Virus record (IMG/VR): IMGVR_UViG_3300028196_001171
Length of the DNA stretch: 55,066 nt
Strand: one strand, 5' to 3'
From: an uncultured virus (IMG/VR IMGVR_UViG_3300028196_001171)
Lineage: Duplodnaviria; Heunggongvirae; Uroviricota; Caudoviricetes
Below are positions 1 through 55,066 of the stretch, piece by piece. Each line of letters starts with the position of its first letter. Within the stretch, counting starts at the first letter, position 1. A program made the position numbers and the translations under genes. The notes under the pieces are model-generated. The model saw only the letters and a program-made list of their open reading frames with translations, made no database searches and was not told where the DNA came from.

Positions 1-3000
1 CTTATAAGACAAGGTCCAACTGAACAATTTGATTTTAATTACCAACCCATTGCAAATAATATAAAAACCAATTGGGTTATTAATGAGGTAACTAATGATT
101 ACTATATAAACTCAGGTAATAAATTAGGATACATGCGAGATGAGCAGTATGCATTTTTTATTAGATGGATATATAACACAGGTGAAAGATCTTCGTCATA
201 TCATATACCAGGTAGAGCATCTAAGGATTATACATTACCAAATGGAGATATTAAAAATGAAAGAGATATAATATCTGGTCCTAATACATTAGATCCTGCA
301 GGAGATCCTTTATTTAAAGTTTATAACACAAGTACCGTAGGTGCTTTAGTTAGTGAACAACAAGAAGATGGATCAACAATAATAGCTAGGGGAGAAATGG
401 CTTATTGGCAATCTACAGAAAAGTATCCTGATAAGCAACCTGAAATATGGAATTCAAGCTCACATACTTGGTCAAATGAATTTGATCCAGGTGCAGACTT
501 ATGCGGTGAATTTATTAGGCACCATAAAATGCCTAATGAAATGATTAACCCTGTACTAGGTTTAACAGATGGCACAGATACAGGTATATACATATTAGGT
601 GTAGAATTTTCAAATATAAAAAGACCTGTATATAATGATGGTAGTCCTATTACAAATATAGTAGGTTATGAATTACTCAGAGGATCTAGATTAGGGAATA
701 GAACTATACTTGCTAAAGGAATGTTCAAAAACATGCGTGAGTATGATTTGCCAGATACTGAAAATTTAATTGGTGATGCTCAAGGTTTATATCCTAATTA
801 CCCTTTTAATGATTTAAGACCTGATGTGTTTCATACAACAGTTAGAAAAACAAAAGGTTGTGATAATGGTGGTCCATTTTCTGGTTCTGCAATTAGTGAT
901 TTTCCACCTCTATCAGGTTTTAGAGAAGATGTTTTTACATTTCATTCTCCAGACTTAATGTTTACTAAGCCATATTTAAATGCATATGAAACAGTATTCT
1001 ATGGTAAGATAACCGGAGAATCATCAGGTTACTTTAAACCATCAGAAAAGCACCCTCAGTTTAAATTACTAAGAAATATTAGTGCTATAATTAGTGCATT
1101 AATAGGTGTAGGTTATGCTTTAAGAAATATTAATGGTACACCAGACACTAAAGCATTGCCAGTTCAGGGTATAAACAATGCATACCCTGAATGGAAGATT
1201 GAGGAAAGAGGTGGAGGTGGTGGAACTTGGAATGACTTTGCAACGGCTGCATCTCCAGGAGGTGTTGCAACTGCTAGCACAACAGGTAATATTAGCAGTC
1301 ATAAGGGTGGTGATGGTGATAATAGTGTAAAAGGTGGTGGTGCACATACATTAGCTAATGATGCTATTAATAGCTATGTGAATAGTCAAGGTGGTGGCCT
1401 TGGAGGCTGGTTAGGTGGTCTTATGGATTTGTTTACTGGTGGTATTCAAGATGTAGCAGATTTAACCGGGTTTGGAGACAGTACAAAAGAAAGACTAAAT
1501 CAGTTGGCTATAGATAACATGTCAGATACTGGTTCTACTGCTAATGGTGGTCTTATGGGTGGTGGTTCTCAAGAAGGAGTAACATTAGATACTTCAGAAT
1601 CAAACCTGGGAAATTTATTTAAAAAAGCTTTTGGTTTTGCATTACTCCAAAAAAATATTGCAGTTGGAGGTCAAGAAATAATAGATTTATTATATAACCT
1701 AAATTCTTTTCAGGAACATGTTTTAAAATATAATTCATATGGTTTCTATAATGATTTTAATGCCCATCCTTTAAACATAACATTTAGAACATTAAATGAA
1801 GCAGCTAATTATATAGGCTCTTCATTCCAAACATTTGATCAAAATAAATATAAAATAAATAATTTATTTAGACCTACTACTGTAGCAATTTCAACTAAAG
1901 ATAATATATCTTCAAACTATGGTGTAGAAGATAAATCTAGATTTGCTTTAGGTGGATTCTTTAATAGTAATGGTTCTGCATCAACACCAAATTGGCAGAG
2001 CAATTTGAAAAACCCAGAAGGTCCGTTTAAAAAACCTATATCTGCATTGTATGGTGCATTAAAGTTTAATATGGATAATCAATATGGGCAGCTTGATGGT
2101 ATAAAACAAATACAGCAAAGAGGTTGTGTAGAAAAAGTAGATCAATCAGATCCAGCTAATTTTAAATATACAAGTAAAGCTTTATTTAGTGGTGATGTAT
2201 TTATTTCTCACTACACCGAAAAATCTATTATGCCAATCTTTACTGACTTTTTAATTGGTCAGTATGATGGATACCCATATGATTATTACTTAAGGTACAA
2301 TGTACCCTTTCCAAGGTTTTGGCTTAACAGTAGAAAGTTTGATATGGCTGGTATGGCCACTACAATAAGTTCTTTTGGATTTAATGAATTGTTTGGTGGT
2401 AATGATATTGATGAGACTTTACCAAATGAATTATATTACTTAGATAGAGGTGATACTTGTGGATGGAACTTACTATCACTTTTTACTTCTGATGGTTTAA
2501 ATAGTGCATTTGCTATGAACCGTGCATATATGTATAGTCACATAAACGGGGTAAATGACTTTTATGTTGAAACAGAAATTAACTTACCATATAGAGATTG
2601 GGAAGAACCAAAAGAAAGAAGATTTTATGACAAGTATGATTACAATGATTTAGATGATTTGTTTCATGCTGAAATAGAAAAATTTGATAACTTTTATAAG
2701 TATGATGAGTCTTTAAGCCCATCTAAATTTATTAGCCAAAACAGTACGTTTGCAGAGCTGCAAACAAAAGACTACGACCCATACGTTGCAGAAAATTGTT
2801 ATGTCAATTATCCTAAGAGATTAATATATTCCTTACGTGCTGAAGAAGAAGATAGAAGAGATTACTGGAGACAGTATCTATTTGCTAATTATAAGGACTT
2901 TAAAAATAAAGTATCTGTTATAAAACCTTTCAGTAAGACCGGAGCATTAATGTTTTTCCCTTATCAATCACCACAATTATTTCAGGGTGTAGATAGTTTA

Positions 3001-5418
3001 AAAACAGATGCCGGTACTAAAATAACAATAGGAGATGGTGGATTGTTTAAACAAGCTTTACAAAATATAGTAAATAGTGATTTATCAAATGAGTATGGAT
3101 CATTAGAAAATCAACGTGGTGTTATAAATACAGCAGCAGGTTTATTTTTTATATCACAAGCTCAAGGTAAAATATTTCAATATACTCCGGGTAGTGGCTT
3201 GGTAGCCATATCAAACATGGGGATGAAATGGTGGTTTAATAAATATTTACCATCTAAATTTTTAAAACAATTTCCAGAGGCAGAAACAACAAAGTGGATA
3301 GACAATCCAGTAGTTGGTGTTGGTTGTCAAGTCATGTATGATCCAAATGATGATATAGTCTATTTTATGAAAAAAGACTATTCAATGAAATCTCAGTACG
3401 TAGTAAGAGCAACATTTACAGATAGATTAACTACACCTATTGATATTACTTTAGGTGGTAATGTAGTTGCTGTTGAGATAGGGGATCCAATATATTTTGA
3501 TGATTGTTCATGGACTATAAGCTATGATCCAAAAGCAAAAGCTTGGATTTCATTTCATGATTGGCATCCAGAATTTGCATTGCCAAGTATAAATCATTTC
3601 TTTACAACAAAAACTATAACAACTGATGTACCACAATGTCCTCCAGGTTATACCTTTAATTCAACAACTGGGTTGTGTGAGGATATTATAAATATAACTG
3701 AACCACAAACAGTAACAGTAGATGATATACCTGCAACTGTTACCGGTGGTCCACAAAATTGTTTATTAGATATTGTGATTGCTATAGATGCATCTGGTAG
3801 TACAGGTAATCCAAATCCTGGGACAAACAGTTTAGCAGATGCAGAATTGACTTGGTTAGTAGCTTTTATAAATGATCCTTCTATACAAGCAGCATTAACT
3901 GCAAACACTATGCAAATAGGTTTTTTAGCTTGGGCTACTAATAGTGCTCAAGGTAATCCAACAGGGACAGGGCAGTCTATGTTAGGAGCTGTTACTGGAG
4001 CTCAAGCAAGAACTTGGTTCCAAAATAACTGGTCAGGTACAAATGGTATACAGCAGCAGACCAATGCACAACTTGCAAGAAATAATGGATTAGCACAGCT
4101 TAATAATAAAGCCGGATCAGCTTATGCTGCTAACTATCCAGCAAGAAGTGCTGACCCTTTCTTTAGACAAGTTTTAATTGTAGTGACAGATGGTAATACA
4201 ATTACTTCAGGTAACGCTACATTAACTCCACAAAGTTTTAATGCTTTACAAAGTCCAAATGTAATACCTGGAGCAGGGGGTCCAGTCAATCAAGAATTAA
4301 TGTCTGTCTTTGTAGGGCCTAATGCAAATGGTCCAGGTAATGCCACTATTATTGATCAAATAACAGTTGGTGCTGGTGCGGGTCCAGCTAATGCATACTA
4401 TAATGCTACCACACAAACACCCGGACCTAATCAATTTATAATGAATGCAAGTAATCCTGCATCATTACAGGCTACAGCACAACAAATAGCAGGTCAAGTT
4501 TGTACTATTCCATTTAGTTGTGATTGTCCGGCAGGCTATACACTGGTATATCCAAATGCTACTAACGGATTTTATACAGATCCTACAGGAACATGTACTG
4601 ATGTAAATCCACCTATCTGTAGACAGGTTGTATGTCCTGACTGTCCTCCGGGGCCAACAGGTACTACAACAACTTCACTAGGCAGTTGCCCTGATACTTT
4701 TCCTGAACTAGGTTTAATAGGTGATCCAACTTGGGTTGACCCAACACCACCTTTATGTAATTATTATTATGCAGACTTTGTACAAGCTAATTACCAAGTT
4801 GGTTCATTCTGGAGACATAACGTAAGGTGTGATTTATTTGCTAATTACTATGGTGAAAGTTTCCCGTGGGAAATAGAGTTGATATCAAATACAGGTCAGT
4901 CAGTAAATACTATTAGAAGTATAGAATATCAGTTGGAAACATTTGTTTATAAAGGAGAACCAGAATACAATATGTGTGGAGGGGACAAATGGGAAGATCT
5001 TTTATTTAATTTTGATAAAGCAATTATTTATAATACAGAGCAGGTATCAGGATTATTGAATATAGAAATGCAACCCTTTAATGATCCATGGGCAGAAAAT
5101 GCATATCCAATAGTTAGTCCTAATGATATAACTGTTCTTTCTAGTAAAGTAGAACACAAGTTTAGAATAAATCAGTTTTATGATATTACAAATGATAGAG
5201 GTGAATTTACTAACTCAGAACAATCTGTATTTGATACACAATGTAATGGATATATTAGACCTTTAAATCAAACTAATTTAAATTACTTTAAGAGTCCTAC
5301 TCAACATAAAAAGTTTAGGCATTATTCTAATCATGTTTTATTAAGAAGACAAGAATCAGGGAATAGAAAAATGCTATTGAGATTAGACAATACTAAATTA
5401 TTACTATCAAAAAGATAA
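1..5418 (+). CDS. Tail nozzle/stabilization ('muzzle'-like) protein, 5'-truncated, with Gly-rich and Cys-rich/vWA insertions
   Basis: Frame 1 is open from base 1, so the true start is upstream of the window. GYMRDEQYAFFIRW, W-T-I-S-Y..W-ISFHDW and W-RHN motifs resemble crAss-like tail stabilization proteins. It lies immediately upstream of the cargo/RNAP genes. Confidence 0.7.
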   Translation, partial: LIRQGPTEQFDFNYQPIANNIKTNWVINEVTNDYYINSGNKLGYMRDEQYAFFIRWIYNTGERSSSYHIPGRASKDYTLPNGDIKNERDIISGPNTLDPAGDPLFKVYNTSTVGALVSEQQEDGSTIIARGEMAYWQSTEKYPDKQPEIWNSSSHTWSNEFDPGADLCGEFIRHHKMPNEMINPVLGLTDGTDTGIYILGVEFSNIKRPVYNDGSPITNIVGYELLRGSRLGNRTILAKGMFKNMREYDLPDTENLIGDAQGLYPNYPFNDLRPDVFHTTVRKTKGCDNGGPFSGSAISDFPPLSGFREDVFTFHSPDLMFTKPYLNAYETVFYGKITGESSGYFKPSEKHPQFKLLRNISAIISALIGVGYALRNINGTPDTKALPVQGINNAYPEWKIEERGGGGGTWNDFATAASPGGVATASTTGNISSHKGGDGDNSVKGGGAHTLANDAINSYVNSQGGGLGGWLGGLMDLFTGGIQDVADLTGFGDSTKERLNQLAIDNMSDTGSTANGGLMGGGSQEGVTLDTSESNLGNLFKKAFGFALLQKNIAVGGQEIIDLLYNLNSFQEHVLKYNSYGFYNDFNAHPLNITFRTLNEAANYIGSSFQTFDQNKYKINNLFRPTTVAISTKDNISSNYGVEDKSRFALGGFFNSNGSASTPNWQSNLKNPEGPFKKPISALYGALKFNMDNQYGQLDGIKQIQQRGCVEKVDQSDPANFKYTSKALFSGDVFISHYTEKSIMPIFTDFLIGQYDGYPYDYYLRYNVPFPRFWLNSRKFDMAGMATTISSFGFNELFGGNDIDETLPNELYYLDRGDTCGWNLLSLFTSDGLNSAFAMNRAYMYSHINGVNDFYVETEINLPYRDWEEPKERRFYDKYDYNDLDDLFHAEIEKFDNFYKYDESLSPSKFISQNSTFAELQTKDYDPYVAENCYVNYPKRLIYSLRAEEEDRRDYWRQYLFANYKDFKNKVSVIKPFSKTGALMFFPYQSPQLFQGVDSLKTDAGTKITIGDGGLFKQALQNIVNSDLSNEYGSLENQRGVINTAAGLFFISQAQGKIFQYTPGSGLVAISNMGMKWWFNKYLPSKFLKQFPEAETTKWIDNPVVGVGCQVMYDPNDDIVYFMKKDYSMKSQYVVRATFTDRLTTPIDITLGGNVVAVEIGDPIYFDDCSWTISYDPKAKAWISFHDWHPEFALPSINHFFTTKTITTDVPQCPPGYTFNSTTGLCEDIINITEPQTVTVDDIPATVTGGPQNCLLDIVIAIDASGSTGNPNPGTNSLADAELTWLVAFINDPSIQAALTANTMQIGFLAWATNSAQGNPTGTGQSMLGAVTGAQARTWFQNNWSGTNGIQQQTNAQLARNNGLAQLNNKAGSAYAANYPARSADPFFRQVLIVVTDGNTITSGNATLTPQSFNALQSPNVIPGAGGPVNQELMSVFVGPNANGPGNATIIDQITVGAGAGPANAYYNATTQTPGPNQFIMNASNPASLQATAQQIAGQVCTIPFSCDCPAGYTLVYPNATNGFYTDPTGTCTDVNPPICRQVVCPDCPPGPTGTTTTSLGSCPDTFPELGLIGDPTWVDPTPPLCNYYYADFVQANYQVGSFWRHNVRCDLFANYYGESFPWEIELISNTGQSVNTIRSIEYQLETFVYKGEPEYNMCGGDKWEDLLFNFDKAIIYNTEQVSGLLNIEMQPFNDPWAENAYPIVSPNDITVLSSKVEHKFRINQFYDITNDRGEFTNSEQSVFDTQCNGYIRPLNQTNLNYFKSPTQHKKFRHYSNHVLLRRQESGNRKMLLRLDNTKLLLSKR

Positions 5419-8400
5419 TGAGAAAAAATAAAAGCATAGGATTACCAGGTGGACCAAATGAAATAATTGTTGATCCAAAAGGACAATGGAATCATCCAGG
5501 AAAAAATACACGCATTGAAGGTAATCACATTACTATGCAAGATGTAGAATATCCAGTGTGGGCTCAACCTAATGTTGGTCCGGGAACAATGATGATGCCT
5601 GGTAGTGAACACTATTTTAAAAATGCAGATTATGTTGATGAGTTTCCTATGGCTCAAAAAGGTGTAGAGTTAAATAAAAAATATATTGATTCTACATTTA
5701 ATGCTAATATGGATAAACGTTGGGTACAAAGACTTTATGAAAAAAATCCAGAGTTTTATTTAGAAGGACAAACAGATCCTTCAACACATTTTATGGAGTC
5801 TGGAGACAGTATGGTTTACCCTTTAGTTGTTGAAGGAGATGATGGCAATTTAATGTTTGATAGAAAAAAAGGTAGATCCCAAGGAATTAAGTTTCCTACT
5901 GATGAGATAGCCCAATGGTTTGCAGAAAATTATAAAGATGGAACAGATGTATTAAAAGAAAAACAACGTGGTGGTGTTGCATCTAATATAAGCTATAATA
6001 GTCCAGCCCAAACATTGATGCCATTAGCAAGTTTGGTTAGTCCACCTAATCTTGTAAGAGCAGTGACACCTTTGCCACAAAATGCAAGTCAGCTTATTTT
6101 TAATAAATTAACAGGTTATGATAAATATAGTTTTGAAGATTCAACTTATCATGCAAATGAGCAACTTAAAAGAAGTGTTTTAAATGCAATTAAAAGAACA
6201 GGGCAAACAAAAGGAGGTACACAATATATAGATTATGGTCCTGAAATTGAAAAAGATCTTAACAGTCTTAATATGTCTTCTATAGATATGCTTGCAGGCA
6301 GTCTCCTATCACCAGAGCTAGCAGCAGCTACAACGTTTGGTAGAGTTAGTTATGAGCAAGATCCCAATACAGGAGACATAACTATATATGACTCTTATGA
6401 TTTTTCTTCTACTCCAGAAAAAAATACTTTTTACTCTAAAGTTAGAGGATTAGCGAGTGATGGAGAAAAGGGTAAACCAAGCGTTGTGGGAGTATTTAAT
6501 CCTAAAGATGAGACTAGTCTATCTAAAAAAGTAATGGAAAATTTTCTTAACCCAATAGATGCCTTAAACATTAAATATGGTGATATTAAAAGTGTTACTG
6601 ATATTCCCTCAAATTTATACAAAAAATTAAAAGAATATTTACCAACAACTCAAGATGTAATGGAATTAGGAAAATACCTCCCATCATTCCAAGATGCTGG
6701 AAGCACTTCTACTCCAACAAAGCAAATTGAATTCATGACTAACTGGGCAAATTCACCAATGCATAATCAAATGTTAAATGCTAGTTCTAGTTCAGAGGAA
6801 TTTAAAAATAAAGTTAAGCTTGCAAGAAGCAATTTTGATGATGTAAATATAGTTGATAAAGAAGTTGATGGATTTCTGGGACAGTATATTAATGGACAAG
6901 TAACAATGAACCCTTCAGCAATGGAAGAGTATGTAATAGGTAATGGTTACGATAGTGTTCTTGTTCATGAATTATCACATTTTACTGATGATGGTAATCC
7001 TGATAACAAGGGTTATTTTAAGGCAAGTAATATACCTTTATCTGACCGTAGACTAATTAAAAAATATGGTAAACAAGGAATAAAACGTTTAAAGGAAGAT
7101 GAAAAAGAACTTAATGAATTATTAAAGTCTGAAGGATTAACACCTAATGATAAGGAAGTTATTCAAGAAAGAATTAACCGTGCCAGATACTTAAATAGAG
7201 ATACAGAAACAAGATCAAGAATAAATGCTACAAGATATTTTTATGAAGAGGATGAAGACTTTGGTAGAAGTAGTGAAAGAAACATAGACAAAAACTTACC
7301 TAGTATATTTGATTCAAAGGTAACTCCTGAGATGATTGAGATAATGAAAAAAAGTGGACAGTATAAACAACTACAGGAAATTTATACGGATGATCAGATA
7401 CTAGAAATGTTTAATACTATATCAGACAGTAAAACTCCGGAAAAAAGCTTTGATGTATTAAATGCAAGATATGGAAAAGAATTACCAACTGCTCAAAAAG
7501 GTAAAAGTATAGTAACAGCATTATTAAAAAAAGCAAAAGAATGGGCACCAAGTGTTTTTGGAAAAATAGATAATGTAGCAAAAAATTCAGATAATGTAGT
7601 TAAAGCTGTTAGTAACACTAGTAAGAAAGGTCTTTATGAAATGCTTCCTATTAGAAAGTTAGAATCTCCTACACATTATGGTTCTATAAAGATGGATGAT
7701 GGTACTGTCCAAAATGCTTTAGATATGCTTAAAGCACAAGGAAAGTATGCTGATGATATGGGATATAAGATAGAAGATTTAGTAGGTGAGAACGTACAGT
7801 ATTTAGGTAATCAAGGTGGTAGATCTATTGTTAATGTCCCATTACCAAATGGTAAGAGTCAACTGTTTTACAAATCTACTGACTTAGCAGGTAAAGGTAC
7901 AGAAGGTCTTTGGCAACCCTATGCAGGTCATGCAACTATATTAGATTTTCCAGGACATGGACAAGTTGAAAATTGGTTTATTAAAGATAGTGGATTTAAA
8001 AATTGGTATGATAGTCAATCATTTAGAGACATAGCTGGTAACTTAGATAGAATAGCAGCAGAACAAGGATGGGATATGTCTGAACAAATACTAAAAAGTA
8101 AATTGAAACATGGTGGTGATTTACCACAAGCTCAACGTGGAAAAGCTATAATCAAAGGCATACTAAAGAAAGCTGATGAATTTATACCAACAGTAAAAAA
8201 TTTTTTTAAAAGCGTTGATGACTTTGAATTTAAAAATTTACCAAGTATAGAAGAAAAACAATTTATGAAAGTTGTAGATGGTGAATTTGATGTAGTTGAG
8301 TATGATCATCTTATACCTACACAACAAGAAATTTCAGACATAGCTAAGGCAACTAGAAAAAGATTACTTTCTGATAAGTTTATAAAAAACAATATGGAAG

Positions 8401-9812
8401 CTACTGGACGTAGCAAAGATGAAATAACAGGTTATATTGATGATTATATAAAAGAGTTTGAAAATTCTACTCTTTCTTTTGATAAACTAGATGGTACTGC
8501 TGGTGGATTATATACTAGAGGTAAAATTACTATTGACCCAAGAAAGCCACACCTTACTAAAGAAAATGTATTAGGAGTACTAGAGCATGAAATAGAACAT
8601 ATGTTTAGTAATGTAGGTCAACAAGGAAGTGATCTATATAGACACCCAAAATTAAGACTTGTTGATAATAATCCAGCATTAGATGTAGAATATTTAAGTA
8701 GACCATGGGAGCAACAAGTAAGGTTTAGAAAAGCACTTAACTGGTTAGAAAAAAATGCAGGATTAAAATCAGGGGATAATGTAACAGATGAACAAGTTGC
8801 AAAACTAACAGATGCTATAGCAAATTGGTCAAAGGAAGCAGGAAAAGATTTTAGAGGTACAGGTGCAAATTATGATATCCAGCATTTATTCTCAAGTTTA
8901 GATGCAGAACAATTTTTAAAACCAGGTCAGTATCTAATGCCCAATGCCCCAAGAACTGCAAATTTAGAAAACAGTAATGTTAGAAAAGCAATAAAAGATA
9001 TTTTAAATAAAACATATATGGCAGCACCAGTAATAGGTGGAGCGTATACTGTTAAGGAGTTACAAGAAAGTGGTCAGTTGCCTATAAAACAAAAAGGGGG
9101 ACCAACCGGATATGATCCATATTTTGATATTGATGATGAGTCTAAACAAAGAAGAGAAAAATTAAATACTGCATTAAGCACGGTAGTTGCTAATTCAGAT
9201 AATGATTCAAATTTAGAAGCATTGTTGTTAATGACTGCTGCTATGGAAAATTCATATGGAGGAAATTCTGGTGCATATGGTAGAAATTATACAAGAGGTC
9301 CAATGTCCATAGATGATGCAGCTTATAATGATTTGTTTGATCCTAGAGGAGAAAATAATAGATATACAGCTCAACAAAAAAAGATGTTTGATTGGTTAAG
9401 TTCAATGGGCTTAGATCCATCAAATATGAACAACGTATTAAAAGCAGGAGATGAATTAGCGGGAATGGCTACTGCTAGAATGCAATATGCTAGATCTCCT
9501 GAGAGTTTACCTAGCTTACAAGATCCAAATGCAATGTATGACTATTACATGAAATTTTATAACAAAACAAATGCTGATCATAAAGAAAGATTTATGGGAA
9601 ACTATAATGCATTTATTAAACCAAAACTAAAAACAGGTGGTGAGAGTAATCCATATAGTAGATATAAGACATATGTAAATGGTGGTTTTGTTGGATCAAA
9701 TGAAGATAAAAAAAATTATGATAAATTAAATAGAATCAATTATGCAGAGGCTAAAGCATTAGGTATGACTCCTGCAAATTATATAATGACTGAGATTTCT
9801 AAGCGTTCTTAA
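5418..9812 (+). CDS. Modular (polyvalent) putative virion cargo protein: two HExxH metallopeptidase domains, a lysozyme-like domain and unknown modules
   Basis: 1464-aa ORF coupled by TAATG overlap. HELSH at 6966-6980, HEIEH at 8586-8600 and LLLMTAAMENSYG at about 9220. Modules are separated by LPxAQxG/xxGG motifs. Confidence 0.7.
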   Translation: MRKNKSIGLPGGPNEIIVDPKGQWNHPGKNTRIEGNHITMQDVEYPVWAQPNVGPGTMMMPGSEHYFKNADYVDEFPMAQKGVELNKKYIDSTFNANMDKRWVQRLYEKNPEFYLEGQTDPSTHFMESGDSMVYPLVVEGDDGNLMFDRKKGRSQGIKFPTDEIAQWFAENYKDGTDVLKEKQRGGVASNISYNSPAQTLMPLASLVSPPNLVRAVTPLPQNASQLIFNKLTGYDKYSFEDSTYHANEQLKRSVLNAIKRTGQTKGGTQYIDYGPEIEKDLNSLNMSSIDMLAGSLLSPELAAATTFGRVSYEQDPNTGDITIYDSYDFSSTPEKNTFYSKVRGLASDGEKGKPSVVGVFNPKDETSLSKKVMENFLNPIDALNIKYGDIKSVTDIPSNLYKKLKEYLPTTQDVMELGKYLPSFQDAGSTSTPTKQIEFMTNWANSPMHNQMLNASSSSEEFKNKVKLARSNFDDVNIVDKEVDGFLGQYINGQVTMNPSAMEEYVIGNGYDSVLVHELSHFTDDGNPDNKGYFKASNIPLSDRRLIKKYGKQGIKRLKEDEKELNELLKSEGLTPNDKEVIQERINRARYLNRDTETRSRINATRYFYEEDEDFGRSSERNIDKNLPSIFDSKVTPEMIEIMKKSGQYKQLQEIYTDDQILEMFNTISDSKTPEKSFDVLNARYGKELPTAQKGKSIVTALLKKAKEWAPSVFGKIDNVAKNSDNVVKAVSNTSKKGLYEMLPIRKLESPTHYGSIKMDDGTVQNALDMLKAQGKYADDMGYKIEDLVGENVQYLGNQGGRSIVNVPLPNGKSQLFYKSTDLAGKGTEGLWQPYAGHATILDFPGHGQVENWFIKDSGFKNWYDSQSFRDIAGNLDRIAAEQGWDMSEQILKSKLKHGGDLPQAQRGKAIIKGILKKADEFIPTVKNFFKSVDDFEFKNLPSIEEKQFMKVVDGEFDVVEYDHLIPTQQEISDIAKATRKRLLSDKFIKNNMEATGRSKDEITGYIDDYIKEFENSTLSFDKLDGTAGGLYTRGKITIDPRKPHLTKENVLGVLEHEIEHMFSNVGQQGSDLYRHPKLRLVDNNPALDVEYLSRPWEQQVRFRKALNWLEKNAGLKSGDNVTDEQVAKLTDAIANWSKEAGKDFRGTGANYDIQHLFSSLDAEQFLKPGQYLMPNAPRTANLENSNVRKAIKDILNKTYMAAPVIGGAYTVKELQESGQLPIKQKGGPTGYDPYFDIDDESKQRREKLNTALSTVVANSDNDSNLEALLLMTAAMENSYGGNSGAYGRNYTRGPMSIDDAAYNDLFDPRGENNRYTAQQKKMFDWLSSMGLDPSNMNNVLKAGDELAGMATARMQYARSPESLPSLQDPNAMYDYYMKFYNKTNADHKERFMGNYNAFIKPKLKTGGESNPYSRYKTYVNGGFVGSNEDKKNYDKLNRINYAEAKALGMTPANYIMTEISKRS

Positions 9813-9842
9813 ACCTTTAAAATTAGTGATTCTAAGTAATTA

Positions 9843-9861
9843 TTTGTATATTAATAATATA
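9843..9861 (+). promoter_or_regulatory. Putative phage late promoter motif TTTGTATATTA...TATA
   Basis: The same motif occurs at 38839, 42415 and 42490, always intergenic and upstream of + strand genes. Confidence 0.55.
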
Positions 9862-9866
9862 ATATT

Positions 9867-12704
9867 ATGGGTTTGAAAGTAAACAAAAAAAGTTTAAAAC
9901 AACAAGGAGGACAGATGATACCTGAGCAACCTGGGATGCAGCAGCAAACGCAGCAACCACAGGTTGATCCAAAGGTTATGGAAATAACTAAAGTCATAAG
10001 TCAATCAGTTCAAGAAGGTCAAGATCCTAAAGATGTTATTTCAGGTCTGCTAGAAAATCAAGTTGATTCTCAGATGATTGCGCAAGCATTGATGGTTGCA
10101 GGAATGAAAGAAGAACAAATAATAGCTTTATTTGAATCCATTGAAGAATCTAATCAACCTTCACAGCCTGAGCAAGTAACCAACAATCCTCAATTACTTG
10201 CAAGGAATGAAAGTTTACAAACTCAAAATCAGCAAGAATCTCCTGAAGAGCAGATGATGATGCCAACAGCACAGTATGGTACAGAAACAATTGATGATTA
10301 CTGGCAAAATAAAGATGGTGACATTGAAATGCAAGAACTAGATGAAGTTACTGTAAAAGCAGATAATAGATCATTTTTAAAAAAATTAACAGATAATGCG
10401 TTGTATCAAATCAATCCTTTATATATGGCTGATGATGCATTACAGATATTAGGTATACCTGCTAACTTTATAAGAGAAGGTGTACAAGGAGTTTTTGACA
10501 AAGGAGATGGTACATTTGATTGGGGTAATATTATACCAGATATACGTAACACTACTATATTAGATGATGACCCGTCTCAAGAGGGTGTATCTAAATCATT
10601 AGGTGTAGATAATTTTTGGGGAGCAATGGCAACAGATATGCTATTAGATCCTACTACATATTTTGGTGCAGGTGTTGTAAAAAATTTATTACAGAAAGGT
10701 GCTAAAAAAGGTGGTAAAAAAATTCTACCTGGTCTTATTAATAAAACTGAAGATGTAGTAAATCAATTTAAGTCTGCAGGAAAAGAACTACCTGATGACT
10801 TCAACATGCTTGATGCAATGAAGCAAAGTTTGGATGATGTAGATATAGATATGGATGCTGTTGAGAGAAAAGAGATAGAGGACTTTCTTGATTTATTTAA
10901 ACAAGATAAAGCAGCAAGAGCAGCAGAATCAGCTGAATCAGCAGCAGCAAAATCAGAAGCACGTGAGTTTCTTGATAACATGAAAAGACAAGATTACTTT
11001 GATGAGATTGCTGAATTTGAAGATCTTGACATAAAACATATGATAGATAGAGATGACATACCAACAGATGTCATTGAAAGATTAATAGAAAGCAGAAGAG
11101 GGAATTTGACAGAAGATCTTTTAGGAAATGAACAAGGTAGAAGTAGTCTTCTTGATGAATTCTTAAAAAGAAAAGATATACCTACAGATGTAAAATCTAA
11201 TATGATAGATGTAGATTATTTGAATCAAGCAGATAAAAGAAAAGGTATTATAGATATGCTAAACAATTCAGGTATCAATTCTGAATATTTCCCAACAGGC
11301 GGAGAACCTAGAAATTTTGCAGTTGGTGGAGAAAATCAATATGTAAATGGTGTTTATCTACCTGATGAAAAAGATATTGATAATAAATATTTAGATAAGA
11401 ATATTAATAGAGCTGTTGAGTATTACAGTGGTGTTGATCCTACTTTAGGTTTAGCTCCTTTAATGCCACCACCTAAAACAAATATATTTTTAGATACAAT
11501 ACAAACAGGTGTAAGTATGTTTGCAGATGCAAAAAGTGCATTTTCAGGATATAATGATAGACAAGAAGAATGGTCTAATAAGCTACCATCTTATTATAAG
11601 TACGATGTAAATACAGAAGGTGTATTTGAACCAGAGAATCAAATGAAAATTAAAGATTGGGCACAAACTCAATTTAATGAATGGCAAACAGAAACAGATA
11701 AAAATGTTGCAAATTCTAATACAGAAAAAGCAGGTATTTTAGGTACTACTGTAAACAAAATGATTAATGGTCAAACGTTTGAGGAATACAATAGAGAGCT
11801 AGGTCAAACAACAGTTGGTAAAACACCTGAAGAAATTGCTACTATGCAAGACCTATATAGAGCTGCAGCAAAAAAAGCTAGAGGTGGTGAGCAGTCTTTA
11901 CCAAAAGCACAATACAATCTTCCTGACTGGATGTATGGTGAAGATGGAGCTGAGTATGATATGGGTGGATCAGACTTTAATCCTTATACAGATAGTCTAC
12001 AGGATATGATGAAAAATTCTGGTCAAACAAACTATATGGAGGATTTAATGAATACTACACCTTCAAGAAAATCAAGTAATGCTTCAACACAACCTGCTCA
12101 ACAACCTGCTCAACCACCTGTTAGAACTGCAGATGATAAATTTAATGATATAACTTTACCAAAAGCTAGTGTGTCAAATCCTTTAAGTGGGACATTAGAT
12201 GCTATTGCAGACAGTCCATTATACAATGCTGCTACAGCAATGTCAAGTTTTGCTGTTAAAGGAGCTGGTTTTATTAATAGAAGGATAGCAGAGCGTGATT
12301 TTAAAAGACAATATGATAAGCTTGAGTTGATGGGTGGTGCTGATTTTGCTTATGATACTAAGATGTCTGATCCTATGAGTGAAGGTTATTATGGTTTAAA
12401 TGATGGACGTTTACAAGGAGAAGCCGAAAGAACAACTGGTTATTATATGAACTTTCAAGGGTCTCCTACACAGTTTGGTGGAGCAACCGGAACTGCAAAA
12501 AAGGGCGGTGAGTTTAAAGTACACATGATGTTTGATCCAGAATCAGGTAAAGGATATAAAGCTAATGAACCAGCTGATCATGAAAGAATGAAAAAATTAG
12601 GTTACCTTCATAAAGATGAAATGCAAGGTGGTGGGGAAATAGAAGTTGATAATGATACACTAGCTGCACTAATAGCAGCAGGTGCTGACATAGAAATATT
12701 ATAA
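9867..12704 (+). CDS. Putative virion internal/cargo protein, Gln-rich, modular
   Basis: 945-aa ORF with several xxGG(E) and PxAQYG motifs, located in the cargo block. Confidence 0.6.
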   Translation: MGLKVNKKSLKQQGGQMIPEQPGMQQQTQQPQVDPKVMEITKVISQSVQEGQDPKDVISGLLENQVDSQMIAQALMVAGMKEEQIIALFESIEESNQPSQPEQVTNNPQLLARNESLQTQNQQESPEEQMMMPTAQYGTETIDDYWQNKDGDIEMQELDEVTVKADNRSFLKKLTDNALYQINPLYMADDALQILGIPANFIREGVQGVFDKGDGTFDWGNIIPDIRNTTILDDDPSQEGVSKSLGVDNFWGAMATDMLLDPTTYFGAGVVKNLLQKGAKKGGKKILPGLINKTEDVVNQFKSAGKELPDDFNMLDAMKQSLDDVDIDMDAVERKEIEDFLDLFKQDKAARAAESAESAAAKSEAREFLDNMKRQDYFDEIAEFEDLDIKHMIDRDDIPTDVIERLIESRRGNLTEDLLGNEQGRSSLLDEFLKRKDIPTDVKSNMIDVDYLNQADKRKGIIDMLNNSGINSEYFPTGGEPRNFAVGGENQYVNGVYLPDEKDIDNKYLDKNINRAVEYYSGVDPTLGLAPLMPPPKTNIFLDTIQTGVSMFADAKSAFSGYNDRQEEWSNKLPSYYKYDVNTEGVFEPENQMKIKDWAQTQFNEWQTETDKNVANSNTEKAGILGTTVNKMINGQTFEEYNRELGQTTVGKTPEEIATMQDLYRAAAKKARGGEQSLPKAQYNLPDWMYGEDGAEYDMGGSDFNPYTDSLQDMMKNSGQTNYMEDLMNTTPSRKSSNASTQPAQQPAQPPVRTADDKFNDITLPKASVSNPLSGTLDAIADSPLYNAATAMSSFAVKGAGFINRRIAERDFKRQYDKLELMGGADFAYDTKMSDPMSEGYYGLNDGRLQGEAERTTGYYMNFQGSPTQFGGATGTAKKGGEFKVHMMFDPESGKGYKANEPADHERMKKLGYLHKDEMQGGGEIEVDNDTLAALIAAGADIEIL

Positions 12705-12706
12705 TT

Positions 12707-15556
12707 ATGGCAAAAGTTAGAATAAACAAATTACCTAAAGGCTTCCATATAGTTGATGGCAAAGTAAAGAAAAAAGCTTTAAAGAGAGATGGTGGAATGG
12801 TAACTGGCGATCAAGCAGACTATGGTTTAATTACAACACCACAAGAATACTATGGACAAACAAACTTTAACAATGATTTAGATGATTCAGTTAGATATAG
12901 TTTATCTAGTGTACCTAGGGATGAAGCAAACATTGAAGCTGAAGGTGGGGAGACTGTACTAACAGATTTAAGTGGTGATGGTCAATTTGGTTTATACAGT
13001 ATTACTGGACCAAGACACTCAAGCGGAGGTGTACCAATGTATTTGCCTGAGCAGTCTTTTATTTATTCTGATACTGCAGGATTAAAAATGGACAGAAATG
13101 AGCTTGCTGAGTTTGGTATAGAAAGCAGAAAAAAAATAACACCAGCACAAGTATCTAAAAGATATCAACTCAATCCTTTTTACGGAGTTATTAATGATCA
13201 GTATGCTGATATTATATCAACTACAAGTGCTGAATTAATGCTTAAGAAAAATATGAGTAACTTGTCAAAGCTAGCCTTTGGTCAAGAAGTCAAAAAGAAT
13301 TTTGAAGATGGAGTGCCTTTAGCATCATATCCATACTTAGTAGAAAAAGGTATTGACCCAATTGAGTTTGCCGCTACAGTAGAAGAATCAACAAGACAAA
13401 AACAAGAGTTAGAATTATTAGCATCACTACCACCAGAGCAACAGCAAAAAATGTTGCAGATGCAAGCTATGATGGAAAACATAGATGGACAACCACAGCA
13501 ACAAGAAGTTGTTGATCCACAGATGTCAGATCCTAATAGTCAGATCCAACCAACACCAGAAGAAATGGGTCAAGCTCCAGCTGCAGAGTTTCAAAAAGGT
13601 GGAGAAAAAGCTTCTGAATATGCTAAGCGTAAAGGTCAAGAATGGCCTAAAGGTGTTAAAGATCCTACTTTTGATGGTAAGGTTTGGGTATTTGATGATG
13701 GTACCCCTCCTCTAAGTAAATCAGCTGCTATGCAATTAGCAATGACCGTTAAGGGAACAGGTAATATTCCAGAATTATATAGAACTGAAGATATAGAATT
13801 TGAAGAGCAAGAAACAGTTCAGCCAACAGTTCAACCAGATACAGAAGCTAAAACTGATGTTGAAGATGGTGCTATAGATGATTCAGGTACTGGTGTTACT
13901 ACTTCAACAGCAAAAGCTATTGATGAAAACCCTTTACCAAAAACACATCCTCAATGGCAAGAGTTTGAAGATGCTATAAATAATGGTTATAAAATTGTTG
14001 CCACTAGAGATGAAACACAAGGTGTTACAAACTATGAAGCTATAGAAGTTTTACCTGCTAACAAGTTTGAAAATTTTGTTCAGAATGAACAGAAACAACT
14101 AGAAACAAAAGGAACAGGTAGTGTAAGTGTTATTAGTGATGAAGATGCATCTTTAAATTCTGTATATGAAGGATCAAATGATAATAATGTTAGAATAAGA
14201 AAAGGAATGTATTCCAATCAGGATAGACCTATGTCTCAAGGTTGGATGGGAGAAGAGTCTAATTCTTTTGGTGGTGACTTTACAACTCCTGAAGCCGAAG
14301 CTGATTTTAATTTACGTTATGGTGATGATCTAAAAACTATGATGCCTGAATTTAATTATCAAATGAAGTCAGGTTTATGGAAGAATGGTAAACCTGTAAA
14401 TGATCAAGCTAGAAAATATAAAGCACATTGGACTCAGGCACAGACTTTAATGCAAGAAATAGAAAATAAAAACCATTATGAGATATTTGGAAAAGATGCA
14501 AAAAGTAAACCTAGAATATTATTCCCATGTAGTGGAGATAGACCAGGAACATGTGTAGATGGCAAATTAGGTTTTGATACTTTTAATAAAGGTAGAACAT
14601 ATGTACGTGTACAGAAACCAAATATATTAAATGCTAGTGTTGAAGATGAAAGAACACCAGCAAGTAGTGGAGACATAATAACAGAAAAACAACCAATGCC
14701 TGATTGGTGGTGGCAAGACCTAAATAATATAGCAACACAAAACTCATTAGAGAATCCGTTGTTTATGCCTAATGTGACTAAACTACCACAAGAAAGAATA
14801 AACTATGTTCTTGATGATTGGACTGCGAAAGTAAATGCAATAAATGCAAATACTGGTCAATATATGAAAAACCTTAGAGGATATGGTAAAGGTAGTGTGG
14901 CTGGTACAAATGCATTTGGTAAAGGTGCAGAAGAAGCAGTAAAAGCAATTGCTGGTACTAATACTAATAATGTAGGCATTATGAATAATGCTGCAAGAAC
15001 GCAAGCTGATCTTAATTTAAGAACAGGAGTTTTTAATGCTAAACAACAAGATGCAGAGTATGATGGCAGTGTAAGAGCATTGCAAAGATTTGTTGATTTT
15101 GAAAACTGGGATAAAAAGGAATCTAATAAATTATATAATGATGCTATTACAAACAGAGCAAATACATATAATTTAAATATGCTTAAAGACTACATGGAAA
15201 TAGATCCAAGCATTGGTGGTATGCAAGTTAAAAAAGCAGATAAACCTCTTGTAGCAAATAAGGATGACCGTGAGGATTGGCAGATAAGACAAGATAGACT
15301 GATAGAGATTGATAAAAAAACATCTGAACTTTATCCCAATGCTACAGTAGATGAGAGGATGAAAATGAATCAATATTTCTTAGATGGCACACCTTTAACA
15401 GGTAAAAAAACAGAAAGAAGAAATCCTTCATCTGAAGAAGATAATAATGATTTTAATATTCCTTCAGTTACAGTACCAAATACAACAGTTGGTAAGAAAG
15501 GTGGTAGCATGAAACGTTTTGCAAACCCTTTCTATACAGGTAAGATGGGGATATAA
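12707..15556 (+). CDS. Putative virion internal/cargo protein
   Basis: 949-aa ORF. NIEAEGGETV and GPRHSSGGVP motifs are typical of phage internal proteins. It also has KRDGG, FQKGGE and KKGG motifs. Confidence 0.6.
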   Translation: MAKVRINKLPKGFHIVDGKVKKKALKRDGGMVTGDQADYGLITTPQEYYGQTNFNNDLDDSVRYSLSSVPRDEANIEAEGGETVLTDLSGDGQFGLYSITGPRHSSGGVPMYLPEQSFIYSDTAGLKMDRNELAEFGIESRKKITPAQVSKRYQLNPFYGVINDQYADIISTTSAELMLKKNMSNLSKLAFGQEVKKNFEDGVPLASYPYLVEKGIDPIEFAATVEESTRQKQELELLASLPPEQQQKMLQMQAMMENIDGQPQQQEVVDPQMSDPNSQIQPTPEEMGQAPAAEFQKGGEKASEYAKRKGQEWPKGVKDPTFDGKVWVFDDGTPPLSKSAAMQLAMTVKGTGNIPELYRTEDIEFEEQETVQPTVQPDTEAKTDVEDGAIDDSGTGVTTSTAKAIDENPLPKTHPQWQEFEDAINNGYKIVATRDETQGVTNYEAIEVLPANKFENFVQNEQKQLETKGTGSVSVISDEDASLNSVYEGSNDNNVRIRKGMYSNQDRPMSQGWMGEESNSFGGDFTTPEAEADFNLRYGDDLKTMMPEFNYQMKSGLWKNGKPVNDQARKYKAHWTQAQTLMQEIENKNHYEIFGKDAKSKPRILFPCSGDRPGTCVDGKLGFDTFNKGRTYVRVQKPNILNASVEDERTPASSGDIITEKQPMPDWWWQDLNNIATQNSLENPLFMPNVTKLPQERINYVLDDWTAKVNAINANTGQYMKNLRGYGKGSVAGTNAFGKGAEEAVKAIAGTNTNNVGIMNNAARTQADLNLRTGVFNAKQQDAEYDGSVRALQRFVDFENWDKKESNKLYNDAITNRANTYNLNMLKDYMEIDPSIGGMQVKKADKPLVANKDDREDWQIRQDRLIEIDKKTSELYPNATVDERMKMNQYFLDGTPLTGKKTERRNPSSEEDNNDFNIPSVTVPNTTVGKKGGSMKRFANPFYTGKMGI

Positions 15557-15615
15557 ACATTAAAGGTTTATTTATTTTGGTAGGTAAACCTTATAAATTA
15601 TAGTAAATTTGAATT

Positions 15616-18600
15616 ATGGCTACATTTTTAAAAGGAGAAAAGAATTTTTACCCAGAGATTAAATCATTTACACCTGATTATAAGTTTCTCTCTGCAACAT
15701 TGGATGCAAGAGAAAGTAAATATTTATCTGGTTGGGAGGCTGCTAATGATACATATAGCAGAATGTATTCTGATTTAAGTCAAGAAGAAAATAGACAGTT
15801 TCAAAAACAGTTTATAGAAGATCTAACTCCAAAATTACAAAAGATATCTGGATTAGATTTTTCCATACAACAAAACGTAAATGCAGCTAAAGGGGTGTTT
15901 GCTCCTTTTTTTGAAGATGAGCGTGTTGTAAAAGATATAGTATATACTTCTACTTATAAAGATCAATTAAGATATGCTAGCCAACTGGCTAATAGTGCAG
16001 ACTTTGAAGTACGTCAAAAGTTTAACCCTATTGCTATGGAAGCAATGCAATTTAGAATGCAAGAGTTTCAAGAGGCAGATAGAGCTGCAACTTTAGGTAT
16101 GGCTTTACCTAAGTTTGTTGAAGATGCTGATTTAGTAAGAACAGCTAAAGATTATTTAAAAGAGAAGGGTCTCACAATGACGGTTGAGTATCCAAGTTTT
16201 GGAGATAAAGATGGAAAAGGTGCTGGTAATTTTTTAATCACTGATAAGAATGGTAAACTTATAGAAGGTCTAGCAAGGAATATGATTATGACAGATCTAC
16301 TAGATGATCCTAGAGTAAGACAATGGTATGATACAAGAACATATGTAGAAAGCATGAGATTTGCTAATAATGCATTAGAAGCAGGAGGTGTTCAATCAAA
16401 ACAAGAAGGCTTACAACTTTGGGCTAGTGAACAACTTAAAGTATTAGAAGAGATTAACTTTAACCAACAAGAGGATCTAAAAAAAGATATAGACAAAAGA
16501 CGAAATGCCACGGTTACTTGGGAATCTGTAAGAGGAGGTTCAGGTTTATTACCTGCAGAAAAAACTATACTTGAAAATAATAAATCAGCAGTAGAACAAT
16601 TACAAGCAGACTTAGACAGAAAGTTACAAGGATCAGAGTTTTTAGCAATGAATGATGTTGATAATACCGCATCACTGAGTAAGGCATACGCAATGTTAGG
16701 CCAACAATATATGATGCAAGATACTATGGAAGCTGCACGCCAGTATTCATATTTAGACTCTAGTACTGAATTAGAAGTAAATCAATTAAAGCAAGATGAG
16801 CTAAAACACCGATATACATTAAATGAAATTAAAACAAGAGCTTACTTTGACAGTGAACAATCTAAACAAGACTATGAAGAGTCATTTAAATTAAGTCAAC
16901 AACAGTATGAAGAAGATGTAGCTTTAGAACAATTAAAAGGTGCAATTGAAAAAGCCAATAAGGGTGATAACAGTAGTAAAACAGAAAGAAATAGATCTAG
17001 ATCAACAACTACATATGGTAATACAACTTCCTCTATATTTCAACTTGATGATGATGGTGAAATAATAAAAGATAATTATATAAATGAAAATGAAAATGCA
17101 ATAGCTACTAAGCAAAAGCAGATGATGTCACGCAAGAATGATCTTATTGTAGATATGTTTGCTGCAAGATATCCTGGCGCTGAAACTTATACTATTAATA
17201 CAGGAACAGTAGATGAGCCTGTTATGGAGCAAATGAATTCTAAAAGACTTAAAGAATTTTTAGCTACTAAACAAAAAGTTTATAACCCAAAGACTCAGCA
17301 AGAAGAAGATTCAGACAAGTTACAAAACTATGCTGCTATAGACAGAATATTCACAGAAATGACTGATTATTTTTCACCAGACAATGAAGAGAATGTATAT
17401 CAACAACATCCCAACTGGTTAATAGGAGATGATGGAGTTAGAAATACAGATGATGATAATCAAACTGATTACAGACTAATTCAAAATAAACTTTATAACT
17501 CTGATCCTACAAATCCATCTCAACAAGGATACTTTGAGGATGAAAAGCTTTTTAATCAAATGGTTGTAAAAAATGGTGAAGCATTTTATAATAATGCTAC
17601 AGCAGCATCAGCAGCCATTCAAGAAACGGATAAGGATTTTAAAAAAATGATTACTGAATTAAACTATCCAACACCATATGTAATTGATAATGGTATTAAG
17701 AGAGTCATGCCTAGAAATGAGTACATGAAAAAATTCAGAGATATGGCTCTTAAAGGGGAAATAGAAAACTTTGATGGAGAAGGCTTTGGTCAAACAAGTG
17801 ATGGGGATAGTAATCCAGATTGGTATGACAAACAAGTGACATTACTTCCTGTGAAGGCTTCGACAGGAACAATGCCTGTTCCAGTGATAGTGAATAAACC
17901 AGATGAAGATGCTATTAAAGGTAAGTCTGCGTATATATATGATAAGCTTGTCACACAGATGCAGAAAAATTTTGGGTCTCAAGACTATAAAACATATTTG
18001 CAAATACAAAGACAAGTATTAGGTCTTCCTGGAACTAACATGGGTTTTACACAAACAGAAAGCGTTTATACCAATGGCACCCCTTTACCAAATTCTGATG
18101 CAGAAAGAGTAACAAATACAATGATCAATCAGTTTAGACAAACTTATGCAGATCCAACTCAAATAGGTGGGGTAATTATGGAATTGCCAAATACAATAGA
18201 AGATATAACTGATATTAATATTTTAGCTCCAGATGTAACTAGTAATGAAGCTATAGCAGGAAGAATTTTATTTAATGAATTAGTACTAAAAGGAGGAGAT
18301 GTAGATTCAAAATATAAAATAGAATACTTTCAAAATATTGGTCCAGATAGATTTGATGATGAAGGTAAAAAAATTTCAACTCCTATGGCAGGATATAAAA
18401 TATCTGAAATAGACCAAAAATTTATAGAAGCTTTAGACCCTGATGGTGGTGCTTCTCCTCTTAATGCTGATCAGTATATAATAGCAAAAAAAATGAATAA
18501 AGAAGGGTTTGTGTTTTTATTTCCAAGAGATAAAGATATTAGTCCGGGCAGCTATGCAAAAAGTGCTGAGGGTTCAAACATTAAAAAAAGATTAGATTTA

Positions 18601-19026
18601 AGTGAAAACGGAACATTTAAGTATTCAATACCAGGTCAAATATTTTCTCCGGGTAATGTTATATTTAAAGAGATTGTTCCCGGTAAGATTCAAGTAACAA
18701 TGAATGTTAATACCTATGACCCTACATCTAATAATTCAGCAAAGCAATATAAAACTAAACAAATTGTTCAAAATATTATTTATGATCCAGGAGAGAATTA
18801 TACTGTAGGTCTTAATGAAAAATATAATAATATTAAACAAGTGCTTGAGTTAACCAATAGTAACAATAATCTTAAAATGTATGATATGAGAGCTAAAGAT
18901 CTTTCTAAAGTAAAATGGATAGAAGGATTTAAGACTAACAACCCAGGTTTGTCAGAAGCAGAATATGAACGCCAATATCAACAAGCATTAGACTTTGCTA
19001 AAATTAATAGCAAAACAAACGAATAA
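15616..19026 (+). CDS. Large helical ejection/cargo protein upstream of the virion RNAP
   Basis: 1136-aa ORF; synteny matches the large-gene triplet of crAss-like phages. Confidence 0.55.
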   Translation: MATFLKGEKNFYPEIKSFTPDYKFLSATLDARESKYLSGWEAANDTYSRMYSDLSQEENRQFQKQFIEDLTPKLQKISGLDFSIQQNVNAAKGVFAPFFEDERVVKDIVYTSTYKDQLRYASQLANSADFEVRQKFNPIAMEAMQFRMQEFQEADRAATLGMALPKFVEDADLVRTAKDYLKEKGLTMTVEYPSFGDKDGKGAGNFLITDKNGKLIEGLARNMIMTDLLDDPRVRQWYDTRTYVESMRFANNALEAGGVQSKQEGLQLWASEQLKVLEEINFNQQEDLKKDIDKRRNATVTWESVRGGSGLLPAEKTILENNKSAVEQLQADLDRKLQGSEFLAMNDVDNTASLSKAYAMLGQQYMMQDTMEAARQYSYLDSSTELEVNQLKQDELKHRYTLNEIKTRAYFDSEQSKQDYEESFKLSQQQYEEDVALEQLKGAIEKANKGDNSSKTERNRSRSTTTYGNTTSSIFQLDDDGEIIKDNYINENENAIATKQKQMMSRKNDLIVDMFAARYPGAETYTINTGTVDEPVMEQMNSKRLKEFLATKQKVYNPKTQQEEDSDKLQNYAAIDRIFTEMTDYFSPDNEENVYQQHPNWLIGDDGVRNTDDDNQTDYRLIQNKLYNSDPTNPSQQGYFEDEKLFNQMVVKNGEAFYNNATAASAAIQETDKDFKKMITELNYPTPYVIDNGIKRVMPRNEYMKKFRDMALKGEIENFDGEGFGQTSDGDSNPDWYDKQVTLLPVKASTGTMPVPVIVNKPDEDAIKGKSAYIYDKLVTQMQKNFGSQDYKTYLQIQRQVLGLPGTNMGFTQTESVYTNGTPLPNSDAERVTNTMINQFRQTYADPTQIGGVIMELPNTIEDITDINILAPDVTSNEAIAGRILFNELVLKGGDVDSKYKIEYFQNIGPDRFDDEGKKISTPMAGYKISEIDQKFIEALDPDGGASPLNADQYIIAKKMNKEGFVFLFPRDKDISPGSYAKSAEGSNIKKRLDLSENGTFKYSIPGQIFSPGNVIFKEIVPGKIQVTMNVNTYDPTSNNSAKQYKTKQIVQNIIYDPGENYTVGLNEKYNNIKQVLELTNSNNNLKMYDMRAKDLSKVKWIEGFKTNNPGLSEAEYERQYQQALDFAKINSKTNE

Positions 19027-19036
19027 GTAAATCAAC

Positions 19037-22000
19037 ATGGAAGAAGTAAACAAAAATTTACCTAGTTCAGGGAATAACTTAACAGATCAAATACTAGCAG
19101 ATACTACAGCTTTGAATCCTATTGATTCATCTAAGCCTTATGTATCTATTACTGATATAATGGATGATGATCCAACAGCTGTCAGTGATGAGTATAAAAA
19201 TATGATATCTGCTTATCAAACTGATATAGATAAATTTGGACCTATTAATATGGGTAATATTAATAGTGACCTACCTTCTCCTACATTCTCAACTCTACCA
19301 AATCAGAATACTGATACTTATGAGTCTCAAATGGATAGCCTGATAAAATCAATCGGGTCTCCTATGGTAAAGGAAGAGGGTGCTTTAGGGAAACCTATAT
19401 TTGAAAATGTTAGATCTTTAAATTTTGATAGACAGTATCAGTCAGAAGCTTTTGGTGATATAGGCTTTACACCATATGCAGATATGGATGATGTCTATAA
19501 TCAAAACATGACAGCTTATGATGGATGGCAAAGAGGATGGGAGCAGTTTCAACATCTTGCTGGTACAGGATTTGTATCAAGTTACAGATCAATTGCGGAT
19601 TTCTTTGATGGTGATGATTATTTGAGTTCTCCAGATTTAACTTCCGCATATGAAATGGAAGATGCAATGAGAATAGGAGGTAGTACTGATGGTTCTTTTA
19701 TTGGTAAAGCAGGAAACTTAGGTCTTAATTTTGGTTATACTGCAGGGATTGTAGCATCAGTAGCCTTTGAAGAAGTTATAATGGCTGCGGCTGCAGCTGC
19801 TGGTACCCTACCAAGTGGAGGTAGTAGCTGGGCTGCATTTGGGGCTGGCACTCTAAACAACTTAAGAAAACTAGGTAATCTTTTTGACGTATCTAGAGCA
19901 GCAAAGGCATCAAGAGATTTAGTAAAAACACTAAAAAATATTGAGAATGCAAGAAGTTTTTATAATGTATCAAGAGGTGTTGCTTCAGCAGGATTAAAAT
20001 TTGTAGCACCAGAGTTAACTCATGCTATTAAAAACTGGAAGACTACAGGTAACACAGCAAAGAATTTACTTAACATAGGAAAGAATACACATGTATTTGG
20101 TGCGTTTTATAGAGATATGAGAATGGTTAATGCTTCAATGTCTGAGTCTAAAATGGAAGCAGGTATGGTATTTAATCAAATTGAAATGAATGGTTTAAAT
20201 TATTTCAATTATAAGAATGGAGCCGGAAAAGGTATTACAGAAGAGCAAGCTAAAAATACAAGAATAAAAGCTGCTGAAGGAGCTTTCAAAGCTCAAATGA
20301 GAAACTTCTTAATTATACATGCATCAAATAGAATAGTATTAAAAAATGCATTTGGGGGTTGGCAAAGAAAACTAAATCAAGAAGCACAAAGAGTTTTAAG
20401 AGGAACAGGTGGTAAAGCAATAAAAGCAGAAAAGTATTTATTTAAACGTATACCTCAAGAACTAAATTTAGCATTTAAAACTCAAGGCTGGAAAGGTGTT
20501 CCTAAAGTATTAGGTAGTCAGATGTTAAAGTATGCAGCAGCTAATTTGGCTGAAGGTGTACAAGAAGTTTCTCAGGAAGCAATATCTGCTGCTACTATTG
20601 GATATTATAGTTCTTTATTAAGAGATCCTTTAGCAGGTGCACCATCTACCTATGGTGCTTTTGGTCAGCAGGCTGTAGGTAATGTATTTTCAAAAGAAGG
20701 GGCAGAAGTATTTGCATCTGGATTTTTTATGGGTGGTTTAGCTGGTCCTTACCAACAAGTATTATTTCAGGGAATGCCTGCTATATTCAGAAAAGGCCAA
20801 TCTATTTATAATAAAAGTACAGTTAAAGAAGGTGAGACAGCAGCAGATCCTTATACTGAGTATAATGCTGCAAGAGAAAAAGCAGTAGACGATGTTGTCA
20901 ATTACATCAATAAGATTAATGATCAGCAGATGAATGCTGAAAAACCATTAGAAGCTATATTAAGTGAGAACCAATTGAAGTTGACTTTGCAAAAACAACA
21001 ACAAGGTCTTATGAACTTAAATATTGCAATGGGTGATAAGAAAGAGTATTTTGATAATAGAAATTTTGCTGAGTTTGATGCATTAAAAAAAGCATTTGAT
21101 ACAGGATCTATTGTATTTTTAAAAGACAATCTTGTTAATTTAAATAAACTAAATGATAAAGAGTTAGTTGATGCATTTAAAGGAAGCGGTAGAAGTGCTA
21201 AATCATTAAGAAATAAAATATCAACTCAATTAGAAAGAATAGATTCTTTTGGAAAAACTGTTACTGATAATCTAGGTGGTATTTTTCCAACTAAATATGA
21301 TCCTAAACAGTTTGATCCAGGTACTGAGGAGTTTATTAAAGAGTCTTTTAAACTTCAAGCATATGAGCAAACAAAATTGCTTTATATGTTTACTAATGAG
21401 TCTTTTAAAAATGCAGCAATAAGACAGTCTGAAATAGAAAATAGACTAGAAACAGAACCACTTATTGCCAATCAAGGAGCAACTGATATAAGATTACTAT
21501 ACACTAAAGATACAATAGAACAAGAGATCAAAACTTTAGAAACAGAGATAGACGCATATGAGGATACTACAGAAGGGAATAAATTAAAATCAAAAAAACA
21601 AAAGAAAAAGAAAGCATTAGAAAAGTATCTTAAGATATTTACTGATCCTAAAAACTTAACAAAGAAAGGTTACTTTGCTAGAAACAAAGTAAAAACATCT
21701 GGTTTAGATACAGCATTTAAAAACTATATTGAAGCATTAGCAGACAAGTCTAGTGATTTTGTAGACTACGGTAAGATAAAAGAAGCTTTAACTTTAATTA
21801 CTGATCATGTAGCCTTACAAGAAGATGCTTCTGCATATAGTAAATCAGTTGACCTTTTAACTAATCCAAAAGTCCAAGAGCAATTAGAAGAAAGAGCCAC
21901 GGAATATCTTGAGTATATATATAAAAATAGAAAGACAATATATAAAAGACAGACTGAAGCATTTATAGATAGTGTTGAAAAAACTAAATTATTAAATGGA

Positions 22001-25000
22001 TTAGCTGAAGTAGATATTCTAATGGAAGAAAGCTTTGCAAGAGAATTTTTACAAGATGAAATAAGTTTAGAGGATTTACTTCAAGGAGTAAATGAAGGTA
22101 AGCTTATACAAAACGGCAGACGTTTAAATCCAAATGTTATAAAAGATGCTGAGTCATTAGCAAAAGCAGTAGCAATAATTAAAAATTACATTGGTGTAAA
22201 AGTTCAACAAGAAAGAAAGAGTGAAGTATCTGATGAAGCTGTGGCAAATGCAGAAATATTAGATATTGAAGAAACACTACAACAAGCTGGAATAGATGTT
22301 GAGGTAGATGAACAAGTTGATTCAAACATCTTAAATGAAATACTTAAACAGCAGTATCTAAAATACAGAGCTAATGACAAGTCCTCAGACCCATTAGATT
22401 TTTCACAATGGTCAGCAACAAACGAGGCTCTTAAAATTAAAAAAGCTTTTATTGCTATAAAGAGAGTATGGGCAAAAGGTTATTCAACTACAGTTGAAGA
22501 ATATGGCAATTTAGTTGAAAGGTCAAGAATACCATCTGCAGGAGATATAGATGAAGAAAAAGGTTTCCAAGAGTATCTAGATAGTAGAGAAGCTATTGAA
22601 AATCCTATTATAGAAGATATATTAAAACAGCTAGATTTATCTTATGATATTTTTACAAACAGGAATATCAATAAGAAAAGTAATTTAAAAGCCATTAAGG
22701 GTGGTGATGGAGTTAATTTCAGAGTTATATCAATAGATGTAGCTGATGAAGATCAAAAATTATATAAAATAATAAACAACAATGGATCAGATTTATCAGC
22801 AGTACAATTAGATGCAATATCTGGTCAAGGTGTTTACAACAATGCTAGAGCAGCTTTAGATCAGTTTACTATACTAGAAGAAGAATATTCAGATGGTTCT
22901 ACGTTTAAGTTTGATGGCCTTACACTTATAAGAGGTCAATTTGTATATGATAAAGTTACAGGAGAAGAATTTAGAGTTGCAGTAAATAGACCTTTAGGAG
23001 ATAACATTCAGTTAGTTACTCCAGAAGATTATGGTAAACCTTATGCTGACAGAAAACAAAAAGCAATAACAGAGTCTGAATTAGATTTTAGTGAGCGTTA
23101 CTATGATGAAAAACTTATTGTTGATAAAGTTCCTGATGGTACTGCTAAGATAACAGCAGATAACATTGCTAATATTTATGTAAGAGAAAACGCAGGTGAA
23201 TCAAAGGAAAGTGCTGAAAAACGTTTAAGCTGGATTATAAACAACCTAACTGATAATGTTTATAATAATTTAGTAATTGATGTAAAACCTAATCCTAATA
23301 AAGCAGCAACACAATTTAGCTATGGTGGTGTAGCTCAACCAAATAAATACATACTTACAAAAGGGGAACCTTATAATATACAGATAAGAATTAAAGATGA
23401 GCTTACTCTTCTTGAAGTTAACCAAAAATTACAAGCCGTAGGGTTGCAACCTATTAGTGATAAGAATAATGGCATTATAGGTAACATTGCAAATAGTTCT
23501 TATATATATAAAGTGGGTGTAAATGAATTCACACCTTCTACAATGTCTACAGATCTGGCTAAAAATATATTTAATGTAGATACATCTAAAACAACAATTG
23601 AACAAGAGCTTGCAAAAGCAATTGATTCTACAACTAGAAAAGATGTTTTAGTAAACTTCTTAAATAAACAATACGCTTCAGGTATAACTGAAATTACTTT
23701 TGAAAGTTTGAAGGAGAATGGTTTTTCAATTGTAAGAGAAGATGGTTACCCTGATTATAATACAGACAACCCATTAACAGTATTAAGTGACTTTTATAAA
23801 GCAGGTCTTTCTTCAGATGGAAAAGGTGGTATTCTTATTTATGATATTACTAGAGATAAGAATGGAGAATCCGTTGGTGAACCAGAAGTAATAAGCAATC
23901 TAATAGATGATGAACTTAAAGTATTAGAAAAAGAAGCTAAGGAAGGTTTACAAAATGGCTTGTGGAGTAAAATGCTAGGTCCTAACACTTTAGGTTATAC
24001 TGAAAGATATCAGTATGTTATTAAACAACCTAATGGAGTTTATACATTAGCAACTGCTAAGACTATTGGTCAAGACAAAACCATTATTAGCCAGTTTGTA
24101 ACTGGAATGATGGATAAGGTTATTGAACTGAAGGAAGGAAATAAAGAAAAAAATATAAAGCCTTCAATTAATGAAAAAGGAAATTATATTAATGGTCAGA
24201 CACAACAAACTGTTGGTCAAGAAATTGATGTATTTAATCTAGAAAATAATAAGAGTATCAGGATAGCAATGGTTCCTGGATTTGATGTTACTATTAATGT
24301 TGCACCCTTTGGAAAAATACGTGCAGTAGTAGAAAAAAATAGAAGTAAAATAACAACTACATATCTAGAGCTTTCAGAAATTAAAGCTTCATCAGATCCT
24401 TTGAAGCAACTGAATGACTTATTGAAAAAGATTAATGCTGACTTAGATGTTGCTGGTTATGATACTGTAAATATTTCTTTGAATCAATTTACAACATCAT
24501 TATCATTAAACGCTGATGTACAAACTACATTAGAATCCCTTGGTACAAAGCTTAGTCCTAGAGTCAGACGTAACTCTAAATTAAATTTTGAAACTACAAG
24601 TGCTGCTAATCAAGCAAGCTTTGATAAAGATGTAAATTTATCTGCAGAAGATAACACTAATAAAATACTCAATCTAGGAGATAAGATTACTACAAACGCA
24701 GTCTTTACTGAAACACTGGCATTCACTGATGCAGAAGGAAACCCTATTCCTGTTGGGGAAGAAAAAACGGCAACGTCAACAGATGGCTCTATAGACTTAG
24801 CATCTATAACACAGAGCCCATTAGATCAACTTAATGTAAAATTAAAAGAAATAGAAGACACCACTAAAAAAGAAGTGGGTGCTAGAGGATTAACAAAAGC
24901 ATTAAGAAATGACCCGGTATATCAAAAACTTAAACAAGCTAGAGATAAGCTGATTTCAAATAAAGTAGTTACAAATTTTACAGCAGAGGATGTACAATCT

Positions 25001-28000
25001 TTAAATGACTTCACTGTATGGGCACAAAATAACTTACCTGATTCTATTACTCTTGCTGATATAAATGTATTAGGAAGTAATCTTTTAAAAGGTGGTGTAA
25101 GAGTAGGTGGCTTTGCATTGAACATGAATGCATTGGCAGGAAATCTTAAAATAGGTGGAACAATATATACTGGTGCAAGTAACCCATTTAAATACCATGA
25201 GGCATTTCACGCAGTATACAGATTGTTATTAACACCAGAAGAACAAGTTAAGTTAAGAGCAATTGCTAGAAAAGAAGTAAGATCTAAGCTAAGAAAAGAA
25301 AATAAATCATTTACTAAAGAATTACAGAAATTTAAAAATACATCTGAGCAATATGATAATCTAAGTCTAAAAGAATTACAAAATCTTTTCTATGAAGAAT
25401 ATATGGCGGATGAGTTTAATAAATTTAAATTAAACCCAAGAGATACAAATACAGATTCTGTTGTTAAGTCATGGTTTACAAAACTTCTTGATTGGATAAA
25501 AGGTATATTCTCTAAGTATACTAAAACTCAATTGCAAAGTTTATATGAAAATATAGACTCTGGTAGATACGCACAGGCTGAATCAGTATCAAATGAATTT
25601 ACAGATAACTATAGCAATGAGATAGTAATAGCAAATGCTGTTATTCCATATGAGCAAGTACAAGTAGGAACAAGTAAAGGACAACTGTTTTTGGATAGTA
25701 GTGTAGCTAATAATATAGTTTTAACTATGGCGGCTACATTTGTAGAGAGACAGCAACAAGACCCTAAAGTCTCTAGAGAAGATAGAATGTCAGAAATATT
25801 AGATGACTTTGAGTGGTTGTATAGTGTTGACAATCCATCTAATCAAAGCAATATGAATGATGGTGAAAGATCTAAACTGTTACAAAAAATTACAGATTCT
25901 TTTATATACTCTAATAGTTATGAAGACCTAACTGAGTCACCTTATTATAAAGCTGCTTTTGATGTTTTGGATACAATAGACTTCCAAAAAGCAGAAGAGG
26001 TTGAGGAAGCAGATAGCCTTGAACAAGATCAAGGTCTAAGAAATGTAACTCAGTATGGTAAAGAAGCATACCTTAATGGAAGCTTTAGCTCATTATCATC
26101 TTACTTTAGAAAGTATTTAGCTACAATAACAAGAGCTGAGTCAGATATATTTGGTAACACAACTATAACAAGAAAAGATAATAGAGAAGAAAAGTTGATT
26201 GTACCTATAAATGTATATAATACTTACAACGGTATTATGAAAGCTATGGAGGGTAGAACTGAACCCATGGAAATTGTTCAGTCTTTAGCTTTATTTTCTA
26301 CGTCAAATCCAGATACAAAAGCAGCAGTTAACAAGATATTTACTGACTTAGGTATAACTATGGGTGAGTCAGTATCAGATATGGTGTTACCTACCAAGAT
26401 TAAGAATAGTATTTTGTTTAATCAGCTTAAAGCATTTAGCAATTTTAAAGTTGAATGGTTATTTCAAAAGACAGACAATAACGGAAGTTTAATTACTTTC
26501 TCTGCTGCAGAAAGAGATGATGCAAATACACAGTTGTCTTTATGGAGTCAAGCTTACACTTCATTATTACAAGAGTGGAAGATAAAACCAAAAGAAAGAA
26601 ACTCTGCAGTAAAATCAGTAAGTAGTCTTAGACAAGTATTATTAAGTGGTAAAAAGTTTAATGACCAGAAATTAGATGACTCAAGTAAAAATGCAGCTAA
26701 ACAAATATTTGATAATACAGGTATAAGTTTATCACCACAATATATAAAATTTAGCATACTAAAGTCTAATGGTACAAATGAAAAACATCCTGATCAAGAA
26801 TTACTTTTATCATTAAACACAAATGCAGAACCAATTACAGCTGAGCAACTTTATTTTATATCTGAGATTATAAAAAGCAAAGAGACAGCTCATGAACTAT
26901 ATAGTGATGAGAAAGGTGCAGCAGGTAGACTAAAGTCCATGGCAGTTAACAATGCCATATTTGATGAGAGTATTGGTTTATCCGTATTTAAAAATGTAAA
27001 TGGTGATTTAGTGAATGCTCATCAGAAGCCTACATATCATTTGAAAAGAATAAAGGAATTAAATTATCCGGCAAAATTACAAGAGTTATCAGAAAAAGAA
27101 TACTTATCAAATAATTATCTTTTAAATAATGATAAGTTTAAAGCAATGTCTGATGCTAATATGCTATCAGTACAAAGAGTATCTGGTGTTGCAGAAGTTA
27201 AAACATTAGATAGAGATGTTGATTATGATCAATATATCAGTGGAGTGTTGAATACAACAGAGTATGGAAGCTTTACAGCCGGTCAGTTTATGGCAAATTT
27301 AATTAACAACTATACATTAGACTTTAATCCAAAAACAAATAAGCTTAAAAAGTCTGTTGTAGTAAACCAAGAAACTGGTTTAGTTGAACAAATAGCCACC
27401 TCTCCTATTCAGATAAGAATTCTAGAGTCATCTAATACTAATGATATGACAACACTACCAGTTACAATTGCAGTATCTGGTAAAAATGCAGATATAACAG
27501 ACACCATAATAGATGCATCATTTGATTTTGTAAAAAATGAGTATGATAGAATTGTTAGAGAACAGGGTGAAAACAGAACAAAAGATTCATACAAAGGATA
27601 TGATGATAGAAAACTTAGTTTTGTAAATAATTCAGATTTAATTTCTGAAGAGTTAAGGAAATCTTTAGAGGTTTCTGCTCAACAAAAAGTTGGAGAAACT
27701 CTTGAAAAGCATCTTACTTTTAAAGAAGCATTAAAAAATAATGAATTATCAGAAAAACAATTTAAAGATCAGTTAAGAAACAATTTAGAAATTAAGTATA
27801 AAAGATTTAAGTCTTTATATGATACTCTTAAAATAGATAATAAAATATCTAATGAAATAAAATCTGGTATAGTTCAAGACAGAACTGGTGTAGATAGAGC
27901 AAATGCTGTAGCTGCTGCAGAAAAACTAAACTTAAGAAAAGATTTAGATTATAACTTAAGACAGATATTTTTCAATGATTATATAAATACAAAATCTATA

Positions 28001-31000
28001 AATGAACTTCTTCTTGGTGATCAAGCATTAATACTTAAAGACTCTGTTGATAAGATTAAAAGAGCTAAGGGTCAGAATGCAGCATTTGATAATGTATATA
28101 CTAATATGGTTGATACCAATTTAGGTGTTGATACCATGACTGAAAACATATCAGTGTTAACATTTGATGATCCTATTTTAAACTCTTGGTTTACTGGTCA
28201 AGGTATTGAAAGAGCAGATGCACAGGTTTATTTAACTACTAAAGCATTTAGAAACTTTTGGTTTGGTTTAGGTAAATTAACTAAGTCACAAGCTGATGTT
28301 ATAACTAAAATAGAACGAGGAGAAAGAATTACATCAAGTGATATCTTTGATGAAGGAGGGTTAATACAAACAGACGGGATGTTAAACTCTAAAAAGTTTG
28401 TTCATTTTGACGGTGAGCAGTTTATTAAAATGTCTGCTTTTGTTTTATCACCCTCATTTACATCTATAGATACAGGAAAGAAAGATAATGACGGTAATGT
28501 TATTTGGGAAGAAAACCCGTTAAGACCAGAGCTTCACAAACTAAGAGAAGATCTTGAGACTATTCAAAGAAATACAGGTAATGTAGCAATTGCAACACCT
28601 GTAAGTGCACAGAAAATGGCTAAGAAAAATGTACAGCTTTTAGATGAAAGTATATCAGAGCCATCTTCTATAATAAGTGCTAAAGATTTTGGATTACAAG
28701 TTGTAAATCCAAGTAATAAAAATTCTGTTACTGAAGTAAGTCAAATAAAACTATTAGCTACAAATGAGCAAGAGGATTCTCAACAGGTAAACATACCGGG
28801 TTATCCAGCTCTTACTAATATAAAGAAAGTTAAAGCATTCTATAATGATGCATTGAAGAAAAGAGTTGTTCTTAAATTTAAAAATAAAAGAAATTTAGTA
28901 TTTACTTTTGATGGAGTTATGTCAGAGTTTAATGTAAGTAAAGAAAGAAACAATCTTACACCCGACCTTGCATCATTCTTAAGTTATGCAATCAATTCTT
29001 TAAAAGCATCTAAATCTAGTAGTAATGTTATTGAGTTTTTTAGTATTGATCCTGTATCAGGACAACCTAAGTTTGACTTTAACAATCCATTGGCTATTGC
29101 AAAAGCAGAACAGTTATTTTTAAGTTACTTTACCAAAGGGGTGTTCCAGGAAAAAATACCAGGTCATGGTTTGGCTTTGGTTTCTGACTTTGGAAATAAT
29201 ATATATAGAAGAGTATTTAGTGTTGAAGAAATAAAAGATGAAGCAGGTAATAGTAAATTCTTACCTCTTAGACATGAAGTAATAAGAGAATCTGATGCAG
29301 TTAGAATGAAAGCTTTAGACGTTAAGCAATTCTCTATGGCTGAGTTAGCCCAAAAACAAATACCTAAAGAAGGTATAGTTGTAATAGATAGACTTAGATA
29401 TGGTCTACAAGAGTTTGATGATAAAGGTAGATCAACAAAACAACGTTATTCAGAAAGTATGATGCCTGCTCACTTCAAAGATGTATTTGAAAAGGTTGCA
29501 GAAAAAGGTGGTGCTATACCAGAGATGATTGCAAAAATGTTTGCTGTGCGTATACCATCACAAGATAATCATTCTACAATGAATATAAAACTTGTAGATT
29601 TTATGCCTGTTTATTATGGTTCTTCAGCAATGTTTGCAGCTGAACTTGTGGAAGTATCAGGTGCGGATTTTGATATTGACAAAGTATATACTCAAATATT
29701 AGAATACTATTATTCAAAAGAAGAGAAGAAGTTTTTCCAATATGGTGCTACACAAGGTAGACAGTATAAGGATTATGTTGAATATATTAATACAAAAGTT
29801 AAACAAGACACAATCTATGCTGAAGCATTAAAGTCTTTTAAAGTTCAAGGTTCAAGATTGGAGGACAGCTATGATGATAATTTTATTATAGATCAAATGT
29901 TTACTGATGATGCGCTAAAGGCTGTAACAAGACTAGGGCTTCCTGTAACCAAAGCTCAGTATCAAAAATATAAAGAAGAATATGGTGAGCCATATGAAGC
30001 ACCAATTAATAATGCAGTGCTTAATATGAGATATGCACTTATGGGTAATGAGGCAGTACAAGATATTTCTTATACCCCGGCTACACTAGATGCAGTAAAA
30101 GAAGCATATGCAAGTTTAGAAAAATTTGCACCAGGCTACACTCAATCTATGAATGGTTCTGAGGTTGATGTAGATGATATCAATGGTAAAGTAATATCAT
30201 TTATTAATAATAAAGGTGCAGCAATTGGTAGAGCTGTATCTCCAAACTTAGCCATTAGTTTATTAAGTGAGTATAAGATAAAGTTACCTGGAGAGTTACA
30301 GTTTAGTATTCTGAATAAACCATATACTGGATTTGACACAGCTACTACTACTGAAGGTAAAAGAAAGCAGGATACTATATCTGCTATAATAACAATGCTT
30401 ACTGATAACTCTAAAGAGAACTTTATGTCAAAGCTTGGTATGCACAAACAAGCAGTACCAAGAGCTGTAACAATGGTTGCTTTAGGAATTCCGTTGTCTG
30501 ACGCAATACTTATATTAAATTCAAAAATAGCCAGAGATCTATTTGAACAAGCATCTAATAAAATACAGAAGTTTGATGCAGGGTTTAAAGGTCTTGTTAA
30601 TCAGGAGCTAGCATTTAAGCAGGGTCAAATAAAAGATGGAAAAATATTAGGTATAGATTTATCTACAGGAATAAAAACTAGAGAAGATCTTGGTGGTTTA
30701 GTTGAAGGTGGTGGTTCTTTTAAACAAGAGCTAGAACTGCTAGAAATTTTATCTACAGTAAATACTATAAATGAATTTATTGGTAATATGAATTCATTAA
30801 CTGGTATATCAGGTAGTGCAGGACTAGGTAAAAACTTTGCTGACATAGCATCAATAAAAAAAGATCTACAGAAAATAGGTGCAATAGAAAAAATTGGAGA
30901 AAATCCAGTAATTGATATATCCCGTATTTTGGAAAATAGTTTTGTAAAACAAAATTTAGATATCTTTAATGAGATAACAAATGAGCTTTTACCACAAGTA

Positions 31001-33046
31001 TTCTTAACAGCAACTCCTGTATTTAATGAACTTTATGAAAAACTTGAAAAGTCATTTGCTGTAGATGCTATAACTTTTAATGAAGAGACAGAGCAGAAGA
31101 TTAGAAGGGATATGCTTTCTTACTTTACTATAAAAGCGTATATGCATAACAATGCAAATACACAAGATAAAGATGCAGGAACATTAAGCAATAAGCTTAT
31201 ATACCCTATGGTAGATGCTCAAAATATTTATGATTCTATTAGAAGATTAAATGCTGCAGACAATGATAACTTTTTTCTTAAATCATTTGTTACACAGTTA
31301 CCTGTGAATGCAGAGTCTAACAAAACAGGAATTAATATTTTAGCTGCTAATACATGGAGAAATTTAAATAAACTCCAGAAGATAGATCTTCAAACCTCAT
31401 TTGCAAAATTGTATGGTAACCCTGCAACAAGAAAAGATGCCTCAACAATTGTAAATTACATTATGGTTAAAGATGGTTTGCAGCTTTCTAAAGATAGCTT
31501 ATTAGAAGCAATATCTCCTTTTGTAATGGATTCTTATCTACAACAAATAGAGACTGCCAAAGAGTCTTTACTTAATGATAAAGATTACAAGGATGCTTTT
31601 GGTTTAACAAAAGATGAGTTATTTAATGAGTTTGAAAATGGATACTTATCATCTAATGTTGGTATGTTTAATCTTACTTTTAAAGAGGTTAGGACAGACG
31701 TTGATGGTTCTTCAGATACACAAACTTCAATTAAAGGTAAAACAGCACTAAGTAAAGACGGTGTGTTAACATTATCTGCCCCTAAGAACTCACAGGTTGA
31801 TGGTGCATTTGTTTTTGAAAATCAACCAAAATACTTAAGGTATTATACTGAAACAGATACTGGATTTGGAGTAGAAAGATCAAACAAATTATTTTTACTA
31901 AGGGAAGATCAAGAAAAAAGCACATCATTTATGTATGATGAAGTTCCATTTATGGGGTCAAATTATCAAAATGCAATAGGGTTTATGTTTGGTGCTAGAG
32001 ATACATATGCAACAGTTAGAAATAATATTAGTAATAAAACTGATATTATAGGTAATATAGAAGACATGCTTGGTATAGATCAAGTTATTGATTCATTGGA
32101 TATTGAAAATCTTAATTTAGATAGATCAAAATCTATATCAGCCCGTGCACTTAGAACTGAAAGTGCAAATGTATCTGCTACAGAAGACAGTGTAGAATTT
32201 CAAATAGATTCAGCTGCTGTTCCAGTTAACATTGCACAGGTAAATGCTGATACACTTTTAGAAAGCTTAACAACTCCTACAGAACAAACTAGTAAGGTTG
32301 AAATATCTTCTAATGCTAAAGGTTTAGCAGCAGCGCTTACTAATCCTACGGAATTAGCTAAGTCTAAAGGTAACCTTGCAGAGTCTTACCCTATAACTTT
32401 TAACGGTAAAAACTATAAAGATGTTGAGGCAGCTTATCAGGCATTAAAAGATAAGTCTGAAGCTAGGACTAAACCCACTAAGGAAAATAGTAATAACTAT
32501 AGGTTGATGGTAGATTTAATATCAGCTAAGTTAGAGCAACACCCTAGGTTAATTTCTTCAATAACTGAAAAAGGAGGTGTTGATTGGATAAGTTCTTCTA
32601 CTCACCAACCTACTAAACAAAATACAGTTTGGGAAACAGGTGGTCAAGATTGGTTTATTGAATCTTTAGCTGATGCTTATAGATCTACTCAACCAGCAAC
32701 ACAATCAAGAGAACAAGCTAATATTAAAACAGAGACAGAAGGTATTTTATCAGCTGAAAATAATATGCCTGAGCTAACTTCAAAACAAAATGAACAATTA
32801 GATTTATTTGATGCAGCTTTAGAAGACAAGTATCCATTAATAACAGTATTCTATAATGAAACAATTAATGCTCCATACATAGCAGATGAGTTTACTGAGA
32901 TGAGAAAAAACCTGGCTGATAATAATATTGTATCTTTGAAAGATCTTACAGCATTATATGAAAATGAAACATTGTCATATGAAGGGAAAACAGAAGAGGA
33001 AAAAATTAAAAATTTCTTAGAAGAAATCAAAAGATGTAATTTATAG
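19037..33046 (+). CDS. Virion-packaged single-chain DNA-dependent RNA polymerase (crAss-like), with a zincin-like domain and a C-terminal NADAR-like domain
   Basis: 4669 aa. RIPSQ...SGADFDIDK, with catalytic DFDID at 29666-29680 as in phi14:2 gp66. HEAFH at 25196-25210. ITFNGKNYKDVEAAYQA at about 32393-32443. Confidence 0.9.
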   Translation: MEEVNKNLPSSGNNLTDQILADTTALNPIDSSKPYVSITDIMDDDPTAVSDEYKNMISAYQTDIDKFGPINMGNINSDLPSPTFSTLPNQNTDTYESQMDSLIKSIGSPMVKEEGALGKPIFENVRSLNFDRQYQSEAFGDIGFTPYADMDDVYNQNMTAYDGWQRGWEQFQHLAGTGFVSSYRSIADFFDGDDYLSSPDLTSAYEMEDAMRIGGSTDGSFIGKAGNLGLNFGYTAGIVASVAFEEVIMAAAAAAGTLPSGGSSWAAFGAGTLNNLRKLGNLFDVSRAAKASRDLVKTLKNIENARSFYNVSRGVASAGLKFVAPELTHAIKNWKTTGNTAKNLLNIGKNTHVFGAFYRDMRMVNASMSESKMEAGMVFNQIEMNGLNYFNYKNGAGKGITEEQAKNTRIKAAEGAFKAQMRNFLIIHASNRIVLKNAFGGWQRKLNQEAQRVLRGTGGKAIKAEKYLFKRIPQELNLAFKTQGWKGVPKVLGSQMLKYAAANLAEGVQEVSQEAISAATIGYYSSLLRDPLAGAPSTYGAFGQQAVGNVFSKEGAEVFASGFFMGGLAGPYQQVLFQGMPAIFRKGQSIYNKSTVKEGETAADPYTEYNAAREKAVDDVVNYINKINDQQMNAEKPLEAILSENQLKLTLQKQQQGLMNLNIAMGDKKEYFDNRNFAEFDALKKAFDTGSIVFLKDNLVNLNKLNDKELVDAFKGSGRSAKSLRNKISTQLERIDSFGKTVTDNLGGIFPTKYDPKQFDPGTEEFIKESFKLQAYEQTKLLYMFTNESFKNAAIRQSEIENRLETEPLIANQGATDIRLLYTKDTIEQEIKTLETEIDAYEDTTEGNKLKSKKQKKKKALEKYLKIFTDPKNLTKKGYFARNKVKTSGLDTAFKNYIEALADKSSDFVDYGKIKEALTLITDHVALQEDASAYSKSVDLLTNPKVQEQLEERATEYLEYIYKNRKTIYKRQTEAFIDSVEKTKLLNGLAEVDILMEESFAREFLQDEISLEDLLQGVNEGKLIQNGRRLNPNVIKDAESLAKAVAIIKNYIGVKVQQERKSEVSDEAVANAEILDIEETLQQAGIDVEVDEQVDSNILNEILKQQYLKYRANDKSSDPLDFSQWSATNEALKIKKAFIAIKRVWAKGYSTTVEEYGNLVERSRIPSAGDIDEEKGFQEYLDSREAIENPIIEDILKQLDLSYDIFTNRNINKKSNLKAIKGGDGVNFRVISIDVADEDQKLYKIINNNGSDLSAVQLDAISGQGVYNNARAALDQFTILEEEYSDGSTFKFDGLTLIRGQFVYDKVTGEEFRVAVNRPLGDNIQLVTPEDYGKPYADRKQKAITESELDFSERYYDEKLIVDKVPDGTAKITADNIANIYVRENAGESKESAEKRLSWIINNLTDNVYNNLVIDVKPNPNKAATQFSYGGVAQPNKYILTKGEPYNIQIRIKDELTLLEVNQKLQAVGLQPISDKNNGIIGNIANSSYIYKVGVNEFTPSTMSTDLAKNIFNVDTSKTTIEQELAKAIDSTTRKDVLVNFLNKQYASGITEITFESLKENGFSIVREDGYPDYNTDNPLTVLSDFYKAGLSSDGKGGILIYDITRDKNGESVGEPEVISNLIDDELKVLEKEAKEGLQNGLWSKMLGPNTLGYTERYQYVIKQPNGVYTLATAKTIGQDKTIISQFVTGMMDKVIELKEGNKEKNIKPSINEKGNYINGQTQQTVGQEIDVFNLENNKSIRIAMVPGFDVTINVAPFGKIRAVVEKNRSKITTTYLELSEIKASSDPLKQLNDLLKKINADLDVAGYDTVNISLNQFTTSLSLNADVQTTLESLGTKLSPRVRRNSKLNFETTSAANQASFDKDVNLSAEDNTNKILNLGDKITTNAVFTETLAFTDAEGNPIPVGEEKTATSTDGSIDLASITQSPLDQLNVKLKEIEDTTKKEVGARGLTKALRNDPVYQKLKQARDKLISNKVVTNFTAEDVQSLNDFTVWAQNNLPDSITLADINVLGSNLLKGGVRVGGFALNMNALAGNLKIGGTIYTGASNPFKYHEAFHAVYRLLLTPEEQVKLRAIARKEVRSKLRKENKSFTKELQKFKNTSEQYDNLSLKELQNLFYEEYMADEFNKFKLNPRDTNTDSVVKSWFTKLLDWIKGIFSKYTKTQLQSLYENIDSGRYAQAESVSNEFTDNYSNEIVIANAVIPYEQVQVGTSKGQLFLDSSVANNIVLTMAATFVERQQQDPKVSREDRMSEILDDFEWLYSVDNPSNQSNMNDGERSKLLQKITDSFIYSNSYEDLTESPYYKAAFDVLDTIDFQKAEEVEEADSLEQDQGLRNVTQYGKEAYLNGSFSSLSSYFRKYLATITRAESDIFGNTTITRKDNREEKLIVPINVYNTYNGIMKAMEGRTEPMEIVQSLALFSTSNPDTKAAVNKIFTDLGITMGESVSDMVLPTKIKNSILFNQLKAFSNFKVEWLFQKTDNNGSLITFSAAERDDANTQLSLWSQAYTSLLQEWKIKPKERNSAVKSVSSLRQVLLSGKKFNDQKLDDSSKNAAKQIFDNTGISLSPQYIKFSILKSNGTNEKHPDQELLLSLNTNAEPITAEQLYFISEIIKSKETAHELYSDEKGAAGRLKSMAVNNAIFDESIGLSVFKNVNGDLVNAHQKPTYHLKRIKELNYPAKLQELSEKEYLSNNYLLNNDKFKAMSDANMLSVQRVSGVAEVKTLDRDVDYDQYISGVLNTTEYGSFTAGQFMANLINNYTLDFNPKTNKLKKSVVVNQETGLVEQIATSPIQIRILESSNTNDMTTLPVTIAVSGKNADITDTIIDASFDFVKNEYDRIVREQGENRTKDSYKGYDDRKLSFVNNSDLISEELRKSLEVSAQQKVGETLEKHLTFKEALKNNELSEKQFKDQLRNNLEIKYKRFKSLYDTLKIDNKISNEIKSGIVQDRTGVDRANAVAAAEKLNLRKDLDYNLRQIFFNDYINTKSINELLLGDQALILKDSVDKIKRAKGQNAAFDNVYTNMVDTNLGVDTMTENISVLTFDDPILNSWFTGQGIERADAQVYLTTKAFRNFWFGLGKLTKSQADVITKIERGERITSSDIFDEGGLIQTDGMLNSKKFVHFDGEQFIKMSAFVLSPSFTSIDTGKKDNDGNVIWEENPLRPELHKLREDLETIQRNTGNVAIATPVSAQKMAKKNVQLLDESISEPSSIISAKDFGLQVVNPSNKNSVTEVSQIKLLATNEQEDSQQVNIPGYPALTNIKKVKAFYNDALKKRVVLKFKNKRNLVFTFDGVMSEFNVSKERNNLTPDLASFLSYAINSLKASKSSSNVIEFFSIDPVSGQPKFDFNNPLAIAKAEQLFLSYFTKGVFQEKIPGHGLALVSDFGNNIYRRVFSVEEIKDEAGNSKFLPLRHEVIRESDAVRMKALDVKQFSMAELAQKQIPKEGIVVIDRLRYGLQEFDDKGRSTKQRYSESMMPAHFKDVFEKVAEKGGAIPEMIAKMFAVRIPSQDNHSTMNIKLVDFMPVYYGSSAMFAAELVEVSGADFDIDKVYTQILEYYYSKEEKKFFQYGATQGRQYKDYVEYINTKVKQDTIYAEALKSFKVQGSRLEDSYDDNFIIDQMFTDDALKAVTRLGLPVTKAQYQKYKEEYGEPYEAPINNAVLNMRYALMGNEAVQDISYTPATLDAVKEAYASLEKFAPGYTQSMNGSEVDVDDINGKVISFINNKGAAIGRAVSPNLAISLLSEYKIKLPGELQFSILNKPYTGFDTATTTEGKRKQDTISAIITMLTDNSKENFMSKLGMHKQAVPRAVTMVALGIPLSDAILILNSKIARDLFEQASNKIQKFDAGFKGLVNQELAFKQGQIKDGKILGIDLSTGIKTREDLGGLVEGGGSFKQELELLEILSTVNTINEFIGNMNSLTGISGSAGLGKNFADIASIKKDLQKIGAIEKIGENPVIDISRILENSFVKQNLDIFNEITNELLPQVFLTATPVFNELYEKLEKSFAVDAITFNEETEQKIRRDMLSYFTIKAYMHNNANTQDKDAGTLSNKLIYPMVDAQNIYDSIRRLNAADNDNFFLKSFVTQLPVNAESNKTGINILAANTWRNLNKLQKIDLQTSFAKLYGNPATRKDASTIVNYIMVKDGLQLSKDSLLEAISPFVMDSYLQQIETAKESLLNDKDYKDAFGLTKDELFNEFENGYLSSNVGMFNLTFKEVRTDVDGSSDTQTSIKGKTALSKDGVLTLSAPKNSQVDGAFVFENQPKYLRYYTETDTGFGVERSNKLFLLREDQEKSTSFMYDEVPFMGSNYQNAIGFMFGARDTYATVRNNISNKTDIIGNIEDMLGIDQVIDSLDIENLNLDRSKSISARALRTESANVSATEDSVEFQIDSAAVPVNIAQVNADTLLESLTTPTEQTSKVEISSNAKGLAAALTNPTELAKSKGNLAESYPITFNGKNYKDVEAAYQALKDKSEARTKPTKENSNNYRLMVDLISAKLEQHPRLISSITEKGGVDWISSSTHQPTKQNTVWETGGQDWFIESLADAYRSTQPATQSREQANIKTETEGILSAENNMPELTSKQNEQLDLFDAALEDKYPLITVFYNETINAPYIADEFTEMRKNLADNNIVSLKDLTALYENETLSYEGKTEEEKIKNFLEEIKRCNL

Positions 33047-33049
33047 AAT

Positions 33050-36000
33050 ATGGGAAAGTGTCACAATAAAAATCTAACAACGTATAAAAACTTAAAGAAA
33101 GTTTATAAGACTGATATTATAACAAATAATGTAATAAATCAATATCAGAGACTTTCAAAGGGTGATGCTATACCTACTGTTGTTGAAGCGCAAAACATGA
33201 TTGCTAATAAAAAAGTTCTTTTTAACTTGAAGCAAGAAGAGTTTGGTGTTGCATTATTAAATAATCTTAGAAGGCTAAAAATAATACATAGCTTTGGGGG
33301 TAAGTACTATATTAATAATACTGATACAGATACATTACAACCAAGCCAAAGACTTATAGACTCTAATGTTAGAAGGTTAAATAGGTATCTTGAAATAAAT
33401 AACATACCTGTTGAGTCTATAGATATAGCTAAAACAAAAAAAACATTTTCTGTATCTATTAACCCGTCTATTTTTTCTGCAACTGACATGTTAGAATCCT
33501 CTAGAGCATGGGATAAACCTAGAGCAAGAAAAGTAGTTTCACATTTAATGAGAATGTTTCCTGGAATTAATGTTAAGTTAATGTCAGTAAAGGATGCAGA
33601 GAATCTTTATGCTAGTATACCTCAATGGAAAAAAGCAAAAGTTCCATTTAGTAAAATAAACTCATTTTATTTGGATGGTACTGCTATACTAATAAATGGC
33701 AGAGTAACAGATGAAATAGCAATAGAAGAAGTATTACACCCTTTCATAGATGCTGTAAAACTAGATAATGAAGATCTATTTAATTCTTTATTAAATGAAG
33801 CACAAAGGAATTTTCCTGAAATGACTCAACAAATAAAAGATGCTTACCGTGGTAAAAGAAGATTTACAGAAGCTGATGTTCAATTAGAAATTGTAACACA
33901 AGCACTATCTAGACATTTTAATAATGAGTATGAGAATACCCCAACTAAAAGTTTTACTGATAAAATAAAACAATTTTTAGAGTGGTTTTCTAAAATTATT
34001 AAAAACCTCAATGAGGTAATTACAGGGCGTGTTCTTGAAGTAAATAATATATCTGATAAAGCAACCTTAAGTGACATTGCTAGATTGCTTAATACAGATG
34101 GTATATCATTTAAACTAGATACACCTGTTAATGGTAGAATAAGATATAGCCTATCACCTGAAAAACAAAAGATAGTCAATGTAGCAAAAAAAGAAGGTGG
34201 GGTTTTACAGAGAAGAATGATTGATAGATTATTTCACAATGTTCAAAGTGCTAAAGAGGAATCAGATACTTTGTCTGCCTCAGAAGGAGTTACTTTTAAC
34301 AGTGATGACTTGGTTATTTTGAATAAAGAAGACGGTAAATATTATAGTCTTACCAGCAAAAAACCTTTTATATCAGCTAAAGAAGCGCTTGGTAGAGAAG
34401 AAACTAAAGAACAACAGCTTATTAAAAATGATTTAAGTACAATGTTAGATGCTATTGCATCTCATGAATCTTTTGATAAGATATCTGATAAGATTACAAA
34501 TATAGAAACTGATGTAGCTAAGCAGGCTTTTAGTAATATAGTAAATCAGGTTAATACAGTTAAAAGTCAAGGAGATGTAATGTTGACTAATGTTGTTTTT
34601 CATGACGCATATTCAGAGATAGCTTCTAAAGCAGACATAGTCTTGGTTGCATCAACCGGACAACTTAAGATTTTACAAATACAATTAACTGAATCAAACG
34701 TTTTAAAAACAAATCCAAAGACTTGGGCTAAGGGAATATTTACTTCTACTAAAGATATGGGTATACTGTATGGTGATAAGAAAAATCCATACAATGTAGA
34801 TAAGGTAACTCTGGCAGAAACAAGTATGTATGCAAAACTTACTGATACAAAGTCCTTAACTCTTAAAACACTAGATGCTTTAGAAGTAAACCTTTTACAA
34901 AGAATGGTTGAAAATATGGGCTATGATATTGAGTATGGTGTTGGTAATGTTGCTAGTCTGCTGATTTCTTATAATGGTAAGAAAATAAGGTTTGACGGTA
35001 ATGAGCCACATGGGTATAAACAAAATGCAGAAAAGGTCAATGTTTTAATACCGGCTATAGATACAAACTTAGCAGAACAAGAGATATCAGAACAAGTCCT
35101 TAAAGACGCAGCAGAACAAATTTATAATGCTGAGCAAGATATAGAATCTGCTGAAAATTTTGCTGATACTGTTGATCCTTTAGAATATCCTGAACAAGGA
35201 ACCGTTCTTGGTGCCTTAGAAACATATGAAAAAGCTTTAAAAAGTAAACAAGAAGTAGAAGATTTATTAAAGGAAAACATATATAGAGATAGATCAAAAG
35301 AAGATGTGCAAGAAGAAATAGCAAGTACATTGAGTTACATAGCTCTTGCTAAACAAGAAGGTCCTATATCACAGTCTAGAGTGTACACAAGATTGTTACA
35401 GGATGCTCTAAGACAGATGAAGTCATTTAAAGAATATGCTACTGACCCTAAGAATCAAAGTAAAAAAGAATACATAACATATATATTAAACTTTAATAGA
35501 TTCCTTTCAACATTTGAGGGGCTTCATGCTATAGAAGCCAACAAAGAATTAAATGCAACACAAAGATCATTATTAGGTAGTATTAATATTGAACTTACTC
35601 AACTACTTGGTAATGATATTGTATCAGAAGTAGGTGCTAACAGAGGTATAATTAAAACAGCTATACTTGATTATGTTGCTACTGTAATTAGAGCTTTTGC
35701 AAAGAAAGGAAAAAAGACAGATGCTGAAACAGTCATACAGTCACATTCAGGACAGACAATTACTCTTGATGATTTGGATGAGTTATTTAATCTTGTACCT
35801 GATATATCTAACTCAGAACTTTATGCCAAGGATTTAGCAACATCAAAAGATGTCATTCTTGCAACTATGGATAAAATATTTAAGTTTAAAAAGCAAGAAT
35901 TCTTAGATAGAGTTCAAGCTAGAAAAGCAGATATATTAGATGCTGGTAAAACACTACTAGAACTCTCAGGTGAAAAAGATCTTCAAAGGTTATATGATTT

Positions 36001-38797
36001 TATGCTTGAGTTTAATGATGACAAAAAATTTACAGGATTCTATACAACAAGAATAGGTCAAAATTACCTAAATGAAAAGAAGGCATTGAGAGATAAACTC
36101 TACGATGCTAATGGTAAACCAAGAAAATATTTCCCTATTTATTCTTTAGCTAATGCTGACCCTATTCAAATAGAAAAGAATAAAGAACTCTATAGAGATA
36201 AAAAAGCTTTTGCTGATTTTATGCAAGCTGAAAAACTAGAGGATGGTGTTTTAACTTCAGGAACATTCCACCAATATACACAAGAGTTTATTGACGTTAG
36301 AAAAAACTATGAGTATGCTCAAGTCTGGTCTAATGGAGAGGGTGTTACTTGGATTAAAAAACCAGGTGTCCCACAAACTGCTTATGATGTATATAAAAGT
36401 AAATACTATTATAAAGTAGAGTATACAAAAACTTTTAAAGATGCTAACAGAGAACCAACTGGAGCTATAAAAGAAAATAAAAATTTTGATGCTGTAAAGC
36501 CTGATTATGTTGAGGTTAAAGATAAAAGATCTGATACAGGCGCTAGTTTAATTAACCCTAAGTATGAAGCTATAATGAACCCAACAGATCAGTTGGGAGA
36601 AGCTAGAAAGCAATATTACTTAAAGTTTGTTGAGCATTATGAGGACTTGCTTAAAAAACTACCAAGAAGTCAAAGAATGCAAATGCTAGGTAAGGTGCCT
36701 GTTATTGCTAATAACTTTGTGGATGAGGTAATGACTAAACCATCTTTCTTTGCTAGAATGATACCTAAGTTTTTAGGAAGTATAAAGAACTTATTTACTG
36801 AAACATCAGAGCAAAAGGTTGTTCTCTTAAATGAACAGGGAAAATTAGTAGATACTCTTCCTGTATTTTACACTGGTAACCCAAGGGTAGAAGGACAACT
36901 TGAAAAAGTATATGAAGACATTCAAGATCTTAAAGATAAAAGAATGCAGGGTGGTATTAATGTTGACCAATATAAAAAAGAAAGAGCAGTATTAGAAGCT
37001 GAAGCAGCCAAGTTAAGATCACAACCTACACTGGGTGAAGTTAGTACAGACATGACTAAAAGTTTAGTTAAGTTTGCAAGTATGGCAGAAAACTTTGAGG
37101 TGATGGGTCAAATAGAAGACACATTACAAGCAATGGTACAAGCTTTAAAGATGAGAGCTTATAAAGAACCAGGTACAGCGCTTGAGTTAATTGCAAAAAT
37201 AAAACAAGGATCACAAGGATTTGTGAATACAGTTGTAGGTAGAGATAGTCAAACTGGTTTGCAAAGTAATGCAGAAAAACGTGCTCATCATTGGATGAAA
37301 ATGGTTTACTATGATAACGATAAAATAACTAAAGGTGCTGTAGATAAGTTAGCCGGTGGATTAATTAATCTATCCTCATTATCTTATGTGGCCTTTAACA
37401 TATTTGGTAACTTTAATAACTTGACTCTGGGTCAAATTAACAATTACATAGAAGCTGCCGGTGGTTTATTTTATACAGCAGGAGATTATACTGAAGCTAC
37501 TAAGATGTTTTATACTATGGGTACCCAAGGTATGATAGAGAGAACAGCTAATGCTGTTGAGTCAGCAGCAGATTTTACAGGTAGAGTAATAACCGGTAAT
37601 AATTTACAAATAAAAAGAGGCAACTATGATCCAGATAAAGCACTTAATAAATATGAAGCAATAGTTCAGTTTTTTAGAATGATGGATGATGATGCAGATA
37701 TAAGAGAACAATTTGGGTTAGGTGATGGTGATACTTTATGGTCAAGATTCACAAACTTTGGTTACTCTTTTAACCAGGGTGCTGAATACAAAGTTCAAAG
37801 TACTGTAGGTATGGCTATGTTATTAGGTACACAAATATCTAATGGTGAAGATTCTCTAAATCTAGTTGATGCTTTAGACTTTGATCAGTCAACAGGTAAA
37901 GTAACTATGCGAGAAGGCTATGATACAATTATTAATAAAGATGGATCTACTACAGAATATACAGATAGCTGGAGATTTGAAATGAGAAATAATATACGTG
38001 AAGTAAATAAACAGATACACGGTAACTATGCTAGAGAAGATAGAATGGTTATTCAAAATAACTTTACAGGTATATTAATGGCTCAGTTTCACAAGTGGGT
38101 TATGCCTGCTTTTAGAGCAAGGTTTCAAGAAAATTATTATGATCAAAACTTAGGTTGGTTAGAAGGTAGATATACATCTGCACTTAAGTTTTTAAATCAT
38201 ATACGAAAAACTGCTGTAACTGGTGAAAGGGGTATGGCTAAGTTTGGTTTAGCAGAGTTAGGTAAATCATTTAAAGAGGAGTACGGACTTGTAGATGGAA
38301 GATACGATGAGGGTAAAGCAAACATGATGCTTAAAAATGTATATAGAACATTGGGTGAAGCAATGATACTTCTGATTATTCATATCCTAGATGAGACTTT
38401 AGTTGGTGGAGATGATGATGACCCTATCCTTGTTAAAAAGCTTAGAAACTTTGGGGCTTATCAAGCAAACAGAACTTATAAAGAGATGGTTTTATTTAAC
38501 CCTTTACCTACACTAGGTGGTTACCAACAGGTATATCAGATGTTAAAATCTCCTATAGCTGCTACAAGAACTCTTGGAGAGTTGGGTGAATTACTTGACC
38601 TTACTTTTGGTACTGGATTTGGTTTACTAGTTTATAGTGATAAAGAATTTAGAGAAAACAGTAAATATGTATATCAAAACAAACCTAAGAAAGGTATGTG
38701 GAAGCTAGAAAAAAACTTCTATGATGTAGTTCCTGTATTATATACTTTACAAAAATGGAAAAACTTTGAAAAACTTGAAAGCTTCTATATTAAATAA
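33050..38797 (+). CDS. Giant ejection protein downstream of the RNAP, with degenerate metallopeptidase and PD-(D/E)xK-like domains
   Basis: 1915 aa. EEVLHP at 33725, IASKADIVLVASTGQLKILQIQ at about 34620, and a C-terminal QIHGNY...QFHKW region typical of this crAss-like gene position. Confidence 0.65.
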   Translation: MGKCHNKNLTTYKNLKKVYKTDIITNNVINQYQRLSKGDAIPTVVEAQNMIANKKVLFNLKQEEFGVALLNNLRRLKIIHSFGGKYYINNTDTDTLQPSQRLIDSNVRRLNRYLEINNIPVESIDIAKTKKTFSVSINPSIFSATDMLESSRAWDKPRARKVVSHLMRMFPGINVKLMSVKDAENLYASIPQWKKAKVPFSKINSFYLDGTAILINGRVTDEIAIEEVLHPFIDAVKLDNEDLFNSLLNEAQRNFPEMTQQIKDAYRGKRRFTEADVQLEIVTQALSRHFNNEYENTPTKSFTDKIKQFLEWFSKIIKNLNEVITGRVLEVNNISDKATLSDIARLLNTDGISFKLDTPVNGRIRYSLSPEKQKIVNVAKKEGGVLQRRMIDRLFHNVQSAKEESDTLSASEGVTFNSDDLVILNKEDGKYYSLTSKKPFISAKEALGREETKEQQLIKNDLSTMLDAIASHESFDKISDKITNIETDVAKQAFSNIVNQVNTVKSQGDVMLTNVVFHDAYSEIASKADIVLVASTGQLKILQIQLTESNVLKTNPKTWAKGIFTSTKDMGILYGDKKNPYNVDKVTLAETSMYAKLTDTKSLTLKTLDALEVNLLQRMVENMGYDIEYGVGNVASLLISYNGKKIRFDGNEPHGYKQNAEKVNVLIPAIDTNLAEQEISEQVLKDAAEQIYNAEQDIESAENFADTVDPLEYPEQGTVLGALETYEKALKSKQEVEDLLKENIYRDRSKEDVQEEIASTLSYIALAKQEGPISQSRVYTRLLQDALRQMKSFKEYATDPKNQSKKEYITYILNFNRFLSTFEGLHAIEANKELNATQRSLLGSINIELTQLLGNDIVSEVGANRGIIKTAILDYVATVIRAFAKKGKKTDAETVIQSHSGQTITLDDLDELFNLVPDISNSELYAKDLATSKDVILATMDKIFKFKKQEFLDRVQARKADILDAGKTLLELSGEKDLQRLYDFMLEFNDDKKFTGFYTTRIGQNYLNEKKALRDKLYDANGKPRKYFPIYSLANADPIQIEKNKELYRDKKAFADFMQAEKLEDGVLTSGTFHQYTQEFIDVRKNYEYAQVWSNGEGVTWIKKPGVPQTAYDVYKSKYYYKVEYTKTFKDANREPTGAIKENKNFDAVKPDYVEVKDKRSDTGASLINPKYEAIMNPTDQLGEARKQYYLKFVEHYEDLLKKLPRSQRMQMLGKVPVIANNFVDEVMTKPSFFARMIPKFLGSIKNLFTETSEQKVVLLNEQGKLVDTLPVFYTGNPRVEGQLEKVYEDIQDLKDKRMQGGINVDQYKKERAVLEAEAAKLRSQPTLGEVSTDMTKSLVKFASMAENFEVMGQIEDTLQAMVQALKMRAYKEPGTALELIAKIKQGSQGFVNTVVGRDSQTGLQSNAEKRAHHWMKMVYYDNDKITKGAVDKLAGGLINLSSLSYVAFNIFGNFNNLTLGQINNYIEAAGGLFYTAGDYTEATKMFYTMGTQGMIERTANAVESAADFTGRVITGNNLQIKRGNYDPDKALNKYEAIVQFFRMMDDDADIREQFGLGDGDTLWSRFTNFGYSFNQGAEYKVQSTVGMAMLLGTQISNGEDSLNLVDALDFDQSTGKVTMREGYDTIINKDGSTTEYTDSWRFEMRNNIREVNKQIHGNYAREDRMVIQNNFTGILMAQFHKWVMPAFRARFQENYYDQNLGWLEGRYTSALKFLNHIRKTAVTGERGMAKFGLAELGKSFKEEYGLVDGRYDEGKANMMLKNVYRTLGEAMILLIIHILDETLVGGDDDDPILVKKLRNFGAYQANRTYKEMVLFNPLPTLGGYQQVYQMLKSPIAATRTLGELGELLDLTFGTGFGLLVYSDKEFRENSKYVYQNKPKKGMWKLEKNFYDVVPVLYTLQKWKNFEKLESFYIK

Positions 38798-38838
38798 GAC
38801 AAATTAACAGGTTTAAATCCTAGGTATGACGTATAATT

Positions 38839-38856
38839 TATGTATATTATAGTATA
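38839..38856 (+). promoter_or_regulatory. Putative late promoter motif TATGTATATTATAGTATA
   Basis: Copy of the recurring intergenic motif, about 35 nt before the holin-like gene. Confidence 0.5.
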
Positions 38857-38890
38857 AACCTTTTGGATTAAAGCAAAATGAGATTAATCA

Positions 38891-39304
38891 ATGACAACTA
38901 AATTATTCATAGTGAGCATAACAGCATTTTGTACGTATTTATGTACGTACTTTTTTGATTTATCAATGGAAAACATGGAACAATACTTAGCTGTTTGTTC
39001 AGTATTATGGTTAGATGGTATATTTGGAGTTTGGGCAGGCTGTAAAAGAGAAGGGTTTAAAACATATAAAGCTCTAAGAATAACAAAAAATACTTTTACA
39101 TGGTTAGCCATCCTGACCGTTATTCTTATGATAGAAAAAGGTTTTGCAGGTACAGGTTGGCTATCCGAGGTAATTATAGTTCCCTTTATGGTACTTCAAA
39201 TTATAAGTGCACTAAAGAATGCTTCTATGGCTGGGCTGATAAAAACAGATGAGCTTAATAAAATCCTAGATAGAATTGATAACCACAAAGGACCTAGAAA
39301 ATAG
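38891..39304 (+). CDS. Holin-like membrane protein (phage holin 4-like)
   Basis: 137 aa with 3-4 hydrophobic segments; D-G-I-F-G-V-W and S-A-L-K-N motifs. Confidence 0.65.
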   Translation: MTTKLFIVSITAFCTYLCTYFFDLSMENMEQYLAVCSVLWLDGIFGVWAGCKREGFKTYKALRITKNTFTWLAILTVILMIEKGFAGTGWLSEVIIVPFMVLQIISALKNASMAGLIKTDELNKILDRIDNHKGPRK

Positions 39305-39488
39305 AGTCCTTTTTTAATGAGTCAATATATTTAGCTCTATCATATGCATCTTGTATTGAGTCTTGCTTAGTATAAATAATAAGCTCTCCTTCATCTACAT
39401 ACCAGTCTAGTACATCCGGATCCTTATCAGGGTTATACTGTGGCTTGCAACCTAGGCAAACCAACAGTAATAATAACCTAACCTTCAC
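39294..39488 (-). CDS. Small lipoprotein
   Basis: MKVRLLLLLVCLG|C signal peptide with lipobox; overlaps the nrdA stop. Confidence 0.55.
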   Translation of the reverse strand: MKVRLLLLLVCLGCKPQYNPDKDPDVLDWYVDEGELIIYTKQDSIQDAYDRAKYIDSLKKDSIF

Positions 39489-41103
39489 AACTACTACATT
39501 CTAAAATGTTTCTTGCAAAGTCTTGTGCACTGCTTTTACTAAATTGATAGTATAAAGTTTTCACACCTTCTTCCCAAGCATACATATATAACTTATTAAT
39601 ATCCTTAGCTGAGACAGATGGATCTATCATCAAGTTTAATGACTGTGACTGATCAATATACTTTTGTCTTTGTGCCGCCTGGAGTACAAGCTCTTTTGGA
39701 GATATCTCAACAAAAGACTTGAACACTGCTTTAGTAGGAAAATCTAAGTGTTGTACACTACCATCTTTCTTTAGGATAGATTTCCAAGTCTTGTCTGTAT
39801 TTAGACCATACTTCTCAAGTTCCTCTTCTAAAAATGGGTTCTTGTAAATAGTCTTAGACTTAGCAAGGTCCTTAATAAAGTAGTTAGACTTAATAGGTTC
39901 TATACCCATAGACACAGCACCGTGTATAAATGAACTAGACTTAGTAGGAGCAATGGCCATAAGAGTAGTGTTAGCATACCCTTCTCTAAGAGATGTGTAT
40001 CCATACACATTATGCAACTCTCTAGAAGCAATCTCACTTCTATCTTTAAGTGTTCTAAAGATCTCACTGTTTAATCCTTTAGCTTGTAATGAGTCAAACT
40101 CAAGAAGCTTAGATTGAAACAAAGAGTGGTATCCCAATACACCAAGACCAATTGCTCTATGCTTCTCAGCAAAGTTAAACGCTCTCTTCATACCCGGCAT
40201 AGTCTCAGACTTAATAATGAATTCATCCATTACTGCGTTTAAGAAATATACATATGTTTCAATTGCATCCGTTTCTTTTATAAGGTCCCAGTGTAATAAG
40301 TTAATAGAACCAAGACAACATACAAAAGAGTTATAACTATCAGTAGGAAGCTGGATCTCTGAACATAGATTAGATGCTGTAATCTCCATACCAAGTTCTT
40401 TATAAGGAGAATTATTGTTAGAGTTATCTTTAAACATAATATAAGGAAACCCAAACTCACTTCTGTTCTGAATGATCTTAGCCCATACTTTACGCTTGCT
40501 CTTATCACCATCTTTCATCTCTTGCATCCACTGATCAGTAACTGTAACACCATACTGTAAATTTTGTATAGGATTACCCTCTGTACCAATATCTAAGAAC
40601 TCTAAGATATCCGCATGCTCAACGGGTAGGTATACTGCACAAGCACCACGTCTGGCCTCAGACTGCTTGCAAACGTCCACTACAGTATCATAAATCTTAG
40701 CATAGTGCACTGGACCATCAGCAAAACCACCTGTAGATATTTCAGTTCCTCTTGCTCTAATGTTACCAATAAAAGCACTTGTACCTCCACCATATTTACT
40801 CATCATTCCAATTTCACGGCCTGCATTTAATATGCTATCTAAGTTATCATCAACGTTAGATCCGTAGCAGCTTATAGGTAAACCTTTTTGTTTACCAAAG
40901 TTAATCCATACAGGAGTAGACAAAGAGTAAAACCCTCTTGCCATATAATCCTCAAACTTTTCTGCAAAGCCTTTTATATTCAAATACTTTTCTGCTTTAA
41001 TAGCAATGTCTTTGATTCTTTGTTCAGGGCTTTCTGATATATACCCTCTTGATAAAAATGTGCGGCTGTCTTCATTCAGCCAGTAGTACTTATTATATTC
41101 CAT
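39478..41103 (-). CDS. nrdA: Ribonucleotide reductase class I alpha subunit (no ATP cone)
   Basis: PISC, SKYGGG, SNLCSEI, APTKSSS, TLYY and C-terminal CSSCEG motifs. Confidence 0.95.
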   Translation of the reverse strand: MEYNKYYWLNEDSRTFLSRGYISESPEQRIKDIAIKAEKYLNIKGFAEKFEDYMARGFYSLSTPVWINFGKQKGLPISCYGSNVDDNLDSILNAGREIGMMSKYGGGTSAFIGNIRARGTEISTGGFADGPVHYAKIYDTVVDVCKQSEARRGACAVYLPVEHADILEFLDIGTEGNPIQNLQYGVTVTDQWMQEMKDGDKSKRKVWAKIIQNRSEFGFPYIMFKDNSNNNSPYKELGMEITASNLCSEIQLPTDSYNSFVCCLGSINLLHWDLIKETDAIETYVYFLNAVMDEFIIKSETMPGMKRAFNFAEKHRAIGLGVLGYHSLFQSKLLEFDSLQAKGLNSEIFRTLKDRSEIASRELHNVYGYTSLREGYANTTLMAIAPTKSSSFIHGAVSMGIEPIKSNYFIKDLAKSKTIYKNPFLEEELEKYGLNTDKTWKSILKKDGSVQHLDFPTKAVFKSFVEISPKELVLQAAQRQKYIDQSQSLNLMIDPSVSAKDINKLYMYAWEEGVKTLYYQFSKSSAQDFARNILECSSCEG

Positions 41104-41114
41104 TGGTTTTGTTT

Positions 41115-42095
41115 TTAAAATAAATCATCAACTGTGATGCTCTTACTTTTCTTGTTATAGTCAACACTCTTCTTGTAAAAGAAGTCTCCTTCTTTGGTGC
41201 CTGTTATTTCTATGTCAAACCATTCTACTGATTTTAATAGTTCTTCATCTACCTCAAAAATAGATTTCATACCTATCTTTTCTAAAGAGTTATTGAATCT
41301 GTTTTTTATAAAGTGTTGTATTGTATTCTGGGGTAAGAAGCTAAGCTCACCTTTCTCAAAGATCCAATCAAGTATACCACACTCTGCTCTATATGCTTTT
41401 CTACATGCTGAATCAATCAGATCTTCAAACTCTTGGTCAAACCATTCTGGATTTTCTCTTTTGATTATATTAATAATCTCAGCACCAAAGTTACCGTGTA
41501 TCTCTTCTTCCTTACTAGTAGCCTCAACAACATTAGATATACCTTTAAGTACATTCTTTTCTTTGTTAAAGCTCATCATAATTAAGAACTGACTAAACAA
41601 ACTTACGTGCTCTATAAATAAAGAGAATAGCAATACAGACTTAGTATACATCTTATTGTCTCTAGAACGTGTACCATCTAGGTACTTTTTTAAGTACTTA
41701 AGTCTACCCTCTATTGCAGGTACCTCAACTACTGATTGAAATTCTTTTTCTAATCCTAGTATTCTAAGCAGTCTGGCGTAGGCATCTTTATGTCTTACTT
41801 CTGACTCAGCAAAAGTAAAGCCTACATCACCCACTTCTGTGATTGGCATTCTCTTATAAAGATCTCCCCAAAAGGTTTTAACATTAACTTCTATTTGTGC
41901 AATAGCAAGCATTGTTTTTTTAATGACATCTTTTTCTCCATTTGATATAGTGACTTTAAAGTCTTGTATGTCTTCTGTAAAGTTGAATTCTGTATCAATC
42001 CAGTAGGAGTGTCTAATTGCATCTTTGTATGCTAATAGTTGTGGATATTCATAAGGCAATATGTTTACTCTGGGCTTAAAGATGTCTTTGTTCAT
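41115..42095 (-). CDS. nrdB: Ribonucleotide reductase class I beta subunit (NrdBi/class Id-like)
   Basis: AIAQIEVNVK, ESEVRH..AY, EHVSLFSQF, EEEIH and DFF...VDY motifs. Confidence 0.95.
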   Translation of the reverse strand: MNKDIFKPRVNILPYEYPQLLAYKDAIRHSYWIDTEFNFTEDIQDFKVTISNGEKDVIKKTMLAIAQIEVNVKTFWGDLYKRMPITEVGDVGFTFAESEVRHKDAYARLLRILGLEKEFQSVVEVPAIEGRLKYLKKYLDGTRSRDNKMYTKSVLLFSLFIEHVSLFSQFLIMMSFNKEKNVLKGISNVVEATSKEEEIHGNFGAEIINIIKRENPEWFDQEFEDLIDSACRKAYRAECGILDWIFEKGELSFLPQNTIQHFIKNRFNNSLEKIGMKSIFEVDEELLKSVEWFDIEITGTKEGDFFYKKSVDYNKKSKSITVDDLF

Positions 42096-42115
42096 TGTAT
42101 AATTTATTAAGGATT

Positions 42116-42148
42116 AAAAAGCTGCACCCCTCTTTGGAAGAATGCAGC
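42116..42148 (-). terminator. Intrinsic terminator-like hairpin upstream of nrdB
   Basis: The minus strand reads GCTGCATTCTTC-CAAA-GAGGGGTGCAGC-TTTTT: a 12-bp stem with GU pairs followed by a U tract. Confidence 0.6.
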
Positions 42149-42194
42149 TGTTAGATAGATATAATTTAAAAAAAAATTGTCTTATATGAAAGGA

Positions 42195-42383
42195 TTATAA
42201 CCTAATATTCACAAAAGATAATGTTAAAAATATAAGACCTATCTCTAAACCGTTGACCCAACGGTATTTATCATCATCACATAAAACTTCACAGTTTACA
42301 GTTTTAAAACCAAGCAGTGTTTCTGTTGGTAAAAACTCAATGTTAAATCTATTTTTAAATACTAAAGGATTTACTTTACTCAT
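42195..42383 (-). CDS. Hypothetical protein
   Basis: 62-aa ORF with an AT-rich start context, co-oriented with nrdB. Confidence 0.55.
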   Translation of the reverse strand: MSKVNPLVFKNRFNIEFLPTETLLGFKTVNCEVLCDDDKYRWVNGLEIGLIFLTLSFVNIRL

Positions 42384-42414
42384 AAAATATTAATTAAAGG
42401 TTTTTGTCAGAATT

Positions 42415-42509
42415 TTTGTATATTACTTATATAGTTATCTACCTGACTGTAGACAAATATACCAATATATTTGATTAGGTTAATCAAAATTTGTATATTA
42501 TTAGTATAG
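42415..42509 (+). promoter_or_regulatory. Tandem putative late promoters (TTTGTATATTA..TATAG, two copies 75 nt apart) in a divergent intergenic region
   Basis: TTTGTATATTACTTATATAG at 42415-42434 and TTTGTATATTATTAGTATAG at 42490-42509. Confidence 0.55.
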
Positions 42510-42528
42510 TACTTTAAAATTAAATACG

Positions 42529-42693
42529 ATGATTAAAAAAATATTACATGTGTTATGGACTTTTAGCTTACAAGACTATTGGAAATGGGTTTGGTCTAAA
42601 ACAGAAGTTGATGAAAAAGTTATTGCGGGTGCTAAAGAAACCAAGAAAAGAACTAAAGCTGTAGTCAAAGCTATTAAAGGAAAAAAGAAATAG
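42529..42693 (+). CDS. Small basic Trp-rich protein (54 aa, not in ORF track)
   Basis: MIKKILHVLWTFSLQDYWKWVWSKTEVDEK...KGKKK*; first gene after the promoter motif. Confidence 0.6.
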   Translation: MIKKILHVLWTFSLQDYWKWVWSKTEVDEKVIAGAKETKKRTKAVVKAIKGKKK

Positions 42694-42795
42694 ATGAGAC
42701 AAGTATGTTTATTAATACAATGGTTGTCAAGGGGTAAAATATGCTTAGGGCACTGCCGTCAAGGTCTTTGTAAAAAAACTAAAAGTAAGATATAA
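42694..42795 (+). CDS. Small Cys-rich peptide (33 aa, not in ORF track)
   Basis: MRQVCLLIQWLSRGKICLGHCRQGLCKKTKSKI*; TAG-ATG junction upstream and TAATG junction downstream. Confidence 0.5.
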   Translation: MRQVCLLIQWLSRGKICLGHCRQGLCKKTKSKI

Positions 42796-42944
42796 TGGGA
42801 GATTGGGAACTAGAGATAGCGTTTCATTGGCCACATGATAGACTAGCTTTAGGCTGGGAAATAATGAGACCTGATGAAACATATAACTATACTACAGTAA
42901 AAGCTTATTTACTTATTTGCACATTAACGTTAGATGTATCATGA
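42795..42944 (+). CDS. Small protein (49 aa, not in ORF track)
   Basis: MGDWELEIAFHWPHDRLALGWE...LTLDVS*; TAATG and ATGA overlaps. Confidence 0.6.
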   Translation: MGDWELEIAFHWPHDRLALGWEIMRPDETYNYTTVKAYLLICTLTLDVS

Positions 42945-43174
42945 AATATAAAAAGAAAGGTGGAGGACTTAATCCTCAAAAAGTAACAAGACAGAAATCA
43001 AAACTATTATGTAGAATGGCTAATGGCGGAGAATCTGCATTAGATAATATTATGCTTAGTTCAATGGAGCAAAAGATGACTAAAGGTGGAGACGCTAAAA
43101 GAGTAGTATCAAAAGCTGATGGAACTGAAAAATTGCAATCTTATAAACGAGGTGGTTGGACCCACTCAGGATAA
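42941..43174 (+). CDS. Small basic protein with four xxGG motifs
   Basis: Start revised to the ATGA overlap at 42941. Contains KKGG, MANGGE, MTKGGD and YKRGG. Confidence 0.65.
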   Translation: MKYKKKGGGLNPQKVTRQKSKLLCRMANGGESALDNIMLSSMEQKMTKGGDAKRVVSKADGTEKLQSYKRGGWTHSG

Positions 43175-43180
43175 CACTAT

Positions 43181-44374
43181 ATGAACATTTTAACAGACAT
43201 ATTAAGTTTAATTAGACAAAACAAGTTCTCTAAAGTTGCTGAAAGAGATGATGTTCTTGTATTAGGTAAATGGAATGAACAACCCGATATGACTGGTGTT
43301 GCATCCCCTATACCTTATAAATCAGTTAAGCTAATCAAAATAAAAGATTTTAAAGTAGAAGGAACTAAGTGTGACTATAAGAACACACCGGAAAAACCTT
43401 CTGGAGATATTGCTACAGTATATCAGAAGACAGAGACTGATCCAGTAACAGGAGAATGTACTGTATATTTCCGCACATTAAAATCTATGAGTCCTAATCT
43501 AACTTTGGCTGAGTCAGCTGATAATGATTATGTAGAAATTGATACAATAGGAGAACCTAATTTAGCAGCTAATGTAGGTACAGGCTTTGGATTATGGAAA
43601 AACAAAGTTGGTGAAACACTTAATTTTAAATCTATAATAGCTGGAAATAATATTACTATAGCAGAAACACCTGATCAAATTACTATTAATGCTACAAGCT
43701 CAGGTGGTGTGACTTATACCCTTTCAAGTGCAGGTCAATCAACTGGAGGACCTCAACATGTAAACTTAAAGCTTGATGGTTCAGATGGATCATTAAGCAA
43801 TGTAAAGCTTTTTGCAGGAACTAATGTATCAATATCAGATAATGGCTCAAATGAAGTAACAATATCTTCTAGTGGTGGTATGACTACCTTTAATGTATAT
43901 GATGAAAATCCAGGTGGAGCAGGTCCAGGTTTTTCTGTATCTGAATCAGATAATGTTTTAATGTGGGGACGTAATGGTATAGAAGTTATAACCGGTGTTC
44001 CTTTGGGTTCAACAGCTAATCCTAAGTCTGTGGCTATGGGATTATCTCATTACTATGAGGCATATGTATCTCAAGTAACTCAGCTAGGTAACAGTGCACC
44101 TACAGAGAATGTCATTTATAATGATACAGGAAGAACTTTATCATGGTCAAGACCTAGCGTTGGACGCTATACTGCAACTTGGTCAACATCAGTTGATCCA
44201 AGTAAAGTGACTATAAACATTGCACAAGTATTTAAAAATCATCCAAACATTGCTAATATTATTAATGTAAGTGGGAATGGTTTTACTATCACTACTAATT
44301 TAGTTGTAAACGCAGCTATAGCAGATGATAGTATTTTACTTGATACACCATTAGAAATAAGAATTTACCCTTAA
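43181..44374 (+). CDS. Virion fibre/decoration protein
   Basis: 397 aa, with AGNNITI/AGTNVSI fibre-type repeats. N- and C-terminal motifs are shared with the 45645 gene. Confidence 0.6.
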   Translation: MNILTDILSLIRQNKFSKVAERDDVLVLGKWNEQPDMTGVASPIPYKSVKLIKIKDFKVEGTKCDYKNTPEKPSGDIATVYQKTETDPVTGECTVYFRTLKSMSPNLTLAESADNDYVEIDTIGEPNLAANVGTGFGLWKNKVGETLNFKSIIAGNNITIAETPDQITINATSSGGVTYTLSSAGQSTGGPQHVNLKLDGSDGSLSNVKLFAGTNVSISDNGSNEVTISSSGGMTTFNVYDENPGGAGPGFSVSESDNVLMWGRNGIEVITGVPLGSTANPKSVAMGLSHYYEAYVSQVTQLGNSAPTENVIYNDTGRTLSWSRPSVGRYTATWSTSVDPSKVTINIAQVFKNHPNIANIINVSGNGFTITTNLVVNAAIADDSILLDTPLEIRIYP

Positions 44375-44383
44375 ACTAAAAAG

Positions 44384-44851
44384 ATGAGTGATAAAAAACC
44401 TAAAAAGAAATTTAAAGATACTAAAGTAGGACAGTTCCTTACAAAGAAAGTTCCTAGTATACTTGGTCTTGCCGGGGAGTTACTTCCTGATGCAGGTGTT
44501 TTAGGTATGGTTAAATCTTTAATAGAAAAAGAACCAGCTTTATCTCCAGTAGATAAAGAGCATGCATTAAAACTACTTGAACAAGATATGGTAGAGATGC
44601 AAGAAGTAAGTAAGCGTTGGGTCAGTGATATGAGTTCTGATTCTTGGCTTAGTAAGAATACAAGACCAATGACCTTGATATTTTTAACCATGTCAATGGT
44701 AATATTTATGTTATTGGACAGCTCTGATATTGACTTTGAAGTAGACTCAGTATGGGTAGACTTATTAAAGTCATTATTAATAACAGTTTATGTAGCATAT
44801 TTTGGTTCTAGAGGAGCTGAAAAATTTAAAGCAATAAGTAATAAAAATTAA
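44384..44851 (+). CDS. Holin (3TM, GTA-holin-like)
   Basis: RWVSDMSSDSWLSKNTRP, hydrophobic helices and AYFGSRGAEK. Confidence 0.75.
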   Translation: MSDKKPKKKFKDTKVGQFLTKKVPSILGLAGELLPDAGVLGMVKSLIEKEPALSPVDKEHALKLLEQDMVEMQEVSKRWVSDMSSDSWLSKNTRPMTLIFLTMSMVIFMLLDSSDIDFEVDSVWVDLLKSLLITVYVAYFGSRGAEKFKAISNKN

Positions 44852-44863
44852 AAAATATAAATT

Positions 44864-45049
44864 ATGGGTAATGGAAAAAAAGGTGGACAAGCATTATTTA
44901 ATGCTTTAAAAGCTAAAGGATACAAACAAAAAGGTGGTGAAGAAACAGCAGCCAAAGCAAGAATGACTTCATATGCTGATGGTGGAGGACTTATGGGTTA
45001 TGCAAAAAGAGGTGGTTGTGTTTTAACAGGTCTTAAAAAAGGAAAATAA
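44864..45049 (+). CDS. Small basic protein with four xxGG motifs
   Basis: KKGG, KQKGGE, YADGGG and AKRGG within 61 aa. Confidence 0.65.
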   Translation: MGNGKKGGQALFNALKAKGYKQKGGEETAAKARMTSYADGGGLMGYAKRGGCVLTGLKKGK

Positions 45050-45051
45050 TC

Positions 45052-45279
45052 ATGGCAAAAAAAATATCATTCCCAGAGGGAAACGGAAAAATAGAAAATG
45101 GATATTATGATCCAACATCTATACCAGCAAGAATTCAGGCTAAAAAAAATGCAACTGCTACGGCAACTAGAATGCGTTTAGCGGCACAAGGTGTTGAAAT
45201 AAAAAGATCATCTACAAAAGCTTCTGAGCCAGTTCAATCAGCTGCATTTAAAAACGGCTATAGAAAAGGAAAAAAATAA
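45052..45279 (+). CDS. Small basic protein
   Basis: 75 aa, Lys/Ala-rich, tightly packed in the operon. Confidence 0.6.
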   Translation: MAKKISFPEGNGKIENGYYDPTSIPARIQAKKNATATATRMRLAAQGVEIKRSSTKASEPVQSAAFKNGYRKGKK

Positions 45280-45289
45280 ATTAAATACT

Positions 45290-45634
45290 ATGGCAATATT
45301 AACAGCACAACAGATAAGTCAATCAGGCTTACAACCCACATCAGTCATACCTGATCCTAAAGGAGATACTTTAGCAAATACAGGTAAAGAATTTTTTTAT
45401 GTGCAAAACAATAGTGGTGACTCAATTACTGCAACAGTTATACCTGTTGTAACTACAGTTATTGATCCATTATTAGGTACTTTGACAAAAGAAAATGCTA
45501 TATTAGCAATAGCTAATGGTGAGACAGGGTTTTTAGGTCCTTTTGAAGTTGACGCTTTTAATGATGTTGATGGTAACATAACAATAACATGTTCACTTCA
45601 GGTAGGTGTAAAACTATCTGCAGTGTACTTATAA
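45290..45634 (+). CDS. Small beta-rich putative virion protein
   Basis: 114 aa; GDTLANTGKEFFYVQN and GPF...FND pattern seen in phage structural modules. Confidence 0.55.
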   Translation: MAILTAQQISQSGLQPTSVIPDPKGDTLANTGKEFFYVQNNSGDSITATVIPVVTTVIDPLLGTLTKENAILAIANGETGFLGPFEVDAFNDVDGNITITCSLQVGVKLSAVYL

Positions 45635-45644
45635 ACAAAAAACA

Positions 45645-48371
45645 ATGGGCTCACTACTGCAAGACGTAATTGGATTATTTGCCAAGAAAAAATATGCACC
45701 AAACCCTTATGATCTTGATAAAGATGGTAAAGAGGATTTTTTAATTCTATCAACAAAACAAGATAGTTCCTTAAATGTAATGGCATACTTGCCAAAACTT
45801 GAACAAGAATTAATTTCAGTCAAGCAGTTGGCTGAAGCTATTGGTGTTGGTTCAAATACTACTTATGATTATAGTAGTGAAGGATTCAAAGGTGGTGTTA
45901 ATTTAATACTTACCGGATCAGATGGTACTGTTGATATAGTAAAACTTATTGAGGGTAATAATATTACTTTAACCGATGATGGCTCTAATGCTATAACTAT
46001 AAGTAGTTCTGATGAGTTTGATGGAACTGTTACTAGTATAGACGCTGATACTAATGGAAATGCAATTGCAGTCTCTGGAGGTCCTATTACAACTTCTGGT
46101 ATTCTTACATTTAATTATTTAGGTAATGCAACTCAGTATGTTAATGGTGCTGGAAACCTAGAAACCTTTCCAATCTTATTTGCCGGTTGGAGAATTAGTG
46201 ATGGTTTTATAACAGGAACTGTAGAAAGTAATGAAGTAGTTGTTTTTGACGGAGGCCCAAAAATACGTACTGCACTATCATTAGCTGGAGGTAACCCGGA
46301 GAAAATAACTATTACTCACCTTGATACAACTAGAATAGATACAGCATCATCTGAATCACCTGCATTTGGTGCTTCATTTGAGGTTGTTGACAAAATAATT
46401 CAAGATGCAACTGGGCACCCTACAGAAGTAAACTTTAAAACAGTAACTCTACCAACACCTGCTGCAGCAAGTAATACTACATATGATTTAAGTGGTCAAG
46501 GAAGCGGTGCTGCTGGTGTAAACTATTCTATAGATTTAACTGGATCAGACGGCTCATTAGATAAAGTAATTCTTGAAGCTGGTAATAACATTACATTAAC
46601 AGATCAGGGTAACGATACAGTACAAATAAGTTCTATAGATAATAATACAACATATACTCTTAGTGGTCAACAGTCTGGTGGTACAAACTATGCAGTCAAC
46701 TTAGAGGATTCAAACAGTGTTCTTAGTACATTATTTTTAAATGCAGGAACTAATATAACATTAACACAAGCAGGTAATGGAGTAACTATAGACGCTTCTG
46801 GTGGTTCTGGTTCCGTTACTAGTGTTGGTTTATCAGCACCCCCTGCATTTGTTGTTTCAGGATCTCCTGTAACAGGGTCAGGTACTCTTTCATTTACAGG
46901 TGCAGGTACTGCACAACAATATATAGATGGTACAGGAACTTTACAAACATTCCCTTCTGTAGGGACAGGGACAGTAACAGATTTTAATTGTGATGTAACG
47001 CCAGGAATAGCAGATGCAATAGTACCTTCTGTAGCAAATTCAACTACCACACCTTTCTTAACTTTAAATTTTCAAGGGGTACCAGCTCAATATGTTAGAG
47101 GTGATGGTGCATTAGAAACATTCCCTGTTATTCCTGCAGCAGTACCAGTGATGACATCTACGGTAACTGGAACAGGTAAATTATGGGATGATACAGTACA
47201 GCTTGAAGCAGCTGAGGCAGTATCAACTGTTAAAGATAGAACATACGGTGTTCAATTTAATTCAGATGATCAATTAGTAGTAAACGTACCTTGGTCAACA
47301 TCTGGAGGTAGTATGTCTAGTTGGACAATTGGTGATGGTACAGGTATTGAACCTGTAACAGACGGAGTAGAAGTTCAGTTTAGAGGTCTAGATAAGATAA
47401 GTACAAGCGTAACACTTGTTGGAACTGACATACAATTAGATATTGATCATGATGATACAACAAGAACTGATACAACATCTACAGCATCTCCTATAGCCGG
47501 AGGTACTTTTACAGTAGTAGATAGTATTATACAAGATACAACTGGTCACGTAAATGCAGTAAATGTTAAAACAATTACATTACCTAGCGCTGCAGCTGTA
47601 CCAAAAATGTCATCAACCGTTCTTGGTATTGGTAAATTATTTAGTGATGTTGTACAATCACAAGGATCAAACCCTGTCACGGAAGTAGAAAAAAGAACTT
47701 ATGGAGTTCAATTTAATTCTAGTGATCAACTAGTTGTTAATGTACCTTGGACTAATTCAACTGCAGGGTGGACATTAACAGGTGATATTGGAACAGGGCA
47801 AGTTGTTGCTGATGGAGATACAGCTTTACTAGCAGGTGGTGTAGGAATTGCAACAAGCACTGTTGCTACAGATAAACTAACTATAGATTTAGAAAACACA
47901 TCTGTTACCCCAGGGGTTTATACAAATGCTAATATTGAAGTTGATGCTCAAGGTAGACTTACTGCAGCATCAAATGGTACAGGCGGTAGTGGAGTAAACT
48001 ATACATCTTATGTTGCACGTTTCAATCATCCTAAAGGAGCTCCAATTTCAGTTCAAGAATTATCAAATGATACAGGATGTCAGTTCACTTGGCAAGGAGG
48101 AACAGCAGTATATAAAATTCTTATACATGCACCAGGAGACACAAGTACAAGATGTGAAACTAGTAAATTTCCGTGGGTCATGGCAAATGGTAGATCAGAA
48201 ATAATAGAAGGTACACGTCCTGCAGAAATCTTTTTTAGAGAGTGGGAATTAACACCTACTGAAAATGCTGTTTATCTAGATTTTCTAGAAGAAGATTTTA
48301 CTGGCAGTACTAAAGGAATATCTCAAGGTAATATAGAAATAAGATTCTACAATCCAAGAGTAGAACCGTAA
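45645..48371 (+). CDS. Tail/head fibre protein with internal duplicated modules
   Basis: 908 aa, Thr/Gly/Ser-rich. LTGSDG..AGNNITL repeats, GSVTSV motifs, VDAQGRLTAASNG, and duplicated RTYGVQFNS..QLVVNVPW. Confidence 0.7.
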   Translation: MGSLLQDVIGLFAKKKYAPNPYDLDKDGKEDFLILSTKQDSSLNVMAYLPKLEQELISVKQLAEAIGVGSNTTYDYSSEGFKGGVNLILTGSDGTVDIVKLIEGNNITLTDDGSNAITISSSDEFDGTVTSIDADTNGNAIAVSGGPITTSGILTFNYLGNATQYVNGAGNLETFPILFAGWRISDGFITGTVESNEVVVFDGGPKIRTALSLAGGNPEKITITHLDTTRIDTASSESPAFGASFEVVDKIIQDATGHPTEVNFKTVTLPTPAAASNTTYDLSGQGSGAAGVNYSIDLTGSDGSLDKVILEAGNNITLTDQGNDTVQISSIDNNTTYTLSGQQSGGTNYAVNLEDSNSVLSTLFLNAGTNITLTQAGNGVTIDASGGSGSVTSVGLSAPPAFVVSGSPVTGSGTLSFTGAGTAQQYIDGTGTLQTFPSVGTGTVTDFNCDVTPGIADAIVPSVANSTTTPFLTLNFQGVPAQYVRGDGALETFPVIPAAVPVMTSTVTGTGKLWDDTVQLEAAEAVSTVKDRTYGVQFNSDDQLVVNVPWSTSGGSMSSWTIGDGTGIEPVTDGVEVQFRGLDKISTSVTLVGTDIQLDIDHDDTTRTDTTSTASPIAGGTFTVVDSIIQDTTGHVNAVNVKTITLPSAAAVPKMSSTVLGIGKLFSDVVQSQGSNPVTEVEKRTYGVQFNSSDQLVVNVPWTNSTAGWTLTGDIGTGQVVADGDTALLAGGVGIATSTVATDKLTIDLENTSVTPGVYTNANIEVDAQGRLTAASNGTGGSGVNYTSYVARFNHPKGAPISVQELSNDTGCQFTWQGGTAVYKILIHAPGDTSTRCETSKFPWVMANGRSEIIEGTRPAEIFFREWELTPTENAVYLDFLEEDFTGSTKGISQGNIEIRFYNPRVEP

Positions 48372-48423
48372 TAAGTCTAATGATATTAGTCTAAATAAAA
48401 AATAAACAATAAAATAAAAAACA

Positions 48424-51400
48424 ATGAGTGTTTATATACAAGAGGTCTTAGGACTATTAAAAAGGAATAAAAAGAAAAAGAAACTAGACAAAATGAGAGA
48501 TCATTTTGAATTTGGTAAGCTTTATCAGAACAGTAGTTTAAATACTGGTGCTGTTTATAATCCTAAGATGGAACCTTTTGTTGTAAAGTGGGGAGATCTT
48601 GTTTGTGAAGCTACAGAAAATTTAACTAGAACAAAACCGGGTGAAGGTAAACTTGGTTTTGTTCCTGTTTATACTACACCTGAAGGGTCATGTGCATGGG
48701 ATACCTTAATGGATTCTATCATAACTCAAAATGCTATAGGTGATACTATCAATATAGCAGGTGATTTATATGTAGAAGGTACTATAACAACTCCAACACT
48801 AACAGAAGACCGTATAGTTATAGTTGGTCCTGGCGGTGTATTAGAAGATGATTCAAATTTCACAATGGATGGAGTTACATTTACTGCATTAGTAAATGTA
48901 CAGCATGGTAGTTTAACCATGGCTACAGTACCTCCTACAACTACAACTTTAAACTCAAACATTGTACTTAGTGGGCCTATTACAGATTCACAAGGAAATG
49001 TTGGTCAACTATCTCAAGTACTTGTAGGTTTAGGTGACGGAAGAGTAATATGGTCAGATGATGATGTTGTAGAAGCTTTAACTTATGGAAGTCTATGGCA
49101 AGGAAATGTAAACAATTTAAAACAAGAGTTACCTATTGGAACAGCAGATCAGATTCTTATCTCTGATGGAGTAACATTCTCTTGGGAAGATAATCCTGCA
49201 GCAATTGTAGGAGAACAATGTGAAATCTATAGAATACCATTATGGACACCTAACTCTAATACATTAGGTTGTTCTTTATTAATACAAGATGGTGATTCAG
49301 GAACTCCTGCAACTAAAGTTATTAATGACGGTGAACTACAACAAACTAAAGAACTATTTTTAGATGATGTAAATCAAGATGATACTCTTACACAAGTTCT
49401 AGTAAGAGACCCTGCTTCAGCCAATGTGGTTAGATGGAGAGATGCACTTAGTATTGTACCAGAATTAGGTTGGGATTTAATAGATCCAGGTCTAGGTATA
49501 ACAAACTGGGATGTAGATAAGTATAATGGTTATATGCAAGTTACTATTCCGACTGCTTTTAGAGCAATTAGACCAAATAATCTTTTGAATGCAGATGAAG
49601 GTTATTTTGTTTTTGTTGCAGATAGCCCTAATATACCTTTAGACTATTTACTATTTACAGGTGTTAATGGAGGAACTACACAGACTGTGAGAACAACTTG
49701 GTCTGGTGATGCTGTTAATGGTTTTCCTTATATACCAACTAATCAATCTGGTGGATTTTGGCTACAAGGAGTAGCTGTAAAATTTCATTATATTTTACGT
49801 ATAGATGCTGCAGGTAATCAAATTATATGGTGGGATGCTTGCTGTGAAATACAACCTCTTAATCAATGCCCTATTGTACAAAACACTACTATTAGTTTAG
49901 TAGAAGATACAACTTTAACAGGTCAAACTTTAACAGCCTCAGATCCTGATGGTGATCCATTAACTTGGAGTATTGTAACTGCACCTCCAGCATCACATGG
50001 TACAGTTAATTTGAATTCAGCTACTGGTGTTTATGATTTTGTTCCTGCTATAAACTATTGTGGAACAGGATCATTTACATGGAAAGTTAGTGACGGTACA
50101 TGTGAAAAAGAAGCAACAACAACATATAATATAAGTTGTGTTTGTGATGTACCATCATTTGCTGTTTATCAAGGAGCTAATCAACCTTGTGGAGCAGCAT
50201 CAACTGCACCTTTATTTACTGATCCTGCAGGTTCACCTTATCAGTGGGTGGGTGATTATTGTGACCCAGATAATGCATATACTGACGTAACACTTACAAC
50301 AGAATATTCTCTTGATGGTGGTACAACTTGGATAGCAGGTCTTCCAGCAGGATCAACAATACAAAAAGATGTACCAGCACCATGGCAGTTTACTTTTGAT
50401 CAACCTTCTGTTCCATCTGGTAATCAGCAATTTAGATTTACACTTCAAGATGTAGATGTAACTTGTAAGAGCGAGTACATTTTTAATGTAACTGCAGCTT
50501 TAGATATATTAAATAGATTTGAATTTCAGGTGTCAAGTGAGCAAGCAACAGGAACATCTACAAATGCACTGTTTCCTTTCAGAGCTAATACAAATTTACC
50601 TGTATATGGAGCTACTGGAGGTACATGGAACCCTATACCTTTTCCTTCACCACAAAACTGGATGGGAAATTATACTAGTCAAGGAAGAAGATTAACTCAA
50701 TTTACATCTCAACCTGGTAACCTAAGCAATTCAGGACTAAATAACAATAATGAAGTATTGAATGTTTCACCGAGTGGTGGAACATATCCAGGTGTTGCAA
50801 ATTCAACATTTCAATTAGTATATTTAACTGCTGGTTATCAAGTTAATTCAAGTATCGTTGAATCAGTAACACCAAATATTGTAGCTCACCCTATGTCTTA
50901 TCCTGCTAATGATAATATATCAATAGGTGATACTATAATTTTTGATGCTAATACAATAAATATTGCTTTTGGTTTATCAGGTGTAAATGCTGTAACAGGT
51001 AATTTAACTTATGTAATTCAAAATGAAGATATTGGTTATGCTCCTTTTGCTATATCAGCAATACCTTTAGCACCAAATAATGGGTCTGCTCATCAGTGTA
51101 ATGATGGTGCATTTAAAATATATGCTGCTATCACAAATGCTGCTGGTGGAACAGAAGTTTATAATTTACTAAGAACCTCTACTTCTAATAATGGTATACA
51201 AAATCCAGCAAATGGTACTACAAACACAGCAGTTAGAAGATACAGTTTAGATAGTTATTCTCCTTCACTTGGATATCTAACTGGACCAAATGGTAGAACT
51301 TGGACTAGACCAACTAACAATGCACAAACTGGACTAGGAGTTAATGGATCACCTAGTATAATGAGTTCTGCTAATATTGATTATACACCACGTGGTGCTA

Positions 51401-52083
51401 CAGGGTCTAAATCTAACACAATTTATAACTACGATGGAGGATATGTTAAAGCAACAAATAATGTAGATACACTTTGGAGTTCTACAGGAGCGCAAAGACT
51501 TCAAGCAGGTGTTATACAACAGATAGCTGCTAATAGTATAGATGGTAATATAATTTTTTATATTGCAGGAGATAATTGGGCCAAAACACGTGCTACAACA
51601 CAAGCCACAGGTACAATTAGTTCAATAGGTCCTAATGGAGAAGTTACCGGTGTAACTTTAAATAGTGGCGGTGCTGGTTATGCTCAAAGTTTATTTAGTG
51701 GTGCTGGAAACCCAACAACTAGAGCAGAATATTTTATAAGTGGTGGAGATAGTGGATGTTCAGTTTTTGTAACTATGAATGCAACAGCTGGAAATAATCA
51801 ATCTATAGTATCTATAGATTCTGTAACAAGACCAGGTTCAGGTTATGTATTAGGTCAACCATTTTCTATTGATCCGGCTCTTACATGGGTTGCAAGTGCC
51901 CATGGTGATGCAGCTACTCTTAGAATATTTAAAGAAGATCCTAGTAATCCTGCAGATCAAATAGAAATATTTAATGGTCCTCCTTTTAATAATACTGGTA
52001 CCGCAACAGGTAATGCATTTAATGCAGGTGATGGAACATCAGTGCAAGTAAATATATTTACGGGTCAAGTAACAATTTTATAA
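48424..52083 (+). CDS. Fibre/adhesin-like virion protein with an Ig/cadherin-like (Big_9-type) domain
   Basis: 1219 aa; EDT..ASDPDGDPLTWSI..HGTV..P..NYCGTGSFTWKVSDG at about 49900-50100. Confidence 0.65.
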   Translation: MSVYIQEVLGLLKRNKKKKKLDKMRDHFEFGKLYQNSSLNTGAVYNPKMEPFVVKWGDLVCEATENLTRTKPGEGKLGFVPVYTTPEGSCAWDTLMDSIITQNAIGDTINIAGDLYVEGTITTPTLTEDRIVIVGPGGVLEDDSNFTMDGVTFTALVNVQHGSLTMATVPPTTTTLNSNIVLSGPITDSQGNVGQLSQVLVGLGDGRVIWSDDDVVEALTYGSLWQGNVNNLKQELPIGTADQILISDGVTFSWEDNPAAIVGEQCEIYRIPLWTPNSNTLGCSLLIQDGDSGTPATKVINDGELQQTKELFLDDVNQDDTLTQVLVRDPASANVVRWRDALSIVPELGWDLIDPGLGITNWDVDKYNGYMQVTIPTAFRAIRPNNLLNADEGYFVFVADSPNIPLDYLLFTGVNGGTTQTVRTTWSGDAVNGFPYIPTNQSGGFWLQGVAVKFHYILRIDAAGNQIIWWDACCEIQPLNQCPIVQNTTISLVEDTTLTGQTLTASDPDGDPLTWSIVTAPPASHGTVNLNSATGVYDFVPAINYCGTGSFTWKVSDGTCEKEATTTYNISCVCDVPSFAVYQGANQPCGAASTAPLFTDPAGSPYQWVGDYCDPDNAYTDVTLTTEYSLDGGTTWIAGLPAGSTIQKDVPAPWQFTFDQPSVPSGNQQFRFTLQDVDVTCKSEYIFNVTAALDILNRFEFQVSSEQATGTSTNALFPFRANTNLPVYGATGGTWNPIPFPSPQNWMGNYTSQGRRLTQFTSQPGNLSNSGLNNNNEVLNVSPSGGTYPGVANSTFQLVYLTAGYQVNSSIVESVTPNIVAHPMSYPANDNISIGDTIIFDANTINIAFGLSGVNAVTGNLTYVIQNEDIGYAPFAISAIPLAPNNGSAHQCNDGAFKIYAAITNAAGGTEVYNLLRTSTSNNGIQNPANGTTNTAVRRYSLDSYSPSLGYLTGPNGRTWTRPTNNAQTGLGVNGSPSIMSSANIDYTPRGATGSKSNTIYNYDGGYVKATNNVDTLWSSTGAQRLQAGVIQQIAANSIDGNIIFYIAGDNWAKTRATTQATGTISSIGPNGEVTGVTLNSGGAGYAQSLFSGAGNPTTRAEYFISGGDSGCSVFVTMNATAGNNQSIVSIDSVTRPGSGYVLGQPFSIDPALTWVASAHGDAATLRIFKEDPSNPADQIEIFNGPPFNNTGTATGNAFNAGDGTSVQVNIFTGQVTIL

Positions 52084-52262
52084 TGAGTAAAGTAAAAACA
52101 AATAGTGCAAGTAACCCTATGAGTCCACACAGTCCTAAAGTTAGGGCTGGTGGCTCAGTAGTTACTAATAAAAGTACAGGTAAAGGCGGTTTTAAGGTTG
52201 CCCAAGATTCAACTGTATTGGGTACAATGAATGGTATAATGAAAGATCAGTATAACAAGTAA
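52083..52262 (+). CDS. Small basic protein (59 aa, not in ORF track) with RAGG/GKGG motifs
   Basis: TAATG overlap with the previous gene; MSKVKTNSASNPMSPHSPKVRAGG...KDQYNK*. Confidence 0.6.
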   Translation: MSKVKTNSASNPMSPHSPKVRAGGSVVTNKSTGKGGFKVAQDSTVLGTMNGIMKDQYNK

Positions 52263-52263
52263 G

Positions 52264-52575
52264 TTATTTTTGATCTTCCAATTCTTTTTGTAAACATGCA
52301 AGTGCACGCCAAGCAACCTTTGCTGTATGACGTATTCCGTCATCATCAATTGTTCCTGCATCTATAAGATGTCTAGCTAATGCATCAAAATCATCATTAG
52401 ACTTATTACGATCCCAATGTAATGGTTTATCAGGGTGATGTTGTTTGTTTCCTTGTAAGGAAACTCTTGCTATTTCCATAATAGCATCCGGGAAGTATTT
52501 AAGAACACCAGTAAATACTGGAGTATCTTTTCTTTTTTCAGCTTTATCCATAAATAGCCATTCTTTTTTTATCAT
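52264..52575 (-). CDS. dATP/dGTP diphosphohydrolase-like protein (DUF5664)
   Basis: FPDAIMEIARVSLQGNKQH..W..DALARHL..D.DG..H.AKVAWRALA pattern. Confidence 0.75.
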   Translation of the reverse strand: MIKKEWLFMDKAEKRKDTPVFTGVLKYFPDAIMEIARVSLQGNKQHHPDKPLHWDRNKSNDDFDALARHLIDAGTIDDDGIRHTAKVAWRALACLQKELEDQK

Positions 52576-52778
52576 TTCTTTTTCTTTTTCCTTCTTTCAG
52601 CCATAACATCTTCAATCTTTCTAACTTCATATGCTCCACATGGACCATTTGCAGCACGAGATGTTGCTTTCCTATTAGTTCTTTGCCAGCTGTAAATTTG
52701 ACTATCTTCACTGCAAGGTATAAAGTTTATACCTGCTTTATTATATCTTTCTTGTTCTCTTTTTTCTTTCTTTGTCAT
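52572..52778 (-). CDS. Small basic hypothetical protein
   Basis: 68 aa; ATGA overlap with the DUF5664-like gene. Confidence 0.55.
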   Translation of the reverse strand: MTKKEKREQERYNKAGINFIPCSEDSQIYSWQRTNRKATSRAANGPCGAYEVRKIEDVMAERRKKKKK

Positions 52779-52956
52779 TTGTCTTTACTTTACGATTAAT
52801 TTTATTCCTTTGCCAAATCACTATTGCAAATAAAGCCACAGTAACTATGGGATGAATAATTACAAAAATCCAAATATTAGCTTCCTTATATGTTAAGCCA
52901 GTTATATCTGCTATCCAGTATAACACCTCAACGCATATATCAAATAATTCATGCAT
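52741..52956 (-). CDS. Small membrane protein
   Basis: Probable start MHELFDIC. G.TY.EANIWIFVII.P motif followed by a transmembrane segment. Confidence 0.6.
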   Translation of the reverse strand: MHELFDICVEVLYWIADITGLTYKEANIWIFVIIHPIVTVALFAIVIWQRNKINRKVKTNDKERKKRTRKI

Positions 52957-52960
52957 AAGT

Positions 52961-53152
52961 TTATTTATTTTTATTTTTACGATAGTCAATTATGAATCCA
53001 ACAGCTACGAGTAAGTTTAAACCTAAGCTAGCTATAATCTCATGAATATCTTTATATGTATTTATACTTAGATGTACATGTCCGATTACCCAAAATGGTA
53101 TTGCCATTTGCTGACTGTACCATATTAATGCAAACTCTATGAATTTTTTCAT
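52961..53152 (-). CDS. Small membrane protein
   Basis: Probable start at the ATGA overlap at 53152; two hydrophobic segments. Confidence 0.6.
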   Translation of the reverse strand: MKKFIEFALIWYSQQMAIPFWVIGHVHLSINTYKDIHEIIASLGLNLLVAVGFIIDYRKNKNK

Positions 53153-53367
53153 AACCAATCTCTAACATTTATATTTTTTTTTCCTCTTATAGTCCTAAAC
53201 ACAGTCTCTACTTCTTTCCAGTATTTTACTAATGTTTCAAAAGGCATTTCTTCACAAGTATAACGCAACTGTAGGATGTGTATAAGTCCATCTGTAGGAC
53301 CCATATTATTATATATGCTCTGTGCTCTTTGCTCAGGTTCTGTAAGTTGTGTTTTAGTCCAGTCCAT
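53149..53367 (-). CDS. Hypothetical protein
   Basis: 72 aa, AT-rich start, coupled to the next gene. Confidence 0.55.
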   Translation of the reverse strand: MDWTKTQLTEPEQRAQSIYNNMGPTDGLIHILQLRYTCEEMPFETLVKYWKEVETVFRTIRGKKNINVRDWL

Positions 53368-53377
53368 ATTTACTTAA

Positions 53378-53439
53378 TTAGGTGTAGGGGCCTACATGTA
53401 TAACATGCAGTTGGTTTGGCCCCATCATTATTCACCTAA
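53378..53439 (-). other. Nested stem-loop structure (candidate cis-regulatory or structured RNA)
   Basis: Three nested stems: TTAGGTG/CACCTAA, GGGGCC/GGCCCC and TGCATGT/ACATGTA. Confidence 0.45.
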
Positions 53440-53511
53440 CTTTCTACCTTTTAGGATCCATATTATATATATTATAATAATTAAAAAAAGTATTCTTAAT
53501 CCTGGGCTCAT
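53428..53511 (-). CDS. 27-aa single-TM peptide (not in ORF track)
   Basis: MSPGLRILFLIIIIYIIWILKGRKLGE*; ATGA overlap with the DUF932-like stop. Confidence 0.5.
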   Translation of the reverse strand: MSPGLRILFLIIIIYIIWILKGRKLGE

Positions 53512-54389
53512 ATTCTACCCATGTACATTTCTTGAACTAATACTTTTTCTGTTATATCTATATCAATTGGAACTTCAACAATATCTTCCATAACTATATC
53601 TATGTCATTAACATTGGTGTTAACTTCTAGATTAGCATATAAGTTCTTATTTATAACTTCAGCAGTTACAAAATCATGAAAGTCTTTTTGATCTGATAAC
53701 CAGTCTCTTGGATGTGCTTTCTTTAATGCATGCGTTACATGATTATAAAAAGCCCACGCACTGTTATTACTCTGACCATAATCAAAAGATGGTTTATCCA
53801 TTTCTTTCTTTATCATAGATACTTGTTGTGTGTCTATTATATCTTCATCAATAAATAATCTTCCTACCAACTCTGACTGTTGTTTACAGCTAAGTTCAAC
53901 AGACTTAAGATATTCTTTATCATTTATTAATCTTTTATAATATACTTCAGCATTCTTGATTTGATCTGTCATATGTAACTTAGTGTCCATATTAGCTGTT
54001 CCGGTATGCTTTCTAGTGTAATTCATCATATCACCAGCAACCATTCCGTTTGAACATACTTTAACATAAGCTCCTATAGCACACTGAAACCTTGTACTTT
54101 TATCATAAGAGTTAGTCCAAGAGAACATCATACCTAGTTCTTCTTCTTCCATTATACTGCTATCAACAGGATTAATAGGTCTTAAATGATAGATACCTTG
54201 TGCTACATTAGCATTCATATTAGATCTATAGACTTCTTTTATTATAGTGAATCCACTTGCATTAAGAAGATTCATAGTGTTGTCTATCACTTCTTTGTGT
54301 GATATGACTGTGTAAGATTTACCATGGTTAGGTAAAGGTTGACTTTTTAGAAATGCTTTAGTCACTTCTGTTGGTTTTTTATATCCCAT
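53508..54389 (-). CDS. DUF932-family protein
   Basis: Y..ISH, NSYDKS, VCSNGM, RKHT and WAFYNHVT motifs. Confidence 0.75.
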   Translation of the reverse strand: MGYKKPTEVTKAFLKSQPLPNHGKSYTVISHKEVIDNTMNLLNASGFTIIKEVYRSNMNANVAQGIYHLRPINPVDSSIMEEEELGMMFSWTNSYDKSTRFQCAIGAYVKVCSNGMVAGDMMNYTRKHTGTANMDTKLHMTDQIKNAEVYYKRLINDKEYLKSVELSCKQQSELVGRLFIDEDIIDTQQVSMIKKEMDKPSFDYGQSNNSAWAFYNHVTHALKKAHPRDWLSDQKDFHDFVTAEVINKNLYANLEVNTNVNDIDIVMEDIVEVPIDIDITEKVLVQEMYMGRI

Positions 54390-54409
54390 AATTATAAACT
54401 TATTAAGTG

Positions 54410-54440
54410 TAAATATAATAAATTAATCTGACTCAGCAAA
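54410..54440 (-). promoter_or_regulatory. Bacteroidota sigma70-type promoter-like element
   Basis: The minus strand reads TTTG-N19-TATATTTA, close to the TTTG/TAnnTTTG consensus, about 20 nt before the start at 54389. Confidence 0.5.
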
Positions 54441-55066
54441 TTAAAATATATATCTTATTGTGTTTAAAGGAAAATACTTCTTGTATATATCCTTGAATTC
54501 ATTGATTAGCCTGCCTTTATGTTCTAAAGGATACCTCATAACGCCTGATTGATTTTTAACTTCATAAGAACGCCTCATTAGTTCCTGCGCTTCTGGTGAT
54601 GCTTTAATCATTTGGTTCTTATGATTGGTTAAAGCTATTACCTCACATTTATTTATACCTGCTAGTTCTTTTACCTGTTTAAAAAGATTATCATACTCTT
54701 CTTTCCATCCGGGATAAAATACAAGAGGGCTATAATTACAATGTACTTCCCATCCTAGCTTCTTGAGCCGATTAATATCATCTATACGGCTCATAATCTT
54801 TTGCATCTTAGGTTCTAATATATTAGAATACTTCTGAGGCATAAGACTAACACGAACTCTTGGAGGCTTGTTAAAATTACTAACGTCTAACGTTAGTAGT
54901 CCTGGGTACTTTGTAGCCATTGTTGTATTAAGATTTTTATGTTTATCATACATAAGCAAGTAATCATATAAAGAAATTCCTGCTTTCCTTACATGTTTCT
55001 GCATAAGTACTAAATCTGTATTACAAGCAATGTCAACCATTGTGTATATTGGGTCTTGTTGATCAG
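54441..55066 (-). CDS. Spore photoproduct lyase-like (radical SAM) protein, 5'-truncated
   Basis: The frame is open to the window edge. DIACNTD, ATKY, RVRVSLMP, SRIDDIN...GWEVHCNYSP and RY motifs. The CxxxCxxC motif would lie outside the window. Confidence 0.7.
   Translation of the reverse strand, partial: DQQDPIYTMVDIACNTDLVLMQKHVRKAGISLYDYLLMYDKHKNLNTTMATKYPGLLTLDVSNFNKPPRVRVSLMPQKYSNILEPKMQKIMSRIDDINRLKKLGWEVHCNYSPLVFYPGWKEEYDNLFKQVKELAGINKCEVIALTNHKNQMIKASPEAQELMRRSYEVKNQSGVMRYPLEHKGRLINEFKDIYKKYFPLNTIRYIF

What the first reader, a model, noticed from the sequence alone, without database searches (positions are those of the whole stretch)
5418..9812. Cassette-array cargo polyprotein: effector-like domains separated by a recurring LPxAQxG / xxGG motif
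Seen: the 1464-aa protein is punctuated by related motifs FPMAQKG (5643), LKEKQRGG (5952), LPSFQDAG (6678), ARYGKELPTAQKG (7464), KHGGDLPQAQRG (8106), LPIKQKGG (9078) and KLKTGGE (about 9624). The motifs fall between domain-sized blocks: unknown (about 95 aa), unknown (about 235 aa), HExxH peptidase, unknown FYKS..W.P..G..WF.K block, second HExxH peptidase, and a lysozyme-like block. Inference: the motif is a maturation-protease cleavage site or a capsid-packaging tag. The gene would then be an exchangeable array of injected effectors. I do not know of a description of this motif system.
Basis: partly seen in the sequence, partly recalled or inferred. Interest (0 to 1): 0.9.

Follow-up and report, generated by a model that had tools for sequence, protein, structure and literature searches.

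The report
Gly-Gly punctuation in crAss phage cargo
A protein that this marine phage most likely packs inside its particle is a string of swappable enzyme-like blocks joined by one short Gly-Gly peptide that also marks the matching cargo proteins of cultured relatives, and it may be an unrecognised cutting or loading signal.

Summary
Confirmed. All seven motifs are at the stated places in a 1464-aa gene behind the muzzle gene of a marine crAss-like phage. Among 66 orthologues (complete ones 324-2507 aa), homology breaks cluster at the motif (144 of 222, null 33.5; other Gly-Gly pairs 16, null 15.9). A relative 99.85% identical in DNA swaps one zincin block for an ADP-ribosyltransferase-like block from motif to motif. 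Codons look like background, so selection is on the peptide. The motif is enriched in three cargo genes and in small basic genes behind the capsid gene (44 of 44 loci), not in shell, tail or RNA-polymerase-slot proteins. It also punctuates cargo protein C1 of crAss001 and MS-detected virion proteins of Cellulophaga phages phi4:1 and phi14:2. Function is not shown. Published crAss001 gel fingerprints, re-scored, show 11 large virion proteins but no intact gp45, which favours cutting; gp46 is barely seen either, one motif is modelled attached in the cryo-EM map, and no dedicated protease was found. Best guess: processing signal (0.5); rival: uncut docking tag (0.3). This scan noted the motif before in three other findings; ten literature searches found no description.

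The parts
5418..9812 (+). 1464-aa modular cargo protein in the C1 slot (first gene behind the muzzle gene)
5418..5663 (+). Conserved N-terminal domain (aa 1-82) ending in motif 1, FPMAQKG at 5643; family marker, also in phi4:1 virion protein gp040
   Evidence: 451 viral loci; HMM E 8.9e-9 to phi4:1 gp040 among 31 proteins
5664..5975 (+). Block aa 83-186, unknown function, ends in motif 2 (LKEKQRGG, 5952); found at different positions in 21 orthologues
   Evidence: cluster 5
5976..6701 (+). Block aa 187-428, unknown function, ends in motif 3 (LPSFQDAG, 6678); absent from L003 and L006
6702..7502 (+). Zincin-like block 1 (HELSH at aa 517, nt 6966), ends in motif 4 (ARYGKELPTAQKG, 7464)
   Evidence: weak Pfam Peptidase_M91 E 0.02; profile A5 hits phi4:1 gp041 and phi14:2 g070 at 3e-17 and 4e-17
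7503..8141 (+). FYKS..W.P block aa 696-900, unknown function, followed by double motif 5 (KHGG-DLPQAQRG, 8106)
   Evidence: no family
8142..9101 (+). Zincin-like block 2 (HEIEH at aa 1057, nt 8586), ends in motif 6 (LPIKQKGG, 9078); replaced by an ART-PolyVal-like block in L001 and L003
9102..9644 (+). Block aa 1229-1407 with conserved M.AMEN and RGPMSI; PHROG 3108; lysozyme-like by eye only; ends in motif 7 (KLKTGGE, 9624)
9639..9809 (+). C-terminal 57-aa block shared with otherwise different orthologues (L004, L016, L042)
133..5418 (+). Muzzle/stabilisation-type virion protein (gene begins upstream of the window; 2139 aa in L001); no motif excess
   Evidence: PHROG virion structural
9867..12704 (+). 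Second motif-bearing cargo gene (7 strict matches, 0.46 expected)
12707..15556 (+). Third cargo gene, with the EAEGGE domain homologous to C1 of csAssE-Sib, crAss002, p-crAssphage and phi4:1 gp040; 1 strict match here, 4.1 per 1000 aa in orthologues
15616..19026 (+). Gene in the C2 slot; no motif
   Evidence: slot by gene order only
19037..33046 (+). 4669-aa giant protein with HEAFH zincin at aa 2054 (nt 25196), conserved in G002-G004 and crAss001 gp47; candidate reader protease

Best explanation
The gene is one of three that together fill the place of crassvirus cargo protein C1. Its product is packed inside the capsid (inferred from slot and from homologues in MS-analysed virions). The peptide [YFMAK]-[QKA]-x-G-(G), often doubled as xxGG-spacer-LPxAQxG, is a protein-level signal carried by capsid-interior proteins (shown as a sequence pattern). 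Most likely it is a processing site: a virion-associated protease cuts at or beside it during maturation or at ejection, so one gene delivers several separate small proteins (cell-wall hydrolases, zincins, ADP-ribosyltransferases, basic DNA-binding peptides) that pass the tail singly (inferred). The best candidate enzyme is the conserved zincin of the gp47-like giant cargo protein (inferred). Because any block flanked by the signal stays packaged and released, recombination fixes new blocks motif to motif (exchange shown; reason inferred).
For: Exchange at the motif: 144 of 222 breakpoints beyond aa 130, null 33.5, max 49; non-motif GG 16, null 15.9; exact 110-aa motif-to-motif deletion between crAss001 and Bcn2; 79% identical GG-to-GG zincin block in phi4:1 and phi14:2, flanks 25% and 32%. 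Peptide-level selection. Restriction to interior cargo: (4.4, 6.3, 4.1 per 1000 aa against 0.3, 0.5, 0.14). Up to 9 copies in 221 aa of small basic proteins with no room for domains between them, so not just a domain hinge; 111 of 338 internal segments are 30 aa or shorter. Re-scored crAss001 virion fingerprints: 11 proteins of 36-277 kDa found with 40-100% of their Arg-ending peptides, gp45 with at most 1 of 14 in any of 13 bands, though cryo-EM shows 12 copies like the portal. The two modelled gp45 pieces (214-245, 425-552) and the four MS regions named in the text each lie inside one motif-to-motif segment. Conserved HEA[FW]H in the gp47-like protein; PMC5512222 section 8 proposes autoproteolysis by such zincins.
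Against: No cut has been observed anywhere. The portal-bound C1 model starts at A425-F-G-G and runs on, so that site is not cut after Gly-Gly, unless the cut lies before the motif. gp46, which lacks the motif, is also hardly detected (at most 2 of 9 peptides; one plausible peak in the 58-kDa band), so the missing gp45 may be a detection failure; no gp45 fragment band or junction peptide was found, one semi-tryptic match being explained by chance. Bayfield et al. read gp45 as one chain through the portal. No JAB or Ulp1-type protease in 0 of 5 genomes, none among 80 G003 proteins in Pfam, and the conserved gene behind the capsid gene does not fold like a protease. The second Gly is only 79% conserved.
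Confidence: 0.5

Rival explanations
1. The motif is an uncut docking or loading tag that binds the scaffold, portal or inner capsid wall; many copies give avidity, and copies between blocks are left over from fused stand-alone genes that each carried a tag at both ends.
For: Motif in the first 40 aa of 60 of 102 downstream genes and in the last 45 aa of 58 of 77 complete ones; many small basic proteins end 4-7 residues after a motif; AFGG is ordered at the start of the portal-bound C1 domain; no protease found.
Against: One tag should suffice for loading, yet nearly every junction keeps it; intact gp45 is missing from the gel fingerprints; C2 and the RNA-polymerase-slot proteins are packaged without it.
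Confidence: 0.3
2. The motif is a flexible hinge or unfolding point that lets blocks thread the tail one by one; it has no binding partner, and its G-rich codons merely offer microhomology for recombination.
For: Gly-Gly is flexible; junction DNA shares a few bases (GGT GG); the cryo-EM paper argues for partial unfolding during ejection.
Against: Specific residues at -3 and -2; other Gly-Gly pairs are not at breakpoints; codons match background; dense copies in domain-less basic proteins.
Confidence: 0.13
3. The motif is read after injection by a host enzyme, or by a ubiquitin-like E1/JAB system, that frees or conjugates the blocks.
For: The motif resembles Gly-Gly ends of ubiquitin-like proteins (recalled); crAss001 encodes ThiF and JAB-like proteins.
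Against: No JAB in 0 of 5 aquatic genomes, 4 of them at least 98% complete; gp45 is already missing from virion gels before infection.
Confidence: 0.07

Closest known systems
Crassvirus cargo protein C1 (gp45 of crAss001; Pfam crAss_CARG1; PMC10172136)
   Same: Same slot behind the muzzle gene; same motif at block boundaries (11 matches, 1.55 expected); the gp45 375-428 block recurs in the next gene of marine relatives (E 2.7e-11); the window's third gene hits C1 of csAssE-Sib, crAss002 and p-crAssphage.
   Different: Split into three large genes; the 1464-aa protein has no CARG1 match and no direct similarity to gp45; carries enzyme-like blocks; the paper's text and the passages read mention no motif or cleavage ('cleav' 0 hits).
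Phage polyvalent proteins (PMC5512222)
   Same: Virion-borne multidomain proteins with zincin metallopeptidases; orthologues carry ART-PolyVal, ART, GNAT blocks; autoproteolytic release proposed.
   Different: A conserved junction peptide is not in the passages read ('linker' 0 hits); many blocks here are wall hydrolases or unknown; the window protein itself matches no polyvalent Pfam model.
Head-protease maturation of ejection proteins in SPN3US/phiKZ/T4 (PMC10052503)
   Same: A short recurring motif in capsid-interior proteins; propeptides that may both target and be cut.
   Different: Those sites are AXE and lie mostly in N-terminal propeptides; here sites lie between blocks along the whole chain, and no prohead protease was found.
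Gly-Gly-specific viral proteases (adenain, ASFV pS273R: recalled; coronavirus PLpro LXGG: seen in search listing)
   Same: Hydrophobic or Gln-x-Gly-Gly pattern; adenain substrates include small basic core proteins (recalled).
   Different: No clan CE protease (PF02902) in 0 of 5 genomes; the hydrophobic residue sits one place further upstream.

Membership tests
Crassvirales (crAss-like) structural module | Crassvirus major capsid protein, portal and ring proteins | tested here: met
   Relative G003: Crass_capsid E 1e-30, CrAss_Ring_1/2/3_4, P22_portal. The window's own record (63% complete) lacks the capsid gene but has the same ring-muzzle-cargo order.
Crassvirus cargo protein C1 | Gene between muzzle and C2/RNA-polymerase genes | tested here: met
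Crassvirus cargo protein C1 | Portal-binding CARG1 domain (PF25725) | tested here: not met
   No match in the 1464-aa protein. The third gene (12707) has a related-looking domain: HMM hits to other C1 proteins, but only E 0.014 to gp45.
Crassvirus cargo protein C1 | Present inside the virion | not testable with these tools
   Uncultured phage; homologous domains are in MS/MS-annotated virion proteins of phi4:1 and phi14:2.
Polyvalent proteins | Two or more conflict-related domains in variable combinations | tested here: met
   Architectures differ widely among 66 orthologues; ART-PolyVal, ART, GNAT, SET in orthologues; two zincins in the window.
Polyvalent proteins | Match to polyvalent-specific domain models in this protein | tested here: inconclusive
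   None in the window protein; ART-PolyVal in the block that replaces zincin 2 in L003 (E 1.9e-6, under cut-off) and in L018 (over cut-off).
Zincin metallopeptidase (blocks 1 and 2) | HExxH plus downstream Glu | tested here: met
   H, E, H invariant and Y, E nearly invariant in 15 rows; PDB profile hits to HExxH peptidases are only E 0.05-2. Activity untested.
Lysozyme-like fold (aa 1229-1407) | Match to a lysozyme/SLT family or structure | tested here: inconclusive
   No Pfam, NCBIfam or PDB hit; invariant Glu in 5 rows; no usable model, the fold covered only aa 1-1200.
Protease-matured polyprotein | Cleavage at the motif | tested here: inconclusive
   Intact gp45 absent from 13 gel bands, but no fragments seen and gp46 weak.
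Protease-matured polyprotein | Dedicated maturation protease gene | tested here: inconclusive
   None found; conserved zincin in the gp47-like protein is a candidate.

The most novel reading that the evidence does not exclude
Crassviruses, including the most abundant gut phages, share an unrecognised maturation code: capsid-interior proteins carry a Gly-Gly signal that both loads them and is cut by the virion zincin, so C1 is a polyprotein whose pieces sit separately in tail and capsid rather than one chain threading the portal, small basic proteins are chopped into DNA-condensing peptides, and any domain placed between two signals becomes an injected effector.
Probability: 0.3. Interest if true: 0.9.

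Novelty: new variant of a known kind. Interest (0 to 1): 0.72.

Why it matters
How crassviruses load and eject megadaltons of cargo is open. A shared junction signal gives direct tests in cultured phages (crAss001, phi14:2, phi4:1) and named peptides to look for in existing proteomics data. If it is cut, the published picture of C1 as one chain across the portal needs revision and the virion zincin gains a substrate. Either way it defines an exchange point for a large pool of mostly unknown injected blocks (92 of 106 representative segments had no Pfam match).

Tried and rejected
Single-sequence AlphaFold of aa 1-1200: pLDDT 36, unusable, so motif position relative to folds was judged by homology only. 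Whole protein against PDB, Pfam, NCBIfam and annotated phages: nothing significant. ESM Atlas for the FYKS block: best 0.85, a lead at most. The 338-aa gene behind the capsid gene as protease: no conserved catalytic residues; model pLDDT 92 matches only crAss-like proteins in BFVD and, weakly, SAP-like and RecA C-terminal domains (Z 6-7); rejected as candidate, though a missing match does not exclude it. JAB and C48 searches negative. DNA-level recombination site: rejected, codons at motif positions follow background apart from a mild GGT excess. Direct link of the EAEGGE domain to crAss001 gp45: not reached, also with a widened profile. Amphipathic helices after AQxG: seen by eye, not outstanding in a hydrophobic-moment scan. 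No complex prediction was obtained, so binding of the motif to scaffold or portal is untested. Read laying gave contigs only: the stretch is covered in three seawater DNA runs and in part in one RNA run, with no informative joint. Literature searches without a description of the motif.

Full report
Observation. The ORF 5418-9812 encodes 1464 aa and the seven motifs start at the stated coordinates. A strict pattern finds 5 matches against 0.59 in shuffles; since the pattern was drawn from the motifs, the tests on relatives carry the weight.

Context. The gene follows a PHROG virion-structural gene and precedes four more large genes. The window's record is 71,757 bases, 63% complete. Near-complete relatives carrying the same N-terminal domain are crAss-like: G003 has Crass_capsid, three CrAss_Ring families and a P22-type portal (80 of its 110 listed ORFs were scanned). 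In crAss001 the gene behind the muzzle gene is cargo protein C1, gp45 (PMC10172136, passages and sections 7 and 10 read). The stretch is covered by contigs of three seawater DNA runs, two of which may be its source.

Orthologues. A profile of aa 1-82 found 451 confirmed loci among 532 pattern hits; the best 80 were kept. With this gave 83 proteins, 66 after removing near-duplicates, 56 of them complete, from 324 to 2507 aa in the same slot. In 12 of 83 the domain is internal. Ends of alignments at 60% identity or more fall within 12 aa of a motif in 161 of 229 cases (null 37.6, maximum 55) and starts in 98 of 190 (null 30); starts peak just before and ends just after the Gly. Leaving out positions up to 130, 144 of 222 breakpoints are at motifs (null 33.5), while Gly-Gly pairs outside the motif score 16 (null 15.9). 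About half of the motifs (207 of 421) sit at a detected breakpoint. Motif-delimited segments recur in different orders; window aa 83-185 occurs in 21 proteins. L001 is 99.85% identical in DNA over aa 1-900, diverges inside LPxAQRG and rejoins at KQxGG; the inserted block matches ART-PolyVal weakly in its relative L003. Of 106 representative segments, 14 had Pfam matches: ART-PolyVal, ART, GNAT, SET, amidase, LysM, glucosaminidase, lysozyme, SLT, PG-binding, DUF5872 and two likely chance hits.

Level and range of the signal. Codon use in the motif follows background, so it is kept as peptide. Matches per 1000 aa: 4.4 in this slot, 6.3 and 4.1 in the next genes, against 0.3 in the muzzle, 0.5 in the C2-slot gene and 0.14 upstream. 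A second cluster appeared in the complete genomes: small Lys-rich ORFs behind the capsid gene made largely of KKM[KQA]xGG repeats. All 44 loci (of 80 fetched) that held both flanking genes have them: 335 matches in 29,348 aa against 46 in shuffles, none in the flanking genes. Their presence in virions is not shown.

Cultured phages. crAss001 gp45 has 11 matches (1.55 expected), while gp20, 32, 44, 46, 49 and 50 have none and gp47 has 2 (0.97 expected). Phage Bcn2, 95% identical, lacks exactly 110 aa from one motif to another. C1 proteins of DAC15, IAS, crAss002, p-crAssphage and csAssE-Sib show the motif too. Cellulophaga phage phi4:1 gp040, annotated as a virion protein from MS/MS, carries the window's N-terminal domain followed by FQAGG and the EAEGGE domain of the window's third gene. 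phi4:1 gp041 and phi14:2 g070, also MS-annotated, carry zincin blocks of the window's type and share one block from GG to GG at 79% identity, with 25% and 32% on either side and at most 30% in the core pairs that aligned. In these two proteins and g069 the strict pattern alone is not significant (1 match each).

Is it cut? I re-scored the peak lists of 13 crAss001 virion gel bands (PMC6235969, supplement 8 parts 70-74 and 173; Fig. 3a itself not seen; band sizes assigned by my inference from the text) against 37 crAss001 proteins. Eleven proteins of 36-277 kDa were recovered, in the expected size order, with 40-100% of their Arg-ending peptides (portal 5 of 8). gp45, 91 kDa and 12 copies like the portal, gave at most 1 of 14 in any band. 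Against this: gp46, without motifs, gave at most 2 of 9, with one plausible peak in the 58-kDa band; no band between 15 and 35 kDa was excised, so fragments could not be seen. In the cryo-EM paper both modelled pieces and the four MS regions named in the text stay within single motif-to-motif segments, but the portal-bound piece begins with A425-F-G-G attached; that site is uncut after Gly-Gly or is cut before the motif. Extended Data Fig. 3 and Table 3 and one supplement were not readable and bear on this.

Who would cut? No JAB or C48 protease in 5 genomes; the conserved gene behind the capsid gene folds confidently but not like a protease. The cargo's own zincins are in only 20 of 56 complete orthologues. 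A HEA[FW]H zincin is present in the giant protein of the window (aa 2054), G002, G003, G004 and crAss001 gp47. PMC5512222 (passages and section 8) proposes such domains for autoproteolysis; the phi14:2 preprint 10.1101/2020.03.07.982082 (passages) mentions a virion zincin of unknown role.

Mechanism. Shown: modular structure, exchange at the motif, peptide-level conservation, restriction to C1-slot and small basic genes, presence across crAss-like phages. Inferred: packaging of this protein, cutting, the enzyme, effector action. I put processing at 0.5, an uncut docking tag at 0.3, a plain hinge at 0.13 and a host or ubiquitin-like reader at 0.07. Loading and cutting may be coupled, as for T4 and SPN3US propeptides (PMC10052503, passages).

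Novelty. It works like a polyvalent cargo protein in the C1 slot; it is not a C1 member by the CARG1 test. Ten searches found no description of the motif; the library lacks most subscription papers. Three earlier notes of this scan report the same motif on other DNA; one pointed me to the joint in the solved structure, which I checked, and one favours hinge or docking. The small basic genes, the swaps in cultured phages and the gel re-scoring are not in the lines of those notes that I saw. Verdict: real, new variant of a known kind, interest 0.72.

Noticed in passing
L085:14334-16052 (G003); L099:2625-5727 (G002); L111-L190: Cluster of 5-9 small Lys-rich ORFs between the gene behind the capsid gene and a ring gene, many built of repeated KKM[KQA]xGG and CxxCGG; includes DUF5872 and DUF6321. 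Possible core proteins.
   Followed up: partly
L191:9751-11970 (phi4:1 gp041) and L192:30360-32141 (phi14:2 g070): Distant cultured Cellulophaga phages share a 79% identical zincin block bounded by Gly-Gly motifs, suggesting horizontal exchange in a shared host.
   Followed up: yes
L110:16493-28066 (crAss001 gp66, gp76, gp77): crAss001 encodes an aspartyl protease, a ThiF (E1-like) and a weak JAB match in its replication module; JAB not found in the five aquatic records.
   Followed up: partly
L085:13305-14321 (G003): Conserved 338-aa protein behind the capsid gene (gp33-like): confident model, crassvirus-only matches, weak likeness to SAP and RecA C-terminal domains, perhaps DNA-binding.
   Followed up: partly
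window 33050-38797: The 1915-aa protein has EEVLH where the similar G003 protein has HEFAH, possibly an inactive zincin.
   Followed up: no
L085:10307-11560 and relatives: The putative scaffold has an invariant YVADGG in 28 aligned aquatic sequences; it may be a helix cap or a motif variant.
   Followed up: no
L108:2009-5058 (cr112_1): The C1 gene is split in two by an inserted 191-aa Cys-rich ORF (endonuclease-like by eye) next to a motif.
   Followed up: no
window 7503-7570 and 8142-8210: Two blocks open with similar basic, amphipathic-looking helices after AQxG, and zincin 2 ends in a hydrophobic Gly-rich stretch also seen in orthologues.
   Followed up: partly
window 38891-55040: Two holin-like genes, class I ribonucleotide reductase large and small subunits, an Ig/cadherin-domain protein, a dGTP diphosphohydrolase-like ORF, DUF932 and a spore-photoproduct-lyase-like ORF.
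   Followed up: no
L085:16903-17355 (G003): Ferritin/Dps-like gene (DUF5856) inside the structural module.
   Followed up: no

Follow-up and report, generated by a model that had tools for sequence, protein, structure and literature searches.

The window, a stretch of 55,066 nucleotides from an uncultured virus of the Caudoviricetes (IMG/VR IMGVR_UViG_3300028196_001171), carries an open reading frame (19037..33046, +) for a polyprotein of 4,669 amino acids which, judged by its sequence, is a crAss-type virion RNA polymerase. In tblastn, 63 records of annotated crAss RNAP subunits matched it, the lowest E among the 25 listed being 3e-12. The same genome also has crAss capsid and ring genes, and a phmmer search of the solved gp66 and the PDB with the polymerase region gave no match. 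The layout runs from a zincin-like HEAFH motif (aa 2054-2058; 25196..25210, +), which belongs to a module fused to the polymerase and resembling the gp65 zincin (10.1101/2020.03.07.982082), through the DPBB catalytic motif GADFDIDK of the RNA polymerase (aa 3542-3549; 29660..29683, +), to a variable C-terminal cargo slot. This puts the DFDxD signature of crAss-type virion RNAPs inside a giant protein of the cargo block, in a genome that is crAss-like. The only cysteine of the polyprotein is at position 4667. The protein resembles phi14:2 gp66 and the crAss001 cargo proteins gp47/49/50 (10.1101/2020.03.07.982082; PMC10172136) in its DFDID motif, adjoining zincin module and position in the crAss cargo block, although it is twice as long as gp66 and has the variable tail slot. 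The phi14:2 polymerase is translocated and prefers ssDNA as template, its gene is a middle gene whose transcription continues late (10.1101/2020.03.07.982082), and a crAss virion has room for only about six polymerase copies. From these homologues we infer that the present polymerase is likewise packaged, ejected and refolded.

The cargo slot holds a shortened domain (aa 4420-4551; 32294..32689, +), for which a sequence-only reading of the same DNA had proposed a NADAR-like fold; the motifs it quoted are all in frame within the polymerase ORF, and the linkers TPTEQTS and STQPATQS that it described are both present. The predicted model (pLDDT 97.3, pTM 0.90) shows the alpha-helical core between two small beta sheets that is typical of the YbiA fold, and comparison with 48,161 PDB representatives returned only three structures at a Z of at least 5, all of them NADARs: 8bau (Z 9.6, rmsd 3.1, 115 residues aligned), 2b3w (Z 9.3, rmsd 2.5, 108 aligned) and 8bat (Z 5.7, rmsd 3.3, 103 aligned), the next, unrelated structure being at 3.9. 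At the level of the predicted structure, the NADAR fold is therefore confirmed, and the family profile also matches YbiA (hhalign probability 86.8, E 4e-6). Foldseek gave no match at E<=0.001, although NADARs were top-ranked in both libraries. The domain sequence has no match above cut-off to Pfam PF08719 or PF08010, and nothing useful came from the single domain in Pfam, PHROGs or phmmer-PDB searches; among 67 family members, Pfam found a weak NADAR match in four (best E 0.021), and the Atlas look-alike clusters carry PF08719 or PF08010 at 14-32%. The narrow profile A1 failed to recover the solved NADARs, and the wider profile A2 recovered them weakly (E 0.041 and 0.36). We attribute the silence of Pfam to the absence of the central lobe and the gain of an 11-residue basic insert. 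No cultured or GenBank phage was found to match the domain.

The catalytic Glu, Lys and His positions are also in place. Glu4464 and Lys4471 (32426..32449, +) form the Glu-x6-Lys pair of the NADAR superfamily (E43/K50 in the Phytophthora nicotianae enzyme, PnNADAR; E88/K95 in E. coli C7; E36/K43 in T4 AdfN). Placed by eye from aligned motifs, His4523 (32603..32605, +) falls at the E125/D171 position, which takes Glu, Asp or His as second catalytic residue and in which His is the signature of the phage branch (gp30.3/AdfN), and Trp4532 (32630..32632, +) is the likely equivalent of the conserved W133 of PnNADAR. These residues are near invariant over 273 distinct family domains (E 270/273, K 257/273, H 266/273, W 269/273), and a dN/dS of 0.15-0.23 in three well-diverged pairs indicates purifying selection on the domain. 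Of the lobe that separates the catalytic Lys from the AKF helix, about 14 residues remain; in linear alignments R79 and W89 of PnNADAR and K115 of DarG1 have no equivalent and R93 of PnNADAR is not kept, the three PnNADAR pyrophosphate contacts lying within or beside the missing lobe. The family-specific insert follows the LTN motif (aa 4437-4447; 32345..32377, +) and is missing in T4 gp30.3 and YbiA; its K4442 and K4444 possibly replace the lost contacts. By analogy with the NADAR family, the domain would hydrolyse guanine-ADPr N-glycosidically.

The best structural matches, E. coli YbiA (2B3W) and the P. nicotianae NADAR (8BAU), align with the domain in the hairpin, the catalytic helix and the M..AK..QH helix, whereas the domain has His for Glu at E125 and some 25-30 central residues fewer. 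DarG1, the antitoxin of DarTG1 (8BAT; PMC11543638), is alike in fold and in the E88/K95 equivalents, but the domain begins directly with the YbiA core, lacks the basic, DNA-binding N-terminal extension and the K115 segment and has His for Asp at D171, and no linked darT was found among the window's ORFs or the 107 genes that neighbour relatives at 15 loci. T4 gp30.3, or AdfN (10.1101/2024.07.11.602962; PMC11125620), is likewise an orphan NADAR in a phage and shares the Glu-x6-Lys pair, the second catalytic His, a similar N-terminal strand and the LSN/LTN motif; however, it is a free protein of 152 amino acids with a central lobe, unlike the lobe-less, insert-bearing, polymerase-fused domain described here, and hhalign against its single sequence indicates a weak likeness (probability 4.7). 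In organisation, a close parallel is offered by polyvalent virion proteins (PMC5512222) and by NAD/ADPr domains packaged in virions (PMC9503650), where enzymatic effectors are joined to an injected, zincin-bearing virion polymerase. The present protein is, like them, a large and probably invasion-stage protein with unrelated enzyme domains in variable architecture, although their examples are N4-type polymerases. Packaging of NADARs in virions has already been proposed (PMC9503650). The main text of the 2017 paper (PMC5512222) does not mention NADAR, that of the 2022 paper (PMC9503650) does not mention crAss, and the available passages of the two do not describe joint-bounded cassette exchange.

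The domain is carried by an in-frame cassette of 429 nt, or 143 codons (32288..32716, +), with a 7-nt direct repeat AGAACAA at its left border (32281..32287, +) and another at the right, in a degenerate joint (32710..32716, +). In the empty allele of one relative (L033), exactly these 429 nt are absent in frame between the 7-nt repeats; each of the three polymerase lineages with the cassette also has close relatives without it, and one phage has a polymerase that is 68% identical and a cassette copy that is 99% identical. The left junction contains a joint motif of the Q-T-S-x-V type (32285..32300, +), the only copy in the window, and this QTSEVE-type in-frame joint also borders other cargo domains. 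Other lineages have an 18-nt joint of the TQPSTS type, found in seven other loci, which was not detected in the window at up to two mismatches. Contigs from RNA libraries span parts of the cassette, although such contigs cannot show transcription, and no contig across the four runs has the exact 429-nt skip. The sequence-only reading had suggested a recent insertion and a comparison among RNAP relatives; that comparison shows gain or loss of the cassette between close relatives, and it is the empty allele and these pairs that support the insertion, not the codons that it cited. The domain uses three AGG and one AGA for Arg, against 8 AGG among 152 in the remaining gene (Fisher p=0.001), a comparison of one codon family chosen after the fact, and its overall codon use is ordinary, since 26 of 104 same-size segments score equally low or lower and its GC3 is equalled or exceeded in 19 of 104. 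Codon bias was for that reason rejected as weak proof. Such a patchy pattern of gain and loss is consistent with selection that depends on the host.

The family comprises 557 clusters at 50% identity. Of the 114 large carriers, 108 have the RNAP motif, and in 105 the domain lies behind it; their co-cargo includes a 2OG-Fe(II) oxygenase, SF1 helicase, RNase H and SLOG. Fusion to large cargo proteins is the prevailing arrangement in crAss-like phages; one relative (L114) is embedded within a family-A DNA polymerase, which points to a nucleic-acid substrate, and there are also fusions to cpYpsA SLOG and to DUF4326, as well as standalone members in bacterial genomes. Genes adjoining standalone relatives encode SLOG (L122, L128, L130), DUF4326 (L129, L130), PNK3P (L113, L119) and a kinase-phosphatase-RNA ligase (L128), and no DarT or other ADP-ribosyltransferase (ART) was found among the 107 neighbours scanned in 15 such loci. 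No DarT was seen among the window's ORFs, where the silent control makes the search uninformative, and a scan of 83 ORFs from this genome yielded no ART. PF18760, which we take to be ART-PolyVal, is carried by four of the 114 large carriers.

We give a probability of roughly one half to the reading that this NADAR cassette, which retains its catalytic positions and is likely injected on the polymerase, strips ADP-ribose from guanines and so counters a transferase of the DarT1 kind. Every NADAR tested hydrolyses G-ADPr on DNA and RNA (PMC11125620, PMC12945103, PMC11833690), and phage NADARs counter DarTG1 (10.1101/2024.07.11.602962); T4 gp30.3 and YbiA hydrolyse G-ADPr in vitro, but in cells without infection they fail to relieve the toxicity of DarT1. 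The domain would enter the cell attached to the packaged polymerase and probably cut ADP-ribose off guanines in newly made RNA or in phage DNA that has been unwound. DarT1 modifies only ssDNA, being inactive on dsDNA, and ssDNA is also the best template for gp66-type polymerases, so that the tether would place the domain at the exposed template. The counter-defence role is suggested by context, and the optional cassette would be acquired by recombination at the joint when the host carries a matching transferase. The proposal of the sequence-only reading, that DarTG is countered on the DNA that is transcribed first, is plausible. Counting against the main reading are the lost PnNADAR and DarG1 residues and DNA-binding extension, the neighbours of standalone relatives, the view that soluble ADPr derivatives are what most phage NADARs act on (PMC9503650), the low polymerase copy number per virion and the Foldseek result taken alone.

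That view, together with the SLOG, DUF4326, PNK3P and RNA-ligase associations and the missing lobe with its DNA-facing lysine, would have the domain hydrolyse or bind small soluble ADP-ribose derivatives at entry, such as NAD-derived immune signals or RNA-repair by-products. We consider this unlikely, as the proposal is older than the biochemistry of the tested NADARs, phosphate-end ADP-ribosylation was not reversed by NADARs, a few tethered copies could hardly soak up a diffusible signal, and the L114 fusion favours DNA. Quite unlikely is the same chemistry at a later time, with newly made, self-inhibited polymerase accumulating in the middle and late stages and cleaning replicating DNA before packaging, and injection being incidental: the middle-gene status of the phi14:2 polymerase, the block of replication by DarT1, and the low copy number in the virion speak for it, but a free small gene would suit such a task better, and the predominance of fusions to large cargo proteins suggests that delivery matters.

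The loss of three phosphate-contacting positions and the existence of close relatives without the cassette would agree with a domain that binds ADP-ribose or a nucleotide without catalysis, or with a near-neutral passenger spread by an easily recombining joint; near-invariant catalytic positions, standalone bacterial-genome members included, and a dN/dS well below 1 make this improbable. Protection of phage DNA from ARTs of the phage itself, of competing phages or of mobile elements, rather than from host defence, is very improbable: the PF18760 matches in four carriers would favour it, but the other 110 of 114 have none and no ART came up among the 83 ORFs scanned in this genome.

Returning to the pre-loaded eraser of guanine-ADPr, a bolder version, which we regard as tentative and less likely than not, is that the polymerase tail is an exchange slot for injected counter-defence enzymes and that the NADAR was rebuilt for a novel ADP-ribosylating target of its own. 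As parts of this, distant crAss-like phages may swap whole enzymes by way of a joint some 27 nt long (P-T-Q-Q-T-S-E-V-E) that is conserved and in frame, the phosphate-binding basic helix may have shifted from mid-fold to the new N-terminal insert, and the target might be an undescribed DNA- or RNA-ADP-ribosylating defence of Bacteroidota. The known phage anti-DarT enzymes, AdfN and AdfM, are free proteins; if the main reading is true, a NADAR fixed to an injected polymerase would be an eraser in place before any phage gene is expressed, and the natural allele pairs with and without the cassette make the idea directly testable. Because Pfam misses the family, counts of phage NADARs are too low, and the joint offers a handle for finding further candidate counter-defence enzymes among the many unannotated cargo domains that occupy this slot.

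Sequence searches of Pfam, PHROGs and the PDB did not detect the NADAR domain that the sequence-only reading had placed near the end of the virion RNA polymerase (residues 4420-4551; 32294-32689), and the claimed fold is borne out by structure comparison. A model built from a 67-row alignment reached a pLDDT of 97.3, and among 48,161 PDB representatives just three chains matched it at Z≥5, all of them NADARs (PnNADAR, 8bau, 9.6; YbiA, 2b3w, 9.3; DarG1, 8bat, 5.7), the best non-NADAR match having a Z of 3.9; the same three led a further structure comparison. Foldseek likewise placed YbiA at the top in one library (E 0.07) and viral NADARs at the top in another (best E 0.002), but neither value is significant alone. 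The profile of the domain family aligned with YbiA at a probability of 86.8, and weakly with T4 gp30.3 (4.7).

The ligand contacts of PnNADAR given in the available part of its description are E43, K50, R79, W89, R93, E125, D130, and W133, with His in place of E125 in phage NADARs (PMC11543638). In the window, E4464-x6-K4471 aligns with E43/K50 and with E36/K43 of the T4 protein, and H4523 and W4532, placed by eye from motifs, occupy the E125 and W133 positions. Across 273 distinct family domains these residues are kept in 270 (E4464), 257 (K4471), 266 (H4523), and 269 (W4532). The dN/dS of the domain was 0.23, 0.15, and 0.16 against the related loci L007, L008, and L015, 0.5 against the close L006, and saturated against L025. 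Unlike YbiA, the domain lacks approximately 25-30 central residues, so that R79, W89, and the position of DarG1 K115 find no counterpart in it by linear alignment; R93 is not retained and the DarG1 extension is absent. After the LTN motif stands an 11-residue basic insert, whose second Lys is present in 234/273 family domains; it resembles by eye the lost central helix and may substitute for it.

The ORF carrying the domain (19037..33046; 4,669 aa) is, by its sequence, a crAss-type virion RNA polymerase, with a zincin HEAFH at residue 2054 and, further on, the catalytic motif GADFDIDK at 3542. In 63 phage records, subunits annotated as crAss RNAP match its core, and genes for a crAss capsid protein and for ring proteins are present in the phage's 117-kb genome. 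The motifs and low-complexity linkers previously pointed out were found in frame in this ORF. Sequencing runs containing this DNA are from seawater or marine samples, 14 being flagged as possible sources, and the host is probably a member of the Bacteroidota, as inferred from the available part of PMC7886860. The sole Cys of the polymerase is residue 4667 (33035-33037) and that of the next ORF is residue 4 (33059-33061), a facing pair seen in most orthologues; 107 of the 114 large domain carriers have a Cys within their last eight residues. The window also holds a ribonucleotide reductase pair (39478-42095, minus strand) and a spore-photoproduct-lyase-like ORF (54441-55040, minus strand).

Presence and absence of the domain were compared among orthologues, taking the best 80 of 109 polymerase matches and removing six with cut or misframed tails, which left 74 tails (59 distinct; 38 clusters at 90%). 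The domain is found in four distinct tails, which fall into three of these clusters, and all three also hold domain-less members, so that gain or loss has occurred in every one: carriers L026/L027 are 95% identical to domain-less L029 over 700 aa, L034 is 99% identical to L033, and L037 is paired with domain-less L046 and L050 (89% to L046, linked via L050). In L033 the allele is exactly empty, and the window is longer at the site by 429 nt, lying between two AGAACAA repeats (32281-87 and 32710-16). The NADAR copies of L034 and the window differ at 3/396 bases, whereas their polymerases share 68% of protein residues and, taken in 100-base blocks, 40-85% of DNA positions; the shared cassette is a recent lateral swap. 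The AGG codons invoked earlier for a recent insertion are real, but make a weak argument.

At the left cassette junction lies an in-frame joint motif (32285-32300; 0.04 occurrences expected by chance), related to an 18-nt form that is itself absent from the window. A pattern derived from the window, L006, and L034, which match by construction, occurs in 27/136 loci, among them orthologues of the L053-L097 type, whose tails contain it in frame. Orthologue L077 has one joint and L081 two, 504 nt apart, and L081 exceeds L077 in length by exactly 168 aa; in L063 a pair of joints is separated by 513 nt. The L081 cassette and the first of L034 are identical at 483/504 bases, against 37% for their polymerases. 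This 168-aa cassette (L034:12944-13447; L081:12755-13258; 96% DNA identity) has no Pfam match. In IMG/VR the pattern matched in 64 stretches, the motif's frame being the longest open one in 63/67 matches, and 12 of 40 distinct flanks matched the set of polymerase tails; chance accounts for a few matches, which lie in unrelated genes. Conservation extends to bases upstream of the search pattern. At loose contig ends in run X14, the sequence of other strains passes, where the NADAR ends, into a new joint. Cargo adjoining joints includes DUF7831, cpYpsA SLOG, and a second, longer NADAR-like domain (L170, L178). The latter cassette retains the central lobe and uses the same joint (L178:702-1151, L170, L201-L215), in L178 after the SLOG domain. 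DUF7831 (PF25176) is the commonest named tail cargo, in 13/45 orthologue tails scanned (L039, L048, L051, L055, L064, L073, L078, L084, L085, L090, L091, L093, and L094).

Of 272 candidates, 114 are large proteins with the domain, the window's own counted, and its family comprises 557 clusters at 50% identity. An RNAP motif is present in 108 of the 114, with the domain behind it in 105 and ahead in three; domain identity is 45-100%, that of most polymerase cores only ~20-40%. Co-cargo, counted by eye in the 114, includes SF1 helicase (29), DUF7831 (17), 2OG-Fe(II) oxygenase (16), and more rarely PF18760 (4), cpYpsA SLOG (2), and RNase H (1). Standalone members of 130-150 aa occur at 24 bacterial-genome loci, mostly cyanobacterial. 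At 15 of these loci 107 of 167 ORFs were scanned; the neighbors there include a conjugative coupling protein, a helicase, SLOG, DUF4326, PNK3P, and an RNA ligase fusion, and no DarT or other ART was among them. The same short NADAR is inserted within a family-A DNA polymerase (L114:3134-6313), adjoined by genes for dUTPase, ERF, and uracil-DNA glycosylase. In cyanobacterial assemblies (L123, L125, L126) the domain lies inside proteins of 1,600-1,900 aa without Pfam match, likely polyvalent proteins of mobile elements. Small or mid-size carriers (P0119, P0222-P0229, P0234, P0236) begin with a Cys close to residue 3, and most also end close to one, as though each whole cargo unit formed its own link in a chain.

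The simplest reading, to which we give about an even chance (0.5), is that the tethered domain would act as a G-ADPr eraser, the cassette being acquired when it is of use against a host transferase. In the parts of the sources available, every NADAR tested removes G-ADPr from DNA and RNA (PMC11125620, PMC12945103, PMC11833690), and several phage NADARs counter DarTG1 (10.1101/2024.07.11.602962), whose DarT1 targets guanine in ssDNA and is inactive on dsDNA (PMC11543638); DarTG1 as the specific target, the earlier proposal, is at best a tentative possibility. Action on soluble ADPr derivatives, favored by the available part of PMC9503650, seems unlikely.

According to the portions available, crAss polymerases are packaged and translocated, gp66 transcribing ssDNA best (10.1101/2020.03.07.982082), and crAss cargo proteins, at about six copies each, are proposed to unfold, traverse the tail before the DNA, and refold (PMC10172136). 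That newly made protein would be what acts, during replication, is quite unlikely. A role as mere binder or passenger we consider very unlikely, and protection against phage ARTs highly improbable.

Enzymes fused to virion polymerases and packaged NADARs are already published in general form, and no publication describing the fusion of a NADAR with a crAss polymerase was found among the matches listed in literature searches. The main text of PMC5512222 has no NADAR, that of PMC9503650 no crAss, and the available part of PMC7886860 neither NADAR nor YbiA; such fusions may appear in their supplements and figures, where domain architectures are listed. To this the window contributes an exact pair of empty and filled alleles, three lineages with gain or loss of the domain, a very recent swap, and a second type of joint.
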